Source: Hyphobacterium sp. | Lineage (GTDB): Bacteria; Pseudomonadota; Alphaproteobacteria; Caulobacterales; Maricaulaceae | DNA: 64,000 nt | Direction: 5' to 3' | Assembly: GCF_965217055.1 (NCBI RefSeq) | Contig: NZ_OZ244227.1 | Location: 1,283,652-1,347,651, forward strand | Shown: piece after piece, positions 1 through 64,000 of the stretch | Numbering within the stretch: the first letter of the stretch is position 1 | Layout: every line of letters starts with the position of its first letter | The notes under the pieces: model-generated | What the model was told of the DNA's origin: nothing | What the model saw: only the letters and a program-made list of their open reading frames with translations | The model's database searches: none | Made by a program: the position numbers and the translations under genes

Positions 1-804
1 CTCTACGTGCTGGTGACCCATGCCGGACACATTCCGGATGCCTTCATGCTGATCATCGGAGGCGCGTTCGGCTGGGAGCAGGCCGGCGGCGGCCTCGCCG
101 GTTATGGCGTGCTCGCGGCCGTCCGGGCCGGTGTGGCCCGCGGCCTGTTCTCCAATGAGGCCGGCCAGGGCTCGGCCCCGATCGCGCACGCTGCAGCGCA
201 GACCAAGAACCCGGTCAAGCAGGGCGAGATCGCCATGCTCGGCGTGTTCATCGACACGATGATCATCTGCACCATGACGGCGCTGGTCATCCTGGTCGTC
301 GAAGGCGCCTATCCGTCAGCCGGCGGCACGGTCGCCTACGCCTGGCAGTCTGCGGACCTCGAAGCGTCAGCCATTACCACGGCGGCGTATTCCGAGGGCA
401 TGATCGGCGGCGCCTGGGTGGTGTTGGCGGCGCAGGCGCTCTTTGCCTTCACCACGATTATTGGCTGGTCGTATTATGCCGAGCAATGCGCGACGTTCGT
501 GGTCGGCGACTGGGCGGCGAAGCCGTTCCGCTTCCTGTGGGTGGGCGTTGCTTTCGGCGGAACGCTGATCACCAATGTGGCCGGCCTCTGGCGCTTCGGC
601 GACATCGCCAACGCTACCATGCTGCTGCCCAATGTGGTGGCGCTGCTGCTCCTGTCAGGCGCGGTCGTGGCCTATACGCGCCGCTTCGACAAGACCGGCG
701 AATTGCCACCGAACTGGGCAGGCGATGTCTGGGGAACCGAACCGCCCGCGCCGGGCGAGCCGGATCCGTCAGATCCGGCGGATCCCAGCCATCCGGCCAG
801 CTAG
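1..804 (+). CDS. Alanine/glycine:cation symporter (AGCS) family amino-acid carrier, C-terminal part (5' end outside window)
   Basis: Frame 1 is open from the window edge. Motifs GLFSNEAGQGSAPIAHAAAQT and FIDTMIICTMTA plus serial TM helices fit AGCS carriers. A hairpin terminator follows. Confidence 0.85.
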   Translation, partial: LYVLVTHAGHIPDAFMLIIGGAFGWEQAGGGLAGYGVLAAVRAGVARGLFSNEAGQGSAPIAHAAAQTKNPVKQGEIAMLGVFIDTMIICTMTALVILVVEGAYPSAGGTVAYAWQSADLEASAITTAAYSEGMIGGAWVVLAAQALFAFTTIIGWSYYAEQCATFVVGDWAAKPFRFLWVGVAFGGTLITNVAGLWRFGDIANATMLLPNVVALLLLSGAVVAYTRRFDKTGELPPNWAGDVWGTEPPAPGEPDPSDPADPSHPAS

Positions 805-821
805 GTCCGGTTGAAACGATC

Positions 822-850
822 AAGGCCCTGCCATCCGGCGGGGCCTTTTT
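822..850 (+). terminator. Intrinsic terminator after the AGCS carrier gene
   Basis: AAGGCCC-N12-GGGCCTT stem (7 bp, extra GCC/GGC pairs inside the loop) followed by a T run, 18 nt after the stop codon. Confidence 0.7.
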
Positions 851-1675
851 CTATGCGGTATCCATAGCCTCGAGCGCGGCCTCGACATGGGCGTTGAACC
901 GCCCCCAGCGCTTGTAGGCGAGGGCATCCTCGGAGGCCGCGCGCCAGCTCGCGGCAAAGGCCGCGCGATCTGCCGGTTCTGCCAGCGCCTCGGCCAGCGG
1001 GTCGAGGCAAATGCGGATGCAGAACAGCACGGCATTCGTGGCTTCCAGCCGAACCAGGGTCTGACGCTCGACGCGCAAGACCAGTTCCTCGATGGCGCGT
1101 TCGCGCGGCAGGTGGTCGAGCCGGTCGCGCATCGCGCTGCCATGCGGCCACCAGCGTTCCGCGCCGAGCTGGACCGTCCAGTTGAAGCGTTCGAACACTT
1201 CGCCGGCCGGCATGCGGTCGAAGACGCGGGCAATCTTCCCGGCGAGGCCCGGCGATCCGCCCGGGACCGGGACATGCAGCTGATGCAGTTCGCGATCGAA
1301 ACTGGCGTCGAGCGAGAAAAACGTCGGCTGGGTGAGGAGCAGGCTCGTCGCTATCCAGCCTTCGCCGCGATTCTCCATGACAACGAGATCGTCGGACACG
1401 AGGCGGCCGGCCGCGACAAGGCCGGGTTCATCGCGATCAGAGCGACGCTGACCGGTCGCCGCCTCGATGCGCGACAGGGCTTCAGCTTCGGCCGGCGCGG
1501 CATCGGTACGGGCGCGATAGTATTTGTCCGGCTCGGCATCGAGCCGTTGGTTCTTCAATGGCAGCCAGTGCGTTTCCGGGTCCGGAACGAGCCATTGACC
1601 CGGATCGATACGCCGCAAACCGACCTGAAACCGGGGCGGTCCATCGTGAAACGGCTTGTAAGGCGGACGGGTCAC
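851..1675 (-). CDS. DUF3445 / heme-dependent oxidative N-demethylase-like protein
   Basis: 274-aa ORF with good third-position GC. The N-terminus [21 protein letters not shown] and the overall layout resemble the DUF3445 family (recalled, not searched). Confidence 0.65.
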
Positions 1676-2064
1676 GCGCGGCGAAGTCCCAGCAAAGCAA
1701 CGAGACCGAAGCCGAGCGCAATCCCCACAGCGTCCGCCACGAGGTCAGCGATGGACGTCGTGCGCTGCAGGATCGGCGAGCCCTGGATCAGCTCGATCAG
1801 CGTACCGTGTGCCACCAGGCCCAGGCCGATGAACCAGAGCGGCAGGCCGCGCCATCCAAAGGCCGCGAGCAGGCCCAACACGGCGAAAGCGGCGGCGTGC
1901 TCGATCTTGTCGGTGCCGAGCAGGCGTGGCGGCGCAGCCAGTCCCGGCAATAGCGCAATCACCGAGATCGCGGCTAATGCGAGCCAGAACATGCCCTTGG
2001 CAACTTGCCGCAGCGCGAGGCTCTTTCTAGGGTCCGCAAAACCTGACGACGAGCGAGGGGCCAT
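1672..2064 (-). CDS. VanZ-like small membrane protein
   Basis: 130 aa with 3-4 TM helices and a [13 protein letters not shown] motif. Its stop overlaps the downstream gene start by 4 nt. The ATG shares a CATG with the bioB start; Met25 (nt 1992) is an alternative start. Confidence 0.6.
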
Positions 2065-3061
2065 GTCCGCAACTGTCCTTGATATCGAATCCTTGTCAAA
2101 GCCGCGCTTTGACTGGACGCCAGAAGAGGCTTTCCGGGTCTATCGCGCACCATTTAACGATTTGCTGTTCGCTTCGCAAAGCGTGCACCGCCAGCACCAT
2201 GCGGCGAACGCGGTGCAGAAATCCCAGCTCCTGTCGATCAAGACCGGCGGTTGTGCCGAGGATTGCGGCTATTGCAGCCAGTCAGCCTTCCACGAGACCG
2301 GATTGAAGGCCTCCAAGCTGATGCCGGTGGCAGACGTGCTCGACAAGGCGCGCAAGGCGAAAGCCGGCGGCGCGACGCGGTTTTGCATGGGCGCGGCCTG
2401 GCGTTCCTTGAAGGATCGCGATGTCGACGCGGTCTGCGAAATGATCGAGGGCGTGAAGTCCGAAGGGCTCGAAACCTGCGTGACGCTGGGCATGCTGGAA
2501 GACGGCCAGGCCGAGCGGCTGAAGGCTGCAGGGCTGGATTATTACAACCACAATCTGGATACGAGCCGCGAATACTACAATTCGGTGATCACGACGCGGA
2601 CCTATGAGGACCGGCTGGACACGCTCGCCAGGGTCCGCGGCGCCGGCCTGCACATCTGCTGTGGCGGGATTCTCGGCATGGGCGAGAGCGAGGATGACAG
2701 GATCGGCCTGCTGGTCGAGCTGGCGCGCTTGTCGCCGCATCCCGAAAGCGTGCCGATCAATCATCTCGTCGCGGTCGAGGGCACACCGCTGGGGCATGCC
2801 CAGCCGCTGGACGGCTTCGATTTCGTGCGCGCCATTGCGGCGGCGCGGCTGATGATGCCGCGCTCCGTGGTCCGTTTATCGGCGGGGCGCGAAGGGATGA
2901 GCCGCGAATTGCAGGCGCTGTGCTTCCTCGCCGGGGCAAACTCGATCTTTGTCGGCGAGGAATTGCTGACCACGCCCAATCCGGACCTGGAACAGGACGG
3001 TGCGTTGATGCGTGATCTCGGGCTGGAACCGATGGCGGCCCCTTCGGCACCGGCGGAGTAG
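2063..3061 (+). CDS. bioB: Biotin synthase
   Basis: Radical-SAM CxxxCxxC ([13 protein letters not shown]) plus YNHNLDTS and GMGES motifs. ATG 2063 ([11 protein letters not shown]...) chosen; the track ORF from 887 is an antisense shadow upstream. Confidence 0.95.
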
Positions 3062-3077
3062 TTGTGCGTGGTTCGAG

Positions 3078-3094
3078 GCTGGCCTCCGGCCAGC
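3078..3094 (+). terminator. Hairpin after bioB (no T tract)
   Basis: GCTGGCC-tcc-GGCCAGC perfect 7-bp stem 17 nt after the bioB stop. No U-run follows, so terminator function is uncertain. Confidence 0.3.
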
Positions 3095-3180
3095 ACCTCA
3101 CCATGAGGCAGGATTAAAGTCGGGAGAATGAGTCACCTCATCCTGAGGTGCGAGCGAAGCGAGCCTCGAAGGACGGGGTG
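3095..3180. repeat. Possible REP/MITE-like intergenic element (two related small hairpins)
   Basis: CCTCA-cca-TGAGG (3096-3108) and CACCTCA-tcc-TGAGGTG (3134-3150), followed by gcgagcgaagcgagcctcgaaggac. This resembles a dispersed alphaproteobacterial intergenic repeat I recall. Only one copy is in the window. Confidence 0.25.
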
Positions 3181-3186
3181 ACAACG

Positions 3187-3486
3187 CTAGCCCAGCCCCG
3201 CCAATTCGCGCAGATATTCCCAGGTGAACAGGCCGGAATCATGGCCGTCGTCGAACACGATCTGGACGGCGTAGCGGCCCACCGGATTGGCGGCGACAAT
3301 GCCGACATCCTGCTTGCCCATAACGATCTTCTTCTGGGCCGGGGAATGCCCCTGCACTTCCGCGCTGGGCGATTCGGTGCGCAAGGTCTCGAACGCGATA
3401 TCTCCGGTCTGACCATCGTCAAAGGCGATCGTCAGCATCTTGCGGGATTTCGAGAATTCGAGTCGTGTCGGCCAGGCCCGGCTCAT
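3187..3486 (-). CDS. DUF971 (gamma-butyrobetaine hydroxylase-like N-terminal domain) protein
   Basis: 99 aa. IAFDDGQTG...[23 protein letters not shown] matches the DUF971 pattern. 4-nt overlap with the upstream Trm112 gene. Confidence 0.75.
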
Positions 3487-3695
3487 CGCGTTTCCGCGTC
3501 GGTCAGTTCGCGTGCTTCTTCCGGCAACATGATGGGCACACCCTCGCGCACCGGATAGGCCAGGCCGGCCTGTTTCGAGACCAGTTCATTGGCGTCGCGA
3601 TCATAATGCAGCTCGCCACGCGTCACCGGACACACCAGAACCTCGAGCAGTTTCGGATCGACGTCCTTGGGCAGAGTTTTCTCGGTATCGGTCAT
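3483..3695 (-). CDS. Trm112 family (UPF0434) protein
   Basis: 70 aa. [14 protein letters not shown] ... [11 protein letters not shown] is the Trm112/YcaR signature. Confidence 0.8.
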
Positions 3696-3727
3696 GCCGC
3701 CTATTTAAGGCCGCATGTGCGCCGCGG

Positions 3728-3961
3728 CTAGGGGTTTCCGGCACCCAGATCCGCAAGGTCCGGGTCATAGTCGATAAGGTCGCCGGGCCGGCAGTCGAGC
3801 ACCAGGCACAATTTGGCGAGTGTATCGAAGCGGACGCCCTTGACCTTGCCATTGCGCAAGAGGCTCAGCTGGGTTTCGGACAGGCCGATCTTCTCGGCGA
3901 GGTCTCGCGCGCGCACCTTGCGGCGGGCGAGCATGACATCGAGGGACATGACGACCGGCAT
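3728..3961 (-). CDS. Cro/C1 (YozG-type) helix-turn-helix transcriptional regulator
   Basis: 77 aa. LAEKIGLSETQLSLLRNGKVKGVRFDTLAKLCLVLDCRPGDLI is an XRE-type HTH. The start overlaps the upstream gene stop by 1 nt. Confidence 0.8.
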   Translation of the reverse strand: MPVVMSLDVMLARRKVRARDLAEKIGLSETQLSLLRNGKVKGVRFDTLAKLCLVLDCRPGDLIDYDPDLADLGAGNP

Positions 3962-4410
3962 CAGACGAAGCCGTCCAGCTCGGCGCGAATGCGCTGCCCG
4001 CGACGGGCAATCAGCAAGAGGACCAAGCCTGCAAAGGCAAGTACGAGGTTGGCGAGGCTGACATCGAGGCGCGCGCCGGTCATGGACGTGAATCCATTGC
4101 CCAACAGGTGCCGGATGGCCGGCTCGGCAATCATCGCCACCCAGGCGCCGAGCATCAGGCCTGCGCCCATGCGCATCAGCGCCCGGACCAAGGCGGGCTG
4201 GAATTCGCCCTTGCGTGTTCCGGCGTCAAACACGGTAGCCCCGGACCAGAACGCCCAGAGATAAAGCGCCGGGGCGAGCAGGCCGAGCCAATCCGTACCG
4301 CTCGACGGCGCCGGATAAAGGCCTGATTGCTTTAATAGCAGGAGAAGTGCCGCCAACAGGATGGAAGCGCGCATCAGCCGCGCCATTGTGGGCCGCAACA
4401 GATCAGGCAT
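3961..4410 (-). CDS. DUF2975-like membrane protein
   Basis: 149 aa with about 4 TM helices. Sits directly upstream of and overlaps the YozG-type HTH gene, the usual DUF2975 partner arrangement. Confidence 0.6.
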   Translation of the reverse strand: MPDLLRPTMARLMRASILLAALLLLLKQSGLYPAPSSGTDWLGLLAPALYLWAFWSGATVFDAGTRKGEFQPALVRALMRMGAGLMLGAWVAMIAEPAIRHLLGNGFTSMTGARLDVSLANLVLAFAGLVLLLIARRGQRIRAELDGFV

Positions 4411-4419
4411 GACATTACC

Positions 4420-4445
4420 TTTCAGGTCAATCTTTTGTCCTGAAA
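4420..4445 (-). promoter_or_regulatory. Inverted repeat overlapping the Shine-Dalgarno of the DUF2975/HTH operon
   Basis: TTTCAGG-N12-CCTGAAA perfect 7-bp dyad in an AT-rich 80-bp spacer. On the minus-strand mRNA one arm covers GAAAGG, 8 nt before ATG 4410. Confidence 0.3.
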
Positions 4446-4492
4446 CGCTAATTATTTTATGTTTTACTTAAAGTCAATAATTTCGCTGGTGA

Positions 4493-5122
4493 CTAGTTCC
4501 CGGTGCCGCCCGCGCCATCCGCGAGCTTGCGCTCCAGCAGGCCGGTCATCAGATCGTAGCGCAGGCGGATATCGTCCGCTTCCAGCAGGGCCTGTTTTTC
4601 CTTGGCGGCAAACGGCGCCACCATTGCCATCTGGTCGACGACGCGGACGATCGGCGCGGCCTCGACGGTCGACCAGTCGCACTTGATCCCTTCATTGGCG
4701 AACCAGCCTCGCAAGAGCGCGGTGAAGCGCTCGCGATCGGCATTGATCAGGGCTTCCGGTGCGCGGCGGTCGGCCTCGAACACCGACCAGTCGACGGCAG
4801 CGGTGCGGTAAGGCGTCTTCTCGTCGAGTTCCTGCCGGATCTCGAAACGCGATACGCCCTGCAATGCAGTCAGATAACGACCGTCGTCGGTTTCTGCGTG
4901 CTCGGTGATCAGGCCCGCGCTGCCGACGGCTTCGAGGGCCGGCCGGGCGGGCGTGCCGCCATCGCGGGTCTGGACGATGCCGATCATCTTGTGGCCGGCC
5001 AATGCGTCGTCAATCATGTTGAGGTAGCGCGGCTCAAACACGTTCAGCGGCAGAACCTCGCCGGGGAGGAGGATCGCACCGCCGAGCGGGAAGAGCGGCA
5101 GGGTGTCGGGCAATGTCGTCAT
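4493..5122 (-). CDS. LON peptidase substrate-binding (Lon N-terminal) domain protein
   Basis: 209 aa. LPLFPLGGAILLPGEVLPLNVFEPRY is the typical start of the Lon N-terminal domain. Confidence 0.8.
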   Translation of the reverse strand: MTTLPDTLPLFPLGGAILLPGEVLPLNVFEPRYLNMIDDALAGHKMIGIVQTRDGGTPARPALEAVGSAGLITEHAETDDGRYLTALQGVSRFEIRQELDEKTPYRTAAVDWSVFEADRRAPEALINADRERFTALLRGWFANEGIKCDWSTVEAAPIVRVVDQMAMVAPFAAKEKQALLEADDIRLRYDLMTGLLERKLADGAGGTGN

Positions 5123-5165
5123 CTATCATGACCTAGGCTGCCGACACGGGCCCGCCAAGGGCCGA

Positions 5166-6098
5166 TTACGCAAACAGCATGGCCGACAGGCGCCGGCGAC
5201 CCGTTTTCGCGACGTCGGAGGCAAAACCTGCGGCTTCGAAAATCTCGAGCAGGCGGGCCTTGGCCTTGCCGTCTTCCCAGTCCTGGTCGGATTCCAGGAT
5301 GGCAAATAGCTGGTCGCTGGCACCCAGCAGATCATTGCGGCCGACGAGCGCATTGGCGAGCTCGAAGCGGGCTTCGAAATCCTGCGGGTTGGCGGCGACT
5401 TTCTGTTCCAGCTCGGACGCTTCACCGGCATCGCCAGCTTCGTCCTTCAGTTTCAGCGCGGTCAGCACAGCCTGAACGGACGGATCGTCTTTCTTGTCCT
5501 CGGGAATATGTTCAAGCACTTCACGTGCCTTTTCCGGCTCGCCGCCGGCAATGAAGACCCGCGCCATGCCGGCAATCGGGGCGGGGTTTTCCGGATCCGA
5601 CTGCGCCGCAAGCGAGAAGTCCTGCGCGGCACCGCCAAGATCGCCGGAATCGAGGCTTTCCTCGGCGCGCTTGAGCATGGCGTCGATCTCGGCCTTGTCG
5701 GGACCGTCGCCGGTGAGCCGCTTGATGAAGTCACTGATCTGGCTTTCCGGCAAAGCGCCCATGAAGCCGTCGACCGGCTGACCGTCCTTGAAGGCAAACA
5801 CGGCCGGGATGGACTGCACCCGCAATTGCTGGGCGATGCCCGGGTTTTCGTCGATATTGACCTTGACCAGGCGGACCTTGCCGCCGGCCTTGCGCACGGC
5901 GTTCTCGATGGCCGGGCCGAGCTGGCGGCACGGGCCGCACCAGGGCGCCCAGAAATCGACAATGACCGGCACCTCTTTCGAGGGCTCGATGACGTCGGCC
6001 ATGAAGTTCTGATCGGTGCTGTCTTTCACGATATCGGCGCCGTCGGCCTGCGGGGCGGACGGCTGGGCGTTGGGATCGGTCGTGAAGAACTGGCTCAT
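5166..6098 (-). CDS. Thioredoxin-domain / TPR co-chaperone (YbbN/CnoX-like)
   Basis: 310 aa. N-terminal thioredoxin fold with WAPWCGPC, followed by TPR-like helical repeats. Confidence 0.85.
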   Translation of the reverse strand: MSQFFTTDPNAQPSAPQADGADIVKDSTDQNFMADVIEPSKEVPVIVDFWAPWCGPCRQLGPAIENAVRKAGGKVRLVKVNIDENPGIAQQLRVQSIPAVFAFKDGQPVDGFMGALPESQISDFIKRLTGDGPDKAEIDAMLKRAEESLDSGDLGGAAQDFSLAAQSDPENPAPIAGMARVFIAGGEPEKAREVLEHIPEDKKDDPSVQAVLTALKLKDEAGDAGEASELEQKVAANPQDFEARFELANALVGRNDLLGASDQLFAILESDQDWEDGKAKARLLEIFEAAGFASDVAKTGRRRLSAMLFA

Positions 6099-6155
6099 AT
6101 CGGCTTTCCTGTCGTTTCCTGCCCTACTTGGAGCGCCAGGGCCGAGTTGACAAGA

Positions 6156-6665
6156 TCAACCGGCTGCAGCCAGTGCGGCAAAGTCGGCAATCAGCGGCTC
6201 GTGGCCGGTCGCCCGGGCAAAGGCCAGCAAATCGTCGGGCGAGATGGCGGTGGTTGCGTCATTGCGCAGCGGATGGAAATTCACCGGGTCATGATCGAGC
6301 AGCGCCTTTTCGATCACGAAGCAGACGGATCCCGACCTATCGTTCATCAGCGCAAAGGCGGTGACCGAGCCGGGGCGCACACCCAGCGCGCTCCACAAAT
6401 CTTCCTCCTTTGCAAAGGACAGGCGCTGGCAGCCGGCCAGGCGGTGCAGGCGGTTGACTGGAACGGCGCTGTCGCCGAGCGCGGAAACGAGCACCAACCG
6501 TCCCTTCTTGTCCTTCAGGAACAGATTCTTGGTGTGTCCGCCGGGCAAGCCGGCCTTGATCGCTTCGCCCTCGGCCACGGTAAAGACCGGTTCATGGTCG
6601 AGCGTTGAATGGGCGATGCCCAGTTCATCAAGGTATCGGAACAGATCTTCACGGGTGGCTGGCAT
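6156..6665 (-). CDS. YbaK/prolyl-tRNA synthetase-associated (ProX-like) deacylase domain protein
   Basis: 169 aa. HTKNLFLKDKKG and the following pattern fit the YbaK/ProX editing-domain family. Confidence 0.75.
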   Translation of the reverse strand: MPATREDLFRYLDELGIAHSTLDHEPVFTVAEGEAIKAGLPGGHTKNLFLKDKKGRLVLVSALGDSAVPVNRLHRLAGCQRLSFAKEEDLWSALGVRPGSVTAFALMNDRSGSVCFVIEKALLDHDPVNFHPLRNDATTAISPDDLLAFARATGHEPLIADFAALAAAG

Positions 6666-6727
6666 GGGTCCGGCTTATGCGGCATTAGAGGCGCAGATCA
6701 AGAGGCCTTCGAAGGGGAATTCGCGCC

Positions 6728-7294
6728 ATGACCGAGCCGGTCTGTTTCTTTGCCTTCCGCAGTCCGTATTCGCGGCTCGGTCTTCACAAGCTGCAGCGTG
6801 CCGGAATCGTCGCGCGCCTGTTTCCCTTTACCGGCCCCCCGGATGGGGTGCCGTTTTTCAATCCGACCGATTCGAAGCCCAAGCTGGACTATTATCTGGA
6901 GGACATTCCGCGCATGACGGCGCGCATGGATCTGCCGCTCGGCTTTCCCGAACCGTTCGAGATCCGGGGTGATCTGCCGCAACGCGCCTTTCACTGGGCA
7001 GATCGGCAGGGTCAGGGCTTCGCGTTCGCACTCGCGGCCTCGGATGCGCGCTGGGGCGAGGGCCGGGATCTCGCCGATCCTTCGGTTCTGACGGAGATCG
7101 CTGCAGGCCTCGGCCTTGATCTGCCCGGCGTCGATACGCTGAAGGGCGATCCGGAGCTTGAAACCGACATGGAAACGGCGCGGGCATTCGTTGCAGATTA
7201 TGGCGTGTTCGGTGTGCCCTTCCTGGTGGCCGGCGGCGCGAAATACTGGGGCCAGGACCGGTTCGACCTGTATCTGGAGACGTTAACCCGCTAG
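6728..7294 (+). CDS. DsbA-family protein (2-hydroxychromene-2-carboxylate isomerase-like)
   Basis: 188 aa. C-terminal GVFGVPFLVAGGAKYWGQDR is typical of the HCCA-isomerase/DsbA-like family. The N-terminal CxxC is replaced by FRSPYS. Confidence 0.7.
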   Translation: MTEPVCFFAFRSPYSRLGLHKLQRAGIVARLFPFTGPPDGVPFFNPTDSKPKLDYYLEDIPRMTARMDLPLGFPEPFEIRGDLPQRAFHWADRQGQGFAFALAASDARWGEGRDLADPSVLTEIAAGLGLDLPGVDTLKGDPELETDMETARAFVADYGVFGVPFLVAGGAKYWGQDRFDLYLETLTR

Positions 7295-7374
7295 CTGAAT
7301 CTTGCGGCTTGCCAAGGCCGCGGGATTGGGCGATATACCCCGCCTCCCGGCGCAAGCCGGATACCCCATGTTGA

Positions 7375-7449
7375 GCGGGCGTAGCTCAGGGGTAGAGCGT
7401 CACCTTGCCAAGGTGAATGTCGTGAGTTCGAATCTCATCGCCCGCTCCA
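7375..7449 (+). tRNA. tRNA-Gly (anticodon GCC)
   Basis: Cloverleaf read by eye: acceptor GCGGGCG/CGCCCGC; D arm GCTC..GAGC; anticodon stem TCACC/GGTGA with loop TTGCCAA; T arm GTGAG-TTCGAAT-CTCAT; encoded CCA. Confidence 0.9.
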
Positions 7450-7528
7450 TTCTTTTCTGGACATCGCATGGCATCCCGGCGTTACGCCGACCGTGTCTCG
7501 CGCCGGCCTTCGGCAATAATCCACGCGA

Positions 7529-8497
7529 TCAGGGCTGTGGCGCCATTGGCAGCAAAGTCATGTCAGGTCGGGTCAGATTGTAGTCCTGCTCGAAGGCTGG
7601 AATCAGCGCGCAACCGGCTTCGGCATCGCCCTGGTAAATGGCCGCGACGATCGCCTGCATGCGCCGAATGGCATTCGTCAGCTCTGCCTGGCTCATCTGG
7701 TCTGCCTGGTAGCGCTCGCCAAGAAGAATGCCGTAGCCGGTGACCAACCCCATGGCGCGCGGCGGCCCATTCCCGTCCCGGCGGCAATATTCGATCGGCA
7801 TGTCGTTTGGTTCGGGCGTCACGGCGGCGGATCCTTCGCCGGATCCGACGAAGACCAGCTGCGGCACGGCGTATTCGACGGCCGGATTCCCGGTGCCGAC
7901 AAACACCAGTTCCGGGACGGCGTACTCGACATCGGATGCGCCGATTCCCACGAATATCAGATCCGGCACCTCGTAAACGATACCGGCATCGCCAACGCCG
8001 ATAAAGACCAGGTTCGGAACCGCGTATTGAACGTCCGGCGAGCCCACACCGACAAAAGCCAACTCCGGGACGGCATATTCGATATCGGCGCTATCGAAGC
8101 CGACGAATACGAGTTCTGGCACAGTGAACTCGACGCTCGAAGCGCCCATGCCGATGAAGACGAGCTCCGGAACGGGATATTCGACGACATTTTCTCCTGC
8201 TCCCACGAAAACAAGCGCCGGGACATCATATTCGATGTCTGACTCGCCAATCCCCACGAAGACCAGGTCCGGAACGGCATATTCGATGTCGCCGTCCCCG
8301 ATGCCCGCGAACACGAGTTGCGGCACTGCGAACTCGACGGCACCGTCGCCGACGCTGGCAAATGTCAGTTGCGGCACGCCGTACTCGACTTGCGGGTCGC
8401 CGGTGCCGGCAAAGACCAATGGCGGCACATCGAAATCCACCGGTGCCGTCTGAGCATGCGCCGCGCCCGTCAGCCAAGCGATCAAGACTGCCATCAA
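7529..8497 (-). CDS. Exported repeat protein: 12 tandem 17-residue repeats (VPxLVFVGxGxxxVEYA) plus a 95-aa C-terminal domain; no family recognised
   Basis: 322 aa. Short signal-like N-terminus (..LTGAAHA/QT, TTG start), then 12 consecutive 17-aa units, then a non-repetitive tail with 2 Cys. Strong third-position GC in this frame. Confidence 0.8.
   Translation of the reverse strand: MMAVLIAWLTGAAHAQTAPVDFDVPPLVFAGTGDPQVEYGVPQLTFASVGDGAVEFAVPQLVFAGIGDGDIEYAVPDLVFVGIGESDIEYDVPALVFVGAGENVVEYPVPELVFIGMGASSVEFTVPELVFVGFDSADIEYAVPELAFVGVGSPDVQYAVPNLVFIGVGDAGIVYEVPDLIFVGIGASDVEYAVPELVFVGTGNPAVEYAVPQLVFVGSGEGSAAVTPEPNDMPIEYCRRDGNGPPRAMGLVTGYGILLGERYQADQMSQAELTNAIRRMQAIVAAIYQGDAEAGCALIPAFEQDYNLTRPDMTLLPMAPQP
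7817..8428 (-). repeat. In-frame 51-bp tandem repeat array (12 units) inside the repeat-protein gene
   Basis: Units VPPLVFAGTGDPQVEYG, VPQLTFASVGDGAVEFA, VPQLVFAGIGDGDIEYA ... VPQLVFVGSGEGSAAVT. The copies are diverged at DNA level but conserved at protein level. Confidence 0.85.
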
Positions 8498-8554
8498 CGC
8501 AGCGCGAAGCGCGCGGTATTTAAAGGGAGCGCGAACGGGAAACTCGCCTATCGC

Positions 8555-8980
8555 CTAGTACTCGCCGACATGCTCGTAGGATCCATCGCCATTGACGTGG
8601 AAATATTGCACGGCGCCATTCGGATCCTGATGCGAGGACATCCACATACCCGGCCCTCCTTGATGCTGGATGTTGCAGGTCCAATCCTCGACGCTGTCCA
8701 GGAGCGAAGCGTCATTGACCGGAATTTCGATCGTGACGGTGCCGGAATAGGCCCGATCGGCATCGAGCGGTATGTCGGCATATCCGGACAGGACGCCGTA
8801 ACCGCTACTGTTGCGCAGATAGCAATAAGTCCGGACCGCAGGAACGTCCGGATGGACGTCCGAGACCTCCACCGGCACCGTGAAAACATGGGTCGGGCCG
8901 GCTTGCGCCGACGCTGCGCCGGCGCCGATCAGTCCGGCGGCGGCCAGGCTGCAAATGCCAAGGCATGATCTGATTTTCAT
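8555..8980 (-). CDS. Small secreted hypothetical protein
   Basis: 141 aa. Signal peptide MKIRSCLGICSLAAAGLIGAGAASA/QA, beta-rich mature part with 2 Cys. Lies 57 nt upstream of the repeat-protein gene on the same strand. Confidence 0.75.
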   Translation of the reverse strand: MKIRSCLGICSLAAAGLIGAGAASAQAGPTHVFTVPVEVSDVHPDVPAVRTYCYLRNSSGYGVLSGYADIPLDADRAYSGTVTIEIPVNDASLLDSVEDWTCNIQHQGGPGMWMSSHQDPNGAVQYFHVNGDGSYEHVGEY

Positions 8981-9328
8981 CGCAAACTCCCCTGCTGGTT
9001 GATTTCGAGACTACCGGATACACCCAGCAGCAGCAATTCGCGTGCGTGAACCTGCCGATGGCTGCGGTGTCCGGGCGGTCATCACTCGCCCTGGCTGCGC
9101 CATCCAGAGCGCGGAGCGGCCGCTAGGGCGTTTCGGTGCGGGCTGAGGGCCCACGCATTCCATCAATCTGGTGCTTCGGATCGGCGCTCACATCGAAAAC
9201 ACCCGGAATTCCGTGTGTTTGAACATCGAGCCGCAATCCAGACAGGGGCATCTGGAGTCAAGCCGACGGAATGCAGTGATTTCATTTAAAACAAAAAGGC
9301 GCTAGCGTCTGTTCCAGAGGGGACGGTC

Positions 9329-11902
9329 ATGCGCTTCTATATCGCGATACTTCTGCTTTACCCGTTTTTTCTTGCACCTGCGTTCGCCCAACCGTCGGAT
9401 TCGGTGCCTGTCTTTGCATCGATTCCCGACGCCAACGCGATGCGGCAATCGTTCAGTCGTGAAATGGCCGAGGCGAATGCGGGTGTCCGCGAGGCCAGCG
9501 CAAACCTGGCCGAAGCGCGGCGCGAGCTGGCTGCAGCGACAACCGCCATAGACGAGGCCGGCGATGCCATAGCCGCCCAATACACCGAGATCGGCCGTCT
9601 GGTCGCAAGTCTCGGCGGACGTTTCCCGGATGAAGTCGCGGCTCTGAACGCAGCGCGCGAGGCCATGGTCGAATCGCCTTCGCGGCGTTCGCAAGCCCGG
9701 ATTGATACCGCTCAAGCTGCATTGGCCCGCGCGGTTGCCGGCACACCGGAAGGACAGTCTCTGGCCCAGGCCCGCGCGCGCCTACCGCAATTGGTCTCGG
9801 CGCTCGAGGCGGCGCGCGAACGCCAGGAGATGGCGGCAGAGCTGGCCGTACAACATCTGCTGGTGCTGACCTCATTCCAGATCAGCCGGGAGGCTGTCCG
9901 CGAACGCGTGACGGAATTGTTTGAAAGCTGGGCGCCGGCACATGTGGTTCGCGTCACGGTGCGAGGCGGCGGCGAGACCTATCATGAAGAAACCTGGACG
10001 GATCCCGATGAATCCGAGCTGATCGAGCTCTTGCGCCTGGCCGATTACATCGAGTCCGATCTCGAGCAGCTACTTGCGCGACGGGAGGAACGTGTCGAGC
10101 AGTTCATCTTTGAAACCCAGATCGCCATGGAATATGCCGACGTCCGGCTGGAGGAGTATATCAACTGGGTCGGCGGCAATAATCCGCCCGGCAATTGGGC
10201 GACTTTCGAGTCATTGCTGGACAGTACAACCGAGATCGTCGGGCTCGGGCGCTCGGGCGGCGCGCTGGTAACCGGCGGAGGCGGCACCTGGCGGCGCATC
10301 CTGCTCGAGATCGGTGATCGTGGCGTCACGATCGGCCGCGACGTTGCTTCGGGCCTGCCACCCGCCCTGAGCGTGGCCATCGAGCTGATCAGCCAGTTAC
10401 ACGCCACAGCCAATCGCGAGGCCGCGTGGGATGTCCTGCGTCTGCCGCATAACGACGCAGCTGTCGACGGCCGTCATCTGGAGACTGAGGCCGAATGGCA
10501 ACGCCTCGAAGCCATCAATACGGCACAGCTCCGGGCGGTGCTCGAGCGAATGCGCGCGCAACTCGGTTCCGACATGCTGGACGAATCCTATGCCAGCCGT
10601 CTGGGCGGCGTCTATCAGCCGCGCGGGCTTGCTGTCTCGATGAGCTATGCCGTCTACCGTGGCACGCCGCCCCGGCTCAATATCGGCTCCCAGGACTTGC
10701 AGCATGTGAATCGCGCCGATTGGGCGTTTTTCGAAATCGGTCTCGATGGCACGGCGAAGAGCGTTCTGAAATCGACGGTCGAAGTCGCTCTGTCGCGCAT
10801 CAATCGCGCCGCCCAGCAATTCGCCGACGATATTGCAGCCGCAATCAGCGGAACGGCGCCCGCGCGGGCGGCTCAACGCGCTGCGCTCAGGCCCTGGCAT
10901 CAAGTCGTGCTGACCGAACTGGCTCTCGATTACGTGCAGGCCCAGATTGTGGCTTCGGTTCAGCGTGACATCGAGTTTGCGCGCGTTGCGCGTTGGGCCC
11001 GCTATCTCGAAGCCGATATGGAACGCCTGCTATCGTTAACCCTGTTACAGAATGAAGGGCGCATCCGCCGTTTTGAACAGCGATTGCTCGAGTTGATCCG
11101 CGAGACCCAGGAAGAGATCAGGGTTGAAATCGAGAACCAGCAAAGCAGCCGCACTCACGGTGTCCGGCTTGAGCGCGCCCTTCCGGAGGAATTCGAGATC
11201 GAAGTCGAGTTCAGCCACGCCGTGACCGTGCAATCGGTGCGTATCGGCGATCTGGAACTGGAGACGCAAGATCACAATTTCGGATTCAGCTGGAGCGGCC
11301 GCGGACGACGCGATGATATCGGCGAAGATTCCATTGCCGGCGGTTTCGTGACCCTGGAACTGGCCGGGTACCGGTCTCCCGACGAAGCGGACCTCATTGA
11401 CGGCGATTCCGCCTCTGTTGCCTCGCTGAATACGGTGACCGGCGCGATCGACGGATATGAACAATCGGCGTTCCGGACGAATTTGCGAATGGAGCCGCCG
11501 CAATGGGAGGCGGCCTACGGCATTGTCCTGGATACCTCGGGCTCCATGGATGGCGGAAGGCTGGCGAGCGCGCAGCAAGCCCTCGTCGACATGTTCGAGT
11601 TCGGATTGCTGAATGAGCGGACCACCGCGTCGGTTACAACATTCAGAGGCTGTTCTCTGTCGGGCTCGGATTATACCAATGATTTTGCTGCCTTAAGCAC
11701 CCACATCCGGTCACGGACTGCGGGCGGAGACACACCGCTGGCGTCTGCGATCCGCACAACGGCTCGAAATCTGGTGCTCAATGCCGACGCCGAACGGCGC
11801 TATCTGATCGTGATGTCGGATGGCGAGGAGAGCTGCAACGGTTCGGTTTCCCGGGCGATGCGGTATGCGCGCGACCTGTTGAGCGGCGCGGAGGAGTTCT
11901 GA
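9329..11902 (+). CDS. Large exported protein: about 700 aa helical region of unknown family plus a C-terminal (truncated-looking) vWA domain
   Basis: 857 aa. Signal peptide MRFYIAILLLYPFFLAPAFA/Q, then a long Ala/Glu/Arg-rich helical part. MIDAS residues DTSGS ... GGDTP ... SDGEE occupy the last 130 aa (nt 11510-11899). Confidence 0.85.
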   Translation: MRFYIAILLLYPFFLAPAFAQPSDSVPVFASIPDANAMRQSFSREMAEANAGVREASANLAEARRELAAATTAIDEAGDAIAAQYTEIGRLVASLGGRFPDEVAALNAAREAMVESPSRRSQARIDTAQAALARAVAGTPEGQSLAQARARLPQLVSALEAARERQEMAAELAVQHLLVLTSFQISREAVRERVTELFESWAPAHVVRVTVRGGGETYHEETWTDPDESELIELLRLADYIESDLEQLLARREERVEQFIFETQIAMEYADVRLEEYINWVGGNNPPGNWATFESLLDSTTEIVGLGRSGGALVTGGGGTWRRILLEIGDRGVTIGRDVASGLPPALSVAIELISQLHATANREAAWDVLRLPHNDAAVDGRHLETEAEWQRLEAINTAQLRAVLERMRAQLGSDMLDESYASRLGGVYQPRGLAVSMSYAVYRGTPPRLNIGSQDLQHVNRADWAFFEIGLDGTAKSVLKSTVEVALSRINRAAQQFADDIAAAISGTAPARAAQRAALRPWHQVVLTELALDYVQAQIVASVQRDIEFARVARWARYLEADMERLLSLTLLQNEGRIRRFEQRLLELIRETQEEIRVEIENQQSSRTHGVRLERALPEEFEIEVEFSHAVTVQSVRIGDLELETQDHNFGFSWSGRGRRDDIGEDSIAGGFVTLELAGYRSPDEADLIDGDSASVASLNTVTGAIDGYEQSAFRTNLRMEPPQWEAAYGIVLDTSGSMDGGRLASAQQALVDMFEFGLLNERTTASVTTFRGCSLSGSDYTNDFAALSTHIRSRTAGGDTPLASAIRTTARNLVLNADAERRYLIVMSDGEESCNGSVSRAMRYARDLLSGAEEF

Positions 11903-12924
11903 TGACCGGTCCGGCCCGCCTGCTCGCGCTCCTATTTGCCCTGATCATGTCGTCCGGCAGCCTGGTGGCTCAGGAAACCGCCGGTAGCGAGGATTCCCCG
12001 GATGCCTCTCCGCCGGTCGACATCGGCATTCCGTTCGTCGTCGACATCGGCACCAAGCACGGCTTTCGCTTTGAACTGAACGTCGAAGCGCCCGGCCTCT
12101 ACGAATTCACCGTCCGTCATGTCGAGGAAGATATCGCGTGGACGGTCAATGATGTGAACCTGCCGCAGTCGCGTATTCACCTGGCGGCCGGAACCCACAG
12201 CGTTTCGCTGGTCGGAATTCCGTTGGAGAACGGACCGCCGCCGGTCGCGACGGTTTTCCTCGCGCCGCCGATCGGCGCGTCGGAGCCAAACGATTTCCCC
12301 GCCGAGGCGTCACCCATTGACGGCAACACTGCGCGGGTCTTTCTCGCGCCGGCCGGCGATTGGGACTGGCTGGAGTGGGCCGCGCCGGAACCGGGGCGGA
12401 TCATCATATTCAACGCCAGCACAGGCGATCGTGCGGAGATAGCGCTGGATATCGGCATGGATGGCCCTGATGGCCTGGTCGCGATGCCGCCGCCCGAGGA
12501 TACGGCGCATGACACTTACGGTCCCTGGCGTGTCGACGCTGCGGGTCCCGTCCGGTTTCGAATCGCCGCGCCTGACGGCGAGGATTTCGTCGCGGTTGAT
12601 CTCGAATTCTTGTTCGCGCCGGATACCGCTGCCAGCGATGATCCGGTTCAGATCCATGTGGTCGGGATCGAGCTCGACCCGGCCGTCGAGGATCGGCTGG
12701 ACGCCATCGTCGCGTCGGGTGGCGGTCGCTTTGTCAATGTATCCGAAGCCGGTCTGCTCGCAGAGGAGCTTACAGCCATCAGCTCCGCCATCGAGGACGA
12801 TCTGGATATTGCACCACAGCGCGGTGGTTCCGCATGGCTCTGGCCAGCGGTGTTGCTCTTGTTGCTGATCGGCGGAGCCGTCATCCTTCTGCGGATGCGC
12901 CGCAGCAAGGCGAAAAAATTGTAG
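11902..12924 (+). CDS. Exported, C-terminally anchored protein with a PPC-like domain and a vWA-C-terminal-like segment
   Basis: 340 aa. The start overlaps the upstream stop (TGATG) with a GGAGGAG SD. Has a signal peptide. EPNDFPAEASPI...GDWDWLEW resembles the bacterial pre-peptidase C-terminal domain. C-terminal TM helix plus RMRRSKAKKL. Confidence 0.8.
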   Translation: MTGPARLLALLFALIMSSGSLVAQETAGSEDSPDASPPVDIGIPFVVDIGTKHGFRFELNVEAPGLYEFTVRHVEEDIAWTVNDVNLPQSRIHLAAGTHSVSLVGIPLENGPPPVATVFLAPPIGASEPNDFPAEASPIDGNTARVFLAPAGDWDWLEWAAPEPGRIIIFNASTGDRAEIALDIGMDGPDGLVAMPPPEDTAHDTYGPWRVDAAGPVRFRIAAPDGEDFVAVDLEFLFAPDTAASDDPVQIHVVGIELDPAVEDRLDAIVASGGGRFVNVSEAGLLAEELTAISSAIEDDLDIAPQRGGSAWLWPAVLLLLLIGGAVILLRMRRSKAKKL

Positions 12925-12959
12925 GACATGTCCTTTTGAAAGGGCACGGATGTTCGCGG

Positions 12960-14084
12960 CTAGCCTGCCATCACGCGCTCGACTTTTTCCCCGATCGCCA
13001 GGGCCGCGGTCAGGCCGGGACTTTCAATGCCGCGCAGGCAGATCAGTCGCGCGAAGCCGTGATCGCTTGCGGTCAGGATCCGGAAATCGGCCGCAGGCTC
13101 GCCCTCGGCGTGAAGCTTGGGCCGGACGCCCGAATAATCCGGCGCCAGGCGCCCGGCTTCGATGCCCGGCCAGTATTCACGGATGACGTCGGCGAAAGCA
13201 TGGCGTTTCGCCGGGTCGATTGAAAAATCGATTTCGGAGGGATCCGAGAGGTCCAGCCAGGTGACATCCGGTCCGAATTTGACTCGATTGTCCAACGCCA
13301 CCGTGGCGTGAACGCCGAGCCCGCCGCGCGCGGGAAGCGGGTAGATATGGTGGCGGAAGGGCGAAGGCCCGGCATAGGCGAAGTAATCGCCCTTGGCGAA
13401 GCGGTAGGGTGGGGTCAGGTGCCGGAACCGCGCTGACGGGCCCTCATACGGGACTGTGGACAGGCCGGTTGCGAGTATGAGGCGTTGGCAGCGAATGTCG
13501 GTGCCGGCCGCATCGGCGAGCCGGATCACGAAACCGCCATCGATCTCGCGCCAGGCGGCGACCGGATTGCCGAGCGCCAGAACGCCGCCCGCTGCTTCGA
13601 ATTCGGCCAGGAGCGCCGTCATATAGCCATGGCTGTCGAGTATTCCGGTCTCCGGCGAATGCAGCGCCGCGATGCAGTGGAGTTCGGGCTCCATCGCCCG
13701 CGCTTCTGCGGCGGTCAGCCATTGCAGCGACTGCACACCGCAGGCGCTTGCATTCTTTCCGATCCGCTTGAGCGCAGGCAGCTGATCCTCATCGGTCGCC
13801 ACGACCAGCTTGCCGCACTTGCGGTAAGGCACATTGTGATCCACGAGAAAATCATAGACTTGCCGCCGCCCGGCAATGCAGAGCTGCGCCTTCAGCGATC
13901 CCGGCGGATAGTAGATACCGGCATGGATAACCTCGCTATTACGCGAGGAGATGCCTGTGCCGATTGCGGTCGCCGCCTCGACCAGGGTGACCTCGCATCC
14001 CGAACGCGCCAGCGCAGCGGCGCACGCCAGCCCGACGGCGCCTGCGCCCACCACGATCGTATCAGCGTCGAATTCGCGCGACAT
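12960..14084 (-). CDS. FAD-dependent oxidoreductase (DAO family, L-2-hydroxyglutarate oxidase-like)
   Basis: Rossmann GxGxxG (TIVVGAGAVGLACA) near the N-terminus and DAO-like length. ATG 14084 preferred over the track TTG start at 14105. Confidence 0.8.
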   Translation of the reverse strand: MSREFDADTIVVGAGAVGLACAAALARSGCEVTLVEAATAIGTGISSRNSEVIHAGIYYPPGSLKAQLCIAGRRQVYDFLVDHNVPYRKCGKLVVATDEDQLPALKRIGKNASACGVQSLQWLTAAEARAMEPELHCIAALHSPETGILDSHGYMTALLAEFEAAGGVLALGNPVAAWREIDGGFVIRLADAAGTDIRCQRLILATGLSTVPYEGPSARFRHLTPPYRFAKGDYFAYAGPSPFRHHIYPLPARGGLGVHATVALDNRVKFGPDVTWLDLSDPSEIDFSIDPAKRHAFADVIREYWPGIEAGRLAPDYSGVRPKLHAEGEPAADFRILTASDHGFARLICLRGIESPGLTAALAIGEKVERVMAG

Positions 14085-14133
14085 CACGCCAGAAGGGCCG
14101 GGCAAAACTGTCCCGTCAATGCCGACGGCCCAC

Positions 14134-15003
14134 CTACTTCAGGAATGCCTTGATCTTCGCCAGCGCCGCAGGCTCGGTGAGGAAGGGCGCGTGACCGGTG
14201 TCGGGCACGGAGACAAACTCCAGATCCGGCTTGCGGGCTTTCATCGCTTCGACCGTCGACACCATCAGCAGATCGGTGATCTCGCCGCGGACAAGGAGGG
14301 TGGGGATGTCCTTCATGGCGTCGAAGAGGGGCCAGAGATCGACGTCGACATCACCGCCCTCGGCGACCGATTCGGCGATGGCCTTGTCATAGTCGAGCAC
14401 GATGGCGCCGTCGGCGGCTTCGCGGCAGGTCTTGTGCGCGAAATCGAGCCAGAAGGCGTTGCCGGTTTCCTTCGGGAAGGCGATCCCGTTGATAGCGCGG
14501 ATCGCATCGGCGGTGGTCTGCCAGCTCTCGAATCGGCCTTCCGTCTTGCCGGCATAGGCGCGGATGCGGCCAATGCCGACCGGGTCGAGCTCGGGTCCGA
14601 TATCATTGAGTACGGCCCGGGCGATTCGATTCGGTGCCAGGGTCGCTGCGACCATGGTCATCAGCCCGCCCATCGACGTTCCGACGAAGACGGCGCGGTC
14701 GATCTTGAGATGATCGAGCAGGTCGAGCATGTCCTGGGTGTAGACCGGAGGTGAATAACGTTCCGGCCTGGGATCACGATCGGATCGTCCGCGGCCGCGC
14801 TGGGTGGCGCAGATCACGGTGCGACCCAGGGCGGCGATATGCGGGGCGAAGTCCTCGAAATCTTTCAGATTTCTTGTGAGCCCGTGCAGGCAGAGCACCG
14901 GATCGCCCCTTGTCTCGCTGACCGGCTCGTAGACGCGATAATGCAGTTTCAGACCGTCATTCGTGGTGAAGAAGTCGTCGTTGAAAGGCATTCCTGGCGT
15001 CAT
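14134..15003 (-). CDS. Alpha/beta hydrolase
   Basis: 289 aa. HGLTRN and nucleophile elbow GTSMGG. The start lies 4 nt after the MFS stop, indicating an operon. Confidence 0.85.
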   Translation of the reverse strand: MTPGMPFNDDFFTTNDGLKLHYRVYEPVSETRGDPVLCLHGLTRNLKDFEDFAPHIAALGRTVICATQRGRGRSDRDPRPERYSPPVYTQDMLDLLDHLKIDRAVFVGTSMGGLMTMVAATLAPNRIARAVLNDIGPELDPVGIGRIRAYAGKTEGRFESWQTTADAIRAINGIAFPKETGNAFWLDFAHKTCREAADGAIVLDYDKAIAESVAEGGDVDVDLWPLFDAMKDIPTLLVRGEITDLLMVSTVEAMKARKPDLEFVSVPDTGHAPFLTEPAALAKIKAFLK

Positions 15004-15006
15004 TTC

Positions 15007-16410
15007 TCAGTCCTTGGGCGGCGCGGCAACGGCTTCGGCTTTGGTGCCGGGCGCGGCGGCCGGCGTATCGCCCTCCCAGTCCTTGCGCAGGCGCGGCGCG
15101 GCCATGAAGAGCAGGACGGACGCCAGCACATAATAGACTGCGCCACCCATCAGCGCGTAGCGCAGACCGTCTTCAGCGAAGATCGGGGTCAGTGTGTCGG
15201 ACAGGAGCCCGATCGAGAGATTGCCGAGGGCCAGCCCCATCAGATTGTTGATCAGCAGGAAGATGGCCGACGCCGTGGCACGCATGTTCGGCGGCACGAT
15301 GTGCTGGAAAGCGGAGAGGACCGGACCGAGCCAGGCGAGGCCAAGCGCGGTCGGAATGACCAGTGCGAAGAAGGTCATCATCAGCCCCCCGCCCCACAGG
15401 GCCAGGCCGAAAAAGGGAACGACGGCCGCAAAGGCAATCGCCGGCACGCGCGCATAGGCGGCCCTGTCTGCCGCGCCCAGCTTGTCGCCAATGAAACCGC
15501 CAAGCCAGATGCCGACGAGGCCGCCGATGAGCACGACCGTGCCATAGAAATATGCCGCGCTCAAAAGGATCTGGCGTTGTTCGGAAATCCCTTCAGGGAA
15601 CAGACCGCCGGGCAGAAAGCTCATGAATTCAGGCAGTTCCGCGCCATAGCTGCGGACCAGGAAGGCGGGAATCCAGAAGAACAGGCCATAGCCCATCATT
15701 GACGAGCAGGCCGCGCCGAAGGAGAGAAACCAGAAACTCGGCTTCGAGGTCAGCTTCTTGAGGACAGCCGACATTCTGGCTGGCCTGGTATCGGACCCGG
15801 GAGGGTCGTAATGGCCGCGCTGGGGTTCCTTCAGGAAAAGCTTGAAGACCGGAGCGAAAAGAACGCCGGCCGAACCGACGATGAGGAAAGCCCAGCGCCA
15901 GTCGAGCAGGCTGGCCAGCACGCCGCCGAGCACGATGCCGAGCGCCGATCCGATCGGAATGGCGAAGGAATAGATGGCGAGCGCGCGGGCCCGTTTCTCG
16001 GGCGGATAATAGTCCGAGATGATCGAGTAGGACGGGGCGACCCCGCCGGCTTCACCGACGCCGACGCCGACGCGGGCGATGAAGAGTTGCCAGAAATTCT
16101 GGGCGAGGCCGCAGGCAGCGGTAAAAGCGCTCCACACAAGAAGCGCGACGGTGATGATCCAGCTGCGATTGGTGCGGTCCGACAGCCAGGCGATGGGCAC
16201 GCCCAGCGTTGAATAGAAGATGGCGAAGGCGAGACCGCCCATCAGGCTCAGCTGCGTATCGGTGAGGTTGAGATCCTGCTGGATCGGCACCGCGAGCACG
16301 CCGATGATCTGGCGGTCGACGAAATTGAAGATGTAGACACCGATGAGGAGGAAAAGGACGGTCGCGCGATAGCCTGCCGTATGCTCGGCACGGGCTGTGG
16401 TGTCACTCAT
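15007..16410 (-). CDS. MFS transporter (spinster-like)
   Basis: About 12 TM helices and FVDRQIIGVLAVPIQQDL. ATG 16410 (MSDTTARAEH...) forms an ATGA overlap with the upstream hydrolase stop. The track ORF extension to 16575 is Arg/Pro-rich shadow. Confidence 0.85.
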   Translation of the reverse strand: MSDTTARAEHTAGYRATVLFLLIGVYIFNFVDRQIIGVLAVPIQQDLNLTDTQLSLMGGLAFAIFYSTLGVPIAWLSDRTNRSWIITVALLVWSAFTAACGLAQNFWQLFIARVGVGVGEAGGVAPSYSIISDYYPPEKRARALAIYSFAIPIGSALGIVLGGVLASLLDWRWAFLIVGSAGVLFAPVFKLFLKEPQRGHYDPPGSDTRPARMSAVLKKLTSKPSFWFLSFGAACSSMMGYGLFFWIPAFLVRSYGAELPEFMSFLPGGLFPEGISEQRQILLSAAYFYGTVVLIGGLVGIWLGGFIGDKLGAADRAAYARVPAIAFAAVVPFFGLALWGGGLMMTFFALVIPTALGLAWLGPVLSAFQHIVPPNMRATASAIFLLINNLMGLALGNLSIGLLSDTLTPIFAEDGLRYALMGGAVYYVLASVLLFMAAPRLRKDWEGDTPAAAPGTKAEAVAAPPKD

Positions 16411-17354
16411 TCGGTCGTCTCCAGGAAGGCGCGGACATCGGCGACGGTGCGCGCCGGATCGTCCTCGTGAATGGCATGGGCCAGATCGTCGTAGATGATC
16501 AGGCGGGCATCTTGAATGGCGGCCTCGACACGCGGCCCCTGGCTGGCCGGGATCAGCAGATCGCGCGCGCCCCACAGGATCAGGGTCGGTGCTGTGATCT
16601 GTGACAGCAGGGCGGTCGGGTCGGGCATGGTGAATTCGCGGATATGGGCGATGAAGGCGTCGCCATTCCCTTCACGCCGCATCATGTCGATAATGGTCTG
16701 GACGCGTGTTTCGCTGACTGCGGCCGGGTCGGCGTAGGAGAAGGCGAGGCTCTGACGCACTCCGGCTTCGGGGGCGAGCTGCAGGAAGGCCTGGATCGGC
16801 GCAGGCGGTTCGACCGGTTCGTCGCCGACCTCGTTGAAGGGGAAGACACCGGGATCGACGAGAATCAACCGGTCGACGCGGTCCGGATAGGTCGCCGCGA
16901 AGCGCCAGGCGACGGTGCCGCCGAGCGAATTGCCGGCGATCGTCGCGCTCTCGACGCCCAGCGCATCCATCAGTTCGGCGAGAAATTCGGCGCGTTCCTG
17001 CGCAGCATAACGCTGTTGCGGGTCGGGCCCGGTCAGGCCGTGACCCAGCAGGTCATAGCGAATGACGCGATAATCGCGCGACAGGTCGGCAGCCCAGCCA
17101 TCCCAGCTTTCCAGCGAAAAGGTGAAGCCGTGAATGAGAATGACCGGCGGCGCACTTGCCGATCCCTGCTCGCGGACCCGGACCCGTGCACCGCCCACTT
17201 CGACGAAGCGGTCGTCAGCGGTCATGTACCGGGCTTCGAGCGCCGTGGCGGGCGCGCCGCCTGCGGCGTTCTGATACCAGAAATATCCGGCGGCCAGGAC
17301 GAGGATAACCAAAGCCAGCAGGCCGCCGAGAATGTAGAGAAGTGTGCGCATCAC
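16407..17354 (-). CDS. Alpha/beta hydrolase with N-terminal membrane anchor
   Basis: 315 aa. N-terminal TM helix, HGF oxyanion region, GNSLGG nucleophile elbow. Confidence 0.85.
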   Translation of the reverse strand: MMRTLLYILGGLLALVILVLAAGYFWYQNAAGGAPATALEARYMTADDRFVEVGGARVRVREQGSASAPPVILIHGFTFSLESWDGWAADLSRDYRVIRYDLLGHGLTGPDPQQRYAAQERAEFLAELMDALGVESATIAGNSLGGTVAWRFAATYPDRVDRLILVDPGVFPFNEVGDEPVEPPAPIQAFLQLAPEAGVRQSLAFSYADPAAVSETRVQTIIDMMRREGNGDAFIAHIREFTMPDPTALLSQITAPTLILWGARDLLIPASQGPRVEAAIQDARLIIYDDLAHAIHEDDPARTVADVRAFLETTE

Positions 17355-17404
17355 GATACCCTACACGGCTCCGGCCCGGAGGCCAGAGCCGTCAGGTGCT
17401 GTGA

Positions 17405-19720
17405 TCAATAACGGAAGGCGATGGTGCCGGTGACGGTCCGCGGATCGCCGTAGAAGGCGGTCAGCGTTCCCTCGAGGCCGAGCTCCGGAGCCAGCGTCGC
17501 ATTGTTCACAAAATCGTAGCCGGCGACGATATAGCGCTCGTCGGTCAGGTTGCGACCGTGGATGCCGAACTGCCAGCGGCCATCGTCGGAGTCCCATACA
17601 AGGCTCGCATTCCAGAGCGTGAAAGCTTCCTGGTCGATGCGGTCGAACGGGATCTCGAACTGGGTCGAATCCCCGCGATGGGACAAGGTGTTGAGGATGG
17701 TCAGCTCGCCGTTGCGCAGCGGCGTCGTATAGGTGAGCGTCGCGGCTGCCGTCAGTTCCGGCGTGTTCTGGATCTCGACCTGGTTGGAGATATCCTGGCC
17801 AAACGCATTGATGAAGGTTCCGTACTCGCCGTCGAGCAGGCCCAGGGCCCAGTCCAGTGACAGGGTATCGCCGCGGCCCGACATGTCGTCGGAAATCAGC
17901 AGCGAGCCTTCGTATTCGAGGCCGTTGATCGTGGCTTCGGCGGCGTTGGTGGTGACGCCCGTGAAGGTGTCATTGACGCCGTCGCCATCCGTGTCGACGC
18001 CGACCGAACCCGGGATCTGGACGTCCTGGTAGTCCATGAAGAAGACGGCGAGCGCATGGCGATAGCGGCCATTGTCGTAACGCCAACCGATCTCGTAGCT
18101 GTCCACTTCTTCCGGGTTGAAGCCCATGAAGTTGTAGATCTCATCAGCGCTGACATTGCCGTCGCCGTTAAAGTCCGGCGCCGCCGTGGTCTGGCCGCGG
18201 GGGTCGAAGCTGCCGCCCTTGAAGCCCTGGCTGTAGGAGCCGTAGATCGCGCTCTGGTCGTTGATCGTGAACAACAGCGAGGCGCGCGGCGAGAAATCGT
18301 CCCATTCGGCGCTGCCCTGGAAGTCGGACGTCGTCGCAATCAGCGTCGGGCTGCCGCCGAAGAATTCGGAGAAACCGCCAATATAGGTGCGGCGCAACAC
18401 GCGCGATGTGCGCTGGTCATTGGTGTAGCGGCCACCGATCGAGGCGCTGACCCATTCATTCAGGTCAAAACTGACATCGGCAAACACCGACCAGGTCTCG
18501 GTGGAGACATCGCCGAAGGTCTGGGCATTGAGCCCCGGCAAGCCGATCAGGCTGCCAAGCGGGCCGAGCACCACGTCAAACACCGTGCTGGCATTGGCAT
18601 CGAGATAATAGAGGCCGCCGACACCGCTGATCCGGTCGCCTTCGAACAGGATCTGGAATTCCTGGGAGAACTGGTCGTTCTCGTAGATCGCCGGAACGTC
18701 GAGATCGTCTGCCGGCAGGCTGTCGAAATCGATCGGCGTCGTCGATTCGTCCTGGCGATAGGACGTGATGCTGCGGAAGCTCCAATTGTCGTCATGCTGG
18801 TATTCGGCGAGCAGCGTGCCGCCAGACGCCTCGACATGCTGGTCGACGACATTGAGGCCGGCGCGGGTATCGTAGACATCGTTGAGCACAGGGGCGCCCG
18901 AGAAAGCCCCCGGGATCAGGCGGTGACCCTGGCGCGGCGCCGAATCGTCGGTCACCGTGTCACCGGACAGGCGGAAGAACCACTGGGCGTTGGGCTCGAA
19001 CTCGGCCGAAGCGCGGAAGGCCAGCACTTCCTTGTTGTAATTGTCCTGACCGGTCACGAGATTGCTGCCATAGCCGCCGCGATTGAGGCTGGCGACAGCG
19101 GCGCCGACGCGGAAGGTCTCGCTTAGCGGGGCCGATCCGGAGACGATGGCGTCGATCTGCTCATAGCTGCCGATATTGAGCCGGGCGTTCAGCGTCGGCG
19201 CGTCGGGATCGAGCCGGCGGGTGATGTATTTCACGGCGCCGCCGATCGTGTTGCGGCCGTAGAGCGTGCCCTGCGGACCGCGCAGGACTTCGATGGCCTG
19301 CACGTCGTAGATGTCGAGCACGGCCGCCTGCGGGCGGTTGAGATAGACATCGTCGAGATAGATGCCGACACCGGATTCAAACCCGGCCACCGGATCCTGC
19401 TGGCCAACGCCGCGGATGAAAGCCGTCAGTGTTGAATTGGTACCGCGGGAGACTTCCAGAGTGACGTTCGGCGTTGTCTGGCCGACAAAGGTGATGTCCT
19501 GGGCGCCCGATGTTTCCAGCGCGTCACCGGAAAAAGCCGTAACCGAGACCGGCACGTCCATGATGGATTCCTCGCGCCGGCGCGCGGTCACGGTGACGGT
19601 GTCGCGCTGGCCGTCCATGGTGGTGTCGTCCTGAGCTGCCGCAGGGGCGGCCATGACCGGCAGAAGCGACACGCTGGCCAGAAGCGCGGCGAGCCGAACG
19701 GAATGATTGCGGTATTTCAT
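17405..19720 (-). CDS. TonB-dependent receptor
   Basis: Signal peptide ..MAAPAAAQ, plug motifs DTVTVTARR and IEVLRGPQGTLYGRNTIGGA, long beta-barrel, aromatic C-terminus (IAFRY). ATG 19720 is preceded by GGAGGGAG. Confidence 0.9.
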   Translation of the reverse strand: MKYRNHSVRLAALLASVSLLPVMAAPAAAQDDTTMDGQRDTVTVTARRREESIMDVPVSVTAFSGDALETSGAQDITFVGQTTPNVTLEVSRGTNSTLTAFIRGVGQQDPVAGFESGVGIYLDDVYLNRPQAAVLDIYDVQAIEVLRGPQGTLYGRNTIGGAVKYITRRLDPDAPTLNARLNIGSYEQIDAIVSGSAPLSETFRVGAAVASLNRGGYGSNLVTGQDNYNKEVLAFRASAEFEPNAQWFFRLSGDTVTDDSAPRQGHRLIPGAFSGAPVLNDVYDTRAGLNVVDQHVEASGGTLLAEYQHDDNWSFRSITSYRQDESTTPIDFDSLPADDLDVPAIYENDQFSQEFQILFEGDRISGVGGLYYLDANASTVFDVVLGPLGSLIGLPGLNAQTFGDVSTETWSVFADVSFDLNEWVSASIGGRYTNDQRTSRVLRRTYIGGFSEFFGGSPTLIATTSDFQGSAEWDDFSPRASLLFTINDQSAIYGSYSQGFKGGSFDPRGQTTAAPDFNGDGNVSADEIYNFMGFNPEEVDSYEIGWRYDNGRYRHALAVFFMDYQDVQIPGSVGVDTDGDGVNDTFTGVTTNAAEATINGLEYEGSLLISDDMSGRGDTLSLDWALGLLDGEYGTFINAFGQDISNQVEIQNTPELTAAATLTYTTPLRNGELTILNTLSHRGDSTQFEIPFDRIDQEAFTLWNASLVWDSDDGRWQFGIHGRNLTDERYIVAGYDFVNNATLAPELGLEGTLTAFYGDPRTVTGTIAFRY

Positions 19721-19814
19721 GGTGATCTCCCTCCAGCCCTGCGGTGATTTTCGCTGACCTCGAAACACGCACGCGGCCACCGACCCGACAGGGTCCTTTC
19801 ATGTTTATTGCCGC

Positions 19815-19830
19815 CAACAAATTCAACGCT
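19815..19830. promoter_or_regulatory. Candidate TetR operator, copy 1 (CAACAAATTCAACGCT)
   Basis: Exact 16-mer also found at 20618-20633. Lies in the TonB-receptor/tetR divergent spacer and overlaps the dyad TTCAAC-gcta-GTTGAA. Confidence 0.45.
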
Positions 19831-19969
19831 AGTTGAAATGTCAATCGAAATTCATTGAGCGTTGAAATTAGTTCCGGATGTCGGCATTGATGCAACACCG
19901 GCAAATGGCTTGCGGGATGACCGGCCGGATGCGAGGGTCATTCGCAAACCTCTGATCAGGGGAGACAAA

Positions 19970-20608
19970 TTGGCCAACCGGGGTGAGATCACGCGGCAGA
20001 AGATTCTCGATTCTGCCGAGAAACTCTTTGCGCGACGCGGTTATCATGGTGTCACCATCCGGCAGATCACCCAGGATGCGGACGTCGATACGGCGCTGGC
20101 CAATTATCATTTCGGCAGCAAGCGGAATCTGTTCGATGCCGTGCTTCTGCGCCGCGCCGAGGAGCTCAACGAAGTGCGGCTGCACCGGCTCGAGGAAATC
20201 GAGGCCGCCGCCGAGAACGGCGTTGCCAGCCTGGAGGACATCATCGATGCCTTCTCGCATCCGCTGCTCGAGAAATCGGCGCGCGGCGGCCCCGGCTGGA
20301 AGAGCTATTTTGCGCTGATCGCCCAGATCAACAACTCGCCGGAATGGGGCGGCAAGCTGATGACGGAGTATTTCGATCCTCTGGTGCGGCGCTTCATCGC
20401 CGCCATCAAGCGCGCTCTGCCCGACGCGTCGGAAGCCGACATTTACTGGAGCTATCACTTTTTTTCCGGCGCGCTGGTGCTGACCTATGCCGAGACCGGC
20501 CGCATCGACAATCTGTCGGACGGGGTCGTTCATTCCAGCGACCTCGATGCCGTTCAGCTGCGCCTGCCGCCCTTCATCGCGGCCGGGTTCCGGCGGCTTT
20601 GCGAGTAA
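19970..20608 (+). CDS. TetR/AcrR family transcriptional regulator
   Basis: HTH ILDSAEKLFARRGYHGVTIRQITQDADVDTALANYHFGSKRNLF. TTG 19970 with GGGGAG upstream is favoured; the track ORF begins at 19862. Confidence 0.85.
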   Translation: MANRGEITRQKILDSAEKLFARRGYHGVTIRQITQDADVDTALANYHFGSKRNLFDAVLLRRAEELNEVRLHRLEEIEAAAENGVASLEDIIDAFSHPLLEKSARGGPGWKSYFALIAQINNSPEWGGKLMTEYFDPLVRRFIAAIKRALPDASEADIYWSYHFFSGALVLTYAETGRIDNLSDGVVHSSDLDAVQLRLPPFIAAGFRRLCE

Positions 20609-20617
20609 AGCCACACT

Positions 20618-20633
20618 CAACAAATTCAACGCT
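20618..20633. promoter_or_regulatory. Candidate TetR operator, copy 2 (CAACAAATTCAACGCT)
   Basis: Same 16-mer as 19815-19830, located between the tetR stop and the acyl-CoA synthetase start. Embedded in the dyad TCAACAAA-N18-TTTGTTGA. Confidence 0.45.
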
Positions 20634-20705
20634 TGTCTAAATTTTGTTGACGGCAGCGCGCCTTCGCGCCCACCATGAGGTCGGGCTGAAGGGGAGGCTC
20701 GCAGC

Positions 20706-22256
20706 ATGCCATTGCGGCTGACATCGCACGCACCGTTCTTTCCCGAGATCCTGTCACTGCACGCGCGCTGGCGCAGCGGACAGGCGGCGCTGGTCTGTGA
20801 GAAAAGCGGCACGCTGAGCTGGGCCGAATTCGAGGCGGCTGCCAATCGCCGGGCCAATGCCTTCCTGGCTTCCGGACTGCAACCGGGCGACGCCATCGCC
20901 CTGGCCATGTCGAACAGCGCGGAAATGGCGCTGGTGATTGCCGCGGCGATGAAGGCCGGGCTGGTCACCGCGCCGCTCAATACCAGCGTCCAGCCGGATG
21001 CCATGCTGACGATGATCAGAGACGCAGGGGCGCGTGCGGTCGTCGCATCGCCAACCCATGCCGCATCGCTGGACGCTGCCGCGGCAGATGCCGGCGGCAA
21101 ACTGCCCGAGCTGAAGCTGCTCGACGGCACTGACCATTCCGTCTGGCAGGCGCTGGACGCATGGGCGCAAGGCGCTGCCGACAGCCCGCCGGCCTGGCGC
21201 GCGAAGCGCGACGATCCGCTCAACATCATCTATTCGTCGGGGACGACCGGGCAGCCGAAGGGCATTTTGCACACGCACGGCACGCGGCTCGACTGGGCCT
21301 ATGATCTTGCCATCGCTCTGCGTTATCATTCCGGCGCCCGCACGCTGGTCGCGCTGGGGCTTTATTCCAATATCAGCTGGGTGATGATGCTGTGCACCTG
21401 GCTGGCCGGCGGCACGCTGCACATTCGTCCCGGCTTCAGCGCGGCCGATGTGCAGGACCAGACCGCCCGACATGGCATCACGCACACCGCCATGGTGCCG
21501 GTGCAGTATCAACGCGTTCTCGACGATCCGGGTTTCGATGCCGGCCAGCTGGCTTCGCTGCAATACGTGATGTCCTGCGGATCGCCCTTACTGGCGCACA
21601 CCAAGGCAGCCTGGCTGGAAATCTGTCCCGGGGTGATCGAGCTCTACGGGCTGACCGAGGGGCTGATCACGACACTGGACCCGGAGGATGCGCCGGGCCG
21701 GCTGGCCTCGGTCGGCAAGCCGCTGGCGGGTACCGATATCCGAATCCTCGACGATGACAACCAGAATTGCGCTCCCGGCACCGCCGGAGAGATTGTCGGC
21801 CGCGGCCGGATCGCCATGCCCTTCTATCACAATCGATCCGATGCGACCCGCGAGGCGAGCTGGACGGACGAGACCGGCGCTGTCTGGCTGCGCACCGGCG
21901 ATATCGGCCAGCTGGACGAAGACGGTTTCCTCTACATTGTCGATCGCAAGAAGGACATGATCGTGTCCGGCGGACAGAATATCTATCCCAAGGACATCGA
22001 GACGGTGCTGATCGGGCACGAGGCCATCGCCGATGTCGCGGTAATCGGCATTCCCGACGCCAAATGGGGCGAAACACCGCTGGCAATCATCGTCGCTGCG
22101 AACGGCGAGGCGCCGGGTGCAATGGCCCTGGTCGAGTGGGCAAACGCCAGGCTGGGCAAGCAGCAACGCCTGCGTGGCGCGCGCTTTGTCGACGAATTGC
22201 CGCGCAATGCGAACGGCAAGGTGCTGAAACGCGAACTGCGTGCCCGGTTCGGATAG
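20706..22256 (+). CDS. AMP-dependent synthetase/ligase (acyl-CoA synthetase)
   Basis: 516 aa. AMP-binding signature IIYSSGTTGQPKGILHTHG and GDIGQLDEDGFLYIVDRKKDMI. Confidence 0.9.
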   Translation: MPLRLTSHAPFFPEILSLHARWRSGQAALVCEKSGTLSWAEFEAAANRRANAFLASGLQPGDAIALAMSNSAEMALVIAAAMKAGLVTAPLNTSVQPDAMLTMIRDAGARAVVASPTHAASLDAAAADAGGKLPELKLLDGTDHSVWQALDAWAQGAADSPPAWRAKRDDPLNIIYSSGTTGQPKGILHTHGTRLDWAYDLAIALRYHSGARTLVALGLYSNISWVMMLCTWLAGGTLHIRPGFSAADVQDQTARHGITHTAMVPVQYQRVLDDPGFDAGQLASLQYVMSCGSPLLAHTKAAWLEICPGVIELYGLTEGLITTLDPEDAPGRLASVGKPLAGTDIRILDDDNQNCAPGTAGEIVGRGRIAMPFYHNRSDATREASWTDETGAVWLRTGDIGQLDEDGFLYIVDRKKDMIVSGGQNIYPKDIETVLIGHEAIADVAVIGIPDAKWGETPLAIIVAANGEAPGAMALVEWANARLGKQQRLRGARFVDELPRNANGKVLKRELRARFG

Positions 22257-22290
22257 AAAACGGACCGGAGACAACGCTCCGGCCCGGCTT

Positions 22291-22315
22291 GATCCGTCGA
22301 AGGATCAGAGTTTTT
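22291..22315 (+). terminator. Intrinsic terminator after the acyl-CoA synthetase gene
   Basis: GATCC-gtcgaa-GGATC followed by agagTTTTT. A second hairpin, CCGGAG-acaacg-CTCCGG, lies at 22265-22282. Confidence 0.5.
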
Positions 22316-22320
22316 CCGTC

Positions 22321-22839
22321 CTAGCGGCGGTGCGCGTAGGACCCTGCGAATTCCCATTCGCCATGGCTGTTGCGGCACATTTCGAACGAGCCGCGATCAT
22401 AGTCACCATATCCCGACCAGGATTCGGATTCGAAACTGGCGCAGGTCTGGTGGCCGCGACGATAATAATCGCGGGGCTGGATGGCGCCCTTCGCACCGGT
22501 CCTGGGATTTTCCCAATAGGACGGTGCCCGATACTCTGCGGACCAGCCGCTGGCATGGGCATACTGGCGCTCGTCACACTCGTTGAAGCGGCCCGAGAGC
22601 CCGACATTCACGTTCAGGACCGGACCAACATCCAGCATTGCGCCCAAACCCAGCCCGCCAGACGAGCGCGGCTGGCAAGCGCGCTCGAAATAACGGAAAT
22701 TCTGGCGGTCGTAACCGCCCTCGTAATAGCTGTGGTGATAGCTGAAACTGGTGGATCCACCCGATTGTGCGTAGGCACCGGCGCTTGCGAGCGCGACCAG
22801 CGGCAAGGCGGTGGCGAGGAAAAGCTTCTGAATCTGCAT
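22321..22839 (-). CDS. Secreted Tyr/Gly-rich 4-Cys protein, unknown family
   Basis: 172 aa from ATG 22839 (AGGAGGA SD). Signal peptide MQIQKLFLATALPLVALASAGAYA/Q; four Cys. An ECF-type promoter lies just upstream. Confidence 0.75.
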   Translation of the reverse strand: MQIQKLFLATALPLVALASAGAYAQSGGSTSFSYHHSYYEGGYDRQNFRYFERACQPRSSGGLGLGAMLDVGPVLNVNVGLSGRFNECDERQYAHASGWSAEYRAPSYWENPRTGAKGAIQPRDYYRRGHQTCASFESESWSGYGDYDRGSFEMCRNSHGEWEFAGSYAHRR

Positions 22840-22877
22840 GACATCCTCCTTTGCAAATGACGTCCTGCAAGGAAGAC

Positions 22878-22903
22878 AACGCATGACAGGCGATTTTTAT
22901 TCC
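22878..22903 (-). promoter_or_regulatory. ECF-type promoter GGAATAA-N15-CGTTGTCT for the 4-Cys protein gene
   Basis: Read on the minus strand. The -35 overlaps the anti-sigma stop codon and the -10 lies 38 nt before ATG 22839. Confidence 0.5.
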
Positions 22904-23592
22904 CGCCAATCTGCAGCGGCCGCCCGTTCGACGGATTCGGCATCCAGAGGGTCGCCGTCAATGCGCCGGTCAATCTCGTCCAACAGGGTGGACGGAAGGG
23001 GCGACGCAGCGAGCTGGTAGCCTGCCGCCGGCCTTTCCTCGCCGGAGATCAGCAATTGCACCTGCCAGCCCTGTTCCGCGCGGCAGGCGAGACCACGCGT
23101 GGCAGCGGACGTCCCGGCGAAAGCACGGCAATATCGTCCGCTCTCGTCGCGGAAGGTGACCGGAATCTGCCAGGCCTCGCTGCCAACAGGGGCATCGAGA
23201 GCTGCCGCGAGCTGCGCATTGGCCAATGTTGACTGCCCGGAAATGCCGGAATCCGTTGCCAGGAACTGGGCGCCAACAAAAAGGCCCAGCGCCAGACTTG
23301 CCAGCGCGGCCAGTCCCGGTGCTGCCAGGGGACCGGTGAACCAGTTGCGAATCCGGTCGGCCACGCCGTAGGCGGGCGCCTCCTCGCCCAGCAAGGCGGC
23401 GAACCGCCGGGGCACCGGATCGTTGGCGACGGGCGCATAGTGTGAGCGGATCCTGTTGGCGAGACGACGCTGCGCCTGTGTACGTGCGGCAAGGTCCGGA
23501 TCGGCCTCGAGGTCAGCTTCGAAACGGGCCTGACTTTCAGCCGGCATCTCGCCATCGACGAAAGCCAGAATGTCTTCATCGCGCCAGCTCAT
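22897..23592 (-). CDS. Single-pass membrane anti-sigma factor
   Basis: 231 aa. The start overlaps the sigma gene stop by 4 nt. N-terminal anti-sigma-like helix (DEDILAFVDGEMPAESQARFEADLEADP), central TM helix, periplasmic domain with 2 Cys. Confidence 0.75.
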   Translation of the reverse strand: MSWRDEDILAFVDGEMPAESQARFEADLEADPDLAARTQAQRRLANRIRSHYAPVANDPVPRRFAALLGEEAPAYGVADRIRNWFTGPLAAPGLAALASLALGLFVGAQFLATDSGISGQSTLANAQLAAALDAPVGSEAWQIPVTFRDESGRYCRAFAGTSAATRGLACRAEQGWQVQLLISGEERPAAGYQLAASPLPSTLLDEIDRRIDGDPLDAESVERAAAADWRE

Positions 23593-24101
23593 GCGGCGTC
23601 TCCCTCGCTCTCGGACAATTGCGCTTCAAGCGCCTGGCGACCACGCGCCAGGCGGCTGGTCAGCGTGCCCATCGGTATGTCGAGTACGGATGCCGCTTCC
23701 TTGTAGGACAAGCCCTCCACGAGGACGAGCGAAACCGCGATGCGCTGCTCGGCGGGCAAGGTCTGCATTGCGGCCTCGACGGACAGGGCGCGGATCCGCT
23801 TGTCGAATGCCGGGTCCTCGGCCCCGACGCCGGTTCCGGCCTCTTCCGGCGCAAAAGTGGCGGCCCGCCGGGTGCGGGCCCTGATCTCGTCGATCCAGAT
23901 ATTCTTGATGATCCTGTACATCCAGCTGTCCAGTCTTGTCCCGGCCTGAAACTGGCCCGACCGGGTCAGCGCTCGCTCCAGCGCCATCTGGAGCAGATCG
24001 TCGGCATCTGCGTCATTGGGCGCCAGAGACCGGCTGAACCGCCGCAAGCGCGGCATGATTTCCAGCAATCCCGCCCGAAATTCGGCATCTTTTCGCGGCA
24101 T
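23589..24101 (-). CDS. ECF (sigma-70 family) RNA polymerase sigma factor
   Basis: Region 2 (ADDLLQMALERAL ... DSWMYRIIKNIWIDEIR) and region 4 (LVLVEGLSYKEAASVLDIPMGTLTSRLARGR). ATG 24101 preferred, because the track start at 24143 lies inside the promoter palindrome. Confidence 0.9.
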   Translation of the reverse strand: MPRKDAEFRAGLLEIMPRLRRFSRSLAPNDADADDLLQMALERALTRSGQFQAGTRLDSWMYRIIKNIWIDEIRARTRRAATFAPEEAGTGVGAEDPAFDKRIRALSVEAAMQTLPAEQRIAVSLVLVEGLSYKEAASVLDIPMGTLTSRLARGRQALEAQLSESEGDAA

Positions 24102-24115
24102 GCTATTATTCCGGC

Positions 24116-24148
24116 AACGAATGGAAGAATGCGTTTCTTCCATACGTT
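24116..24148. promoter_or_regulatory. 33-bp near-perfect palindrome holding two interdigitated divergent ECF-type promoters (GGAAGAA-N15-CGTT on each strand)
   Basis: AACGaATGGAAGAA-tgcgt-TTCTTCCATaCGTT. Plus-strand motif at 24123-24148, minus-strand motif at 24141-24116. Confidence 0.6.
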
Positions 24149-24205
24149 ATCGATTTTGCGGGTCCGGCATAGTCCGCCGGCTCAATGGAATCCGGAGGCC
24201 CTGAC

Positions 24206-25465
24206 GTGTTGCGCCTGTTGTTTCTTGCGGTGTTCTGGCTGGCCGCGGCGCCGGCCTTCGCCCAGCTCGGATTGCCCAACCGGCTGCCGGTGCGCCTGCC
24301 GGATACGCCGCTGGGCGAACCGGAGCGATTGCTGGACGAGCTTGATCGACGCGTCCTCGACGAGATCGAGGATGCCCGGCGTGACACGCTGAACACCTTG
24401 CTTCGCGCCCATCGCGATCTGCTGGAGCGGGCGCCGGGAGGCGATGTCGTGCTGCGCGGAGAAGTGATCGTGATCGATCCGTCGCCGGCCCTCCTCGCTC
24501 TGGCCAGTGCCGCCGGGTTCACCGTGATCGAGGACCGCAGCGAACCGGCGCTGAACTTGCGTTATCTGCGCTTGCGCGCGCCGAGGGGGATCGGCACCCA
24601 GGGCGCGCTTGGCCTGTTGCAGCAGTTCGATCCGGGCGGGCTGTTCGATCTCAACCCGATCTACACGCTGTCGGGTGAAGCAGGCGGCCGCAAGACCGTC
24701 CAGGACGCAGGGATCCGCAATGATGTGCGGATCGGCATGATCGATGCCGGAGTACCGGCCGATAGTTTCTCACCCGGGCAGGTGATGACCCGCGCCTTCC
24801 GCGGGTCGCGCGTCGCGCCGCACGAGCACGGTCTGCAGGTCGCCGCCATCCTGGCATCGGCCGACGGAGCGGCGCCGGGGGCGCGGCTCTTTGCTGCCGA
24901 TGTCTACGGCGGGGAACCGACCGGCGGCTCGGCCGACACGATCCTGCGGGCGCTGGGCTGGATGGCGGAAGCGGATGTGCGGGTCGTCAATATCAGCATT
25001 GTCGGACCGCGGAATGTCGCCTTGCGCGCCGCGATTGAACGCTTCACCGCACAAGGCCGGATCGTCGTCGCGGCGGTCGGCAATGACGGAGCAAATGCGC
25101 GGCCGCTCTATCCGGCCGCCTATCCGCAAGTGATTGCCGTAACCGGCGTTGATGCCAGCCATCGCATCCTGCCGGAGGCAGTGCAGGGCGATCATGTCGA
25201 CTTCGCGGCGCGCGGCATGGACATGGTCTGGCCGTCGCTGAACGGGCGGCGGGTACAGGTGCGCGGCACGTCTTTCGCCGCCCCGATCGTCGCCGGTCTC
25301 CTTGCCACGGAAATCGCCGCAGGACGTCCGCCACAGGACGCTGAAGCCGCGCTCGCCGCCAGCGCTCGCGATCTCGGCCGGCGCGGCCGCGACGATGTCT
25401 ACGGGCATGGCGCCGTGGGCGATAACCTGTTCCGCGCACGGCGAGCCGATCTGCGCCGCCGCTAG
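24206..25465 (+). CDS. S8 family (subtilisin-like) serine peptidase with N-terminal pro/extra domain
   Basis: Catalytic residues in IGMIDAG (D), HEHGLQVAAIL (H), AAVGNDG (N), GTSFAAPIVAG (S). Signal peptide VLRLLFLAVFWLAAAPAFA/Q. GTG 24206 with GGAGG 7 nt upstream is favoured over the track ATG 24185. Confidence 0.9.
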   Translation: MLRLLFLAVFWLAAAPAFAQLGLPNRLPVRLPDTPLGEPERLLDELDRRVLDEIEDARRDTLNTLLRAHRDLLERAPGGDVVLRGEVIVIDPSPALLALASAAGFTVIEDRSEPALNLRYLRLRAPRGIGTQGALGLLQQFDPGGLFDLNPIYTLSGEAGGRKTVQDAGIRNDVRIGMIDAGVPADSFSPGQVMTRAFRGSRVAPHEHGLQVAAILASADGAAPGARLFAADVYGGEPTGGSADTILRALGWMAEADVRVVNISIVGPRNVALRAAIERFTAQGRIVVAAVGNDGANARPLYPAAYPQVIAVTGVDASHRILPEAVQGDHVDFAARGMDMVWPSLNGRRVQVRGTSFAAPIVAGLLATEIAAGRPPQDAEAALAASARDLGRRGRDDVYGHGAVGDNLFRARRADLRRR

Positions 25466-25474
25466 CTTTATTCC

Positions 25475-25500
25475 GGAAGAAACCTCCCGCTCGATCCGTT
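25475..25500 (+). promoter_or_regulatory. ECF-type promoter GGAAGAA-N15-CGTTGTCT for the anchored low-complexity protein gene
   Basis: Same heptamer and spacing as the palindrome copies. Lies 59 nt before ATG 25559 (SD GAAGGGAGG). The track TTG start (25499) falls inside the -10. Confidence 0.55.
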
Positions 25501-25558
25501 GTCTGACATGACGGACCCGGCCCACCGGCCGGTTCCCGGTCCGCGAAGGGAGGATTTC

Positions 25559-26419
25559 ATGCGTACGCTTTTGACCATTGCCACCATCCTGGCCGCCATC
25601 CCGGCCGCACACGCCCAGCTCGGCACGGTGACCGGTACAGTGCAGGATACCACGCAGCTCGAGACCGACGCGCTCGATCTCGACGCGACCAGCCGGATCG
25701 GCTCGCGCCTGCAAACCGATGTACCGACCTCGCGCATCGAGCAAATGCGCCAGCGCCGCGCCCTGCGGGAGGCCCGCAGTGCCGCTGTCGAAGCGCGCGA
25801 GGCACCGATAATGAACACCGGATCGCAATCGGCGGTGCAAACGGGTGTCGCGGATACGGCCTCTGCCGCCGTTTCGAATACTGCGGCAGCATCCGCCACG
25901 CCGCGCCAATCCACCGCCTCGGCGGTCACGACCAGCTCTGCTGACATTGCCGGCCAGACCGCTGTTGCCGGCCAATCCACGATTGTGACGGTCGACCCGC
26001 CGGCCCCGCGTCCCGTGGCGCGGGTGCAAAGCGCAGCCGAAACGGTCGATGACGCCGCCGCGTCAATCGCGGTGGAGGTGCCATCTTCTTCCGTGTCCGT
26101 GCCGGCGGTTAGCGCCAGCGCGCCTGCCGTGGCGGTGACCTCGCCCGCCCCGCGCCCCGCTTATGTCGGGTCCGGGGGCTCCACGGTCATTATCCGCGAT
26201 CGCAGCCAGCCGGCCCAGGCCGAACCCGTCGCGGCCACACCGCCAGCGCTTCAACCCGCTTCGCGCGTGACGCCGCAGCCGGTGCCGGCCCGCGCGGCCA
26301 ACAGATGGATTGATCCGCAAAGCATTTCCGAGAATGCCTTCTCAATCTGCTGCGCGCTGCTGCTCGTCCTGACGCTGCTGATGGCGGCGCACATGCTGAC
26401 CCGTCGCCGGGTCCGGTAG
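25559..26419 (+). CDS. Exported Ala/Ser/Thr/Pro/Val-rich (mucin-like) protein with C-terminal membrane anchor
   Basis: 286 aa. Signal peptide MRTLLTIATILAAIPAAHA/Q, long low-complexity region, C-terminal TM (FSICCALLLVLTLLMAAHML) followed by TRRRVR. Confidence 0.75.
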   Translation: MRTLLTIATILAAIPAAHAQLGTVTGTVQDTTQLETDALDLDATSRIGSRLQTDVPTSRIEQMRQRRALREARSAAVEAREAPIMNTGSQSAVQTGVADTASAAVSNTAAASATPRQSTASAVTTSSADIAGQTAVAGQSTIVTVDPPAPRPVARVQSAAETVDDAAASIAVEVPSSSVSVPAVSASAPAVAVTSPAPRPAYVGSGGSTVIIRDRSQPAQAEPVAATPPALQPASRVTPQPVPARAANRWIDPQSISENAFSICCALLLVLTLLMAAHMLTRRRVR

Positions 26420-26442
26420 ATATCCGGATAGGCATGGCTCCC

Positions 26443-26469
26443 GGGGCGGTCTTCGGGCCGCCCCTTTTT
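26443..26469 (+). terminator. Intrinsic terminator after the anchored-protein gene
   Basis: GGGGCGG-N8-CCGCCCC followed by TTTTT. Confidence 0.75.
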
Positions 26470-26472
26470 GCC

Positions 26473-28470
26473 TCAGCGCGTAATCCGCAGGCCGATGCTC
26501 ACCGCTCGTTCCTCGCCGGGGAAGTAGCGGGCACTGCCAAAGGCAAAGTCGGCGCGCTCGGCATAGCGGATATCTGCGAGATTGCGGATCGTCCCGATCA
26601 ATGTGACGCGGTCATTGGCGGACCAGCGCAGGCGCAGATTGAGGAGGTCATGCCCGTCATAGTCATTGGCATTGGCGGCATCGGTAAAATAGCCACCGAC
26701 ATGCACCCATTCGAGGCCAGCCCGGAGCCGGTCGGTGGCCTGCCAGTCGAGGCGGGCATTCCAGAGCCATTCGGGCGCCGAATCGATACGATTGCCGGCA
26801 CGGATGAGTTCGCTGGCATTGCCCACCACCCGGTCGAAATCATAACTGTGCTCGGCCCAGCTTCCCGCGAGCGCGACATCGAGACGCTGTGTCAGCGGCC
26901 AGTCGAGATCGAACTCGATGCCGTGATGGCGCGTCGCACCATCGGTGACATTGAAGCCATCGGCATCGCGAAAGAAGACATTCGTCTTGCGCATGGCAAA
27001 GGCGACCAGTTCGAGGCGGCCGCCACCGGCAAAACCGCGGCGGTAGCCGATTTCCGCATTGTCGAGCACTTCCGGTTCAATGCCGGAAATGTCCTGACCG
27101 GGTTGCAGCCGGTAGAGCTCGGCGGTCTGCGGCGCGCGGCTGCCGCGCGCGAGGCGTGCAAACACCGCTCTGTTGTCAGCAAGCTGCCAAACCAGCCCGG
27201 CATGCGGGGTCAACACCGCGAAATCGTCTGTGCGGTCCGGCGGGCGCAGATAGCGGCCGACAGTGTTGGCGGGCAAATGATTGTCATAGTCGAAGCGCGT
27301 GGCTTCCCAGCGCGCGCCGGCGTGCAGCGTCCATGCCGGCGACAGCGACCAGCGAGCCTGCGCATAGAGCGCCGCGACATCCGCCCTCACCGTGTAATCA
27401 TAATGTTCGCCCTGCACGAAGGAGAAAACGGTCGGCCGCTCCTGGGTTTCCGTCAGATAGCCTTGCGTACGCTCGATATCTGCACCCAGTGTCAGGCGAC
27501 CGGACGCGGCTTGCCGGACCAGCGCGGCCTGCAGACCGATACTGTCATGACCGCTTTCCTCGAGCGCCTCTGACGGCAGGAAATGCATACGGAAATCCAT
27601 CGCATTGGACCGGGCGTAGGGGGTCAGCGACCCGTGCCACGGGCCGTCGAGATCCGCTTCGAGCCGCAAGGCTGCGCGCACGGTATAGGCATCGCGGAAA
27701 CCCTCCGGATCCGGATTACTGCGCGATAGCGACAGATTCTCATAGGCGCGCGGGCCGCGAATATAGCCGGCGGTCTCCTGGTTGAGCGAGATCGCTGCGA
27801 GGGTGAAGCGCCAGTCGAGTCGCGGCGTGCTGCCTTGTGCGCGCAACAAGGCTTCGAGCCGGTCGAGCCCGGCCTCGGCGCGCCAGCCCTCCTCGTGCTG
27901 GCCTGCCAGGCCGGCCAGCCATTGCAGGTTTTCCGACGTCGCGCTCCACAGCGCGTGTCCGCGTACGCGGCCGAGGGAGCCGGCTTCCAGCTCCAGCGTC
28001 GGTGGCAGTGTGGCCGGGCCGGGCGTGCGATAATTGATCAGTCCATGCAGCGCATTGGAGCCGTAAAGCGCCGGGCCCGGACCCCGCACGATCTCGACAC
28101 TGCCGGTCAGTCCGCCAAGCGCCTCGAACAGGCCGTTGACATTGGCAAAGCCGGCGGCGCGCAAAGGGATTCCGTCCTCGAGATAGAGGAAGGACCCCGC
28201 CCCGGCGCCCCCGGTCAGGACCGGCGACCGGATGGCGGTGAGATGCTCGACGCCGTTGCCACGATTGATGAAAGCGCCGGGCGTGCGGTTGACCAGCTCG
28301 GCCGGGTGCTGGGATCCGGTCTCGATAATCGCATCGCGCGAGATAAACGTGATCGGCAATACGGTTTCGACGCGTGCCTCGCCGCGGCGGTCTCCGGTGA
28401 CGACGATGACGTCCTGCGCAATGGCCGGTGCGGCAAAAAACAAGAAGGCAGCAATGAAAGCGCGGGTCAT
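26473..28470 (-). CDS. TonB-dependent receptor
   Basis: 665 aa. Signal peptide ..APAIA/QD, plug motifs (VIVVTGDRR, GAFINRGNGVEHLTAIRSP, VEIVRGPGPALYGSNALHG), beta-barrel. Confidence 0.9.
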   Translation of the reverse strand: MTRAFIAAFLFFAAPAIAQDVIVVTGDRRGEARVETVLPITFISRDAIIETGSQHPAELVNRTPGAFINRGNGVEHLTAIRSPVLTGGAGAGSFLYLEDGIPLRAAGFANVNGLFEALGGLTGSVEIVRGPGPALYGSNALHGLINYRTPGPATLPPTLELEAGSLGRVRGHALWSATSENLQWLAGLAGQHEEGWRAEAGLDRLEALLRAQGSTPRLDWRFTLAAISLNQETAGYIRGPRAYENLSLSRSNPDPEGFRDAYTVRAALRLEADLDGPWHGSLTPYARSNAMDFRMHFLPSEALEESGHDSIGLQAALVRQAASGRLTLGADIERTQGYLTETQERPTVFSFVQGEHYDYTVRADVAALYAQARWSLSPAWTLHAGARWEATRFDYDNHLPANTVGRYLRPPDRTDDFAVLTPHAGLVWQLADNRAVFARLARGSRAPQTAELYRLQPGQDISGIEPEVLDNAEIGYRRGFAGGGRLELVAFAMRKTNVFFRDADGFNVTDGATRHHGIEFDLDWPLTQRLDVALAGSWAEHSYDFDRVVGNASELIRAGNRIDSAPEWLWNARLDWQATDRLRAGLEWVHVGGYFTDAANANDYDGHDLLNLRLRWSANDRVTLIGTIRNLADIRYAERADFAFGSARYFPGEERAVSIGLRITR

Positions 28471-28594
28471 GCGGGAGCAATGTAGTCAGCCCGCCGCGCA
28501 GGGCAATTTGACGGCGGCGGCAGATGACATTTCGCGTTACCGCGCTAGGCTTTTTGCGGGGGATGGTTGCGGGGACAGGTGGAGGCCGGGCTTG

Positions 28595-29383
28595 ATGACG
28601 TACTGGCGCATGATTGCCGCGATCGCGGCTTGCAGCCTGCTGGCGCCGGACGCGTCGGCCAATCGCCGCACTGCGCTGGAGATCGAGGCAGATTACACGG
28701 CATCCGTACTGGTGTTTCGCGTGGGCCGTGTGTCGCTCAATGCAAATCTCGGCATCGACGGCTATGCCGCCCGGGCGCATGTGCAAGCGGCCGGGCTGGC
28801 GGCCCTGTTCACCGATTTCTCGATCGATTCGGACGTGGAAGGGCTCTTCGCGCAAGGCCATCCGGTACCGGTCAATTACGGCCATATCGAACGGACAGGT
28901 GACAAGACCCGTGTGGTCGATGTCGATTTCGAGGACGGGATCGCACGGTCCACCGCTTCACCGGCCTTCTCGTCATGGGGCGATCCGCCGGCGAGCGAAA
29001 CCGACCGGACCGGCGTGGTCGACCCGATGACGGCGACGCTGCTGCTCTCGGAACTCGTCACGGCTAGCGACAGCGCGCCCTGTGAAGGCGTGATCCCGGT
29101 CTTCGACGGCAAGCAGCGCTATGATCTCAATCTGGTTTCGCGTGGCATTGAAACCATCCGCACGCGCGGCTATCGCGGCGAGGTTCTGGTTTGTGATGCC
29201 TATTATGCGCCGATTTCCGGCTATGACCCGGAGGATTGGCCGGAACCGGGCGAAACCCGGCACCCCTTGCGCATGTGGATCGCGCCGATCGGCGACGGCA
29301 CAGCTTTCCTTCCCGTCCGCCTGCACACACGGGCCGGATTTGGCGGCGTGACGGTGGAATTGCGCGAATTGCGGCTGGATTAG
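28595..29383 (+). CDS. DUF3108 domain-containing exported protein
   Basis: 262 aa from ATG 28595 (MTYWRMIAAIAACSLLAP..). Pattern Y.A....F.VG...L...... plus the C-terminal VTVELRELRL resembles DUF3108. The track ORF start at 28232 is shadow. Confidence 0.65.
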   Translation: MTYWRMIAAIAACSLLAPDASANRRTALEIEADYTASVLVFRVGRVSLNANLGIDGYAARAHVQAAGLAALFTDFSIDSDVEGLFAQGHPVPVNYGHIERTGDKTRVVDVDFEDGIARSTASPAFSSWGDPPASETDRTGVVDPMTATLLLSELVTASDSAPCEGVIPVFDGKQRYDLNLVSRGIETIRTRGYRGEVLVCDAYYAPISGYDPEDWPEPGETRHPLRMWIAPIGDGTAFLPVRLHTRAGFGGVTVELRELRLD

Positions 29384-29406
29384 GCAGGGGTTGTTCCGAA
29401 CAAAAG

Positions 29407-29433
29407 AAAAGGCGCGGCCGAAGCCGCGCCTTT
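29407..29433. terminator. Bidirectional intrinsic terminator
   Basis: AAAA-GGCGCGGC-cgaa-GCCGCGCC-TTT, between convergent genes. Confidence 0.75.
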
Positions 29434-29459
29434 CCCAGGGGAGACAGGATCGGAAGGCG

Positions 29460-30239
29460 TTAGCCCACCGATGCCATGCCGGATACATCCGCCCGCGTCG
29501 CATTCAGCACGATGGCCTGTGCGTCCGCGTCGAACATTGCATCGCTTTCCGAGACAGCAACAACACCCTCGGTATTGATGCCCGAACGGTCGAAGTGAAC
29601 CTGACCATTCGTGTCGGCGTCATAACGGGCGACGGTACCGATGCGATAGCCGTCACTGCTGTAAACGGCCACATGGCCGCTTCCGCCGGCGTGGGAGGAC
29701 GCCGCGGCGCCGGTATAGGCCGACGCACTGTCCGGCGCATCAGCGCTGACCGAACCGCCCGCATACATTTGCGAGCGCTGCTCCAGCTGCGATGCCAAGC
29801 GGGCGCTGGCATTGCTGCGGTCATAGGCCGTCAGCGAGGTTTGCAGCGTCTGGCGCATGCGCGTCTGCGCGTCCAGCGTGGCGTCGGTCTGGGCGTTGAC
29901 CGTGTCGTCAACACCAAGATCCGTGTTCACACCGCTGTCCAGGCGAGAATCGATATCCGTCTGTTGGTCGAGTCGGGAATCGATATCCGTCTGCTGGTCC
30001 AGGCGCGAATCAAGGTCCGTCTGTTGGTCCAGCCGGGAATCAAGATCTGTTTGCTGATCGAGGCGGGAGTCGATTCCGCTGCGCTGGTCGACGATGCCTT
30101 GCGTGGTCTGGCTTGTCGTGGACGACAAGGAGCCCCGCGTCTGGTTCTGGACAGAACCCGTGAGGTCGGTGACCTGCGCCATAGCTGCCGTCGTCGGCAG
30201 GATCATGGCCAGTACAAGGCCGGTCGTTGCGATTTTCAT
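29460..30239 (-). CDS. Secreted protein with five DSRLDQQTD decapeptide repeats and a possible PRC-barrel-like C-terminus
   Basis: 259 aa from ATG 30239 (GGAGAG SD). Signal peptide MKIATTGLVLAMILPTTAAMA/Q. The C-terminal VYSSDGYRIGTVARYDAD... is PRC-barrel-like (weak recall). Confidence 0.75.
   Translation of the reverse strand: MKIATTGLVLAMILPTTAAMAQVTDLTGSVQNQTRGSLSSTTSQTTQGIVDQRSGIDSRLDQQTDLDSRLDQQTDLDSRLDQQTDIDSRLDQQTDIDSRLDSGVNTDLGVDDTVNAQTDATLDAQTRMRQTLQTSLTAYDRSNASARLASQLEQRSQMYAGGSVSADAPDSASAYTGAAASSHAGGSGHVAVYSSDGYRIGTVARYDADTNGQVHFDRSGINTEGVVAVSESDAMFDADAQAIVLNATRADVSGMASVG
29937..30092 (-). repeat. In-frame 30-bp tandem repeat (5 units)
   Basis: (I/L)DSRLDQQTD four times plus IDSRLDSGVNTD, preceded by the degenerate VDQRSG. 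Confidence 0.8.
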
Positions 30240-30272
30240 TTCAAGCTCTCCATTGGTTGCGAGCACCAATAC

Positions 30273-30297
30273 AACGCGAAGGCCAAATCGGAGTTCC
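30273..30297 (-). promoter_or_regulatory. ECF/EcfG-type promoter GGAAC-N16-CGTTGTAT for the DSRLDQQTD-repeat gene
   Basis: Read on the minus strand. The -10 lies 33 nt before ATG 30239. Confidence 0.5.
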
Positions 30298-30434
30298 GGG
30301 AGAATGCATATCGTGATCAGAGCGCCGGGGCACCCGGCCTGGCGTACTGCAAAATGACGTTCACGGCAGGACTGCAATTCGCTTGACGCACCACGGCGAT
30401 GCGCAATGCTTCGGCGAACAATGGAGACTTACCC

Positions 30435-31658
30435 ATGGCAGAGCGTGACTATGGCATCGTGGTTTACGGCGCGACGGGATTCACCGGCCGCCTGGTGGCG
30501 GAGTATCTCGACCGGACCTATCGCGGCGATGCGACCGTGAAATGGGCGATGGCCGGCCGTTCCCGGGCCAAGCTGGAATCGGTGCGCGATGAAATGGGCA
30601 TTTCGCCCGATGTCGATCTGATAACGGCGGACGCCGGCGATCCGGCTTCGCTGAAGGCGATGGCCGGGTCGGCGAAAGTCGTGATCACGACGGTGGGACC
30701 CTACCAGCTCTACGGCGAAGCGCTGCTGGCTGCGTGTGCGGACGCGGGCACGGATTATGTCGATTTGTGCGGTGAGCCGGCCTGGATGGCGCAGATGATC
30801 GGGAAATACCAGGATGCGGCTTCGGCCAGCGGCGCCCGGCTGGTGTTTTCCTGCGGCTTTGACAGCGTGCCCTTCGATCTCGGTGTCTGGTTCCTGCAGG
30901 CCGAAGCCAAGGCGTCGCTCGGCGCCGTGCTGCCCCGCATCAAGGGCCGCGTGCGCGGAATGAAAGGAACCTTCTCGGGAGGCACTGCGGCCAGCCTGAC
31001 AGCCACGATCGCCGCGGTGAGCAAGGACCGGTCCCTGCTCAAACTGCTGACCAATCCGTTTTCCCTGTGCCCGGGCTTTTCGGGACCCAAGCAACCGCAT
31101 TCCGCCGAAGCCGAATATGACGAGACCGCCGGATCCTGGACGGCGCCCTTCATCATGGCGCCGATCAACACCAAGAACGTGCACCGCTCGAACTTCCTTG
31201 CCGGACACCCTTATGGTGCGGACTTCGTCTATGACGAGCGCATGCTCACCGGTGACGGGGAGAAGGGCGAGAAGCGCGCCAGGTCGGCCGCCCGGCAAGA
31301 GAAGGTGCAGAACATCATGCTGGCGATGGCCCCGACGCGCTGGATCCTGAAGACCTTCATGATGCCGAAGCCCGGCGAAGGCCCGGACAAGGAGGCGCGC
31401 GAAACCGGGTTCTACGACATCTTGTTCATCGGCGAGGGCGCGGACGGCAAGGTGCTGAAGGCCTCGGTGAAGGGCGACAAGGATCCCGGCTATGGATCGA
31501 CGTCGAAAATGATCTCCGAATGTGCGCTATGCCTGCTGCTCGATATCGACCGGGAGACTACGCCGGGCGGCATCTGGACACCGGCAACGGCCATGAATGG
31601 CAAGCTGGTTGACCGGTTGCAGGCGAAAGCCGGACTGACGTTCGCGATCGAGAGCTGA
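30435..31658 (+). CDS. Saccharopine dehydrogenase family (NAD-binding) protein
   Basis: YGIVVYGATGFTGRLVAEYL Rossmann start. ATG 30435 with GGAGA SD. Confidence 0.8.
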   Translation: MAERDYGIVVYGATGFTGRLVAEYLDRTYRGDATVKWAMAGRSRAKLESVRDEMGISPDVDLITADAGDPASLKAMAGSAKVVITTVGPYQLYGEALLAACADAGTDYVDLCGEPAWMAQMIGKYQDAASASGARLVFSCGFDSVPFDLGVWFLQAEAKASLGAVLPRIKGRVRGMKGTFSGGTAASLTATIAAVSKDRSLLKLLTNPFSLCPGFSGPKQPHSAEAEYDETAGSWTAPFIMAPINTKNVHRSNFLAGHPYGADFVYDERMLTGDGEKGEKRARSAARQEKVQNIMLAMAPTRWILKTFMMPKPGEGPDKEARETGFYDILFIGEGADGKVLKASVKGDKDPGYGSTSKMISECALCLLLDIDRETTPGGIWTPATAMNGKLVDRLQAKAGLTFAIES

Positions 31659-32111
31659 TCAGGCGCGGGTTTCCGTTTCCAGTCCCGGCATGCCGAATAG
31701 CGCAAGCTGCAGGCTCTGCGCGATGCGGTGAGCGCGCTCCATGAAGTAGGACAGGGCGCCCGGCGTGGGCGCCGTGTCTGTCAGGGTCTGTTCGAACAGG
31801 CCGAGCCAGACGCCGAAATGCTGCGGCTTGATGCTGGCATGTTTCTTGTGCGCGGGAACGGGCTTGCCGGAATAACGGCCCGCATTGAGCGCCACCGACG
31901 CCCAGAAATCCTTCATCCTTGCGAGATGTTCCGGCCAATTGTCGCCGATCGCATCATTGAACACCGGGCCAAGCACCGGGTGCGCCCGCACGCGCTCGTA
32001 GAATGTCTCGACAAGGACCGAGATGTAGGCGTCATCAATGCCCATCGCCGCGGCGTTCTCGCGGATCGCCTGCCGACGCTCCGATGCACTGCGGATCACG
32101 GTCTGTCTCAT
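31659..32111 (-). CDS. Group III truncated hemoglobin
   Basis: 150 aa. FYERVRAHPVLGPVF...W.EHLARMKDFWASVALNAGRYSGKPVPAHKK matches the group III trHb pattern. Confidence 0.75.
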   Translation of the reverse strand: MRQTVIRSASERRQAIRENAAAMGIDDAYISVLVETFYERVRAHPVLGPVFNDAIGDNWPEHLARMKDFWASVALNAGRYSGKPVPAHKKHASIKPQHFGVWLGLFEQTLTDTAPTPGALSYFMERAHRIAQSLQLALFGMPGLETETRA

Positions 32112-32168
32112 CAGCGCCTTGTCGGCGGGAAATGGCGGAGCCGCAAGGCGCGATACTGACGCACCCTG

Positions 32169-33227
32169 TTAGTCCGCCATCAACGCCTTTCGGCGGAAGC
32201 TGGTCGGCGCCTCGCCGGTGGCTTCGCGGAAGGCGCGGTTGAAGCTGGCGATCGAGCCATAACCGAGATCGAGTGCGACCTGCAGGATCTGGCGCCGCGC
32301 CTGTTCCGGGTCGGCGAGGATTTCCTTGGCGTCCTCGACCCGGTGGGAATTGATGTAGGCGGAGAAATTGCGGTAGCCGAGGCCCTGGTTGATGAGCTTG
32401 CGCAAGCGGTGCTCGGGCGTGGCGAGCCGGTCGGCCAGCTTGCCGACAGTGAGGCCGGTCTCGCGATAGGCGCCGGCTTCCATGGCGGATTCGAGGCGGG
32501 CGAGGAGCGGCTTGTCAGCCGGTGCGACCGCTGCGATCGCCGCCGCCGTATCGTGCCGGCGCATCACCGTCTTGCGATCAACAAACATGACCGGGCTGGC
32601 GCGCAGCGCCCACATGGCGAAGGCAAAAGACAGGATCAGCAGCCAGACGGAGGACACGACGCGGTAGGCTGTGACCAGCGCGGTGTCCTGAAGCACGATG
32701 TCGAGCCCCATCAGGATCACGGCGGACAGACCGACCGAAACCGCAATCACAACGCGGAAGCGGCGGCGATCGTCGACGAGGTCGTCCTTCAGGCTCAACA
32801 GCGCGAAATAGGTGGCGTGCAGGAACAGCAGGATCGAGGCGAGCTGTTTGACCAGGGTGGCCAGATCAAGCACCAGCGGACCGCCTATCCCGTAATCGAT
32901 CGGAATCACCGCAAGGATCAGGACGGCCGGCGCGAGATGCGCAGCGCGGAAGCGGTACTGGTCGCAGAACAGGGCGAGACAGAACCACCAGAAGAAGACG
33001 CCGTCGAGCCAACCCAGCGGGACCAAAGGCAAATGCCAGGCGCCGAGCAGGTCGCGCATCGTCTGCGAACCACAGATCATGTAGGCAAACGCGCCCAGGC
33101 CGAACAGCGCGCCGAGCCGGGCAGCCAGCGACTGGCGGGCATTGACGAGCAGGATGGCGCTTGTGAGCAGGCACAGAACGCCCGCACTCATACGGGCGAT
33201 AATCTCGATCAGTTCCGCGTCGGACAT
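32169..33227 (-). CDS. AraC family transcriptional regulator with N-terminal multi-TM domain
   Basis: About 6 TM helices followed by a C-terminal AraC HTH (FSAYINSHRVEDAKEIL ... IASFNRAFREATGEAPTSFR). Confidence 0.85.
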   Translation of the reverse strand: MSDAELIEIIARMSAGVLCLLTSAILLVNARQSLAARLGALFGLGAFAYMICGSQTMRDLLGAWHLPLVPLGWLDGVFFWWFCLALFCDQYRFRAAHLAPAVLILAVIPIDYGIGGPLVLDLATLVKQLASILLFLHATYFALLSLKDDLVDDRRRFRVVIAVSVGLSAVILMGLDIVLQDTALVTAYRVVSSVWLLILSFAFAMWALRASPVMFVDRKTVMRRHDTAAAIAAVAPADKPLLARLESAMEAGAYRETGLTVGKLADRLATPEHRLRKLINQGLGYRNFSAYINSHRVEDAKEILADPEQARRQILQVALDLGYGSIASFNRAFREATGEAPTSFRRKALMAD

Positions 33228-33244
33228 GGGGCGATTATGACCTC

Positions 33245-33300
33245 AAACGAAAATTCCTGCCAGCCTGAACGCGACGGGGGGTGGCGGTCAGGCTGGCAGG
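33245..33300 (-). terminator. Long hairpin terminator after urcA-like gene
   Basis: CCTGCCAGCCTGA-N19-TCAGGCTGGCAGG, a 13-bp perfect stem. On the minus strand it is followed by AATTTTCGTTTG. Confidence 0.55.
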
Positions 33301-33309
33301 CCAGGCAAG

Positions 33310-33645
33310 CTAGTCGCGGTTGGCGGCCAGCACCACGCGATCCCGTCCATCTGGGGAGACGCTCCGGGACGCATGGATTTCGTTGAGCTGCGGTGCGGCG
33401 ACCGCTTCGAGCGTGCGCTCGATCGTGTCGCTGACACACAGGCGGGTGGCGGTCGCCGACATGGCGCCGTAGCGGTTTTCCTCGGCGCAGACGCGCTGCG
33501 CGGTATCGGCGATGCGGTCGTAAACCGCTTGGGCGCCCGCAGGCGTCGCCAGATCGGCGGTGGCAAAGGACAGCTCGGCGCTGGCCGGGTTGCCGGCCAG
33601 GGTGGTGGCGCCGAGGAAAAGGGCGGGGAGAAGCGCATTGAACAT
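33310..33645 (-). CDS. UrcA family protein
   Basis: 111 aa. Signal peptide, then ADLATPAGAQAVYDRIADTAQRVC...RLCVSDTIERTL with the conserved Cys pair typical of UrcA. Confidence 0.65.
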   Translation of the reverse strand: MFNALLPALFLGATTLAGNPASAELSFATADLATPAGAQAVYDRIADTAQRVCAEENRYGAMSATATRLCVSDTIERTLEAVAAPQLNEIHASRSVSPDGRDRVVLAANRD

Positions 33646-33790
33646 GATCGACCTCGTTTGTTTTCGCCGCTTCGGGCGGCTGACGAGATCAATCTGGCAG
33701 GCGGCGGGCCCCTGTGCTCCGCGATTTCGAAAATCGCGCGATCCTTTTCGGAATCGTGCGATGAATTTCAGAAATGCGCAGGCATTCCCG

Positions 33791-36454
33791 CTATCTCAAG
33801 CGCCGTGAACGCGCTGGCGCAAGGATCACCGCGTTCAGGACGGCGAGATCGAGGCCGGTCTGGTAGGCGCGCGCGGTCGGATCCTGGGTAAAGGCGACGA
33901 CGAAGCCCGAGCCGATACGGCGCGACACCATGAACGGCTTGAAGGCGATCTGCTCGGCATTCTCGGCCCAGAGATAACCCGACGCGACGAGGTCGTCGGC
34001 CGCAGCAAAACGGAAGACGGTATCGGCCTCGTCGAGCGGCACGGTGGTGTAGATGTCAGATCCGGTCACCATCGTTGCAGCGCCGTTTTCATAGCCGGCC
34101 GACAGGAAGCTGTCGGGATTGGCAGTGATGTTGAGCAGCGCACCGGGTGAGACGTCAGGCCGGGCATTGCGCGGTTCGAGCGCCTCGCGCAACGCGGTTT
34201 CATCGGCGATCACGGTGCCGGCAACGGTGCCGCCTTCGCCATTTCCGTCGGTCGGCGTGTCGGCCGCGAGCTCGCGGCGGATCGGCAAGAGGTCGATGTC
34301 GGGATCGGTTACGAAGCGGGTGGCATCACCCAGCGCGACGAGCGTACCGCCAGCGCGGACAAAGCGCGACAGGGTCTCGGCACCGCTCTCGCCGATCTGG
34401 CGGCCATAGCCACTGCCGCGCTGCTCGGGCAGCAACAGCACGTCGAAACCGGACAAGTCGGCGAAGGCGAGGCGCGAGGCGCGGATCACCGTCACCGGCA
34501 GGCCATAGCGCTGCTCGAGCACATAGCGGAGCCCGCCGACGGAGTTCGGGTCCGTGCCCTCACCCCAGGCCATGGCGATGCGCGGCGCGACAATCTCGGC
34601 AAACTGGCCGGAGCCGAAATTCGGCCCGTCCTCGGTCCAGCTCGTGTCGAGACCGGCATAGGCCGCGCCAATGGTCCGCGCGTGCAACCGCATCATGGAA
34701 TCAAGACTGGCCGGCGCGCCGGCGCGGGGCACTACCACAGAGCCGGCCGGCCAGGTCTCGCCGTCAATCGTGAAGGCACTGCCCGCGGTGCGCATGGTGA
34801 CGCCCTCGGCCGCCAGACGCGCAACCAGTTGCGCCTGGCCGGCATCGGTCCAGGGAATGACATAGCCGAACTCGCCGCGTTCGCCGGTTTCGGCCTGCAC
34901 CGGATCGTCGGCGGTCACGGCCTCTCCCTGTGCGTCGGGGCGGGAGCGGCATTCCGTTGCCGTGACATTGAACATGACCGGCAACGACCAGGCGGTGACA
35001 TCGTACATTTCATGGTCGAGCCCGCGCAGGCGGCGGTCTTCCTGCTCGGTCAGGAAGTCTTCGGGGATCGGCGTGTCGCGTTCGAGCAGGGTGCGGGCCA
35101 GCTGTCCGGCCGGCTGGTTGAGTTGCACGAGGAAGCCGCCTTCGTCCAGCGTTTCGCCACACAGCGAGGTGCCGTCGTCGAGACGGGAAATCTCGATACC
35201 GTTGCGGGCGATCAGCCGCGCCAGCTGTTCGGCGCCCCAGCGATTGCCGGCGCGCGACAGCAGGACGGCGGCGGGGCCCTCATTGTCCCCGGCGGCAGCG
35301 GCGCGCGCCTCGGCATAGCCGCGCACAAAGCGTTCGCGGTTGGCCGCTGCCACTTCGGCGGTCGACAGGCCGGCGATGAAATGCTGCTCGACGCTGCGCG
35401 CATAGGTCAGGTCGTCGCCATTGCGGCGGGTCCAGACCAGGCCGCGCGCCGAACCCTGTTCATATGTGAAGGCAACACCGCCATGCAGCATCGGCCACGT
35501 GTCGCCATAGCCGGGATAGAAGGCATCGAAGATCTCGCGCGTGAAATAGTCATAGCCGAGCCGGTCGAACCAGCGCGCATTGTTCTGTCCGACAATGTCC
35601 TGCGCCTCGATCTGGCCGTCGCCCAGGACCGGATTGACCGGCGGAGCGACCGGCGGGAAGAAATAATTGAGGTCGCCGCCCATCTCGTGTGCATCGACGA
35701 TCACCATCGGCGACCAGTCCATCATGGCGGTGATGCGGCCGCGGGTTTCCGGCTGCGACTGGATGAACCAGTCGCGATTCATGTCGAAGAGGTAGTGATT
35801 GTGGCGCCCTCCGGGCCAGGGCTGGTCGTGTTCGGCCGACCAGCGAAAGCCGTCCGGCTGCAGTCCGCGCGCCTGGGTGAAGGAATTGACGAAACGGTTG
35901 CGGCCATCCGGGTTCTGGACCGGGTCGATGATGACCAGCGCGTCTTCGAAAATGGTCTCGGTAACCGGGTCGTTCTGGGCGGCGATCAGGTGATAGGCAG
36001 TGCGCAGCGCGGCATCGGTGGAGGATATCTCGTCGCCGTGAACGCCATAGGCGAGCCAGACGACAACCGGCAGGCGATCGATCAGCTCGCGGCGCTCGGC
36101 GGCGCTCAAGGCCCGGGGATCGGCCAGACGCTGCAAGTCCGCCTGAACCGTGTCGAGCCGCGCCATCAGATCGGCATTTCCGATGACGGCATAGACCAGC
36201 GGGCGGCCTTCCCAGCTTTCCGCGTAATCGAACACCTGCATGCGGTCCGGGGCCGCTGCGGCGAGCGTACGCAGATAGTTTACCGCGTCTTCCGGCGGGG
36301 TGATCTCCGCACCGAAATCATGCCCCAGGGCCGTTTCAAGATCGGGAATGTCGGGATCGTAGCGCGCGTCCAACGGTGTCGACGCCGTCTGGGCGAGAGC
36401 GGATGCGGTCACAAGCAGCCCGGCAACAAGCGCCGGCAGGATTCGATTCAGCAT
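33791..36454 (-). CDS. M14 family zinc carboxypeptidase-like protein, secreted, large C-terminal extension
   Basis: Signal peptide MLNRILPALVAGLLVTASALA/Q. WLAYGVHGDEISSTDAAL (HxxE zinc motif), then a later DAHEMGG region. Confidence 0.8.
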   Translation of the reverse strand: MLNRILPALVAGLLVTASALAQTASTPLDARYDPDIPDLETALGHDFGAEITPPEDAVNYLRTLAAAAPDRMQVFDYAESWEGRPLVYAVIGNADLMARLDTVQADLQRLADPRALSAAERRELIDRLPVVVWLAYGVHGDEISSTDAALRTAYHLIAAQNDPVTETIFEDALVIIDPVQNPDGRNRFVNSFTQARGLQPDGFRWSAEHDQPWPGGRHNHYLFDMNRDWFIQSQPETRGRITAMMDWSPMVIVDAHEMGGDLNYFFPPVAPPVNPVLGDGQIEAQDIVGQNNARWFDRLGYDYFTREIFDAFYPGYGDTWPMLHGGVAFTYEQGSARGLVWTRRNGDDLTYARSVEQHFIAGLSTAEVAAANRERFVRGYAEARAAAAGDNEGPAAVLLSRAGNRWGAEQLARLIARNGIEISRLDDGTSLCGETLDEGGFLVQLNQPAGQLARTLLERDTPIPEDFLTEQEDRRLRGLDHEMYDVTAWSLPVMFNVTATECRSRPDAQGEAVTADDPVQAETGERGEFGYVIPWTDAGQAQLVARLAAEGVTMRTAGSAFTIDGETWPAGSVVVPRAGAPASLDSMMRLHARTIGAAYAGLDTSWTEDGPNFGSGQFAEIVAPRIAMAWGEGTDPNSVGGLRYVLEQRYGLPVTVIRASRLAFADLSGFDVLLLPEQRGSGYGRQIGESGAETLSRFVRAGGTLVALGDATRFVTDPDIDLLPIRRELAADTPTDGNGEGGTVAGTVIADETALREALEPRNARPDVSPGALLNITANPDSFLSAGYENGAATMVTGSDIYTTVPLDEADTVFRFAAADDLVASGYLWAENAEQIAFKPFMVSRRIGSGFVVAFTQDPTARAYQTGLDLAVLNAVILAPARSRRLR

Positions 36455-36481
36455 GTTTTTCCCCGATCTGGAAGGCAGATA

Positions 36482-36513
36482 CAAAACGGCCCGGCGGAGA
36501 ATGCGCCGGGCCG
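36482..36513 (-). terminator. Intrinsic terminator after dcp
   Basis: CGGCCCGGCG-N7-CGCCGGGCCG. On the minus strand it is followed by TTTTGT. Confidence 0.75.
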
Positions 36514-36528
36514 CTTGAAAAGGCGAGG

Positions 36529-38790
36529 CTAGTCGTTGTTGGCGTCGTCTTCGCCACCGGCGCCGTCCGCATTCTCCGGTACCGGGAAGCCGCGATCGCG
36601 CATCAGCGGCGCAATGTCGGCGTCACGGCCGCGGAAGGCGCGGTAGGCTTCGGCCGGATCGACCGAATTGCGCGGTGCGAACAGATTGTCGACCAGGCTC
36701 TGAGCCAGGGTCTGGTCGTAGAAACCGCCAGGCGCCTGGGCGAAGGCTTCGGCGGCATCCGAGGTCAGCACGTCCGCCCACATGTAGCCGTAATAGCCGG
36801 CGGAATAGCCTTCACCGGAGAAGATGTGCCCGAAATGGGTCGAACGGTGCCGCATCGGCAGCTCGTCCGGCATGCCGAGCCGTTCCAGCGTCTCGCGTTC
36901 GAATGCGTCCGGGTCGATGCCGTCCGGATCTGTGGTGTGATACGCCATGTCGACCAGGGCCGAGGCGAGATACTCCGTCGTCGCGAAGCCCTGGTTGAAG
37001 GTCGAAGCGGCCTGGATACGCTCGACCAGCTCGTCCGGCATGGGTTCGCCGGTCTCGACATGGACAAAATAGTTCTCGATCACCGGCTCGGTGAACAGCC
37101 AGCGCTCGAGCAATTGCGACTGGAATTCGGTGTAGTCGCGCACACCGCCATTGAGCGTCGGATAGGCGACGTTCGAGGACAGGGTGTGCAGGGCATGACC
37201 GAATTCGTGGAAGAAGGTGTTGGCGTCATCCCAGGAGATCAGCACCGGCTCGCCGGGTCCCGGCTTGACGAAGTTGGAATTGTTCGTCGAGAGCGGCGTC
37301 TGCTGTCCGTCATAGGTAGTGTGACCGCGGAACGAGGAAGCCCAGGCGCCGGACCGTTTTCCGGTGCGGGCGAACGGATCGAGATACCAGACGCCGACAT
37401 GCTCGCCGCTGTCGCTGTCGGTGACTTCATAGACCGTGACGTCCTCGTGCCAGACCGGAACCGAGCCTTCCGGCACCGGGGTGAACTCGAAATTGAAGAG
37501 TTCGCCGGCGACGTAGAACATCGCGTCGAGCAGATTGTCGAGCTGCAGGTATTGGCGCACCTCGTTGGAATCGAGATCGTAGCGGTCCTGACGGATCAGC
37601 TCCATGTAGTAGCGGTAATCCCAAGGCTCGATGGTTATGTCGTCGCCGCGCTCATCGGCCAGCGCCTGCATGTCGGCGACTTCCTCGGCAACCCGGCCGA
37701 TCGCTGCCGGCCAGACCGCTTCCATCAATTCCATGGCGCGTTCCGGCGTGCCGGCCATGCGGTTTTCCAGCCGCCACTGGGCGTAGTTGTCATAACCCAG
37801 CAATCCGACACGCTCGTCGCGCAATTGCAGGATCTCGGCAATGATCGCGTTGTTGTCGAACTCGTCGCCATTGTCGCCGCGATTGTAATAGGTCCGCCAC
37901 ACGGTCTCGCGGAGGTCACGCTCGGTCGAGAAGGTGAGGAAGGGGTCCATGGAGGAGCGGGTATTGGTGATCGCGTATTCGCCGTCACGGCCGCGCTCGG
38001 CAGCAGCCGCCGCATAGGCGTTGACCACGGATTGCGGCAGGCCGCCCAGCTGGTCTTCCGTGATGTAGGTGACGTAGGCTTCCTCGTCGTTCAGCACATT
38101 GTTGGCGAATTGCGTATGCAGCTCGGACAGGCGCTGATTGATCTCGGCATAGCGCTCGGCGGCTTCGCCCTCGAGCGTGGCGCCATTGCGGGCAAAGCCG
38201 TCATAGATGATCGTGACGAGGCGCTGTTGGTCGGCGCGCAGATCGTCCATCTGCTCGTCATGCACGGTGCGGATGCGCTCGAACAGGGCCGCGTTCTGGG
38301 TGATCTGCGAATTGTAAGCCGCGAGTTCCGGCGACAGCTCGCGCTGTAATTCGCGAAATTCCGGGCTCGACATGTTGGACGACCAGATGCCCCAGAAATT
38401 GAAGACGCGGCCCAACGGCTGGCCGGACCGTTCCATGGCAACGATCGTGTTCTCGAATGTCGGCGGTTCCGGATTGTTGGCGATCTCCTCGATCTCGGCG
38501 AGGTGCGCAGCCATTCCGGCACGGACCGCCGGCGCCAGCATGTCGAGCTCGGCCGCGTCAAATTGCGGGACGCCGCCATAGGGGCCGGACAGTTCGGCGA
38601 GCAGCGGATTGGATTCGAGTTCGGCTTGCCAATCGATTTCGGCGGTTTCCGTCTGGTCGTTCGCCGCTGCGTCTTCCGACGCCGCTTCCGGGGTCATCGC
38701 TTCGGTATCGGCCTCATCTGCGACCGGCTCACCGCAAGCGGCGAGGGCCAGTGCAGCCAGGCTGGTCGAGGTGATCAAAAGGCGTTTCAT
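36529..38790 (-). CDS. dcp: M3 family peptidyl-dipeptidase (Dcp-like), lipoprotein signal
   Basis: HEFGHALH zinc motif and M3 layout. N-terminus MKRLLITSTSLAALALAAC (lipobox) from ATG 38790. Confidence 0.85.
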   Translation of the reverse strand: MKRLLITSTSLAALALAACGEPVADEADTEAMTPEAASEDAAANDQTETAEIDWQAELESNPLLAELSGPYGGVPQFDAAELDMLAPAVRAGMAAHLAEIEEIANNPEPPTFENTIVAMERSGQPLGRVFNFWGIWSSNMSSPEFRELQRELSPELAAYNSQITQNAALFERIRTVHDEQMDDLRADQQRLVTIIYDGFARNGATLEGEAAERYAEINQRLSELHTQFANNVLNDEEAYVTYITEDQLGGLPQSVVNAYAAAAAERGRDGEYAITNTRSSMDPFLTFSTERDLRETVWRTYYNRGDNGDEFDNNAIIAEILQLRDERVGLLGYDNYAQWRLENRMAGTPERAMELMEAVWPAAIGRVAEEVADMQALADERGDDITIEPWDYRYYMELIRQDRYDLDSNEVRQYLQLDNLLDAMFYVAGELFNFEFTPVPEGSVPVWHEDVTVYEVTDSDSGEHVGVWYLDPFARTGKRSGAWASSFRGHTTYDGQQTPLSTNNSNFVKPGPGEPVLISWDDANTFFHEFGHALHTLSSNVAYPTLNGGVRDYTEFQSQLLERWLFTEPVIENYFVHVETGEPMPDELVERIQAASTFNQGFATTEYLASALVDMAYHTTDPDGIDPDAFERETLERLGMPDELPMRHRSTHFGHIFSGEGYSAGYYGYMWADVLTSDAAEAFAQAPGGFYDQTLAQSLVDNLFAPRNSVDPAEAYRAFRGRDADIAPLMRDRGFPVPENADGAGGEDDANND

Positions 38791-39016
38791 CGGGGCACTC
38801 CAATATATCGGACTGAATTTGGCGCGGACCCTAGCGCCACAAGGCGAAACCGCAAATGGCGCAGGGCCACTCATTGCAGAAGGTTAATATTCGAACTTGG
38901 GTCGCATGCTGCCGTGAGACACAACGCCACATTCTTTTTGTGGGAAATCCCCGGATAACCTTCCCCTAGCTGTGGTTTCTGCACAGGCTGGGACTTTACG
39001 ATCTGGGGGACAATCC

Positions 39017-40672
39017 ATGTCGCAATCGAATGCGATGCCGGTGAGGTCATCTGGCCTCGACGGGATGCTGATCGGGCTGATCTGCATTCTCGGCGCTTTC
39101 TGGAGCCTGATGGCGGCGGCCCGCGGTGTCGATCCGCAAATGGTCGCGCATGGCTGGTTGATGCTGGGCGGGTTCGTTGTCGGACTGACCCTGCTGGTCA
39201 ACGCGTTTTCCGGTCATGGCCGTTTCGAGGAAAGCGGGCTTTATCATGACAATGTCATCAAGGCCGGCGCGATCGCGACCATGGTATGGGCGATCGCCGG
39301 TCTGCTGGTCGGCGTCATCATCGCCGCGCAACTGGCCTGGCCGAACATCTTCTATTTCGAGCAATTCGGTTTCCTGAATTTCGGCCGGCTGCGGCCGCTG
39401 CATACGTCGGCCGTGATCTTCGCCTTCGGCGGCAATGCGCTGATCGCGACCTCCTTCTACGTGGTGCAGCGCACCAGCCGGGCCCGTCTCGCCGGCGGGC
39501 TGTGGCCTTGGTTCGTGTTCTGGGGCTACCAGTTCTTCATCCTGATCGCCGCGACAGGCTATCTGATGGGCGTCACCCAGGCGCAGGAATATGCCGAACC
39601 GGAATGGTATGCTGACATTTGGCTGACGATTGTCTGGGTCGCCTATCTCGGCGTCTTCCTCGGAACGCTGTGGAAGCGCAAGGAGCCGCACATCTATGTG
39701 GCGAACTGGTTCTACCTTGCCTTCATCGTGACGATCGCGGTGCTGCACATCGTCAACAATCTGTCGATCCCGGTCGATCCGTTCGGTTCGTTCAGCTACC
39801 GGGTCTTTGCCGGCGTGCAGAATGCGCTGACACAATGGTGGTATGGCCACAACGCGGTCGGCTTTTTCCTGACCGCCGGCTTCCTCGGCATCATGTATTA
39901 TTTCATCCCGAAGCGGGTCGAGCGGCCGGTCTATTCCTACCGGCTGTCGATCGTGCACTTCTGGACGCTGATCTTCATCTATATCTGGGCCGGCCCGCAC
40001 CATCTGCACTACACGGCACTGCCGGAATGGGCGCAGACGCTGGGCATGACTTTCTCGGTGATGCTGTGGATGCCGTCCTGGGGCGGCATGATCAACGGGC
40101 TGATGACGCTGTCAGGGGCCTGGGACAAGCTGCGCACCGACCCGGTCGTGCGGATGCTCGTGGTCTCGGTGGCGTTCTACGGCATGTCGACGTTTGAAGG
40201 TCCGCTGATGAGTGTGCGCGCCGTCAACGCGCTGTCGCACTATACCGACTGGACGATCGGCCATGTGCATTCCGGCGCGCTGGGCTGGGTCGGCATGATC
40301 TCGTTCGGTGCCCTCTACTGCATGATTCCCTGGCTATGGAAGCGCAAGGGCATGTGGAGCCGCGCCCTGATCGAATGGCATTTCTGGCTCGCGACGATCG
40401 GCATCCTTCTCTACATCGCAGCGATGTGGCCGTCGGGCATCACGCAGGGCCTGATGTGGCGCGCCTACAATGATCTCGGCTTCCTCGAATACTCCTTCAT
40501 CGAGACGGTCGAGGCGATGCACCCGTATTACATCATCCGCGCGGCTGGCGGGCTTCTCTTCCTGCTCGGCGCCCTGCTGATGGCGTTCAACATGTACAAG
40601 ACGATCAAGGGCGATGTGAGCGAGACCGAAGATGTGGTCACGCCGCAACCCCGTGCGATCCCGGCGGAATAG
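39017..40672 (+). CDS. ccoN: Cytochrome cbb3 oxidase subunit I
   Basis: 12+ TM helices. [33 protein letters not shown] and GPHHLHYT motifs. ATG 39017. Confidence 0.95.
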
Positions 40673-40683
40673 GAGCAGGGATA

Positions 40684-41439
40684 ATGGCTGACACACAAGA
40701 AAAGCAGAGCCTGCACCAGAAGTTCTTCGAGAAGAACTCGCTGATCCTGACGGTCGGAATCATCCTGACCATCTCGGTTGGCGGGCTGATCGAGATCGCA
40801 CCGCTCTTCTATCTCAACTCGACGATCGAAGAGGTCGACGGGGTGCGGCCCTACACGCCGCTGGAACTGATGGGCCGGCAGATCTACATGCGCGAGGGCT
40901 GCTATAACTGCCACTCGCAGATGATCCGCCCGCTGCGCGACGAGGTGGAGCGTTACGGGCATTACTCGCTGGCCGCGGAAAGCATGTATGACCGCCCCTT
41001 CCAGTGGGGGTCGAAGCGGACCGGGCCAGACCTGGCGCGGGTTGGCGGGCGCTATTCGGATGAATGGCACCGCGATCATCTGATCCATCCGCAGTCCGTC
41101 GTGCCGGAATCGATCATGCCGCCCTATGCCTTCCTGCAGGACGCGGCGCTCGATTATTCGACGATCGAGGCGCATTTGCGGGTCAATCGCTTCCTCGGCG
41201 TGCCCTATTCCGACGCGGCGATCGAGAATGCCCGCGCCGACCTGGAAGCGCAGGTCGACGAGTTCTCGTCCGGCTATGACGATCTGATCGCCCGCTATCC
41301 CGGAGCGCAGATCCGCAATTTTGACGGCAATGCGGACACGATCACCGAGATGGACGCGCTGATCGCCTATCTGCAGGTCCTCGGCACGATGGTGGATTTC
41401 TCCACCTACGAGCCGGAGGCCGAGGCCAACCAGCGCTAG
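40684..41439 (+). CDS. ccoO: Cytochrome cbb3 oxidase mono-heme subunit II
   Basis: N-terminal TM helix. [11 protein letters not shown] heme c site and [16 protein letters not shown]. Confidence 0.95.
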
Positions 41440-41449
41440 GGGCGGCGGA

Positions 41450-41638
41450 ATGTACGAATCTCTCGCCAGCTTCGCACAGACCTGGGGGTTGCTGTTCTTC
41501 TTCGCCGTGTTCATCGGCGTGCTGGTCTACGCGCTGTGGCCGAAGAACCGCGAAAAATTCGATGCCGCGGCGCGCATGCCGCTGAATGATGACAGCCCGA
41601 CCGGTGCGGACGGGAAAGAGGATGACCGCGATGACTGA
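41450..41638 (+). CDS. ccoQ: cbb3 oxidase small subunit CcoQ
   Basis: 62 aa, single TM helix (WGLLFFFAVFIGVLVYALWP), positioned between ccoO and ccoP. Confidence 0.8.
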   Translation: MYESLASFAQTWGLLFFFAVFIGVLVYALWPKNREKFDAAARMPLNDDSPTGADGKEDDRDD

Positions 41639-42545
41639 CAAGGAAATCGATCAGGAAACCGGCACCGAAACGACCGGTCATGAATGGGACGGTATCAAGG
41701 AGCTGGACAATCCGCTGCCGCGCTGGTGGCTGTGGGTTTTCTACACGTCGATCGTCTGGTCGGTCGTCTACTGGGTGCTGATGCCGGCCTGGCCGGCTCC
41801 GCCTGGCCTGCAGGGACATACCGAAGGCGTTGTCGGCAATTCGGAACGGGTCAATGTGGCCGCCGACATGGATGCGCTGCAGGCTTCGCGCTCGGGACTC
41901 TACGGTGAATTGCAGGCGGCGGGGAGCTATCAGGCGATCGAGGCCGACCCGGTCCTGTTCCGGTTCGCGCTGGCGGCCGGCGATTCGGCGTTCGGGAATT
42001 TCTGCGCAACCTGCCATGGTGCCGGTGCGCAGGGTTTTGCCGGCTATCCCAATCTTAATGATGATGACTGGCTGTGGGGCGGCACGTTCGACGATATCCG
42101 CCACACGCTGGTGGTCGGCATCCGGGCGGATCATCCCGAGACGCGTTTCTCGCAGATGCCGGCCTATGGCGCGGACGGGCTCCTGTCGCGCGAGGAGATC
42201 CGGCAAGTGCGCGACTATGTGCTCAACCTTTCGGGTGAAACCGGCTTTGACGCCGCGGCGCTCGAAGCGGGCGGCGAGATCTTCGCTGCGCAGTGCGCGA
42301 CCTGTCATGGCGCGGACGGTACCGGCGATCCCAGCCAGGGCGCGCCCAATCTGACCGATGCCATCTGGCTCTATGGGAGCTCTCCGGAACAGGTCGAGAC
42401 CACGATCTGGCGCGGCCCGTACGGCGTCATGCCGGCCTGGGAAGGGCGGCTCGATGATCCGACGATCACGGCGCTGGCCACCTATGTCTATTCGCTCGGC
42501 GGCGGGCAGAGCGCAGATACAAGCGAGGGTGCGGCGGGCGAATAG
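41631..42545 (+). CDS. ccoP: Cytochrome cbb3 oxidase di-heme subunit III
   Basis: TTGHEWDGIKELDNPLPRWW start, two CxxCH sites (CATCHG twice). The start overlaps the ccoQ stop. Confidence 0.9.
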   Translation: MTDKEIDQETGTETTGHEWDGIKELDNPLPRWWLWVFYTSIVWSVVYWVLMPAWPAPPGLQGHTEGVVGNSERVNVAADMDALQASRSGLYGELQAAGSYQAIEADPVLFRFALAAGDSAFGNFCATCHGAGAQGFAGYPNLNDDDWLWGGTFDDIRHTLVVGIRADHPETRFSQMPAYGADGLLSREEIRQVRDYVLNLSGETGFDAAALEAGGEIFAAQCATCHGADGTGDPSQGAPNLTDAIWLYGSSPEQVETTIWRGPYGVMPAWEGRLDDPTITALATYVYSLGGGQSADTSEGAAGE

Positions 42546-42585
42546 CCACATCCTCCTTTCGCCTTTTTAGAGGCATTATAAACAA

Positions 42586-44067
42586 ATGAGCACGGCCCCC
42601 TCTTCCCCCCAGGCCGCCGACGGCGTTCGGCAAGTCGATGTCGAAGCGGTCAACGACCCGGTCAAGCGCAAACTCTACAAGAAGCGCGAGCCGATCTATC
42701 CCAAGCTGGTGCACGGCAAGTTCCGGCTCGCCAAATGGGTGTTCATGATCGTCGCACTCGGGGCGTATTACTTCATTCCCTTCCTGCGCTGGGATCGCGG
42801 CCCCTCGGCCCCGGACCAGGCCGTGCTCGTCGATTTCGAGGGGCGGCGTTTCTATTTCTTCTTCATCGAGATCTGGCCGCAGGAAATCTATTACATTTCC
42901 GGCCTGCTGATCATCGCCGCGCTGTCGCTGTTCCTCGTCTCGGCGCTGTTCGGGCGGGTGTGGTGCGGCTATGCCTGCCCGCAGACTGTGTGGACCGATC
43001 TGTTCATCGCGGTCGAGCGCCTGTTCGAGGGTGACCGAAACAAGCGGATCAAGCTCGATCGCGCGAAATGGTCGTTCAACAAGGCCTGGCGGAAGGCCGG
43101 CAAGCATGCTGTCTGGCTGCTGATTGCGGCGGCGACCGGCGGCGCCTGGATCCTGTATTTCCACGACGCCTATGACACGCTGTCACATTTCTTCACCGGC
43201 GGATCGCCGATCTCGGCCTACCTGTTCTTCGGCGTTCTGACCTTCACCACCTATACGCTGGCCGGCACGATGCGCGAACAGGTGTGCACCTATATGTGCC
43301 CGTGGCCGCGGATCCAGGCGGCGATGACCGATCGCGACGCGCTGAACGTCGTCTACCGGGTCGATCGGGGCGAACCGCGCGGCGCGCACAAGAAGGGCGA
43401 GCCCTGGGACGGCCGCGGCGATTGCATCGACTGCAAGGCGTGCGTGGCGGCCTGCCCGATGGGAATCGACATCCGCAACGGGTCGCAGCTCGAATGTATC
43501 CAGTGCGCGCTGTGCATCGATGCCTGCGACGACATCATGAAGAAGGTCGACCGCCCGACCGGGCTGATCGCCTATGACACCGACGTCAATATCGACCGCC
43601 GGCAGGCCGGCCAGGCGCCAGTCTACCGCTTCCTGCGGCCGCGCGTGCTCGTCTATGGCCTGTCGCTCGCGATCGCTTGCACGATCATGCTCGCCGGGCT
43701 GACGACGCGGGCCAGTCTCGACGTCAATGTGACGCGCGACCGCAATCCGAACTTCGTGCAATTGTCGGACGGGTCGGTACGCAATGGCTACACGCTGAAA
43801 GTCATCAACCGCACGCATGCGGACGCGACCTACGAGATCGACATCGATGGACCGGACGGGCTCGACTGGCGCATTCTGGGCCAGAACGCCGCGCGCGGCC
43901 TGACCGTCGATGTGCCGGCCGAGCGGACCCAGGATTTCCGTATTTTCCTGACACTGTCGCCGGAAGCGGTGACGGCCGCCAATCAGCCGGTTACCTTCAC
44001 CCTCCGTCCACAGGGCTCCGATGAAAGCCGGACGGCGGATACTGTCTTCCTGACCGGGGCACGCTGA
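42586..44067 (+). CDS. ccoG: cbb3 oxidase accessory 4Fe-4S protein CcoG/FixG
   Basis: CGYACPQTVW, CIDCKACVAACPMGIDIR and CIQCALCIDAC ferredoxin motifs, plus TM helices. Confidence 0.9.
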   Translation: MSTAPSSPQAADGVRQVDVEAVNDPVKRKLYKKREPIYPKLVHGKFRLAKWVFMIVALGAYYFIPFLRWDRGPSAPDQAVLVDFEGRRFYFFFIEIWPQEIYYISGLLIIAALSLFLVSALFGRVWCGYACPQTVWTDLFIAVERLFEGDRNKRIKLDRAKWSFNKAWRKAGKHAVWLLIAAATGGAWILYFHDAYDTLSHFFTGGSPISAYLFFGVLTFTTYTLAGTMREQVCTYMCPWPRIQAAMTDRDALNVVYRVDRGEPRGAHKKGEPWDGRGDCIDCKACVAACPMGIDIRNGSQLECIQCALCIDACDDIMKKVDRPTGLIAYDTDVNIDRRQAGQAPVYRFLRPRVLVYGLSLAIACTIMLAGLTTRASLDVNVTRDRNPNFVQLSDGSVRNGYTLKVINRTHADATYEIDIDGPDGLDWRILGQNAARGLTVDVPAERTQDFRIFLTLSPEAVTAANQPVTFTLRPQGSDESRTADTVFLTGAR

Positions 44068-44525
44068 TGATCAAGGAAATCAAGGGCCGGCATGTGCTGA
44101 TCGCGCTGATCGTGTTCTTCGGCATCATCATTGCGGTCGACGCGTTTTTCGTGACCACGGCGCTGCGCACCTTCCGCGGTGAGGACGAGCCGCGCTCCTA
44201 TGTGCAAGGCATCAATTACAATGATGTGCTGGAGCGACGGGCCCTTCAGGTTCAGATCGGATGGGGCGCTTCGAGCATAATCGCGCCGTCAGGTGTCATC
44301 CTCTATATTTGCGATGCCGGCGGCGATCCGGTCAGCGGGCTAAGGCTCGATGCACGCCTCCGGCATCCGGCCGATGCAACGCTGGATCTGCCCCTGACGC
44401 TGACGGAGACGGAAGCGGGCCGCTACGCCCAGGCTTTCGAAGTGCCGCGCGGACGCTGGACGCTGGTGGTCTCAACGTCCGAAGGCCCGCCCTTTGAACT
44501 GGAGCAAGATGTATGGCTGCGCTAG
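44067..44525 (+). CDS. fixH: FixH family protein
   Basis: 152 aa, N-terminal TM helix, sits between ccoG and the P-type ATPase. The start overlaps the ccoG stop. Confidence 0.8.
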   Translation: MIKEIKGRHVLIALIVFFGIIIAVDAFFVTTALRTFRGEDEPRSYVQGINYNDVLERRALQVQIGWGASSIIAPSGVILYICDAGGDPVSGLRLDARLRHPADATLDLPLTLTETEAGRYAQAFEVPRGRWTLVVSTSEGPPFELEQDVWLR

Positions 44526-46675
44526 ACGCCGGTGCCATCGATCCGGAGGCCTTTGTCCGCGACAAGGACGGCCATCGTGAAATGGACTTGCTGGTGTCGG
44601 GCGTGCACTGCGCCGGCTGCATTTCGCGCGTCGAAAGCGCGATGCGGGATTTTCCCGGCGTCAGCCAAGCGCGTTTGAACCTGTCGACCGGGCGGTTGTC
44701 GCTGGCCTGGTCTGGCGCTGCGGGACAGGCGCACGCCATGGTCCGGAAGCTCTCCGAGATCGGTTACCCGGCCACCCCATTCGAGCCTGAAACCGGAGCC
44801 GATACAGCCAGCCAGGAGGAAAGGCGGCTGGTGCAGGCCATGGCCGTCGCCGGGTTCGCGACCGCCAATGTGATGCTGTTTTCGGTCTCGGTCTGGTCCG
44901 GTGCGGTCGACATGACGCCGGAGACACGGGATTTCTTTCACTGGCTGTCGGCAATCATCGTTTTGCCAACCGTCGCCTATTCCGGCCGGCCCTTCTTTTC
45001 GTCGGCCTGGCGCGCGCTCAAGCATCGCCAGGTCAATATGGACGTGCCGATCTCGCTGGCCGTGCTGCTGGCCTGCGGCCTGTCCATCCATGAAACGCTG
45101 ATCGGCGCGGAGGAAGCCTATTTCGACGCCGCGGCGATGCTGCTCTTCTTCCTGCTGATCGGACGCTGGCTGGACAGCCGGTTGCGGGCCAAGGCCGGGG
45201 CGGCGGCGCGGCGGCTAGCGGCGATGCAGGCGGCCACAGCGAACCGGATCGAAACCGGCGGCCACATCAAGGCGGTCCCCGCGCGCGAGATCCGGCCCGG
45301 CGACCGGCTGCTGATTGCGGCCGGTGAGAAGGTCGCCGTCGATGGCGAAGTCGAAAGTGGCACCAGCCAGCTCGATGCGGCGCTGGTGACCGGCGAAACC
45401 CGGCCTCTGGAAGCTGCTCCCGGGACCGAGATCTTTTCCGGCATGGTCAATCTGGGCGCGCCGCTGACCGTGCGCGCCACCGCCCGCAAGGAGGACAGCC
45501 TGCTGGCGGAGATCACGCGGCTGGTCGAGGCCGGCGAGCAGAGCCGCTCGCGCTATGTCCGCCTCGCCGATCATGCCGCCCGTCTTTATGTCCCGATCGT
45601 CCATGGGCTGGCCGCGCTGACCGTGATCGGCTGGCTGATTGCGGGAGCCGAACCACGTACGGCGATCATCAATGCGATCGCGGTGCTGATCATCACCTGC
45701 CCGTGTGCGCTCGGGCTCGCGGTACCGGCCGTGCAGGTGGTGGCGTCGGGCCGGCTCTACCGCGCCGGTGTGCTGGTCAAATCCGGCGATGCGCTGGAAC
45801 GGCTTGCGGAAGCCGGTTCGGCTGCGTTCGACAAGACCGGGACGCTGACCGTGGGCAAGCCGCAGTTGGTCAATCGGGACGAGATTGCCGACGCGGATTT
45901 CGAACTGGCGGCGATGATTGCCCGCACCAGCCGCCACCCGCTGTCGCGCGCCATCGCCGATCCGGCGGGTATGGGCGAGGCAGCCTCGAATGTGACCGAA
46001 GTGCCCGGCGGCGGGCTGGAAGCCGAGATCGATGGCGAGACGGTGAGACTGGGATCGGCGCGCTGGCTCGGCCTGGAAACGCAATGCGATACCGCGTCGG
46101 AAGTCTGGTTGCAGCGCGGAGACCGAACACCGGTCCGGTTTGCCTTCTCGGACCGCCAACGGCCCGAAGCGGCAGAGAGCGTGCGGGCCGTCGAGGCGCT
46201 CGGCCTGCCGGCTGAAATCCTGTCGGGCGATCACGAAGCCGCGGTTCGCGGCATGGCGGAGACGCTGGCAATGCCGCGCTGGCGGGCCGGGTTGAAGCCG
46301 GCGGAAAAGATTGCTGCGCTGGACGAGGCGAGGGCGGCGGGACGACGCGTCCTGATGGTCGGCGACGGGCTGAATGACGCGCCTGCACTGGCGACAGCGC
46401 ATGTCTCGATGTCGCTGGCCAGCGCATCGGATATCAGCCAGGCGGCGGCAGATTTCGTGATCCAGCGGGATCGTTTACCGGCGATTGCCGAAACCATCGT
46501 TGTCGCGCGCAAGGCGCGGCGCCGGGTGCTCGAGAATTTCGGCCTCGCGGCGCTCTACAACATGATCGCCGTGCCGCTGGCGGTTTTCGGATTCGTCACA
46601 CCGCTGGTCGCTGCCATTGCCATGTCCGCCTCTTCGCTGCTGGTGACACTCAACGCGCTGAGGCTCGCGCGCTGA
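44513..46675 (+). CDS. ccoI: Copper-translocating P-type ATPase CcoI/FixI
   Basis: N-terminal HMA (GVHCAGCISRV), CPC in ITCPCALGLA, DKTGTLT phosphorylation site, GDGLNDAPAL. Confidence 0.9.
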   Translation: MAALDAGAIDPEAFVRDKDGHREMDLLVSGVHCAGCISRVESAMRDFPGVSQARLNLSTGRLSLAWSGAAGQAHAMVRKLSEIGYPATPFEPETGADTASQEERRLVQAMAVAGFATANVMLFSVSVWSGAVDMTPETRDFFHWLSAIIVLPTVAYSGRPFFSSAWRALKHRQVNMDVPISLAVLLACGLSIHETLIGAEEAYFDAAAMLLFFLLIGRWLDSRLRAKAGAAARRLAAMQAATANRIETGGHIKAVPAREIRPGDRLLIAAGEKVAVDGEVESGTSQLDAALVTGETRPLEAAPGTEIFSGMVNLGAPLTVRATARKEDSLLAEITRLVEAGEQSRSRYVRLADHAARLYVPIVHGLAALTVIGWLIAGAEPRTAIINAIAVLIITCPCALGLAVPAVQVVASGRLYRAGVLVKSGDALERLAEAGSAAFDKTGTLTVGKPQLVNRDEIADADFELAAMIARTSRHPLSRAIADPAGMGEAASNVTEVPGGGLEAEIDGETVRLGSARWLGLETQCDTASEVWLQRGDRTPVRFAFSDRQRPEAAESVRAVEALGLPAEILSGDHEAAVRGMAETLAMPRWRAGLKPAEKIAALDEARAAGRRVLMVGDGLNDAPALATAHVSMSLASASDISQAAADFVIQRDRLPAIAETIVVARKARRRVLENFGLAALYNMIAVPLAVFGFVTPLVAAIAMSASSLLVTLNALRLAR

Positions 46676-46857
46676 TGGATGTCCTGATTTTCCTCATTCC
46701 GATCGCGCTGGGCATGGGGCTTGTCGGGCTCGGCGCGTTCCTGTGGTCGCTGCGCTCGGGGCAATACGAGGATCTCGAAGGCGCCGCCCAGCGCATACTG
46801 ATCGACGATGACGATACGCCGCTGCCGGACGAGGATGCGGAAGGGGATAAGCGCTAG
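46675..46857 (+). CDS. ccoS: cbb3 oxidase maturation protein CcoS/FixS
   Basis: 60 aa. IFLIPIALGMGLVGLGAFLWSLRSGQYEDLEGAA is the CcoS signature. The start overlaps the ccoI stop. Confidence 0.85.
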   Translation: MDVLIFLIPIALGMGLVGLGAFLWSLRSGQYEDLEGAAQRILIDDDDTPLPDEDAEGDKR

Positions 46858-47450
46858 CCGCTATCGCGCGGGAAGAAACAGTCGACGAGGCTTTCGACGG
46901 CCGCGGCAAAGGCACGCGCGAACAATGCGTCTCCGAAAAGCTTGCGGTTCATGCAAACCATGGCGGCCGTTGTCATCCGGGCCGCGATCTCGGTGCGATC
47001 CGCTGCGCCGGGATCCTGAGCCCATGCCGCTATAAGTCGTTCGATGAAGGCGCGATCGGTCTCCTGATGGGCGGCCAGCCTGTCGGCCGGGACGCGGCGG
47101 AGAATCGCATCAGCTTCGCTTTTGTCAGACAGGATCGAGATCAGCGGATCCTCGAAGGATTGTTTAAGCAAGGCCGCCAGCTTCGCAGCCAGTTCAGCCC
47201 TGCCGGGCGTCGAGACCGGGATGGTCAGTGGCGTGCGCAGCGCTTCGTGTGCCTCTTCCAGCAAGTCGAGGAAAAGCGCCTCCTTGCCGGGATAGAATTT
47301 GTAGAACGACCCCTTGGCGATGCCGGCGGCACTGGCGAGTTGGGCAATCGTCGTCGCCAACACGCCACGCCGCGCAAACAGGTCGCGGCCGCAGGCCCGG
47401 ATGGCGTCCCGGATGCGATCACTCTCATGGCTGTTGAAGGCGCGCGGCAT
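46854..47450 (-). CDS. TetR/AcrR family transcriptional regulator
   Basis: HTH IRDAIRACGRDLFARRGVLATTIAQLASAAGIAKGSFYKFYPGKEALF. Confidence 0.85.
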   Translation of the reverse strand: MPRAFNSHESDRIRDAIRACGRDLFARRGVLATTIAQLASAAGIAKGSFYKFYPGKEALFLDLLEEAHEALRTPLTIPVSTPGRAELAAKLAALLKQSFEDPLISILSDKSEADAILRRVPADRLAAHQETDRAFIERLIAAWAQDPGAADRTEIAARMTTAAMVCMNRKLFGDALFARAFAAAVESLVDCFFPRDSG

Positions 47451-47466
47451 ACCCTCATAAAAACTA

Positions 47467-47493
47467 TTTGACTCATTTCGTCAATTGGTCAAA
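47467..47493. promoter_or_regulatory. Candidate operator of the second TetR regulator
   Basis: TTTGAC-N15-GTCAAA dyad with a nested TTGAC-N7-GTCAA, in the 67-bp divergent spacer. Confidence 0.35.
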
Positions 47494-47517
47494 TGTTGCT
47501 GCGGGAGAACTTTTCAC

Positions 47518-47925
47518 ATGGTCACGATCGACTGGAAGACCGCCGCAGGACTCGCCCTCGCCGGACCCTTGTTCGGCGCGGCAACGATCTTTGCGCTGAT
47601 CCAGGGGCTGGAGCATTACGTGGCGCTGGCGGCCATTCTGGTGATCGGGGTCGCGAGTGCGGTGAGGACAAGGCGGGCGGCGATGTGGACCGCATTTGCC
47701 GCCGGCTTCCTCGCCGCGCTCTCGGCCGTCCTTCTCCAGGCGATTTTCATCGATACCTATTTCGACAACAATCCTGAGTACGCGGAGATCGCGGTTCCGC
47801 TCGGCTTTTCAGCCGCCGCCTGGACAACGCTGTTCGCGCCGGTCGGCGGGCTCGTCATGGGCGTGCTGTGTCTGCTGGTGGCGGCGATCGCCAAGCTGGT
47901 CATGCCGAAAGGCCCGGCGACATGA
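47518..47925 (+). CDS. Four-TM membrane protein, unknown family
   Basis: 135 aa from ATG 47518, four hydrophobic helices. Its stop forms an ATGA overlap with the MAPEG gene. Confidence 0.7.
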   Translation: MVTIDWKTAAGLALAGPLFGAATIFALIQGLEHYVALAAILVIGVASAVRTRRAAMWTAFAAGFLAALSAVLLQAIFIDTYFDNNPEYAEIAVPLGFSAAAWTTLFAPVGGLVMGVLCLLVAAIAKLVMPKGPAT

Positions 47926-48326
47926 CGGTACCGGTTATCAGCGCTGACCTGTGGGCGCTTCTGGCCGCCATCGTGCTCGGTATCGCGCACTTGTCGATGT
48001 CGAGCATTCTGTCGCTGAAAGCGCTGGGACCAAGTTATATTCTCGGCAATCGCGAACAGCCGCGTACGCCTGACGGTCTGGCCGGCCGGATCGCCCGGGC
48101 TTATGGCAACTGGCTGGAGAATTTCGCGCAGTTCGCAGCGGCGGTTTTCCTGGTCCACGCGGCGGGCGAGGCGTCGGATCTCGCCGGCTGGGGCGCCTGG
48201 ATCTTCGTGATCGGCCGCCAGGCCTATGTCGCTGCCTATGCCTTTGCGCCGGCGGGTATCCGTCCGGCCTGCTGGATGGCCGCGCAGATCGGCGTGCTCG
48301 TTATCTTGTCCGACCTGTTCTTCTAG
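47922..48326 (+). CDS. MAPEG family protein
   Basis: 134 aa. ...[22 protein letters not shown]... and four TM helices fit the MAPEG family. Confidence 0.75.
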
Positions 48327-48340
48327 AAAGGATATACATC

Positions 48341-48712
48341 ATGGAACTTGGCAATTTCTCCGTCAGCCTGGCGGTCAAGGATATTGCAGCGTCGCGCGCC
48401 TTCTATGAAGCGCTCGGGTTCGAGGTGTTTCACGACCAGACCGATCACGGCTGGATGATCCTGCGCAATGAGACGAGCACGATCGGCCTGTTCCAGGGCA
48501 TGTTCGAGAACAATATCCTGACCTTCAATCCGGGTTGGGACCGCGCCGGTCAGGCACTCGATGATTTCACCGATGTGCGGGACATTCAGAAAGCGCTCAA
48601 GGCGAAGGGCATCGCGCTGATCTCAGAGACCGACGAAGACGGGTCGGGCCCGGCAAGCGTCGTGATCCAGGACCCTGACGGGAACACCATTCTTATCGAT
48701 CAGCACGTCTAG
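48341..48712 (+). CDS. VOC (glyoxalase/bleomycin-resistance) family protein
   Basis: 123 aa. [24 protein letters not shown] and [12 protein letters not shown] are VOC-fold hallmarks. Confidence 0.85.
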
Positions 48713-48713
48713 A

Positions 48714-49493
48714 TCAGGCAGCGGCGAGCCGCGCTGACGGCCCGACGTCCGTGCACGCATCCTGGTAGGCACGCCAGCTGGCATGACCGAGCCAGGGGAA
48801 GACAATTGCCAGACCGATGAGGAAGAAGGCGGTTCCGATGATCGTCCAGAAGGCGATCAGCCAGGCCCATGTCAGCATGGCGAACGGATAGCGGCGGACC
48901 GCGGTGACCGAGGCGATCAGGGCGGTGGCGGCGTCAATCTCGCGATCGATCAACATGGGGAAGGAAATGGCCGAAATGGCGAAGGCTGCGAGCGCCAGTG
49001 CGGCGCCGATCACGGTGCCGACGACGGCCATGGTAAGGCCGGCGGGATCGCCGAGTATCCACGCGGTGAAGCCGGCAAAGGTCGTATAGTCCTGGCTCGC
49101 GAAATAAGCGTAGAGAAACTGGGCAATTCGCGCCCAGCCCAGGAGCAGAATGACGAGAAGCAGGCCGAGGAAGGCGACCTGGCTGATCTTCTCGCCAGAA
49201 ACCAGCCAGAGATCGCTGAAGGTCACAGACTTGCCTTCGTCGAGATGCTTGGAGACCTGGTAGATTCCGACCGCGAACATTGGGGCGATCAGGGCAAAGC
49301 CGGACAGCGCCACCGGGATCCAGGCCGACCAGCCGATGACAAAAAGACCAAGCGATAACAGCACGCCGACCCCCACGAAGATCAACCCGTATCCGATCGA
49401 CACGAAAGGCGCTCGGCTCAAATCACTTGCGCCCGCTTTCAGCCAGCGCATCGGCGCGCCCGGCCGGATCTCGTTAATTTCGACAGCTGCCAT
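48714..49493 (-). CDS. DUF2189-like integral membrane protein
   Basis: 259 aa from ATG 49493 (MAAVEINEIRPGAPMRWLKAGASDL...), 5-6 TM helices. The track extension to 49739 has no coding character. Confidence 0.6.
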   Translation of the reverse strand: MAAVEINEIRPGAPMRWLKAGASDLSRAPFVSIGYGLIFVGVGVLLSLGLFVIGWSAWIPVALSGFALIAPMFAVGIYQVSKHLDEGKSVTFSDLWLVSGEKISQVAFLGLLLVILLLGWARIAQFLYAYFASQDYTTFAGFTAWILGDPAGLTMAVVGTVIGAALALAAFAISAISFPMLIDREIDAATALIASVTAVRRYPFAMLTWAWLIAFWTIIGTAFFLIGLAIVFPWLGHASWRAYQDACTDVGPSARLAAA

Positions 49494-49593
49494 GCGTTTT
49501 CCCCCAGGTAACCGCAAATAGAATAGGGCTATAGGCCCCGCCCCGCCCAGCGGCACAACGCCGCGCTTTCTATGAGGCAGAACTAGCGGCATT

Positions 49594-50304
49594 GTGAGCG
49601 GTATGGAAGCCTTGGCAGAGATCAGTTTCCTCGGCGGCCTGATCGCCGGGCTGGCGTCGAGCCTGCATTGCGCCGGCATGTGCGGCGGCATCGCCTCCGG
49701 GCTGATGTTCAGCCTGTCACCGTCGACCGATACCGGCACGCGGACCGGCGTGCTGATGGCGGCCCAGACCGGGAGGGTCCTGGCCTATGTGATCGCCGGA
49801 GGCGCAGTGGGCTTCGCCGGGACCGCGCTCTACGCGCAAATGGATTTTTCCGCCGCCCAGGCGGTGTTCCGCTGGGGCGCAGCGATGATGCTGGTCTGGA
49901 TCGGCTTCTCCCTGACGGGCTGGCTGCCCGGAATAGCCCGGCTCGACCGGGCGTTGGCCCCGGTCACACGGCTCGTGATGCGCCCGGCGCTGGTTATCGG
50001 CCCGGCCTCGCCACTGCTCGCCGGCCTGGCCTGGGGGGCCCTGCCTTGCGCCATGGTCTATGCGGCCCTGCTCTATGCCATGCTGAGCGGTAGCGCGCTG
50101 TCGGGCGCGCTGGTGATGCTGGGTTTCGGGGTCGGCACGCTGGCCTCCGTCACCGTGACCGCGCTCGGCATCAACTGGCTCGAACGCTCCGGACGGAAAG
50201 CCCGTTTCCGGCTGGTGTCAGGATTTGTCATCGCCTTGCTGGGCCTGGCGATGCTGGCCGTTCCGCCGGAAGTAATCGCAGCGCTGTGCCGGGTGCCGGG
50301 CTAA
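49594..50304 (+). CDS. DsbD_2 / TauE-SafE-like membrane protein (HCxxMCGG motif)
   Basis: 236 aa, about 6 TM helices. SLHCAGMCGGIASG near the N-terminus, as in the membrane proteins commonly found next to ccoS. Confidence 0.65.
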   Translation: MSGMEALAEISFLGGLIAGLASSLHCAGMCGGIASGLMFSLSPSTDTGTRTGVLMAAQTGRVLAYVIAGGAVGFAGTALYAQMDFSAAQAVFRWGAAMMLVWIGFSLTGWLPGIARLDRALAPVTRLVMRPALVIGPASPLLAGLAWGALPCAMVYAALLYAMLSGSALSGALVMLGFGVGTLASVTVTALGINWLERSGRKARFRLVSGFVIALLGLAMLAVPPEVIAALCRVPG

Positions 50305-50825
50305 CCCACGGTCGGGCGCACTATGTCCGGTCCCAGATTGCGCAAGACCTCGCCGGCATTGAAATCATTGGCCGGATCGCCGGACGGGCGGCGGCCCATC
50401 ACGATCTCGGCGCTGGCTTCATAGCGGGTGATTTCGCGATAACGGGTGTCGTTCCAGAACGGGTCGTGCCAGCCATACCAGCCCCAGCGCGGGTGGTAGT
50501 AGCGATAGTCGACATAGAAGCGGGAATAATAGGGATCGCCGCCCCAGGACCGGGTTTCCTCGTCGGTCGCGCGGGTGACCACGGTGAAGTTATTGTAGCC
50601 GTTCTCGCGCGTCAGCTCGGCCGCGCGGTACAGGAGGTAGGTCTCCACGGTCTCGCGGTCGGTCAGCGAATTGCCGGAAAAGGTGATGCGGTAACGATCG
50701 CGCTCGATACGCTGTTCGGAATAGCCGTAGGCGCTGCCATCGCTGCCGGACGCCTGGTAGGGGGTGGGCGTGGCACAGGCCGCGAGCAGTAGCCCGGCCA
50801 TCATCAAGAGTGCGGTGATCCGCAT
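50301..50825 (-). CDS. Lipoprotein (CC0125/CC1285-like), Tyr/Trp-rich C-terminus
   Basis: 174 aa from ATG 50825. Lipobox LLLAAC. YRITFSGNSLTDRETVETYLLYRAAELT core. The rest of track ORF 50301..51638 is shadow. Confidence 0.75.
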   Translation of the reverse strand: MRITALLMMAGLLLAACATPTPYQASGSDGSAYGYSEQRIERDRYRITFSGNSLTDRETVETYLLYRAAELTRENGYNNFTVVTRATDEETRSWGGDPYYSRFYVDYRYYHPRWGWYGWHDPFWNDTRYREITRYEASAEIVMGRRPSGDPANDFNAGEVLRNLGPDIVRPTVG

Positions 50826-50963
50826 GGGTGGTCTCCTTGTGTCACTGTCCCTGCACGGATTGATTATGGGGCGTCGACTGCGGATTTTCCAGAGAAACCC
50901 ATTCAGGCGGCGCTGCGATCGTGCAACGATGCGCGCTGAACCAGTGCCACAAAGGATTGTCCC

Positions 50964-51323
50964 ATGTTCCGTATTTTCGCCGGCGGCGTCGCAGCCGTCG
51001 CCCTTTTCGCCACTGCCAATGCCCTCACGCCGCAGGATGACATGACGTCGCGATGCGTCGACGAAGGCAATGATCCCGTGCAATGCGCCTGTGCCGCCGG
51101 GGTGATCGTCGACACGCTCGAAGACAATGAGATCGCCTTCATGCTGGAAATGATGGGATCGGATTCGCGTGAGGATCCGCAGCAAATGCTGTCGATTGCC
51201 GCGCAACACGGTCTCGACATGAGCGGGATCATGGCCATCGGCCAGAAAATGGCCGCCGCCGAACCGGGCATGCGCGAACAATGCGACATCGCGGATGACG
51301 CCGAGGACGGCGACGCCGGCTAG
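50964..51323 (+). CDS. Small secreted acidic protein, unknown family
   Basis: 119 aa. Signal peptide MFRIFAGGVAAVALFATANA/L, 4 Cys, acidic tail. Confidence 0.65.
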   Translation: MFRIFAGGVAAVALFATANALTPQDDMTSRCVDEGNDPVQCACAAGVIVDTLEDNEIAFMLEMMGSDSREDPQQMLSIAAQHGLDMSGIMAIGQKMAAAEPGMREQCDIADDAEDGDAG

Positions 51324-51325
51324 GC

Positions 51326-51598
51326 CTATTGCAGGCGCAGATCGACGTCGATGCCGCGCCAGTCCGACGGCGTGATCAGCCCGGCATGGGCAACCCGCAC
51401 GGAATGGATGACGGCCTCGATCTCGCGCTTCCAGAAATCCAGGAATTTGACGAGGCGCGGATAGTCCGGTGCCATGTCCAGCGTCTGCCAGACAAAACTC
51501 TGAAGCAGGCCGGGATGATCCGGCATGTGGTAATAGATCTCCGCCGTGGTGAGCCGCGCACCGGCAAGCTGGCTGACGAAACCCTGATCGCTTGGCAT
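51326..51598 (-). CDS. Usg family protein
   Basis: 90 aa from ATG 51598. TTAEIYYHMPDHPGLLQSFVWQTLDMAPDYPRLVKFLDFWKREIE matches the Usg family pattern. Confidence 0.75.
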   Translation of the reverse strand: MPSDQGFVSQLAGARLTTAEIYYHMPDHPGLLQSFVWQTLDMAPDYPRLVKFLDFWKREIEAVIHSVRVAHAGLITPSDWRGIDVDLRLQ

Positions 51599-51719
51599 GT
51601 CTGACCTCCCTTCCGCCGGGGAAGCCGTTGCCCGGCATCTGTAGTTTAGATCATGCCATACAATTGCTGAAGGATTTCTGAACCTTAGACTGTCAGCACA
51701 CGAAGCGCCCGGCTGCCAG

Positions 51720-53003
51720 TCAGTCGAGATCGTATTCGAGCACGACCAGTGGCGGCACTGATTCGGTCGGTCCGTCGCCATCGTTCGGCCACAACGCCCA
51801 CGGCGCATTCGCAACCACGAAGACGCGGTCGTCCTGTACGTCGAGCAAGGTCGGTTCGCCGAAATCGGCATGGCCGCGCAGCAGGATTTCGGTGCCGGCA
51901 ACACCAAGCCCGTCATCGGTCAGGTCGATCGCGAACACGGCGTTAGGGTTGAAGCCGTTGCGCACCGCGATCAGCCGCCCGTCGCGGGTCGCCGACAGGC
52001 CGTCAATGCCGAGCAGGCTTTCCTGGCCCGGCCGGACAAGCCGCGCCGTGCCATCGGCGAGGTCCACCCGCCACAGGCCGAGCGCGTAATCGGCGACATA
52101 GAGCGCGCCATCTGCGAGCGCGGCGCCCTGCAGGCTGGAAAAGCGCCGGTCCTCGGACAGGATTTCCAGCGACCCCGACAGCGAGGTCAGCTGATAGATG
52201 CGGTTGGCGCCGGAATCGACGGCGTAGACGATGCCATCGCGGGTGACGATGTCGGCGATGCGGTCCGCGGTCTCATGCTCATAGCGGCGGTAGAGATCGC
52301 CGGTCACGAGGTCGAGCGCGACCAGCGCCGTTGTGGCGTCCTCGCCATCGTCCAGCGGGGTTTGCGGCAGCGCGCCGGTGGCCACCCAGACGACGCGGTT
52401 GACATCGTCAGCGGCGATGCCGAACACGGATTGCAACCCGTCCCCGGCGTCCGCGAACACGCTGGCCTGCGTGCGGTCAAAAGGCTCGACGACCAGGACC
52501 TGGCGGCCGATCACGTCGGACAGGAAAAAGCGGTCGGTCTCGATCTCGACCGCGACGCCCTCGATCAGGCTGTCCGGCACATCGACGATCAGCGCCCGCT
52601 CGGCCTGGCCGACGGACCCGCCATTGCGGGCCAGTGCCGCGTCGAGTTCCGCATACCGATCCGGCATGGTTTCGCGCAGCCGGTCGGCGTGCTCGCCCAA
52701 TGCGGCCATGTCGAGATAAATGCCGGCCGCGGCCGCGCGCTCGAGCGAGGATATCAGCAATTCGTCATCGCCGGACAGAATGCCGAGCTGCCCGCTTCCG
52801 AACAGGACGGCCGGGCTGGCCGGCTGCAGGCCCAGGGCCGCGTCCATCATCCGCCGTGCGGTTTCAAAGTCACCGGCTTCGACCGCCCTCTGGGCTTCAT
52901 GGCGCAAGGCGAAGGAGGTCTCTGCAGGGTTGACCGGTGCCGGATCCTCCTGCGCATAGGCGGCGGAGCCAAAGAGGCACAATGCGGCAATCGAACGGAT
53001 CAT
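51720..53003 (-). CDS. Secreted TPR plus beta-propeller-like (SGL/NHL-like) protein
   Basis: 427 aa from ATG 53003. Signal peptide MIRSIAALCLFGSAAYA/Q, N-terminal helical repeats, then repeated ...DG.LYV.D... blade-like segments. Confidence 0.7.
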   Translation of the reverse strand: MIRSIAALCLFGSAAYAQEDPAPVNPAETSFALRHEAQRAVEAGDFETARRMMDAALGLQPASPAVLFGSGQLGILSGDDELLISSLERAAAAGIYLDMAALGEHADRLRETMPDRYAELDAALARNGGSVGQAERALIVDVPDSLIEGVAVEIETDRFFLSDVIGRQVLVVEPFDRTQASVFADAGDGLQSVFGIAADDVNRVVWVATGALPQTPLDDGEDATTALVALDLVTGDLYRRYEHETADRIADIVTRDGIVYAVDSGANRIYQLTSLSGSLEILSEDRRFSSLQGAALADGALYVADYALGLWRVDLADGTARLVRPGQESLLGIDGLSATRDGRLIAVRNGFNPNAVFAIDLTDDGLGVAGTEILLRGHADFGEPTLLDVQDDRVFVVANAPWALWPNDGDGPTESVPPLVVLEYDLD

Positions 53004-53077
53004 GGAAAACTCACAGATTGGCGGGCGGGTATAGGACGATATTTGCGCGTGCTGCGCATCTGACATTTCGGTGAGGT

Positions 53078-54310
53078 CTATTCGTTCTCGCCGAGACGCT
53101 TTCTTCGCGCTGCCATCAGCTGCAGGCGCAGCGCATTGAGGCGGATGAAGCCCTGCGCATCCTTCTGGTCGTAGACATCGTCTTCTTCGAAGGTGACGTG
53201 TTCGAGGCTGTAGAGCGAGGCCGGCGAATGCCGGCCGACGACATTGACCGAGCCTTTGAACAGGCGCAGGCGGACATCGCCGGTCACATATTTCTGGGAC
53301 AGGTCGATCGCGGCCTGAAGCATTTCGCGCTCCGGCGAGAACCAGAAGCCCTCATAGAGGATCTTGGCGTATTTCGGCATCAGCTCGTCCTTGAGATGCA
53401 TGGCGCCGCGATCGAGCGTGATCTGCTCGATGCCGCGGTGCGCTGCCATCAGGATGGTGCCGCCGGGCGTTTCATAGATGCCGCGCGACTTCATGCCGAC
53501 AAAGCGGTTTTCGACGAGGTCGAGCCGGCCGATACCGTGGCCGTGGCCGATCTCGTTGAGCTTCTCGATCAGGGCGGCGGGCGGCAGGGCCTCGCCATTG
53601 ATGGCGACCGCATCGCCTTTTTCAAAGGAGATGACGACATGTTCCGCCTCGTCCGGCGCGAGCTGCGGGGCGAGCGTGCGCTGGAACGTGTCCTCAAAGG
53701 CCTCGGCGGACGGATCCTCGAGATTCTTGCCTTCCGAAGAGGTGTGCCAGAGATTGGCATCGACCGAGAAGGGCGCCTCGCCGCGCTTGTCTTTCGGGAC
53801 CTGCAGCCCACGGCTCTCGGCATAGGCGATCAGCTTGGTGCGCGAGGTCAGATCCCATTCGCGCCAGGGCGCGATGACGTGCAGGCCCGGATCGAGGGCG
53901 GCAAAGGCCAATTCGAACCGCACCTGGTCATTGCCCTTGCCGGTGGCGCCGTGCGCAACGGCATCTGCGCCGGTGGCATGGGCGATCTCGACCAGGCGCT
54001 TGGCGATCAGCGGGCGGGCAATCGAGGTGCCGAGCAGATAAAGCCCTTCATAGACCGCATTGGCCCTGACCATCGGGTAGATGTAGTCGCGGGCAAATTC
54101 CTCGCGCATATCCTCGATGAAGATGTGTTCCGGCTTGACCCCTGCCGCCAGTGCCTTGTCGCGCGCCGGCTCGATCTCCTCGCCCTGGCCGAGATCGGCG
54201 GTGAAGGTCACGACTTCGGCGTCATAGGCCTCCTGAAGCCATTTCACCGCGATGGATGTGTCCAGCCCGCCGGAATAGGCGAGGACGACCCGGTTGATCT
54301 TGCGCGTCAT
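53078..54310 (-). CDS. argG: Argininosuccinate synthase
   Basis: [15 protein letters not shown]-binding start, [32 protein letters not shown]. Confidence 0.97.
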
Positions 54311-54372
54311 GCTGCGCCTCCCGAAACCCTGTTCGGGCGAAAACTATCGCATGGCCTAGGGCGCGCAAGCGA

Positions 54373-55062
54373 TCAATCAGCCTCGTCCGGCGTCAGTGTC
54401 TCGCGCGCCGGGTCATGCTTCCAGACCCACCATGAATAGATGACGAGACCCAGCGTGGCGGCGAGCAGGCCGGCGAGCAAGGCGATGGCCGTGGCTTCGG
54501 GCGGCAGGGTGAAGGCGCCGACCAATCCCGCAAGACCAACGACCAGGTAGAGCCGGCTGGCCCATCTGTGGGTCTTGTCCCAGGCAAGGTCGGATGACAA
54601 CGTCCAGGGCGTGCGGATACCGGCGAAGAAATTGGGCCGCGCCTTGGCGACGACCAGGCCGATCAGGATCAGGATCAGGGCGATGAACACCGCCACGCTG
54701 CGCGCCATCGCCGGTCCGTCCAGGCCGCCGCCGAGCGCCGTCCAGGTGATCAGGCCCTGGCCGCCGGCAATGGCCACCACACCGATGATCCAGCCGACAA
54801 TGTAGAGCGGGCGCGAGCGGCGGACATTCTTGCCGCGCGGATCGATTTCCGGCGCGATCGAGAGGAGAAAGGTGATCCCGAGCAACAGGGCAGGGAGGAA
54901 AAGGAAGGCCTCGGCCTTCGAACCGTAGCGATCGGGTTCGCCCGACAGGTCGAAGTGAACCGGAACCTGGGCGCCCGGTTCGGTGTTGATCCAGCCATAG
55001 GCGGAGAACACCACGGCGATGGCGAAGGCGATCAGCGAAATCAGCAATCCCAGTCGGATCAT
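54373..55062 (-). CDS. SdpI/DUF1648-type membrane protein
   Basis: 229 aa, multi-TM. VPVHFDLSGEPDRYGSK (DUF1648-like start). Overlaps the upstream ArsR/SdpR gene by 4 nt. Confidence 0.7.
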   Translation of the reverse strand: MIRLGLLISLIAFAIAVVFSAYGWINTEPGAQVPVHFDLSGEPDRYGSKAEAFLFLPALLLGITFLLSIAPEIDPRGKNVRRSRPLYIVGWIIGVVAIAGGQGLITWTALGGGLDGPAMARSVAVFIALILILIGLVVAKARPNFFAGIRTPWTLSSDLAWDKTHRWASRLYLVVGLAGLVGAFTLPPEATAIALLAGLLAATLGLVIYSWWVWKHDPARETLTPDEAD

Positions 55063-55328
55063 GTCTCGGTTTCCTTTCCGATGAGGTCCATCAAGAGCGC
55101 GATGGCTTCTTCTGCGGCGCCGGCATTCAGCCGATAGCGGATCGTGGTGCCATGGCGCTCCGCGAGAACCAGGCCCGCCTCCTTCAAAGCATTGAAATGG
55201 CCTGACATGGTCGGCTTGGAGACGGGGAAGGCGCCCGCAAGCTCACCCGCCGTCATCGGCCCGTCGCGCAGTTTTTTCAGCACCTGGCGGCGGACCGGGT
55301 GGCCCAGCGCCCTGAAGACATCGCTCAT
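55059..55328 (-). CDS. ArsR/SdpR family autorepressor-like transcriptional regulator
   Basis: 89 aa. FRALGHPVRRQVLKKLRDGPMTAGELAGAFPVSKPTMSGHFNALKEAGLV winged HTH. Confidence 0.85.
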   Translation of the reverse strand: MSDVFRALGHPVRRQVLKKLRDGPMTAGELAGAFPVSKPTMSGHFNALKEAGLVLAERHGTTIRYRLNAGAAEEAIALLMDLIGKETET

Positions 55329-55350
55329 GGCCTCGCATTGACATCAATAT

Positions 55351-55375
55351 TAATTAGCGTCAAGGCTAATTAGCG
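55351..55375. promoter_or_regulatory. Direct repeat TAATTAGCG x2 (16-bp period), candidate SdpR/ArsR operator
   Basis: Copies at 55351-55359 and 55367-55375 in the 61-bp divergent spacer. TTGACA lies at 55339-55344. Confidence 0.35.
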
Positions 55376-55395
55376 ATCTGACGAAAGAGGTGATC

Positions 55396-56739
55396 ATGCG
55401 CGTGTTTGTCCTGTTCCTGTTCTCCCTGACGGTTTCGGCCTGTGCCGATCCGGCCGAGGACGCGTCTGTCTCCGAGACGGCCGAGGCCGCGGCCTATGAC
55501 GGCGAATGGTCGGGCACGCTCGACACGGGCGGGCCGCAATTGCGCCTGCTGCTGGAAGTGGCAGGCGACAACGCCGTGCTGATCAGCCTCGACCAGAACC
55601 AGGCCCGCCTGCCGCTGGACATTACGCGGCAGGACGCATCGGGCTTTGCGGGAAATGTCTCCAGCGTCGGGGCTGCCATCGATCTAGAGCGGACCGGCGA
55701 TGACGAGCTTTCGGGCACGTTTGCGCAGGGCGGGGCGACGCTGCCGCTGACCCTGGTGCGTGGCAATCTGTTCGCCGGAAATGGCGAGGCGGCAGATGAT
55801 TTCATCGTCGAAACGGCGGGCGGCCAGCTTGCCGGAACGCTGCGTCTGCCCGCGGGCGACGGTCCGCATCCCGCGATCCTGATGCTCAACGGCTCCGGAT
55901 CGCAGGACCGGGATGCCAATGTGGCCGGTCAGCCGGTGTTCGCCGTGCTCGCCGAGGCGCTGGCGGGGCGCGGCATCGCCACGCTGCGGCTGGACGATCG
56001 CGGAATTGGCGGCTCGACGGCGCCAGCACCGGCTTCTCCGCTCGAGCTTGCCGAGGATGCGTCCGCCGCGCTGGAAGCGCTGCGGTCTGCGCAAGGCGTT
56101 GATGCGCGCTGTGTCGGCGCGCTCGGGCATTCCGAAGGCGCAATGATCGCATTCCTCGGTGCCGACGGCGACAATCCCGCCTTCATCCTGTCGCTGGCCG
56201 GACAGCACGGCCCCATGGCCGAGATCCTTTATGAGCAGTCCGAGGCGATCATCCTGGCGTCGGGAGGGGGTCAGGCGGCCGCCGACCGTAATCGCGCCCT
56301 GCAGGATGCGATGTTCAGCGTCATGCGCGATCCGGCAGTCGAGGACCATGCCGCAGCATTGACCGCTGCGCTGGTCGAGCTCGGCTTTCCGGAAGCGGCC
56401 GCGCAGCAACAGGGGGCAATGTGGGGGCAGGATTATGCGATCGCCGCGCTGGATCTCGATCCCGGCCCGGCCATGACCGCCTATGACGGACCGGTGCGCG
56501 CTTTGTTCGGCGGGCGCGACCTGCAGGTGCTGGCCGAGCCCAATCGAGACCGGCTGCTGGCGGCGCGCGAGGGCTTGCCGACCGAGGTGGCGATCCTCGA
56601 GGGCGTCAATCATTTGTTCCAGAGCGCCGAAACCGGCCTTCCGCAGGAATATGCCAATGCGCCGCACGCCATGGCGCCCGAAGCGCTGGAAGCCATCGGC
56701 ATGGCGGCGGAAGGATTGTTTGCGCAATCCTGCCGCTAG
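55396..56739 (+). CDS. Alpha/beta hydrolase, lipoprotein, with N-terminal extra domain
   Basis: Lipobox LTVSAC. Nucleophile elbow GHSEGA. ATG 55396 follows AGAGG; the track start is GTG 55390. Confidence 0.8.
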   Translation: MRVFVLFLFSLTVSACADPAEDASVSETAEAAAYDGEWSGTLDTGGPQLRLLLEVAGDNAVLISLDQNQARLPLDITRQDASGFAGNVSSVGAAIDLERTGDDELSGTFAQGGATLPLTLVRGNLFAGNGEAADDFIVETAGGQLAGTLRLPAGDGPHPAILMLNGSGSQDRDANVAGQPVFAVLAEALAGRGIATLRLDDRGIGGSTAPAPASPLELAEDASAALEALRSAQGVDARCVGALGHSEGAMIAFLGADGDNPAFILSLAGQHGPMAEILYEQSEAIILASGGGQAAADRNRALQDAMFSVMRDPAVEDHAAALTAALVELGFPEAAAQQQGAMWGQDYAIAALDLDPGPAMTAYDGPVRALFGGRDLQVLAEPNRDRLLAAREGLPTEVAILEGVNHLFQSAETGLPQEYANAPHAMAPEALEAIGMAAEGLFAQSCR

Positions 56740-56754
56740 AGCGGGCAGCGCCGT

Positions 56755-57933
56755 CTATTGCGGCGGCAGGTTCTCGAGAAAGAAGCGAATCTGGTTTTCG
56801 CCCATGACGGCGCGGATGTCGGCTTCGCTCACGCCGGCAGCGAGCAGGGCGTGGGTGAGCGCGGCCATCTCCGAAGCATCGAAGCGCGCCGTGATCGAGC
56901 CGTCATAATCGGACCCCAGCGCCACCGCGCCGACACCGAACCGATCCGCGGCATAGCGGATGGCACGGGCGATACCGTCCGGCGTATCATCGCAGGTGAC
57001 GTCCGCCCAGAAGCCGATGCCGATCAGCCCGCCGCGTGACGCGATCTCGGCCAACAAGGCATCGGGAATGTTTCGCGGCGTCTCGCACAGCGAGCGTACG
57101 CCGGTATGCGAGACGATCAGCGGCGCGTCGGTCATGTCGAGAACTTCGCGGACGACGGCTTGCGAAGAATGGGCAACATCTATGATGAAACCCTGCTCCA
57201 GAAGGTCGCGCACAGCCGCGCGGCCGAAAGCCGTCAATCCGGCATTGGACATGCCGTGCAGCGAGCCGCCCAGCTCATTGTCGAAGAAGTGCTGCAGGCC
57301 GACGACGCGATAGCCTTCATCATGAAGGCGCGAAATGTTGGCGAGCTCGCCTTCCAGCGGGTGCGCGCCCTCCGTGCCGAGAATGCCTGCCACGAGACCG
57401 GGATTTTGTTCGTGTGCCGCCAGCGCAGCGCTCAATTCATCGCGGGTTTCGACCACCACAAAATCGCCATTGGAGCGCGCTTCTGCCCGGTGCAGGCGGC
57501 GGGCGTGAAAACGGGCGCGATTGAAGAGCGCCCCCCAGGTATCCACCGGCCAGCGCTGGGCAATCGCCAGCAGGGTGATGTCGTCACTGGTCGAATCATT
57601 GGTCTCGTAATTCATGTCTGACGGCGTCTTGGTGACCGAGGTGAAGACCTGCAGCACCACGCCGCCCTCGCGCAGACGGGGCAGATCGGTATGACCCCGA
57701 TCGTAGCGGCGCAACGGATCGCGCGACCAAAGCAGCAGGTCGGAATGCAGATCGGCGACGCGCAGCGTGTCGTGCAGGGCCTGCGCCTCGGCCGATACCG
57801 GCCAGGGATCGTGCGGCACGACCGCATTCAGATCATTGTCGACACGCGGCGGCAGAACGAGAAAGAAGGCGCCGGCCGCCGCCAGAGCCAGGATGAGAAT
57901 GACCCGTCCGGCCCATTTTATCATTGTGCGCAT
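56755..57933 (-). CDS. Membrane dipeptidase (peptidase M19 family)
   Basis: 392 aa. N-terminal anchor, VADLHSDLL, VDVAHSS and DYDG motifs of renal-dipeptidase-type enzymes. Confidence 0.8.
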   Translation of the reverse strand: MRTMIKWAGRVILILALAAAGAFFLVLPPRVDNDLNAVVPHDPWPVSAEAQALHDTLRVADLHSDLLLWSRDPLRRYDRGHTDLPRLREGGVVLQVFTSVTKTPSDMNYETNDSTSDDITLLAIAQRWPVDTWGALFNRARFHARRLHRAEARSNGDFVVVETRDELSAALAAHEQNPGLVAGILGTEGAHPLEGELANISRLHDEGYRVVGLQHFFDNELGGSLHGMSNAGLTAFGRAAVRDLLEQGFIIDVAHSSQAVVREVLDMTDAPLIVSHTGVRSLCETPRNIPDALLAEIASRGGLIGIGFWADVTCDDTPDGIARAIRYAADRFGVGAVALGSDYDGSITARFDASEMAALTHALLAAGVSEADIRAVMGENQIRFFLENLPPQ

Positions 57934-58000
57934 TTCGGCGTCTCCTCCGACCAGTGTGCGAAGCTAGGCCCGGCAAGGCCTGCCCGGCAAGCGGTCTGCG

Positions 58001-58462
58001 TTACGCGTTCGCGGGACGATTGAAGGCAAAAGGCGGGCGCGGCCGGCCGGCGAGCTGCCAGTAGATGAAGCCGCCGATCGCGCCGCCAGCGGCGAACAGG
58101 AGGTTCACGGCGCCGGGCGCGTGACCTATCCCGGAACTCCCGAATGCCATGAGATGAATGACAAGCGCGGCAAGCAGGGCTGCGACCAGCGTATCGGTCC
58201 AGCCGCGTGGCACGTTCGCCCATCGGAAAATCCAGACCAGTGCGAATGTGGGTATTGCGATGATGGCACCGATAACGAGGCCGAGAACCGTGGACAGGCC
58301 GAGAAAGCCGCCAAGGCTTTCAGCCGTCAGAGCCTCGTCGCCTTCGATCAGCGCCTGCCCGTAGAACACGCCGGAAATGCTAGCCGCGGCGGCGATCGCC
58401 GCGAGCAGGAAGGCCAAAACCGGACGCAGCGCGCGCTGCCAGATCCAGTCAATTCGCACCAT
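58001..58462 (-). CDS. Four-TM membrane protein, unknown family (paralogue A)
   Basis: 153 aa. Aligns end to end with the next gene (W.W.RALRP.LA..., VPRGWTD, LLFAAGG..GG..YW.LAG.PRPP). Confidence 0.7.
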   Translation of the reverse strand: MVRIDWIWQRALRPVLAFLLAAIAAAASISGVFYGQALIEGDEALTAESLGGFLGLSTVLGLVIGAIIAIPTFALVWIFRWANVPRGWTDTLVAALLAALVIHLMAFGSSGIGHAPGAVNLLFAAGGAIGGFIYWQLAGRPRPPFAFNRPANA

Positions 58463-58558
58463 GTCCTGTCCTTTCGATTGTCAGATCAACGGACCTGACG
58501 GAGGCGCCAATCCCGCCGATTGACGCAGATTTCTCGCCGGCCTGCTGACCGGTGCCGT

Positions 58559-58996
58559 TCAATAGGGCGGGCGCGGTTTGCCCGCTGCCAACCAATAGGC
58601 AAGACCGCCAGCCAGGCCACCGGCGGCAAACAGCAGGTTGAGGGGGCTGGGGGGTTCGCCAATGCTCGAGGCGCCGAAGGCGAGGAGATGGATCATGGTT
58701 GCACCGACGATTGCGCCGGCTACGGCATCGGTCCAGCCGCGCGGCAATTCCACAATCCGGATCAGCCAGACCAGGATAATGGTCGGGATCGCCGCGAATG
58801 CCGCAACGTAAAGGCCGAGAAAGCCGGAGATCGCAAGGAAGGACCCGACGCCCTGGGCCGTCAGCTCGTCCCCGCCTTCGGCCAGCGAGAGGCCGTAGAA
58901 GAAAAGGGCAATGGCGAGCGCCGCCACGATTGCCGCCACGATGTAGGCGAGAGCCGGACGCAAGGCGCGGCGCCAAAGCCAGTTCGTTCGGTTCAT
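58559..58996 (-). CDS. Four-TM membrane protein, unknown family (paralogue B)
   Basis: 145 aa from ATG 58996 (GGGGGA SD). Tandem paralogue of 58001..58462. The track ORF extension to 59854 is antisense shadow of the SDR gene. Confidence 0.7.
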   Translation of the reverse strand: MNRTNWLWRRALRPALAYIVAAIVAALAIALFFYGLSLAEGGDELTAQGVGSFLAISGFLGLYVAAFAAIPTIILVWLIRIVELPRGWTDAVAGAIVGATMIHLLAFGASSIGEPPSPLNLLFAAGGLAGGLAYWLAAGKPRPPY

Positions 58997-59147
58997 GTGT
59001 TTTCCCCCTTGATATCCCCCCGCGCGGGGCAACCTAGCTGTCTTCCGGGTAGCCACAAGCCGGCGTCGTGCCGCAGCCTTGTCCATGGCCGTCGCGAGCG
59101 TGGCAAGATGGAGGAGCCTTTGCCCTTCCGGCGAACGGGGCATCGGT

Positions 59148-59189
59148 GTAGTCGTCGCCGTAGTCGTAGTAGTAGTAGTAGTCGTAGAC
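59148..59189. repeat. Intergenic triplet tract (GTA/GTC/GCC/GAC)14 with a perfect (GTA)5 core
   Basis: gta gtc gtc gcc gta gtc gta gta gta gta gta gtc gta gac. Lies in the 246-bp spacer between divergent genes. Confidence 0.85.
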
Positions 59190-59242
59190 GAAATCGAAAA
59201 ACCGGAGGGTTTATCCACGCTCTCCGCCAGCTGGAGCAGATC

Positions 59243-60079
<837 letters not shown>

Positions 60080-60084
60080 GGTTT

Positions 60085-60771
60085 ATGAAAGACCGTTTGA
60101 TTGTCGCCCTCGATTTGCCAAACCTTAGCGAGGCTGAAGCTCTGACCGCAGCCTGCGGCGACGCCGTATCGTTCTACAAGATCGGGCTGCAATTGCTGCC
60201 GGTCGGCGGGATGGAATTGTCGGAAAGGCTGCGCGCCGCGGGCAAGAAAATTTTCCTCGATTTCAAGCTGCATGATATTCCCGCGACCGTGGAAAAGGCG
60301 ACGCGCTCGATTGTCGGGCGCGGCGGCGATCTGCTGACGGTTCATGCGGAACCGCCGGTGATGCGGGCGGCCGTGGCGGGGCGCGGCGAGGATAGCGATC
60401 TTAAGCTGCTGGGTGTAACCGTTTTGACGGCTTATGACGATGTAATGCTGAAAGAAATTGGCTATGCCTTCACGGCTCGCGACCTGGTCATGCGGCGTGT
60501 GGAGCAGGCGCTGGAGTGCGGCATGGACGGGATCGTGGCGAGCCCGCTCGAAGCCGCCGAGATCCGGCGGCGTTTCGGCGACGGTTTCCTGATCGTGACG
60601 CCGGGGATCCGGCCGACAGGGTCGGCAGCCGGCGATCAGAAACGGATTGCGACTCCGGCGGATGCCCTGCGGAATGGCGCCACGCATCTCGTGGTCGGGC
60701 GCCCGGTCAATGCGGCAAGCCATCCAGCGAAGGCGGCCCGCGATATCCTCAGCGAAATGGCTGGGGCCTAG
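60085..60771 (+). CDS. pyrF: Orotidine 5'-phosphate decarboxylase
   Basis: LIVALDLP, FLDFKLHDIP, LTVH and VVGRPV motifs. ATG 60085. Confidence 0.92.
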   Translation: MKDRLIVALDLPNLSEAEALTAACGDAVSFYKIGLQLLPVGGMELSERLRAAGKKIFLDFKLHDIPATVEKATRSIVGRGGDLLTVHAEPPVMRAAVAGRGEDSDLKLLGVTVLTAYDDVMLKEIGYAFTARDLVMRRVEQALECGMDGIVASPLEAAEIRRRFGDGFLIVTPGIRPTGSAAGDQKRIATPADALRNGATHLVVGRPVNAASHPAKAARDILSEMAGA

Positions 60772-61916
60772 TAGCGGCCACCCCCATAGCCGCCACCGCC
60801 ATAGCTGCCGCCGCCATATCCGGAACCGCCGCCCCCGTAGCCGCCACCGCCGTAACCAGAACCGCCACCGTAGCCGCCGCCATGATGGCCACCGTGGCCG
60901 CCATAGCCCCCTCCGTGACCGCCATAGCCGCCGCCATGTCCTCCACCGCCACCGCGCACGCGGATACCGGTGCGAACATTGACGTTCGTGTTGACGTTGA
61001 CGCTGGACGACGCATTGGCGTTGGCATTAGCTCCGGAATTCGAACCGGCACCCGCGCCGACAAAGCTGCGCGCACCGCCACCCCCGGTAATGATTACGCG
61101 GCCGCCTCCGCCGCCGGTGAAATAAACCGGCGAGCGCCCCCCGACGCCCGGAAAGATCACCCCGTCATAACTGGCATAGCGGCTGTCATGACCACACCCG
61201 CCGTGATGACCGTGATCTTGGCAGCCGCAGCCATGACCGTGTCCGCCACCGTGATGGCTTTCGTGCCAGTAACGGCCGTCCTGGCCATACCATTCGCGCG
61301 AATAGCGTGTGTGCGTGTATTCGCGACGATAGTAGCTGTCCTCATACGTCACATAGCGCGGCGGATGGTATTGCGGCGGACGTTCACGTGGAATGTCGAC
61401 GAGACGGCAGGGTCCGCCCCTTGCATTCCATTCGGCCTCGGTCGGAACCGGGTCGAGAACGACGCACGGATGACCCGGCACGGTTCCGCCACCGTCATAT
61501 CCACCGGAATACCCCCCGGCTTGGCGCGTATACCCGCTGTCCGGCCCGCGATCGGTCCAATACCTCGCGGGATCGTCGGTATAGATCGTCCGGCCTTCCG
61601 TCGGTGGCCGCGCGAGAGTCGGGCGGTACTCATACTGATCGTCCGGCGTGTATCCGGTATCGATATATGCAGTACCGGAAGACCGCGATGCATAGCTGGC
61701 TGAACCGCTTCCGGAATAGCCGCTCGATGAATCGACCAGGCAGATCGGTTCGGCGCCAGGTTCCGGCGTGTGCCGGCGGGTCCCGGCCGGGCATTCTGCA
61801 AATCGAATCTGGGCGCCGGGCGGAATATCGCGGCCCCCGAGAAGGCGATCGTAATCCTGCGCTGCGACAGGCGCGGCAGCGACGAGGACCAAGGTGGTGG
61901 CGAGCATCTTGTTCAT
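60768..61916 (-). CDS. Secreted Gly/Tyr/His-rich low-complexity protein with a His/Cys cluster
   Basis: 382 aa. Signal peptide MNKMLATTLVLVAAAPVAA/Q. HESHHGGGHGHGCGCQDHGHHGGCGH (nt 61185-61265). A 62-aa C-terminal GGYGG/GGHGG tail (nt 60771-60956). Confidence 0.7.
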   Translation of the reverse strand: MNKMLATTLVLVAAAPVAAQDYDRLLGGRDIPPGAQIRFAECPAGTRRHTPEPGAEPICLVDSSSGYSGSGSASYASRSSGTAYIDTGYTPDDQYEYRPTLARPPTEGRTIYTDDPARYWTDRGPDSGYTRQAGGYSGGYDGGGTVPGHPCVVLDPVPTEAEWNARGGPCRLVDIPRERPPQYHPPRYVTYEDSYYRREYTHTRYSREWYGQDGRYWHESHHGGGHGHGCGCQDHGHHGGCGHDSRYASYDGVIFPGVGGRSPVYFTGGGGGRVIITGGGGARSFVGAGAGSNSGANANANASSSVNVNTNVNVRTGIRVRGGGGGHGGGYGGHGGGYGGHGGHHGGGYGGGSGYGGGGYGGGGSGYGGGSYGGGGYGGGRY

Positions 61917-61979
61917 TAACAGAATGCTAATGCCAATGTCGTGCCAGATGACAGCGTTTTCCCTTGGCGGGCGACTGGT

Positions 61980-62201
61980 TTAGAAATCGTAGGCGACGCC
62001 CTTGCGTTCCCAGTCACCATAACGGGTCGGTTCTGGACCATTCGGGCCGTTGATTTCATTGACCTTTTCGTTATCCTCGGTGCCTTTCCGGGCGCGTCGT
62101 TCGGCAGCCTCTTCGAGGGACCGGCGCGCGGCAGGGGTCAGCGACTTGTCGGCGGCAGCGGCCGGAACTGGCTTGTTTTGATCCGTCATGATCCGGGACA
62201 T
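61980..62201 (-). CDS. DUF1674 (SDHAF4-like) protein
   Basis: 73 aa. C-terminal NGPNGPEPTRYGDWERKGVAYDF is the DUF1674 signature. Confidence 0.8.
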   Translation of the reverse strand: MSRIMTDQNKPVPAAAADKSLTPAARRSLEEAAERRARKGTEDNEKVNEINGPNGPEPTRYGDWERKGVAYDF

Positions 62202-62235
62202 AGCGCGCCGCGCCCCACCATGCTAGGGCGCGCTC

Positions 62236-63540
62236 ATGTCACAAGGCCTTGCCGCCCGCCGTTGCGCCGTACTTGCCCTGCAATTCGTGCTGAGAAGCCG
62301 AACGGCTCTCGACGCCGCGCTGTCACAAACGCCGGACTACGCCGGACTGCATCCGCGCGACCGGGCGTTTGCGCGGCTCGTCGCGGCTACTACACTGCGC
62401 CGGCGCGGCCAGATCGACGCGGTTGTTTCTACCTTCGTCCAGCGCCCGCTTCCGGAGAGCGCCCTCGAAGCCAGGCTGATCCTCGAGACGGCAGTGGCGC
62501 AGCTGGTGTTTCTCGATACGAAGCCACATGCGGCGGTTTCCGGAGCTGTCGACCTCGCCAACCGGTCACGCGAGTCGGCACGCTTTGCCGGCCTGATAAA
62601 TGCGGTCCTGCGGAAAGCGGCTAGCCAAGGCAAGGCAATTGCCGAGCAGACCGCGCTAAGGCGGAATCTGCCAGACTGGCTGCTGGCAAGCTGGCAGTCG
62701 AGTTATGGTCCTGACGCCGTCGATGCAATCGCAGCGGCCTGGACCTCGGCACCGCCGCTCGACCTTACCCTCCGGGATCCCGATGCGCGTAGCGAATGGT
62801 CGGAGAAGCTGGGCGCAGAAATACTGCCCACCGGGACGCTTCGGAAGCAAGAAATCGGCGATATTACCAGTCTGACGGGATTTGAGGACGGACACTGGTG
62901 GGCCCAAGATGCCGGCGCCGCATTACCAGCACAGCTATTGTCTCCACGTGCTGGCGAAGCGGTGCTCGACCTCTGTGCCGCGCCCGGAGGCAAAACCCTT
63001 CAACTTGCGAGCGCAGGTGCAAAGGTCACGGCGCTGGACGCCTCACCCAAACGCATGCGCCGGGTCCAGCAGAACCTCGAACGAACCGGCCTCACCGCAG
63101 AGTTGATCACTGACGACGGACAAAGCTGGGGCGAAGCAGAGAGTTTCGATGCGATCCTGCTCGATGCACCCTGCTCGGCAACCGGAACGCTGCGGCGACG
63201 ACCGGACGCGGCGTGGATAAAAGCTGCTGAAGACGTGCGTTCGCTGATGCCGATCCAGGCGGCACTCTTCGATAACGCTGTTCGACTGCTCAAACCGGGC
63301 GGGGGATTGGTGGTCTGCACCTGTTCGTTGCAAGCCGAGGAGGGTGAACTCTGGTTATCGCGCGGTCTTGAACGAAACAGCAATGTGGCGGTCGACCCGA
63401 TAGCGCCGGACGAGCTGCCGGAACTCGAGCCTGCCCTGCTGGATGACGGTTCGGTCAGATTGACGCCCGCCATGTGGGCAGGTCGCGGGAGTATCGACGG
63501 TTTCTTCATTGCGCGACTTAGGAAAGCGGCCGTCGCTTGA
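62236..63540 (+). CDS. rsmB: RsmB/NOP-family SAM-dependent 16S rRNA (cytosine-C5) methyltransferase
   Basis: N-terminal NusB-like domain. VLDLCAAPGGKT SAM motif, LLDAPCSATGTLRRRPD, VCTCS catalytic Cys. Confidence 0.8.
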   Translation: MSQGLAARRCAVLALQFVLRSRTALDAALSQTPDYAGLHPRDRAFARLVAATTLRRRGQIDAVVSTFVQRPLPESALEARLILETAVAQLVFLDTKPHAAVSGAVDLANRSRESARFAGLINAVLRKAASQGKAIAEQTALRRNLPDWLLASWQSSYGPDAVDAIAAAWTSAPPLDLTLRDPDARSEWSEKLGAEILPTGTLRKQEIGDITSLTGFEDGHWWAQDAGAALPAQLLSPRAGEAVLDLCAAPGGKTLQLASAGAKVTALDASPKRMRRVQQNLERTGLTAELITDDGQSWGEAESFDAILLDAPCSATGTLRRRPDAAWIKAAEDVRSLMPIQAALFDNAVRLLKPGGGLVVCTCSLQAEEGELWLSRGLERNSNVAVDPIAPDELPELEPALLDDGSVRLTPAMWAGRGSIDGFFIARLRKAAVA

Positions 63541-63583
63541 TGGCTCGCTTGCGCGCCCATCATCGCCCTGTTAAGCGATTTGA

Positions 63584-64000
63584 ATGACTGACGCCGTCCT
63601 CATTGCGCCGTCGATTCTGTCGGCTGACTTCGCCAAGCTGGGCGACGAGGTCCGTGCTTTAGACGCCGCCGGCGCCGACTGGATCCACATCGACGTCATG
63701 GACGGGCATTATGTCCCCAATCTGACGATCGGACCACAGGTTGTGAAGGCTCTTCGGCCGCATTCGAAAAAGCCCTTCGATTGCCACCTGATGATTTCGT
63801 CAGTCGACGATTACATCGACGCCTTTGCAAAGGCAGGTGCCGATATCATCACAGCCCATCCTGAAGCGGGAGCCCATTTCCACCGCACGGTCCAAGCGAT
63901 CAAGGCTGCGGGTTGCAAGGCCGGCGCAGCGCTTAATCCGTCGACCCCCGAAAGCGTTCTCGAATATGTGTTGGACGAATTGGATCTCGTACTGGTGATG
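63584..64000 (+). CDS. rpe: Ribulose-phosphate 3-epimerase (3' end outside window)
   Basis: [36 protein letters not shown] and CHLMI motifs. The ORF is open to the window edge. Confidence 0.93.

Follow-up and report, generated by a model that had tools for sequence, protein, structure and literature searches.

Several described systems of bacterial beta-rich repeat proteins can be set beside the gene analysed here. In the left-handed beta-helix (LbetaH) of GlmU, LpxA and LpxD one turn comprises 18 residues, similar to the rung of 17 residues put forward below. Region IV (RIV) of MpAFP is built from a 19-aa repeat, xGTGNDxuxuGGxuxGxux, with a row of Ca2+ and a flat Thr/Asx ice-binding face, and this region, the tapirins, the TPS domains of HpmA and HxuA and VacA p55 each use an extracellular beta-helix rod as the scaffold for a functional tip. 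CsgA folds as a beta-solenoid of curlin repeats of ~23 aa, which have N-x-psi-x-psi-x-Q motifs, a QX10Q kernel and X-G-X-X arcs, and AlphaFold2 (AF2) models of CsgA homologs reach a mean pLDDT of 83 (PMC10192328). FapC of Pseudomonas is likewise a secreted, repeat-containing, beta-rich subunit.

We analysed a 64,000-nt stretch of Hyphobacterium sp. DNA (the window), in which the minus-strand coding sequence at 7529..8497 specifies 322 aa plus a stop, starting at TTG 8497 or ATG 8494. The product contains twelve tandem 17-residue repeats (7817..8428, minus strand; residues 24-227) with the consensus VPxLVFVGxGxxDVEYA. The dipeptide VP recurs at a spacing of exactly 17, eleven times (residues 24, 41 ... 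211), which yields 12 gap-free units and the same coordinates for the twelve repeats as an earlier, sequence-only reading of this DNA. The consensus given in that reading also stands, with V1, P2, L4 and F6 present in 12/12 units and G8, G10, V/I14 and Y/F16 in 11/12. The 17-residue periodicity is far above chance: the protein matched itself at 114 positions at lag 17, whereas the best lag in 5000 shuffles gave a mean of 33 ± 2.4 and a maximum of 44. The repeat region has 30 Asp and Glu residues, no Lys, Arg or His and no Cys (net charge about -30), is very hydrophobic (GRAVY +0.73; V+L+I+F ~38%), has an N+Q content of 3.9%, and includes turns such as GIGDGD, GTGDPQ and GTGNPA.

The DNA copies of the repeat have diverged, as had been claimed earlier. 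Identity between units was 54% for protein and 61% for DNA, being 41% at codon position 3 and 69-72% at positions 1-2, and Tandem Repeats Finder reported nothing in the region. Codon differences between orthologs were concentrated at third positions (43-47%, compared with 14-28% at positions 1-2), a substitution pattern which shows that the repeat ORF is a real gene under purifying selection. Repeats at the same position in orthologous proteins of other species agreed at 13-15/17 residues, whereas paralogous repeats within the protein agreed at 6-13/17, which upholds the earlier proposal that selection, not recent duplication, maintains the array. The sequence from 7426 to 9400 was reproduced without any difference in three independent assemblies.

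The repeats are followed by a 95-aa C-terminal domain (7532..7816, minus strand), comprising a PEPNDMPIEYC linker and three predicted helices. Counted from the translation, it spans residues 228-322 and carries Cys238 and Cys296, matching the 95-aa tail with two Cys described before. AF2 placed the helices at 245-264, 270-288 and 292-305, with block-mean pLDDT of 51-80. This domain had no PDB sequence match and is better conserved than any other part of the protein, with 87-95% identity between orthologs against 65-68% for the repeats. In one locus (L001, protein P0002) it is swapped for an unrelated tail of about 215 aa, and at least three unrelated tail types are carried by homologous repeats.

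Pfam, NCBIfam and PDB sequence searches returned no family for the repeat protein, and its motif occurred in none of the papers searched. A profile was run exhaustively against 1.84 billion proteins (representatives) and hit 23, of which about 15 are bacterial and none has a name. Judged by these searches, the repeat protein belongs to no described family, and the earlier reading, which recognised none, was right on this point. An NCBIfam hit to ZmpA (E 7e-8; 30 bits, where the cutoff is 3000) is a local match to a repeat-bearing stretch of a 2052-position model and does not amount to membership. A search of a 5.8-billion-protein word-indexed database with the profile A4 (24 repeat segments from 11 proteins) found nothing, and missed the known orthologs too; we treat this as a sensitivity failure and not as evidence. 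Two metagenome contig scans with the partner alignment A7 (see below) and the class-A alignment A9 confirmed no locus.

The relatives include hypothetical proteins of Pontivivens insulae (WP_108780674.1 / RED18018.1, the P0007 cluster), of a Hyphobacterium sp. MAG locus on NZ_OZ245930.1 and of metagenomes (P0002, P0003, P0005, P0020, P0019 and P0023); none is named, assigned to a Pfam domain or studied for its function. Most derive from marine samples, and one close variant came from an algae-metagenome run. We group them in a provisional family, [VA]PxLx[FI]xG, with at least five tandem units of 17-21 aa right after the signal peptide, which the repeat protein shares. Like it, they continue into a Cys-containing C-terminal domain, and most have a gene for a small secreted Cys-pair protein immediately upstream. 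They differ in tail type, repeat number, period and the chemistry of the exposed positions. Orthologs have 12, 12, 11, 11, 8 and 6 units, and the loci L006 (6 units) and L009 (12 units) differ in this way within flanks that are 95-98% identical. The conserved positions of the repeat are only the even-numbered ones and V1. Across A4, L4 and G8 are invariant and P2 is near-invariant, while positions 5 and 7 turn polar (R, Q, E, K, S) in distant relatives; this is the pattern of a beta strand whose side chains alternate between inside and outside.

The same strand carries, directly upstream, a partner gene (8555..8980, minus strand), which encodes a 141-aa protein predicted to be secreted, with a signal peptide MKIRSCLGICSLAAAGLIGAGAASA↓QA and a mature domain of ~115 aa. 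A Shine-Dalgarno sequence, GGGGAG, lies 7 nt ahead of its ATG. The partner had no Pfam, NCBIfam or PDB match. Its identity across orthologous loci was 84-91%, and alignment A7 shows two invariant Cys and an invariant FTVPV motif. We observed that this N-terminal strand resembles the (Y/F)-x-VP-x-L-V of the repeat.

Partner homologs lie immediately upstream of the repeat gene in L001, L006-L010, L011, L014 and L017, including distant ones in L017 (36% identity, E 4e-28), L011 (33%, E 2e-14) and L014 (28%, E 1e-10). What precedes the repeat gene is a same-strand gene for a 140-160-aa secreted two-Cys protein (FTVPV...C...W/Y-x-C). On this comparison of loci, the partner gene and the repeat gene, in this order, make up a conserved cassette of two genes. 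The class-B relatives L013 and L015 have their own conserved small secreted Cys protein upstream, whose homology to the partner is only suggestive (hhalign E 0.0012, probability 19%), and the P0009-type locus L016 has no such upstream partner gene. We considered P0004 and P0012 as fusions of a partner-like N-terminal domain to repeats, and rejected this as neither gave a significant match by BLASTP or to the A7 HMM.

The repeat protein begins with a 15-residue leader, MMAVLIAWLTGAAHA (8453..8497, minus strand), which has an AxA↓Q cleavage motif at its end, the sequence past the cut starting with QT. These features suggest that it is a signal peptide, although it is atypically short and uncharged, with no K or R. 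The short signal sequence noted earlier is therefore present, but only as 15 residues without a basic n-region. The AxA/AxS↓Q motif is retained in close orthologs (AYG↓Q in L010). The leaders of P0007, P0009, P0020 and P0023 are canonical as called, and those of L008, L014 and L017 are canonical when read from upstream starts. The export proposed by the sequence-only reading is thus borne out at the level of the family, in the predicted signal peptides of the relatives. Tail and partner each have a conserved Cys pair, as would suit an oxidising compartment.

TTG 8497 and the ATG after it are only putative starts of the repeat gene. The junction from the TAG stop of the partner to the first canonical start of the repeat gene (8498..8554, minus strand; 57 nt, 19 codons) is in frame with both genes and has no indels across six lineages. 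Its homologous codon 10/11 is TTG in L017 and L008 and TTT in the window. The junction seems to be what is left of a longer n-region in an ancestral signal peptide, whose upstream TTG start appears to have been lost. In one lineage (L006/L009) there is no canonical start codon in the leader. No Shine-Dalgarno sequence for the repeat gene is visible in the junction, and its RNA structure had no excess stability over shuffles (z = +1.3). Because in most loci the two ORFs lie in one frame and only one stop codon separates them, we considered programmed stop-codon readthrough that would fuse the partner to the repeat protein. Such a fusion is unlikely, as the frame differs in L011, L014 has two stops, the TTG of L017 and L008 yields a canonical leader, and the segment downstream resembles a cleavable signal peptide.

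AF2 models of the repeats were periodic, as strand(7)-turn-strand(2-3), with a pLDDT of 60.3 from the single sequence and 52.8 with a 10-sequence family alignment. With the alignment the five models ranged from 34 to 53 and the tail collapsed, as the alignment had probably paired tails that are not homologous. The top Foldseek hits were nearly all beta-helices, yet each had E >= 0.2 and TM <= 0.31 and none was significant; the best were the LbetaH of GlmU/LpxA, tapirins, TPS hemolysin/HxuA, VacA p55 and MpAFP. The matches to GlmU, LpxA and LpxD (E 0.24 or worse, 0.24-9 for GlmU and LpxA; TM <= 0.2) were to cytoplasmic trimeric acyltransferases, whereas the repeat protein has a leader and no enzyme domain, and it had no Pfam hit to Hexapep PF00132 ([LIV]-G-x4 hexads, three per turn). 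The adhesins and exoproteins have longer, irregular rungs and TpsB, T1SS or autotransporter partners that are absent here. A beta-solenoid fold, as in the earlier reading, is thus weakly supported by these models: the periodic beta structure and the beta-helix hits agree with it, whereas the pLDDT of 53-60 and the lack of a significant hit do not.

From sequence and model together, we infer that the repeat protein is a candidate scaffold. We tentatively favour, with a little less than even confidence, a rod resembling a beta-solenoid, which is exported, bears an end domain that can be exchanged and is made by a two-gene cassette of Sec-exported proteins. The cassette would give two such proteins, of which the repeat protein would be modular, consisting of a short leader, twelve strand-turn-strand units and a disulfide-containing three-helix end domain. 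The units would most likely stack one per rung into a rod ~6 nm long, with a core of L4, F6, V/I14, Y/F16 and V1 and corners at G8-x-G10 and A17-V1-P2. In this particular member of the family, one face would present an aliphatic stripe (positions 5, 7 and 9), likely to contact further copies of the protein, the partner or a hydrophobic surface, and another would be acidic (positions 3, 11, 13 and 15). The array would be a length-variable scaffold and specificity would reside in the end domain and the partner, since both are more conserved than the repeats and unrelated tails have been swapped. The partner may serve as a cap, anchor or chaperone. Since neither the three tail types nor the partner matched any domain with known function, the display of a binding domain is suggested by conservation patterns only.

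The final location of this rod may be the periplasm or the surface. None of the nearby ORFs scanned encodes an outer-membrane secretion system, anchor or sorting signal, so a surface location is unsupported by the neighbourhood and the proteins may simply be periplasmic. We regard it as unlikely that they have no surface role at all, being two soluble or envelope-associated proteins, structural or ion-buffering for example, with the repeats as a stable acidic beta domain. The leaders are only Sec-type, and the setting is one of housekeeping and redox genes, with DsbA-like and thioredoxin-TPR genes here and a peroxiredoxin at other loci. By Pfam, the main ORFs from 887 to 19780 include biotin-synthase-like radical SAM, Lon N-terminal domain, thioredoxin-TPR, tRNA-editing, DsbA-like, VWA, DAO, hydrolase, MFS and TonB-receptor proteins. 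Downstream of the cassette, the window has a tRNA gene, L006 and L007 have a peroxiredoxin, and L008, L011 and L014 have opposite-strand genes; in L001 a small ORF begins 6 nt downstream, and the cassette is followed there by a 131-aa protein and an OmpA-family gene. Apart from the partner, however, neighbours are not conserved between loci, and a variable number of repeats and exchanged tails are seen more typically in proteins that lie exposed at the surface or interact with others. P0009 also had a near-threshold match to a T9SS sorting domain (20.1 bits against a cutoff of 23). Base composition around the cassette is native. No RNA-seq run containing the locus and no expression data were found.

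A further alternative is that the open-ended stack polymerises extracellularly, one end on the next, as a functional-amyloid or fibre subunit like CsgA or FapC, with the partner as nucleator, chaperone or cap. Like CsgA, the protein is predicted to be secreted and consists almost wholly of strand-arc-strand repeats with Gly-containing arcs, and its G-x-G arcs resemble the curlin X-G-X-X arcs (PMC10192328). The array has no N-terminal cap, its first repeat starting 8 residues past the predicted cleavage site, the stripe at positions 5, 7 and 9 would be exposed, the small secreted partner gene is obligatory, and FapC (9u4u) was among the Foldseek hits. That match was poor (9u4u_A, E 2.8, TM 0.06-0.09), with no match in sequence. 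The sequence-only reading had seen in the repeats the grammar of beta-solenoids and of functional amyloids, though with another period and sequence; as membership of the curli or Fap families this failed: there was no Pfam hit to Curlin_rpt PF07012 at E <= 1, no QX10Q or N.{5}Q motif and no N/Q ladder, and hhalign of the repeat profile A3 against Pfam-verified curlin gave a probability of 0.04%. The unit is 17 aa here and ~23 in CsgA, and the exposed faces are hydrophobic and acidic here and polar in CsgA. Among the main ORFs from 887 to 19780, Pfam identified no csgB, csgE/F/G or FapF-type gene, and neither a FapF-type barrel nor other fap operon genes were found nearby. The contig of L011 has a genuine curlin and a CsgH-like gene besides its cassette. 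The conserved globular C-terminal domain, the exchangeable tails and the net charge without any basic residue also disfavour homotypic stacking, and the pLDDT is well short of that of CsgA homologs. We therefore consider an amyloid of this kind quite unlikely.

An extended version, which we also judge improbable, is that marine Alphaproteobacteria have in the cassette a two-component system, for surface fibres or functional amyloid, that had not been recognised before. A solenoid with 17 residues per rung could use its N-terminal edge, which has no cap, and its aliphatic stripe to polymerise or dock, the FTVPV strand of the partner could template, cap or anchor it by strand augmentation, and the exchangeable C-terminal domains could choose the target of the fibre, such as algal or diatom surfaces.

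It is very unlikely, in our view, that the repeats form no folded solenoid, being disordered or another, non-stacked beta structure, so that the AF2 models would reflect only an artefact of repetition. Given repetitive sequences, AF2 is known to predict beta-solenoids too often (PMC11795689), and here pLDDT was low in both runs and no structural match was significant. Such hydrophobic repeats nevertheless argue against disorder, the i/i+2 conservation is strict and the turn Gly and Pro are invariant across distant relatives, and the repeats are imperfect, unlike the perfect repeats that trigger the artefact.

Highly improbable is a Ca2+-dependent beta-roll, or an ice- or mineral-binding solenoid, in which acidic G-x-G-D/E-x-D turns bind seawater Ca2+ and so drive folding. 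The acidic repeats, their turns, the marine origin of the relatives and the Foldseek match to MpAFP (3p4g; E 5.7-7.5, TM 0.24-0.29), with a few turns reading GTGDP or GTGNP, all agree with it. The acidic turn residues are not kept in relatives, however, where the turns read GVSAPD, GTNPPT, GIGSRTQ and GVGDQTK, and there are no Thr/Asn ladders. There was no Pfam hit to the RTX repeat HemolysinCabind PF00353, the G-x-G-[DE]-x-[D] spacing in a 17-aa repeat misfits GGxGxDxUx, and in place of a C-terminal T1SS signal the protein has a Sec-type leader at its N-terminus. That the repeats are a stalk delivering a variable C-terminal toxic domain, as in the polymorphic effectors CdiA and Rhs, is hardly credible: it would account for the unrelated tails on homologous repeats and the small ORF of L001, but the tails match no toxin family, no immunity-like gene is conserved downstream, there are no TPS, T6SS or T7SS genes and the proteins are small.

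The general importance of the family is limited by its rarity, with so few bacterial representatives in the exhaustive search. If the fold and role of the rod with an exchangeable end domain are as proposed, bacterial beta-solenoid scaffolds would nevertheless gain a new sequence family, one with an unusually short, 17-residue rung, its own partner protein and end domains that plug in. The family would thereby add to the small catalogue of natural solenoid or amyloid-like building blocks, of interest for envelope and matrix architecture and for the design of protein materials. The start-codon erosion of the putative signal peptide would offer a compact natural case for minimal leaders and for non-canonical or re-initiation starts. 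For the bacteria that carry the cassette, mostly known from marine samples, the family would provide a handle on their surface biology.

The repeat protein is a real, well-defined member of a rare, undescribed family. Its minus-strand ORF (window 7529..8497; start TTG, with ATG next) is 322 aa long. The sequence-only reading had described twelve ungapped 17-residue repeats with diverged DNA copies, followed by a non-repetitive tail with two cysteines, and all of this held. The translated ORF has a VP dipeptide at residues 24, 41 and onward to 211, with exact 17-residue spacing 11 times, and the gap-free units span residues 24–227 (window 8428 down to 7817). V1, P2, L4 and F6 of the repeat are present in 12/12 units, and G8, G10, V/I14 and Y/F16 each in 11/12. 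Self-identity at lag 17 reached 114 matches; in 5000 shuffles the best-lag mean was 33 ± 2.4 and the maximum at most 44. Units are 61% identical in DNA and 54% in protein, with 41% identity at codon position 3, and Tandem Repeats Finder reported nothing within the repeat region. The tail comprises 95 aa, with its cysteines at 238 and 296.

Third-position differences from orthologs were 43–47%, far above those at positions 1 and 2, and window 7426-9400 was reproduced with zero differences in three independent assemblies. This excess and this exact recurrence indicate that the ORF is a real gene, of which the window holds one copy only. A fourth run contains a variant of 7426-9400 that is ~97% identical. 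Several antisense plus-strand ORFs of 65–109 aa run through the repeats (window 7740-8453) and are periodic themselves (e.g. SGTAYS...PTKTS); they are side effects of the 51-nt period and might lead gene callers astray. At L008, a locus carrying a relative (9423-11461), the automatic call took an antisense ORF (10454-11137, minus strand), in place of the repeat gene itself (334 aa; 10457-11461, plus strand), which is present although overlooked.

No Pfam, NCBIfam or PDB sequence search with the repeat protein returned anything above noise, and the motif was not found in the literature searched. The sole statistically notable family match was a local one to NCBIfam ZmpA (NF046017; 30–33 bits against a cutoff of 3000), in which model positions 421-515 match residues 125-217 of the window repeats and 21-113 of the related protein P0002 (E 7e-8 to 8e-9). 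It is a local similarity to a repeat stretch of that model. Two relatives came from a word-indexed search of 5.8 billion proteins. Exhaustive hmmsearch of 1.84 billion representatives with a three-repeat profile gave 23 proteins at E <= 1e-3, seven of them at E <= 1e-10. About 15 of the 23 are bacterial proteins with 17-21-residue [VA]PxLx[FI]xG repeats, whereas at least four (P0006, P0008, P0010, P0017) seem to be eukaryotic and spurious, all of these but P0006 resembling neuropeptide precursors. No Pfam or NCBIfam domain was found in the bacterial relatives, in agreement with the earlier remark that no family with this repeat was recognised. Where relatives are named at all, the name is 'hypothetical protein'; one cluster comes from Pontivivens insulae. 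Among genomes, the closest match came from a Hyphobacterium sp. MAG, at 67% identity.

Repeats at the same position in orthologs share 13–15 of 17 residues, compared with 6–13 of 17 for repeats within one protein, so the array is old and each unit individually maintained. This bears out the view that the periodicity does not reflect recent duplication. The window and L009 have 12 units, L007 and L001 have 11, L008 has eight and L006 six. The metagenomic variants L006 and L009 have flanks 95–98% identical and arrays differing by an in-register six-unit block (L006 764-1345; L009 7695-8582), and a low-depth contig in run X5 leaves out 271 nt of the array (window 7948-8220). Either repeat number is naturally polymorphic or the array has collapsed in some assemblies. 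Among close orthologs the tail is 87–95% identical, compared with 65–68% for the repeats. At L001 the partner is 84% identical and the repeats of P0002 are 66–73% identical, but the tail (~215 aa) is unrelated. The tails of the L008 protein, P0003, P0005 and P0020 end in YC[YW]DAA...C, that of P0002 in a looser version (HCYHAP...C), and the class-B proteins carry a third type. The C-terminal domain is exchangeable among relatives.

Directly upstream lies the partner gene (window 8555-8980, minus strand), and the two genes make up a cassette. The partner gene has a strong Shine-Dalgarno sequence and encodes a 141-aa protein with two cysteines and a canonical signal peptide. The partner matches no known family or solved structure, and is 84–91% identical across orthologous loci. 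Homologs also lie directly upstream of distant repeat genes at L017 (36% identity, E 4e-28), L011 (33%, E 2e-14) and L014 (28%, E 1e-10). The class-B relatives (L015 of Pontivivens; L013) are preceded by a conserved, small secreted Cys protein of their own, whose profile similarity to the partner (E 0.0012, probability 19%) is only suggestive. L016, with its P0009-type relative, has no partner-like neighbour. An IS240-type transposase fragment lies just upstream of the partner gene in L008.

The short signal sequence proposed earlier stood in part. The first canonical starts (TTG 8497, ATG 8494) give an uncharged 15-residue leader, MMAVLIAWLTGAAHA followed by QT, with an AxA|Q site, but it is short, lacks a basic residue and has an uncertain true start; no Shine-Dalgarno sequence is visible before it in the window. 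Between the partner TAG stop and the repeat-gene start lie 19 codons that keep the frame of both genes, with zero indels across six lineages. Only one stop separates the two ORFs, which are read in a common frame (window 8453-8557, minus strand; L017 1422-1525; L008 10424-10530; L009 7554-7660). A TTG at junction codon 10/11 gives textbook leaders in L017 and L008, both distant loci (MKICQALFAGLATSLSVLVGGTAMA and MTYLTRLVALSAGIAVLGAGWACA, each followed by Q). The homologous codon is TTT in the window, TTC in L007 and L001, TTA in L009 and CTG in L010, so the ancestral start seems to have been lost and a downstream one substituted. L006 and L009 have TGG at the downstream position too, leaving a leader without any ATG, GTG or TTG. 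The 97%-identical strain has seven changes, mostly non-synonymous, clustered in these codons. Stop-codon readthrough from partner to repeat protein is unlikely, since the two genes of L011 lie in different frames and L014 carries two stops. Translation may reasonably be guessed to re-initiate after the partner. For the family the evidence supports export well, and for the window protein itself export is probable.

Other neighbours are unconserved across loci. Those in the window are housekeeping genes (tRNA-Gly, DsbA-like, tRNA-editing, thioredoxin-TPR, VWA protein, DAO, hydrolase, MFS, TonB receptor). tRNA-Gly(GCC) (7375-7449, plus strand) lies ~80 nt downstream of the repeat-gene stop, where L006 and L007 have a peroxiredoxin gene; the downstream flank is therefore rearranged among relatives. 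Between the partner and the DAO-hydrolase-MFS block are two plus-strand genes (9329-12924), one for a secreted protein of 857 aa that ends in a C-terminal VWA domain, the other a 340-aa ORF without Pfam match. They look like an insertion in the window lineage, as DAO directly adjoins the partner in L009. The class-B relative in L013 likewise has a VWA protein nearby. At L001 (4953-6265), where the long tail is rich in beta structure, the cassette is followed, after 6 nt, by a 131-aa ORF without Pfam match and an OmpA-family protein; tblastn matched neither of them to the window or to L007.

We tentatively favour, at somewhat under an even chance, an exported beta-solenoid-like rod of variable length, which would bear a conserved, exchangeable end domain and may work together with the small secreted partner. 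The window neighbours scanned (main ORFs, 887-19780) include no secretion or anchoring machinery. A purely periplasmic role is unlikely, though it deserves some weight. That the protein is an amyloid or fibre subunit is rather improbable. The functional-amyloid analogy of the sequence-only reading failed as membership on every testable feature: the sequence carries no signal of curlin or Fap and no Q/N ladder, the neighbours scanned hold no CsgG- or FapF-type gene, the unit is 17 aa compared with ~23 in curlins, and the tail is conserved and globular. The L011 contig, moreover, has a genuine curlin (170 aa, Curlin_rpt E 5.9e-27) and a CsgH-like gene just below cutoff (25.5 bits against 27), both within 14170-16111 on the minus strand, ~5 kb from its cassette and with unrelated genes between. 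The array has no N-terminal cap and bears an aliphatic stripe, and its failed curli/Fap membership is compatible with amyloid-like behaviour, to which we give a small probability.

For the solenoid-like rod, single-sequence AF2 modelled each unit as two strands, of 7 and then 3 residues, joined by a turn, and gave three helices in the tail (block-mean pLDDT 51-80), at a mean pLDDT of 60.3 and pTM of 0.51. With a 10-member alignment the repeat pattern was unchanged, pLDDT fell to 52.8 and the tail was lost. Foldseek matches in the PDB were nearly all beta-helices (GlmU, LpxA, LpxD, tapirins, HpmA and HxuA TPS domains, VacA p55, MpAFP, Lolium ice-binding protein, FapC), none significant (best E 0.24, TM <=0.31). 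Periodic strands appeared, but at low confidence, and AF2 is documented to over-predict solenoids on repeat sequences (PMC11795689). We therefore take a beta-solenoid as the most likely fold mainly from sequence grammar. All relatives keep L4 and G8, and P2 is nearly invariant, while positions 5 and 7 range from aliphatic to R, Q, E, K and S, the pattern of a strand that buries one face. The long strand of the window protein is aliphatic on its second face as well (positions 5, 7, 9). That the repeats form no stacked fold is distinctly improbable. Positions 3, 11, 13 and 15 are acidic, and the 204 repeat residues include 30 Asp+Glu and zero Lys, Arg or His. A Ca2+-dependent roll is very unlikely. 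A polymorphic effector is scarcely credible.

Beyond the original observation, the analysis adds a partner gene, tails that are swapped among relatives and an apparently eroded start codon. The repeat protein would fall among secreted beta-repeat scaffolds, a known kind of protein, in a family that is itself undescribed.

Follow-up and report, generated by a model that had tools for sequence, protein, structure and literature searches.

The five-gene cluster between positions 22321 and 26419 of the window (the whole 64-kb stretch of DNA analyzed) very probably represents a self-contained signalling cassette of the ECF type, one that recurs in Alpha-, Beta-, and Gammaproteobacteria and whose genes form a local regulon here. 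The core consists of an autoregulated σ/anti-σ operon, a divergent gene encoding a peptidase of family S8, and a σ-dependent gene directly after the S8 gene. The conserved cassette apparently comprises four genes, encoding the σ factor, a membrane anti-σ factor, a periplasmic S8 pro-subtilase, and a secreted disordered protein, and appears to be widespread and undescribed; no description of it was found in the searchable literature. All five open reading frames reported in an initial annotation of this DNA are present on the strands given there; start codons were corrected for four of them from promoter and Shine-Dalgarno positions. Terminator-like hairpins with a T-run lie downstream of the gene for a Tyr/Gly-rich protein (22261–22286, minus strand) and after the gene for an Ala-rich protein (26443–26464, plus strand); these mark the left and right boundaries of the cluster as positional hints only, and the total of such hairpin sites in the sequence was no higher than in shuffled sequences.

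To assess conservation of the cassette, searches with S8 and with the σ factor were used to collect 80 genome and 80 metagenome loci, respectively; in these 160 related loci of Alpha-, Beta-, and Gammaproteobacteria, the genes for σ, anti-σ, and S8 were almost always adjacent. S8 was present in all 80 genome loci, the σ factor in 72, and the anti-σ factor in 71, and no other family recurred, with the next real family reaching just 7 of these 80 loci. Genome loci without a σ or anti-σ gene were mostly truncated contigs. In the search that started from S8, the σ gene adjoined S8 in approximately 72 of the 76 non-truncated loci; in the search that started from the σ factor, S8 adjoined the σ gene in 57 of 59 testable metagenome loci, and the anti-σ gene directly followed the σ gene in 65 of 65. 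The synteny proposed as a test along with the initial annotation thus holds almost without exception, in three proteobacterial classes and in both search directions. The idea that all five genes co-occur as a set was borne out for the σ, anti-σ, and S8 genes, which travel together, but not for the Tyr/Gly-rich gene, which adjoins the cassette in Maricaulaceae only, or the Ala-rich gene, whose detectable sequence relatives are limited to that clade. At least several hundred species carry the cassette: among the 600 sampled matches listed, 559 fall in species-representative genomes. S8 stays attached to the σ pair through extensive change in gene context, and the two TonB receptors that flank the cluster in the window were not conserved neighbours elsewhere in the neighbourhood survey.

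A predicted ECF-type promoter with the conserved motif tGGAAGAAA-N14-CGTT was identified ahead of all four transcription units of the cluster. These four sites (17.9–25.1 bits, within 3.1 kb) are the four best PWM matches in the 64-kb window; because the next best match scored only 14.4 and shuffled windows contained 0–2 matches of ≥15 bits, this clustering is more than expected by chance. The same σ-type promoter precedes the σ operon and the S8, Ala-rich, and Tyr/Gly-rich genes, and the five genes therefore constitute one local regulon, in agreement with the earlier proposal that they are wired together. The motif is bipartite, with a conserved, unforced AGAAA extension, and lies at a fixed distance upstream of the σ gene, where it was found as tGGAAGAAA-N14-CGT(T/A) in 53 of 76 genome loci. 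After the S8 stop codon, it was present at ≥12 bits in 64 of 75 loci, and it still accompanies the gene for the Gly-rich downstream protein where that gene has moved (loci L013 and L015). Upstream of S8, the motif reached ≥12 bits in only 30 of 76 loci (~40%, compared with 0.8% of control windows), and the resulting ~60% of loci without an S8 promoter is an upper bound, as degenerate −35 variants may hide more. Such degenerate −35 elements, for example GGATTTTC-N14-CGTT in Burkholderiales, may conceal σ-dependent S8 promoters.

The σ factor gene (23589–24101, minus strand) encodes a 170-aa protein containing Sigma70_r2 (E = 4.8e-12) and Sigma70_r4_2 (E = 4.6e-14) as its only domains, which is the two-domain composition of ECF (group 4) σ factors; the protein also matches TIGR02937 (77.5 bits; cut-off 42.9). 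In NCBIfam it is closest to PRK12511 (133 bits, below the cut-off), and the σ proteins of group alignment A4 share a mean identity of 61%. As predicted from sequence, the gene also has the surroundings expected of an ECF σ factor, namely an anti-σ gene downstream and a putative autoregulatory promoter combining a −35 element with a CGT-type −10 element. This predicted promoter of the σ/anti-σ operon (24114–24142, minus strand; −35 GGAAGAAA at 24141–24134 and −10 CGTT at 24119–24116) has the top PWM score in the window (25.1). The ATG at 24101 was preferred over a candidate start at 24143, which was rejected because the σ promoter would fall inside the longer open reading frame; the leader from the promoter to the ATG at 24101 is only ~8 nt long. 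The main text of a study of ECF groups (PMC7826278) mentions no association with S8.

The anti-σ gene (22897–23592, minus strand; 231 aa) starts with an ATG that overlaps the σ stop codon by 4 nt (23589–23592), as the initial annotation had stated. Its description as a single-pass protein with two periplasmic Cys residues was also correct: a helical, predicted σ-binding cytoplasmic region (residues 1–56) is followed by one transmembrane segment (~88–112) and a periplasmic α/β domain (121–231) containing C155 and C170, which are invariant in 29 homologues and ≥90% conserved in 71. This compact domain probably carries a disulfide. An AF2 model of the protein (pLDDT 78) shows confident helices at residues 5–56; confidence is low for the linker that follows the membrane-spanning segment and for a conserved loop (Y192, A195, and S197), both of which are probably flexible. 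A fold search of the protein against the PDB returned no match at E < 0.3, and its conserved periplasmic domain corresponds to no known fold. Matches of the N-terminal region to anti-σ domains were weak, including sub-threshold ones to zf-HC2 (E = 0.065), NepR (E = 0.00097), and NF052375 (24 bits; cut-off 100), and one to RslA in Foldseek (probability 0.60). The HxxxCxxC zinc-binding motif is absent, with no Cys in residues 1–150; if the N-terminus represents an ASD, it is of the non-zinc type.

The S8 gene (24206–25465, plus strand) encodes a 419-aa pre-pro-subtilase and most likely starts with the GTG at 24206, which is preceded by GGAGG and gives a protein equal in length to the database gene call; an alternative ATG is located at 24185. 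The protein belongs to the subtilases (PF00082, 86.6 bits; cut-off 21.8). Its signal peptide is followed by a Pro-rich linker and a long helix, then by an I9-like propeptide and the catalytic domain (D-H-S with an oxyanion Asn), in which D187, H215, S363, and N300 are invariant both in 21 and in 58 S8 sequences. The I9-type propeptide was recognized by its fold, as the AF2 model (pLDDT 86.9) has the β-α-β-β-α-β propeptide fold at residues 73–155, and the top Foldseek matches are unautoprocessed pro-subtilisin E and pro-Tk-subtilisin (370–420 columns); a Pfam sequence search of S8 did not detect an I9 domain. What had been annotated as an unrecognized extra domain of about 190 aa therefore consists of the signal peptide, the long helix, and this subtilisin-like propeptide. 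The closest curated relatives are the maturation proteases mycosin, QhpE, and PatA, all below cut-offs. The predicted S8 promoter (24122–24150, plus strand; −35 GGAAGAAT at 24123–24130 and −10 CGTT at 24145–24148; PWM 17.9) supports the earlier claim that S8 is divergent from the σ pair and co-regulated with it. This promoter interdigitates with the σ promoter in a 33-bp imperfect palindrome (24116–24148; 26 of 33 positions match), an arrangement also found in loci L001–L003, L005, and L006.

The gene downstream of S8 (25559–26419, plus strand; corrected start at 25559 with GGGAGG ahead) encodes a low-complexity protein of 286 aa, previously termed mucin-like, whose composition and ends are as annotated: it contains 20% Ala and ~10% each of Thr, Ser, and Val, and its signal peptide (junction AHA↓Q) is followed by a helix-like stretch rich in Arg and Ala, a long disordered region, a C-terminal transmembrane anchor, and RRRVR. 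Its predicted promoter (25474–25502, plus strand; −35 GGAAGAAA at 25475–25482 and −10 CGTT at 25497–25500) begins 9 nt past the S8 stop codon and has the second highest PWM score in the window (23.4); no terminator was seen between the two genes in the window. No match to this protein was found in Pfam or NCBIfam, and its detectable sequence relatives are confined to Maricaulaceae; an hhalign comparison with the Gly-rich group of downstream proteins gave a probability of 93.8% over only 27 columns. Across the three classes, the downstream proteins share an invariant A-x-A↓Q signal-peptide junction and a Gly-rich then Arg/Ala-rich layout. By position, the Ala-rich protein corresponds to the Gly/Ala/Ser-rich secreted protein of other cassettes, of which it is the local version with a membrane anchor. 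The fourth member of the cassette is kept by position, as a σ-dependent gene just after S8 that encodes a secreted, probably disordered, low-complexity protein.

The Tyr/Gly-rich secreted protein (22321–22839, minus strand; 172 aa; corrected start at 22839 with AGGAGG ahead) contains 12% Gly, 8% Tyr, and four Cys, in line with its earlier description. Its internal promoter was located as a predicted ECF-type site at 22876–22904 (minus strand; −35 GGAATAAA at 22903–22896 and −10 CGTT at 22881–22878); the site overlaps the end of the anti-σ gene, whose TAA stop codon lies inside the −35 element, has the third highest PWM score in the window (22.3), and is kept in loci L001–L003 at 22.3–26.0 bits. 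The central segment of the protein resembles a glycine zipper, and the C-terminal region is distantly similar to the 17-kDa surface antigen; the protein's match to PF16998 (23.6 bits, E = 4.6e-5) falls short of the cut-off for membership (26.6). When ten of its relatives were compared with the 17-kDa-antigen and glycine-zipper families of Pfam, P0159 (29.9 bits) and P0171 (88 bits) scored above the threshold, and P0157, P0162, and P0165 showed weak, sub-threshold Gly-zipper matches. Classical 17-kDa antigens and SlyB have a lipoprotein signal peptide with a lipobox Cys; this residue is absent from the Tyr/Gly-rich protein, whose signal peptide ends ASAGAYA↓QSGG. Judged by these sequence comparisons, the protein is related to the 17-kDa-antigen family only distantly and does not belong to it. 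The statement that none of the three cargo proteins matches a recognizable family stands for the Ala-rich protein; S8 has an I9-like propeptide, and the Tyr/Gly-rich protein weakly matches the 17-kDa and glycine-zipper families. Only 29 representative relatives of the Tyr/Gly-rich protein were found among 1.8 billion clusters, and it occurs beside the cassette in Maricaulaceae only; its gene is a lineage-specific addition to the regulon.

The best explanation for the cassette as a whole, offered tentatively, is that S8 is a dedicated periplasmic protease acting on the anti-σ factor; the action on the anti-σ factor in itself we regard as possible, though somewhat short of an even chance, and S8 possibly acts on the disordered protein too. 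S8 would be made as a zymogen and, with its propeptide removed, would cleave the periplasmic part of the anti-σ factor; this cleavage would trigger intramembrane proteolysis by an unlinked site-2 protease, and the released σ factor would increase transcription from both its own operon and the disordered protein gene. In the lineage of the window, σ would also raise S8 expression, creating positive feedback, and the disordered protein could be either a functional product or a competing substrate that damps S8 activity. In favour of this explanation, besides the linkage and promoter data above, S8 has a signal peptide, a propeptide fold, and a catalytic triad intact in all homologues, and the anti-σ factor has a conserved periplasmic domain with a probably flexible linker and loop. 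A recognizable σ promoter ahead of S8 in only ~40% of loci argues against S8 being just an output; S8 is probably expressed independently of σ in most lineages, as expected of an upstream component, and this distribution of promoters makes a regulatory role more plausible than that of a pure output. There is precedent in mucD, a gene of the algU-mucABCD operon that encodes a periplasmic protease and modulates the corresponding pathway, and in the eukaryotic site-1 protease, which is a subtilase. Several observations speak against S8 acting on the anti-σ factor: S8 carries a σ-type promoter in the window genome, which fits a plain output, and the periplasmic domain is compact and not an obvious protease substrate. 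A mirror-tree analysis of 111 cassettes indicated that all parts co-evolve, with the S8 catalytic domain tracking the periplasmic anti-σ domain (partial r = 0.437) no more closely than the cytoplasmic one (0.438). The established bacterial site-1 proteases (DegS, PrsW, Prc, and signal peptidase) are not known to be encoded beside their σ genes, and no subtilase is known among them. A more specific version, in which the subtilase is a dedicated, linked site-1 protease of an ECF anti-σ factor, convergent with S1P, and the cassette combines zymogen control and a σ-induced, disordered periplasmic decoy substrate into a self-limiting pulse generator, seems rather unlikely.

The promoter and neighbourhood data also bear on a different, somewhat doubtful explanation, in which S8 and the disordered protein are both products of the system. 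The anti-σ factor would then sense the signal itself (e.g., through its conserved disulfide) and be processed by unlinked housekeeping proteases, while S8 would trim or mature the disordered protein so that it can function, for example, in envelope protection, in adhesion, or as a matrix polypeptide. The low-complexity gene always adjoins S8 and shares its strand, with no intervening terminator in the window, and the downstream proteins have a composition ideal for protease substrates; the resemblance of S8 to maturation proteases, its σ-type promoter in the window genome, and the invariant C155 and C170 in the sensor domain are likewise consistent with this explanation. One operon would be expected, yet 64 of 75 loci have a strong separate promoter between S8 and the downstream gene; moreover, most loci show no recognizable σ promoter on S8, and in L013 and L015, where the Gly-rich gene is no longer next to S8, the cassette persists.

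Tight linkage of a periplasmic protease to a σ/anti-σ operon, as in algU-mucABCD, could instead reflect a surveillance function like that of MucD, in which S8 dampens signalling by degrading activating periplasmic species (misfolded or disordered envelope proteins, which might include the cassette's own disordered protein), so that loss of S8 would turn σ on. The apparent σ-independence of S8 in many loci and the disordered nature of its neighbour's product would suit such a role, but these data are equally compatible with the other models, and quality control is not the usual task of subtilases with I9 propeptides, which tend to be specific or secreted enzymes; we consider this quite unlikely. 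It is less probable still, and indeed very improbable, that the cluster is an ordinary regulon, with S8 as a nutritional or general secreted protease that by chance is the main target of σ and with downstream genes that are fast-evolving fillers lacking a common function. The downstream proteins do lack a Pfam or NCBIfam family, and the Maricaulaceae type has minimal sequence similarity to the Gly-rich type; however, the strong promoter, the A-x-A↓Q junction, and the Gly-rich then Arg/Ala-rich layout recur in three classes, and a mere target would not stay with σ in 97% of loci while the surroundings vary.

Pairs of ECF σ and anti-σ factors rank third among the major modes by which bacteria transduce signals. 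The cassette offers an unusually clean test case, as it is compact, with only four conserved genes, among them one for a protease and one for a disordered secreted protein, and the protease may belong to the switch itself instead of being just a product of σ. If S8 controls the anti-σ factor, it would represent a new protease class in bacterial regulated proteolysis and a portable, orthogonal switch for synthetic biology; if S8 matures the disordered protein, the cassette would define a regulated product of the envelope or surface that is new among Proteobacteria of soil and water. Whichever reading is true, the promoter consensus and the corrected gene models can be used at once for reporter and deletion work.

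The cassette resembles the σE-RseA-RseB system of E. coli (with DegS/RseP) and the AlgU-MucA-MucB-MucD system of Pseudomonas (with AlgW) in having an autoregulated ECF σ factor co-transcribed with a single-pass anti-σ factor; in both systems, the periplasmic domain of the anti-σ factor is the control point, and the Pseudomonas operon includes a linked periplasmic serine protease gene, mucD, that modulates signalling, comparable to the linked S8. However, the protease of the cassette is a divergently encoded S8 subtilase with a propeptide and not an S1/HtrA protease with a PDZ domain, there is no RseB/MucB homologue, and no similarity of the periplasmic anti-σ domain to RseA or MucA was detected. 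Points of resemblance to the EcfG-NepR-PhyR general stress response of Alphaproteobacteria are the promoter (GGAAG-N17-CGTT, compared with the EcfG consensus GGAAC-N16-17-CGTT), a match of the σ2 region to PhyR_sigma2, and a weak, sub-threshold match of anti-σ helix 41–68 to NepR (19.2 bits; cut-off 25.7). The neighbourhood survey found no PhyR near the cassette; the cassette anti-σ factor, in contrast to the small cytoplasmic NepR, is membrane-bound with a periplasmic domain, and the cassette also occurs in Beta- and Gammaproteobacteria.

S8 itself shares its overall fold, propeptide packing, and order of the catalytic triad with pro-subtilisin E and pro-Tk-subtilisin (PDB 3whi and 2e1p), but has only ~22% identity to them and an extra 30-residue helix and Pro-rich segment ahead of the propeptide. 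In Actinobacteria, ECF54 σ factors have a subtilase, a carboxypeptidase, and CHAT proteins in their neighbourhood, and proteolytic control has been proposed, with degradation of the σ factor itself; an anti-σ factor is lacking there (PMC8999054); the cassette, in contrast, is found in another phylum, has a membrane anti-σ factor, and encodes an exported protease. By analogy only, with no homology claimed beyond the S8 fold, a subtilase that cuts the anti-σ factor would parallel S1P/SKI-1 in SREBP/ATF6 processing, making the first luminal or periplasmic cut that licenses intramembrane proteolysis. Although the partner in the cassette is a soluble periplasmic protease rather than a TonB-dependent transducer, and its anti-σ factor is not FecR-like, the FecI-FecR-FecA system likewise has a linked partner that is both a target of and an input to the σ factor, and the same dual role is proposed for S8 in the lineage of the window.

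Five genes in four transcription units were placed between positions 22261 and 26474 by ORF analysis of the window, all present on the strands assigned to them by the initial annotation and with their nearest database proteins in Hyphobacterium (Maricaulaceae, Alphaproteobacteria); four start codons were moved on the basis of promoter and Shine-Dalgarno positions. On the minus strand, the gene encoding the ECF σ factor (170 aa, with Sigma70_r2 and r4_2 domains only) starts at the ATG at 24101 and not at 24143, because the longer ORF from 24143 holds the σ promoter itself. The ATG of the gene encoding a single-pass anti-σ factor overlaps the σ stop codon by 4 nt, and the gene encoding a small Tyr/Gly-rich secreted protein with four Cys starts at 22839, preceded by AGGAGG. 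On the plus strand, the S8 subtilase gene (PF00082, 86.6 bits) most likely starts at the GTG at 24206, which is preceded by GGAGG and agrees with a 419-aa database call, and a gene starting at 25559, preceded by GGGAGG, encodes a 286-aa protein rich in Ala, Thr, Ser, Val, and Pro, which carries a signal peptide and, at its C-terminus, a transmembrane anchor with RRRVR after it. Terminator-like hairpins flank the cluster at 22286–22261 (minus strand) and 26443–26464 (plus strand); such sites were no more frequent in the scan than in shuffled sequences, and these hairpins are positional hints only. The stretch 22300–26450 is complete in four public sequencing runs, from one sample labelled as a single organism, and partial in an "algae metagenome" run; labels of this kind suggest a source bacterium that was associated with, or had contaminated, a culture of some other organism.

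Species-representative genomes were scanned with a degenerate pattern derived from the S8 alignment; this yielded at least 559 relatives among at least 600 matches, and the best 80 loci were kept. These include members of the Alphaproteobacteria (Caulobacterales, Maricaulaceae, and Sphingomonadales), Betaproteobacteria (Burkholderiales), and Gammaproteobacteria (Steroidobacteraceae, Arenimonas, and Ectothiorhodospiraceae). By tblastn, essentially all non-truncated loci among these 80 have the σ and anti-σ genes directly upstream of S8 and on the strand opposite to it; one locus carries σ, anti-σ, and S8 in that order on a single strand. All-against-all ORF clustering of the same loci returned only three recurrent families, S8 (80 loci), σ (72), and anti-σ (71); the other large clusters represented shadow ORFs on other frames, and the fourth most recurrent genuine family occurred in just 7 loci. 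A reverse test, in which an alignment of the σ group (61% mean identity) was searched against metagenome contigs, gave 80 loci; of the 59 loci that extend ≥700 nt upstream, 57 have S8 beside σ, and the anti-σ gene follows σ in 65/65. The restriction to three recurrent families and the adjacency found in the reverse search show that σ, anti-σ, and S8 are kept as a unit in neighbourhoods that are not otherwise related. The same layout is found on an 880-kb replicon of Sphingomonas parapaucimobilis, where RefSeq names an anti-sigma factor, an RNA polymerase sigma factor, an S8 family serine peptidase, and a hypothetical protein, and nothing further. One metagenome locus (L152) has no S8 gene in the 2 kb upstream of σ; this rare natural exception could reveal the role of the σ pair without the protease. 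The synteny expected for all five genes held for S8, failed for the Tyr/Gly-rich gene, and held for the Ala-rich gene by position only. The genes in the flanks (17405–22256 and 26473–29383), which encode two TonB-dependent receptors, a TetR regulator, an AMP-binding acyl-CoA synthetase, and a DUF3108 protein, are not conserved beside the cassette elsewhere; the receptors, regulator, and synthetase were rejected as members of the system on this ground.

Bipartite word counts in the σ-S8 intergenic regions recovered GGAAG-N17-CGTT on the σ strand, and in 53 of 76 loci the motif keeps a constant spacing to the σ coding region; an AGAAA extension was conserved although the search pattern did not force it, giving the consensus tGGAAGAAA-N14-tCGT(T/A). 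When a weight matrix built from the σ-upstream sites was run across the full 64-kb window, its four best matches all fell in the cluster, one at each transcription unit: the σ operon (24114–24142, minus strand, 25.1 bits), the Ala-rich gene (25474–25502, plus strand, 23.4 bits, 9 nt past the S8 stop codon), the Tyr/Gly-rich gene (22876–22904, minus strand, 22.3 bits, with the anti-σ stop codon inside the −35 element), and S8 (24122–24150, plus strand, 17.9 bits). Shuffled windows gave 0–2 matches at ≥15 bits. Transcript starts are predicted near 24109 (minus strand), 24156 (plus strand), 25507 (plus strand), and 22871 (minus strand). These sites bear out the initial proposals that the five genes are wired together and that the Tyr/Gly-rich gene has its own promoter. 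A fifth match (44912, minus strand, 14.4 bits) lies antisense in a long ORF (44513–46675), which we take by eye to be P-type ATPase-like, and was set aside as probably due to chance. The σ and S8 promoters interdigitate in a 33-bp imperfect palindrome (24116–24148, 26/33 positions matching), in which the −35 element of each sits in the spacer of the other; simultaneous occupancy is probably impossible. In three Sphingopyxis loci (L057, L070, and L077), the bidirectional layout of the σ-S8 intergenic region differs from that of the window and is tighter still: in a perfect inverted repeat (GGAAGAAACG-N12-CGTTTCTTCC), each arm reads as a −35 element for one of the divergent promoters and as a −10 element for the other. 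Upstream of S8 in the window, a σ70-like site (24082–24109, plus strand; TCGGCA-16-TATTAT with a TG extension) overlaps the start of the σ gene on the opposite strand; this candidate, from a scan whose yield was not significant (one site versus 0.7 expected), could be a source of σ-independent basal S8 expression.

A low-complexity gene following S8 represents the fourth conserved member of the cassette. Among the 75 of the best 80 loci with enough flanking sequence, a σ-type promoter is found just past the S8 stop codon, on the S8 strand, at ≥12 bits in 64 and at ≥15 bits in 59. The gene product (130–390 aa) is in its majority form a Gly-rich protein whose signal peptide ends in an invariant A-x-A|Q, followed by a Gly-rich segment (QLLGGxLGG...), an Arg/Ala-rich helix-like stretch, and a long Ala/Gly/Ser/Thr-rich tail nearly devoid of aromatic residues and without Cys; it matched no family in Pfam or NCBIfam. 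In two Caulobacterales loci (L013, 3654–4351, and L015, 3728–4536) the Gly-rich gene is found behind and convergent to the anti-σ gene and not after S8, and it retains a strong σ-type promoter there (29.3 and 20.5 bits, respectively). The Ala-rich protein of the window and five Maricaulaceae relatives occupy the same slot behind the same type of promoter and share with the Gly-rich group an AQ(L/V)G..G junction and the Arg/Ala-rich stretch, but differ from it in their C-terminal membrane anchor. Homology was not detected by phmmer, and hhalign gave weak support (93.8% probability over just 27 columns at the signal-peptide junction, signal peptide included); we therefore regard the Ala-rich protein as the positional and architectural equivalent of the Gly-rich protein, with homology not proven. 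In the alignments, the predicted signal-peptide cut is followed by a Gln that is invariant or almost so, with Leu or Val next to it; this holds for the S8 family (A26, Q27) as well as for the Gly-rich family (A24, Q25). Such strictness at the +1 position is unusual and might reflect pyroglutamate at the N-terminus or a recognition motif common to both families. A further secreted protein in the window (29460–30377, minus strand) carries the 10-aa sequence DSRLDQQTD(L/I) about five times in tandem, owing to a repeat array (29937–30082) with a 30-nt unit. At its mature N-terminus (AQVTDLTGSVQNQT) this protein is similar to the Ala-rich protein (AQLGTVTGTVQDTT); Pfam gave no match, and no σ-type promoter was found for its gene (best score 4.6).

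The Tyr/Gly-rich gene adjoins the cassette only in Hyphobacterium among the related loci compared. A homologue with 36% identity in a Maricaulis locus (L005, 8194–8745) follows the low-complexity gene directly, in the same orientation, and is probably co-transcribed with it, as no separate promoter match was found. An exhaustive search returned just 29 representative relatives, some of which carry glycine-zipper domains; the protein itself has no lipobox and scores just below threshold against PF16998 (17-kDa surface antigen), which qualifies the initial view that it belongs to no recognised family. It appears to be an envelope protein that this lineage has added to the regulon.

The AlphaFold model of S8 (mean pLDDT 86.9; residues counted from the GTG at 24206) shows a signal peptide followed by a disordered Pro-rich linker, a long helix (37–68), a beta-alpha-beta-beta-alpha-beta domain (73–155), and the catalytic domain. 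In structural searches it aligned best with pro-subtilisin E and pro-Tk-subtilisin in their unprocessed forms, over 370–420 columns that include the propeptide; the model therefore indicates that S8 is a zymogen and that the additional 190 aa, initially annotated as an extra domain, consist of a signal peptide followed by a helix and an I9-like propeptide. If cleavage follows the pattern of subtilisin E, the propeptide junction would have Tyr at P1 (..NPIY|TL..). The triad D187/H215/S363 and Asn300 (counted from the ATG at 24185) are invariant in alignments of homologues. Since S8 has no anchor or secretion domain, it would most simply be periplasmic. The model of the anti-σ factor predicts with confidence cytoplasmic helices (5–56), a transmembrane segment, and a periplasmic helix/four-strand/two-helix domain (121–231), with two invariant Cys on neighbouring strands. 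This periplasmic domain matched no PDB fold at E below 0.3, and a profile search of the anti-σ factor against PDB sequences gave only a weak NepR match; the N-terminal region shows weak matches to anti-σ families and lacks the zinc motif. A conserved loop (Y192, A195, and S197) and the linker that follows the transmembrane segment were modelled with low confidence; they might, speculatively, be candidate cleavage sites.

The promoter of S8 bears on whether S8 is an output of the σ factor, a regulator, or both. A σ-type promoter (≥12 bits) is found upstream of S8 in 30 of 76 loci, as compared to 0.8% of control windows; these loci, the window included, are mainly alphaproteobacterial, and the weight matrix recognised no such promoter in the remainder. 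Burkholderiales loci carry a degenerate GGATTTTC-N14-CGTT upstream of S8, which might be weakly functional; a relaxed regular expression for weak S8 promoters gave no gain over the matrix. Dependence of S8 on σ thus appears, from these sequences, to vary by lineage.

σ-type promoters at the σ operon and at the gene for the disordered protein are almost universal, and S8 sits between them. If S8 were a mere product of the σ factor, or a partner of the disordered protein alone, it should be driven by the same promoter as that protein; a role in signal transduction or surveillance would require the protease to be present before induction. S8 stays linked to σ in about 97% of loci, yet its σ-type promoter is variable, and for this reason we tentatively favour, at somewhat less than even confidence, a mechanism in which S8 would act on the anti-σ factor, in line with the attractive initial idea of a site-1 protease, with positive feedback through S8 in the lineage of the window. 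A mirror-tree comparison of 111 cassettes did not tell the models apart; all parts correlate (r 0.45–0.68), with no specific excess between S8 and the periplasmic part of the anti-σ factor.

No account of a proteobacterial σ/anti-σ/S8 cassette was found in the searchable literature, and the main text of the ECF reclassification paper (PMC7826278) does not mention an association with S8; the ECF Hub classification may already list this σ group. The only ECF-subtilase association found is that of ECF54 of Actinobacteria, which lacks an anti-σ factor (PMC8999054). Kinship with the EcfG lineage is hinted at by the cassette promoter and by weak similarities to NepR and PhyR_sigma2; the cassette differs from the EcfG system in having no PhyR gene beside it and a membrane-bound anti-σ factor. 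Its closest functional analogues include RseA/DegS/RseP and AlgU-MucABCD, while FecIRA offers an analogue for the dual role of a linked partner, and eukaryotic S1P resembles S8 by analogy only.

Follow-up and report, generated by a model that had tools for sequence, protein, structure and literature searches.

What reads the GGAA...CGTT elements that stand in front of the genes of this Hyphobacterium locus? The window (the whole stretch of DNA that was analysed, 64,000 nucleotides) holds an ECF σ factor gene with its anti-σ gene, and a group of genes for secreted proteins (Table 1). The first-pass annotation had pointed to five copies of what it took to be one motif, and had left the choice of regulator between the local σ, the general-stress σ factor EcfG, or both. 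All five copies are present at the places assigned to them and read as described; the distances given to the start codons of the anchored, 4-Cys and repeat proteins (58-59, 38 and 33 nt, respectively) are right, and the -35 box of the 4-Cys promoter does overlap the anti-σ stop codon (TGG CGG GAA TAA). The answer offered here, to which we attach a probability of roughly 0.8, is that the locus is an ECF26-type (RpoE6-like) σ/anti-σ module, that the four local promoters are its predicted targets, and that the fifth is a promoter of the EcfG type.

Table 1. Features of the σ/anti-σ locus and its neighbourhood (positions in the window)
Feature	Position	Strand	Details
Terminator-like hairpin	22261..22286	-	3' of the 4-Cys gene
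Small secreted 4-Cys protein gene	22321..22839	-	ATG 22839; weak 17kDa_Anti_2 match
Predicted σ-dependent promoter, 4-Cys secreted protein gene	22874..22903	-	GGAATAA-N15-CGTTGTCT; 18.4-20.6 bits
Anti-σ factor gene	22897..23592	-	231 aa; NCBIfam anti-σ matches, all under cut-off
ECF σ factor gene	23589..24101	-	170 aa, ATG 24101; Pfam Sigma70_r2, Sigma70_r4_2, PhyR_sigma2
Predicted autoregulatory promoter, σ/anti-σ operon	24116..24141	-	GGAAGAA-N15-CGTT
Imperfect 33-bp palindrome	24116..24148	.	Overlap of two divergent promoters
Predicted σ-dependent promoter, S8 protease gene	24123..24148	+	GGAAGAA-N15-CGTTAT; 16.9-19.2 bits
Secreted S8 (subtilisin-family) serine protease gene	24206..25465	+	419 aa, GTG 24206; Pfam Peptidase_S8 E = 2.4e-24
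Predicted σ-dependent promoter, anchored secreted protein gene	25475..25504	+	GGAAGAA-N15-CGTTGTCT; 22.8 bits
Secreted, C-terminally anchored low-complexity protein gene	25559..26419	+	ATG 25559; no Pfam or NCBIfam family
Terminator-like hairpin	26443..26464	+	3' of the anchored-protein gene
DSRLDQQTD-repeat secreted protein gene	29460..30239	-	ATG 30239; public record 259 aa
Predicted EcfG / general-stress-type promoter, DSRLDQQTD-repeat gene	30269..30297	-	GGAAC-N16-CGTTGTAT

The σ protein is made of regions 2 and 4 (46 bits to Sigma70_r2 and 52 bits to Sigma70_r4_2 in Pfam), with neither region 3 nor extensions; its nearest solved structures are ECF σ factors, and its region 2 also matches the Pfam model PhyR_sigma2. 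Its stop codon and the start codon of the anti-σ gene share 4 nt (23589-23592). Residues A10, D13, G14, E15, C155 and C170 are invariant in the anti-σ alignment, and an AFVDGE motif is conserved. The AlphaFold model of the anti-σ protein (pLDDT 79.6) has N-terminal helices and a β-rich folded C-terminal domain, with a predicted helix at residues 95-105 inside a low-confidence linker. A sequence search for a solved relative found none, and comparison of the model with PDB folds gave no significant match (best E = 0.12); the N-terminal helices bear a weak resemblance to RslA in fold comparison.

The S8 protease retains D180, H208 and S356 as invariant residues of its alignment. At other loci the protein in the position of the anchored protein carries a signal peptide, and its mature end starts AQ(L/V)(L/V)GG. 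Loci of the Hyphobacterium lineage keep the 4-Cys gene beside the anti-σ gene; the Maricaulis locus (L004) has it 3' of the genes for S8 and the secreted protein. Homologues of the DSRLDQQTD-repeat protein are confined to the Hyphobacterium lineage, where they are always linked to the module, and the N-terminus of the repeat protein resembles that of the anchored protein (E = 0.017), with the same type of signal peptide and mature N-terminus. Searches of the three target proteins against Pfam and NCBIfam returned nothing over cut-off, the weak matches being to 17kDa_Anti_2 and, for a Sphingopyxis counterpart, to the PRC-barrel. Terminator-like hairpins are found at the two outer ends only; the locus is therefore probably arranged as two divergent operons, each carrying an additional internal promoter.

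How much of the motif could be due to chance? Counted in its bare form, GGAA-N17-19-CGTT, it is found 9 times in the window against 4.99 expected, and 9 of 100 shuffles reach 9: the bare motif on its own is not enriched, and the earlier estimate of about two chance occurrences in 128 kb was too low. The four additional bare matches (18655 (+), 27427 (-), 49930 (+) and 50183 (-)) all fall within genes. The extended form, GGAAGAA-N15-CGTT with at most one mismatch, has 5 matches against 0.86 expected, a count reached in 0 of 100 shuffles. An independent weight matrix, built solely from the σ-upstream regions of distant genomes, with the window and its three closest relatives left out, scores the four local sites above everything else in 128 kb of two-strand sequence (16.9-24.9 bits, the next at 9.5). 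(A technical note: the training sites were chosen by a regular expression fixing GGA and CGT, which makes those columns of the matrix partly circular but does not affect the G/T-A-A-A extension or the sites found after S8 genes, considered below.) At 16 bits or more the matrix has 4 matches where 0.11 are expected, the maximum in 300 Markov simulations being 2. The extended-motif shuffles, the matrix ranking, the simulations and the enrichment after S8 together reject chance as an explanation. A GGAAGAA-like site at 48821 (+) has CGTC as its -10, scores under every listed matrix match, and was discarded.

The four local sites have the common form GGAA(G/T)AA-N15-CGTT, that is, a GGAA-N18-CGTT spacing with position 5 mostly G instead of T. 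The predicted promoter of the σ/anti-σ operon is the top matrix match in the window, at 24.9 bits; its CGTT lies 14 nt before the σ start codon, which implies a leader of only ~6 nt, and 14 nt is also the median CGTT-to-start distance over 63 loci. L001-L004 and L006 retain the S8 promoter, likewise offset by +8. The anchored-protein promoter sits between the S8 stop codon and the ATG that follows, and at this site and the 4-Cys site the boxes are invariant and the spacers vary in six genomes of the Hyphobacterium lineage (L001-L003, L082, L084 and L085).

The σ and S8 promoters are interleaved, each -35 box lying inside the spacer of the other, and the result is an imperfect palindrome with 14-nt arms (24116-24129 and 24135-24148) that are 93% complementary. 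Arms of that length and complementarity are what one might expect of an operator for a dimeric DNA-binding regulator in place of a promoter pair. We give that reading next to no credence: conservation across clades extends to the oriented -35/-10 unit but not to the dyad, the half-sites of other clades being offset by +8 or by -5, set 15-86 nt apart, or found on a single strand only, always in the gene-facing orientation; and the anchored-protein and 4-Cys sites are single and non-palindromic. If the palindrome is read as two overlapping promoters, two polymerases probably cannot occupy both at the same time, and use of the σ and S8 promoters would be mutually exclusive. A weak σ70-type promoter in the same region (24082-24109 (+), 9/12 matches) was discarded, its -10 box not being kept in L003.

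A wider view comes from 80 loci of Alpha-, Beta- and Gammaproteobacteria, each chosen by its S8 homologue. A σ homologue adjoins S8 in 75 of the 80, divergently in 74, and the anti-σ gene is also kept in most. The oriented unit GGA(A/T)GAAA-N14-CGT(T/A) lies upstream of the σ gene in 70/75 loci, and the family consensus is tGGA(A/T)GAAA-N14-CGT(T/A). A plus-strand copy between -60 and +250 nt of the S8 stop codon is present in 67/77 loci, where ~0.14 are expected from the flank background (0.0057 hits per kb-strand), and it precedes a gene for a secreted low-complexity protein; extra copies of such proteins in other taxa carry the motif of the module as well. Between σ and S8 a plus-strand site is recognisable in only 28/75 loci, and σ dependence of S8 is therefore not universal. 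Together with the matrix ranking, conservation upstream of σ and after S8 bears out the proposal that the copies are oriented ECF-type promoters before the genes of the locus. The four-gene set is found in >500 genomes of the three proteobacterial classes; its representatives outside the Alphaproteobacteria include Massilia, Roseateles, Pelomonas, Steroidobacter and Arenimonas. Across the 80 loci, then, the downstream secreted low-complexity protein appears to be a target as constant as the σ gene itself, a modest addition to what has been published on ECF26.

To which group does the local σ belong? Its placement in ECF26 uses a proxy for the sequence model of the group: aligned over 151 aa with RpoE6, a protein that Lang et al. 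2018 (PMC6180224) assigned to ECF26, it shows 44% identity (E = 6e-33). The further characteristics agree: a protein of σ regions 2 and 4 only, within the typical span of about 170-200 aa; a serine protease gene divergent from the σ gene; and four local sites that fit the target-promoter pattern, -35 GGAATA and -10 GT(T). The reported ECF26 consensus is -35 GGAATA / -10 GT (PMC6180224). The characteristics of EcfG do not agree. Its anti-σ factor, NepR, is small, cytoplasmic and encoded upstream, whereas the one found here is a 231-aa protein encoded downstream, with a hydrophobic helix and a periplasmic domain, and its match to the Pfam NepR model stops at 19.2 bits, under the cut-off of 25.7. 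A tblastn search of the 64-kb window found no second σ factor or PhyR (best off-target E = 0.53), and none was called as a gene in the 8-kb flanks of L082, L084 and L085. EcfG is restricted to the Alphaproteobacteria; orthologues of this module are found in Beta- and Gammaproteobacteria, classes that are not known to have a PhyR-NepR-EcfG system.

The promoters themselves speak to the same point. EcfG promoters follow GGAAC-N16-17-CGTT, and the AAC of their -35 boxes is near-invariant, with mismatches in only 3 of 79 promoters (PMC7083833). GGAA and CGTT are common to this pattern and the four local sites; the latter have AAG or AAT in place of AAC, that is, G or T at the near-invariant C, followed by a conserved AAA extension, and within the window only 30273-30297 fits. 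A reading in which EcfG serves all five sites and the local σ is dispensable is accordingly one that we consider very unlikely. It can call on the shared GGAA and CGTT, on the match of σ region 2 to PhyR_sigma2, and on the resemblance of the RpoE6 motif to that of ECF15 (Lang et al., PMC6180224); to stand, it would have to accommodate four -35 boxes without AAC, a motif conserved upstream of σ and after S8 in two classes lacking the EcfG system, and the fact that the motif always accompanies this σ gene. The first-pass equation of the motif with the EcfG consensus fails for the same four sites, which break the AAC triplet, have one extra spacer base, and belong to a unit kept in Beta- and Gammaproteobacteria. 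Its open choice of regulator narrows to the local σ for these four; the fifth alone is a true GGAAC-N16-CGTT.

The fifth site deserves separate treatment. Its spacing is 1 nt shorter than that of the local sites, its -35 box is GGAACTCC and not GGAAGAAA, and the matrix gives it a negative score because the -35 extension is CTCC, not GAAA; "the same motif" thus holds for the four local copies and not for this one. In L082, L084 and L085, whose orthologues of the repeat protein are 46-50% identical, GGAAC-N16-CGTT persists around unrelated spacers; L001 has it too, and these four genomes hold GGAA(G/T)AA at the four local sites alongside GGAAC at the repeat gene. Judged by sequence, the fifth site is a real promoter of a separate class; it equals the reported EcfG consensus (PMC7083833), and its reader is most likely the alphaproteobacterial general-stress σ, EcfG.

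Might the local σ nevertheless read all five promoters, making the repeat protein a fifth member of its regulon, alone or together with EcfG? We regard this as unlikely, albeit the most serious of the alternatives. All Hyphobacterium-lineage genomes examined have the repeat gene in linkage with the module, its product shares the type of signal peptide and mature N-terminus with the anchored protein, and elsewhere additional secreted low-complexity copies do bear the motif of the module. The spacing is by itself compatible with the local σ, because the RpoE6 sites of S. meliloti use the shorter GGAA-N17-CGTT, and weak cross-activation of some RpoE2 (ECF15) targets by RpoE6 is on record (Lang et al., PMC6180224). 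Against these points must be set the negative matrix score, which comes from the most informative positions (CTCC against GAAA), the consistent division between GGAAC at the repeat gene and GGAA(G/T)AA at the other four sites in four genomes, and the occurrence of the GGAAC-N16 layout in 0/70 σ-upstream sites.

The closest known counterpart of an ECF26-type module with four local targets is RpoE6-EcfR6 of S. meliloti. There rpoE6 is divergent from the serine protease gene SMa0142, an arrangement described as "widely conserved among group ECF26", and overexpression of RpoE6 activates SMa0142, ecfR6, SMa0146 and SMa0148 (PMC6180224); S8 peptidases go unmentioned in the main text of the paper that reclassified the ECF groups. 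The layout on pSymA is the same as here, with identities of 44% for σ, 33% for S8 and 24% for anti-σ. (A plasmid search with S8 at E <= 1e-20 did not have pSymA among its matches, and the pSymA region was compared directly.) In both systems the promoters are of the -35 GGAATA / -10 CGTT type, the targets cluster beside the σ gene, and a secreted low-complexity protein is among them (in S. meliloti L081 10291-10773, probably SMa0146). The differences are as follows: 1) GGAAGAA(A) predominates here as the -35 element, with one more nucleotide in the spacer (GGAA-N18-CGTT as against N17); 2) σ is preceded here by its own promoter, a strong consensus one that is interleaved with that of the protease, whereas the mapped rpoE6 promoter of S. 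meliloti is degenerate (GGACGAT...GATT); 3) the additional targets are different ones, namely a 4-Cys protein and a membrane-anchored protein. Other ECF26 systems, the S. meliloti RpoE1 and RpoE4 sulfite response and the ECF26s1 subgroup (PMC7826278), share the σ group, the type of anti-σ and a GGAATA-type -35. Their neighbours and targets differ: ECF26s1 is linked to catalase and cytochrome b561 (PMC7826278), and no catalase, cytochrome b561 or sorT-type genes accompany the module here.

How would such a module work? The membrane anti-σ factor would hold σ until an envelope signal set it free, and polymerase carrying the local σ would then start at promoters of the form GGAA(G/T)AAA-N14-CGTT(G/A)T; σ dependence of such promoters has been shown for the S. 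meliloti homologue, that of SMa0142 included (PMC6180224). Four targets are predicted: the σ/anti-σ operon itself, which would provide positive feedback; the S8 gene, which is divergent from it; and two further genes for secreted proteins, that of the anchored protein (downstream of S8) and that of the 4-Cys protein (downstream of the anti-σ gene). One can go further and imagine a self-contained envelope-sensing circuit, in which the induced protease cleaves the disordered protein or the anti-σ factor (a proteolytic feedback), an EcfG-type promoter on the neighbouring paralogous secreted protein provides the tie to general stress, and the overlapping promoters impose an exclusive choice between σ and protease. 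That extension is decidedly improbable. (The parts that it brings together are an ECF26-like σ, a two-cysteine periplasmic anti-σ domain without a known fold, a periplasmic subtilase and at least one secreted disordered protein.) The four-promoter finding, for its part, is correct but ordinary: the σ is of a known type, ECF26, like the RpoE6 of Sinorhizobium.

What is gained is a well-supported prediction of the regulon, with a definition of its promoters, for an ECF module previously uncharacterised in this Hyphobacterium, and a separation of two look-alike promoter classes, ECF26-type and EcfG-type, that carries a warning for motif-based regulon calls in Alphaproteobacteria. Four start codons are also corrected: the shorter starts that had been chosen for the σ, S8, 4-Cys and repeat genes (Table 1) agree with public records and called genes, which give 419 aa for S8, 259 aa for the repeat protein, 172 aa for the 4-Cys orthologues and 170 aa for one σ orthologue; two other σ orthologues are called longer, at 184 aa.

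All five promoter-like sites that the first-pass annotation had described are present (see the table), and its suggestion that the local ECF sigma factor could be the regulator holds for four of them. Reduced to GGAA-N17-19-CGTT, the motif is not enriched in the window: 9 copies are seen and 4.99 expected, a count reached in 9 of 100 shuffles. The four surplus matches, at 18655 (+), 27427 (-), 49930 (+) and 50183 (-), are all intragenic, in genes for TonB receptors (two) or for a membrane protein (49594-50304); they score poorly against the weight matrix described below, and are chance occurrences. Extended to GGAAGAA-N15-CGTT, and with one mismatch allowed, the motif is enriched: 5 seen against 0.86 expected, with 5 reached by none of the shuffles.

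Genes of the locus, upstream motif copies, weight-matrix matches and predicted transcript starts (window coordinates)
Gene product	Gene	Strand	Motif copy	Matrix match (bits)	Predicted start	Predicted leader	Remarks
Small secreted 4-Cys protein	22321-22839	-	22878-22903	22872-22907 (18.4)	22869	~30 nt	
Anti-sigma factor	22897-23592	-					231 aa
ECF sigma factor	23589-24101	-	24116-24141	24110-24145 (24.9)	24107	~6 nt	170 aa; Sigma70_r2, Sigma70_r4_2, PhyR_sigma2
Secreted S8 subtilase	24206-25465	+	24123-24148	24119-24154 (16.9)	24157	~49 nt	GTG start at 24206; GGAGG ribosome-binding site
Secreted low-complexity protein, C-terminally anchored	25559-26419	+	25475-25500	25471-25506 (22.8)	25509	~50 nt	
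TonB-dependent receptor	26473-28470	-					
DUF3108 protein	within 28232-29383	+					
DSRLDQQTD-repeat secreted protein	29460-30239	-	30273-30297				

S8 homologues were aligned (the S8 of the window is identical to a public 419-aa protein record; at least 559 matched stretches encode a relative) and 80 loci were fetched from Alpha-, Beta- and Gammaproteobacteria. According to tblastn with the window proteins, a sigma homologue adjoins S8 in 75 of the 80, divergently in 74, and the anti-sigma gene is also kept in most. The sigma-S8 intergenic regions carry tGGA(A/T)GAAA-N14-CGT(T/A) on the sigma strand (70 of 75 loci). A weight matrix was trained on 60 of these sigma-upstream sites, none of them from the window or from its three nearest relatives; the four top matches of the matrix on both strands of the window are exactly the four local sites, the next best scoring 9.5 bits. 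First-order Markov simulations yield 0.11 expected matches of 16 bits or more, and none of the 300 runs gave more than 2.

In 67 of 77 loci the same matrix finds a plus-strand site between -60 and +250 nt from the S8 stop codon; ~0.14 matches are expected at these positions, because the flank background is 0.0057 per kb-strand (10 matches in the remaining 876 kb). The gene that follows encodes a low-complexity signal-peptide protein whose mature end starts AQ(L/V)(L/V)GG, and several of the rare flank matches elsewhere lie upstream of further copies of such proteins. The anchored protein of the window is their positional counterpart; profile searches found no described family for the target proteins. 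At the anchored-protein and 4-Cys sites GGAA(G/T)AAA and CGTTGTC are unchanged while the spacers differ (L001-L003, L082, L084, L085), and these sites act as phylogenetic footprints in six Hyphobacterium-lineage genomes. (Some further observations on these proteins: the DSRLDQQTD-repeat protein agrees with the anchored protein in its signal peptide and in its mature N-terminus, AQ(L/V)x(T/D)(V/L)TG(T/S)VQ(D/N)xT [BLASTP E = 0.017], and the two may be distant paralogues; a Sphingopyxis counterpart has a weak PRC-barrel match at its end.)

The locus fits a known kind: ECF26, RpoE6-like. Sinorhizobium meliloti RpoE6, assigned to ECF26 by Lang et al. 2018 (PMC6180224), is encoded divergently from the serine protease SMa0142, an arrangement widely conserved in ECF26; its overexpression activates SMa0142, ecfR6, SMa0146 and SMa0148; the ECF26 consensus is GGAATA at -35 and GT at -10, and the likeness of the RpoE6 motif to that of ECF15 has been remarked (PMC6180224). 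The pSymA locus has the layout of the window, with identities of 44% (sigma), 33% (S8) and 24% (anti-sigma). Its gene after ecfR6 (L081, 10291-10773 (+); pSymA 80290-80772), probably the RpoE6 target SMa0146, codes for a signal peptide and, after it, a long (SSN)n low-complexity repeat, paralleling the secreted low-complexity targets of other loci.

What, then, reads the site at 30273-30297 (-)? Counting it as the same motif, and equating that motif with the EcfG consensus, were both mistaken. The site has GGAACTCC as its -35 box, and its matrix score is below zero at every allowed spacing. The repeat protein has orthologues in the Hyphobacterium lineage only; those of L082, L084 and L085, 46-50% identical to it, are encoded two genes from the anchored-protein gene. 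GGAAC-N16-CGTT, with unrelated spacers, precedes all of these orthologues, while all four module sites remain GGAA(G/T)AA. The EcfG consensus is GGAAC-N16-CGTT, its AAC triplet mismatched in just 3 of 79 Sphingopyxis promoters (PMC7083833). That the two forms are kept apart in the same genomes, and that the EcfG AAC is nearly constant, shows two distinct promoter classes, stable over evolution. The probable reader of this site is EcfG. The local sigma factor is a less likely one; in its favour are the shorter spacing of S. meliloti RpoE6 sites and the likeness of the repeat protein to targets of the module itself.

(L082, L084 and L085 lack the TonB-dependent receptor gene at the position where the window has it, separating the DUF3108 gene from the anchored-protein gene; in L001 a 2.1-kb gap between the same two genes suggests its presence. 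It looks like a lineage-specific insertion in the module's neighbourhood.)

Starts in the window were predicted from the TSS marks of Lang's Table 1 (PMC6180224), which lie 8-9 nt past the CGTT box. The median distance from CGTT to the sigma start codon is 14 nt (63 loci; 24101-24119 (-) in the window); if transcription begins ~9 nt past this box, only 5-6 nt of leader, lacking a ribosome-binding site, would precede the sigma coding sequence, and the mRNA would be near-leaderless across the family. Terminator-like hairpins follow only the 4-Cys and anchored-protein genes, which suggests a pair of divergent operons that also contain internal promoters.

In the periplasmic domain of the anti-sigma factor (residues 120-231) C155 and C170 are invariant, in the motif F..GRYCR.F...G..CR...W; no sequence relative of this domain was found in the PDB, nor any significant PDB match to its confidently predicted fold. 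The NepR model of Pfam matches residues 41-68, below its threshold.

The two central sites of the window form an inverted repeat (14-nt arms, 93% complementary). An operator reading of this palindrome is rejected: the divergent-promoter geometry varies by clade and the dyad is not conserved. The offset is +8, as in the window, in 5 loci (Hyphobacterium and Maricaulis), and -5, with the two promoters sharing ~35 bp, in 14 (Caulobacterales and Sphingomonadales); the promoters are 15-86 nt apart in 8 loci, and 43 have a sigma-side promoter only. Conservation lies instead in the oriented -35/-10 unit. The offset -5 sequence (sigma-S8 intergenic regions of L018, L022, L046-L048, L050, L053, L055, L058, L068, L070, L072, L075 and L080) is GGA(A/T)GAAACG-N11-CGTTTC(A/T)TCC, one promoter's -35 box lying over the other's -10 box, unlike the window palindrome. 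Steroidobacteraceae S8 genes (L026, L030, L032, L049, L060, L061, L071, L077) are without the sigma motif and have instead a conserved upstream element, usually TTCAACTA(A/G)... and TTC(T/C)A(C/A)TAAGGTG in L030, L049 and L061, that ends 6-11 nt before the ATG; this element may be the -10 box of a housekeeping promoter, with the S8 mRNA leaderless.
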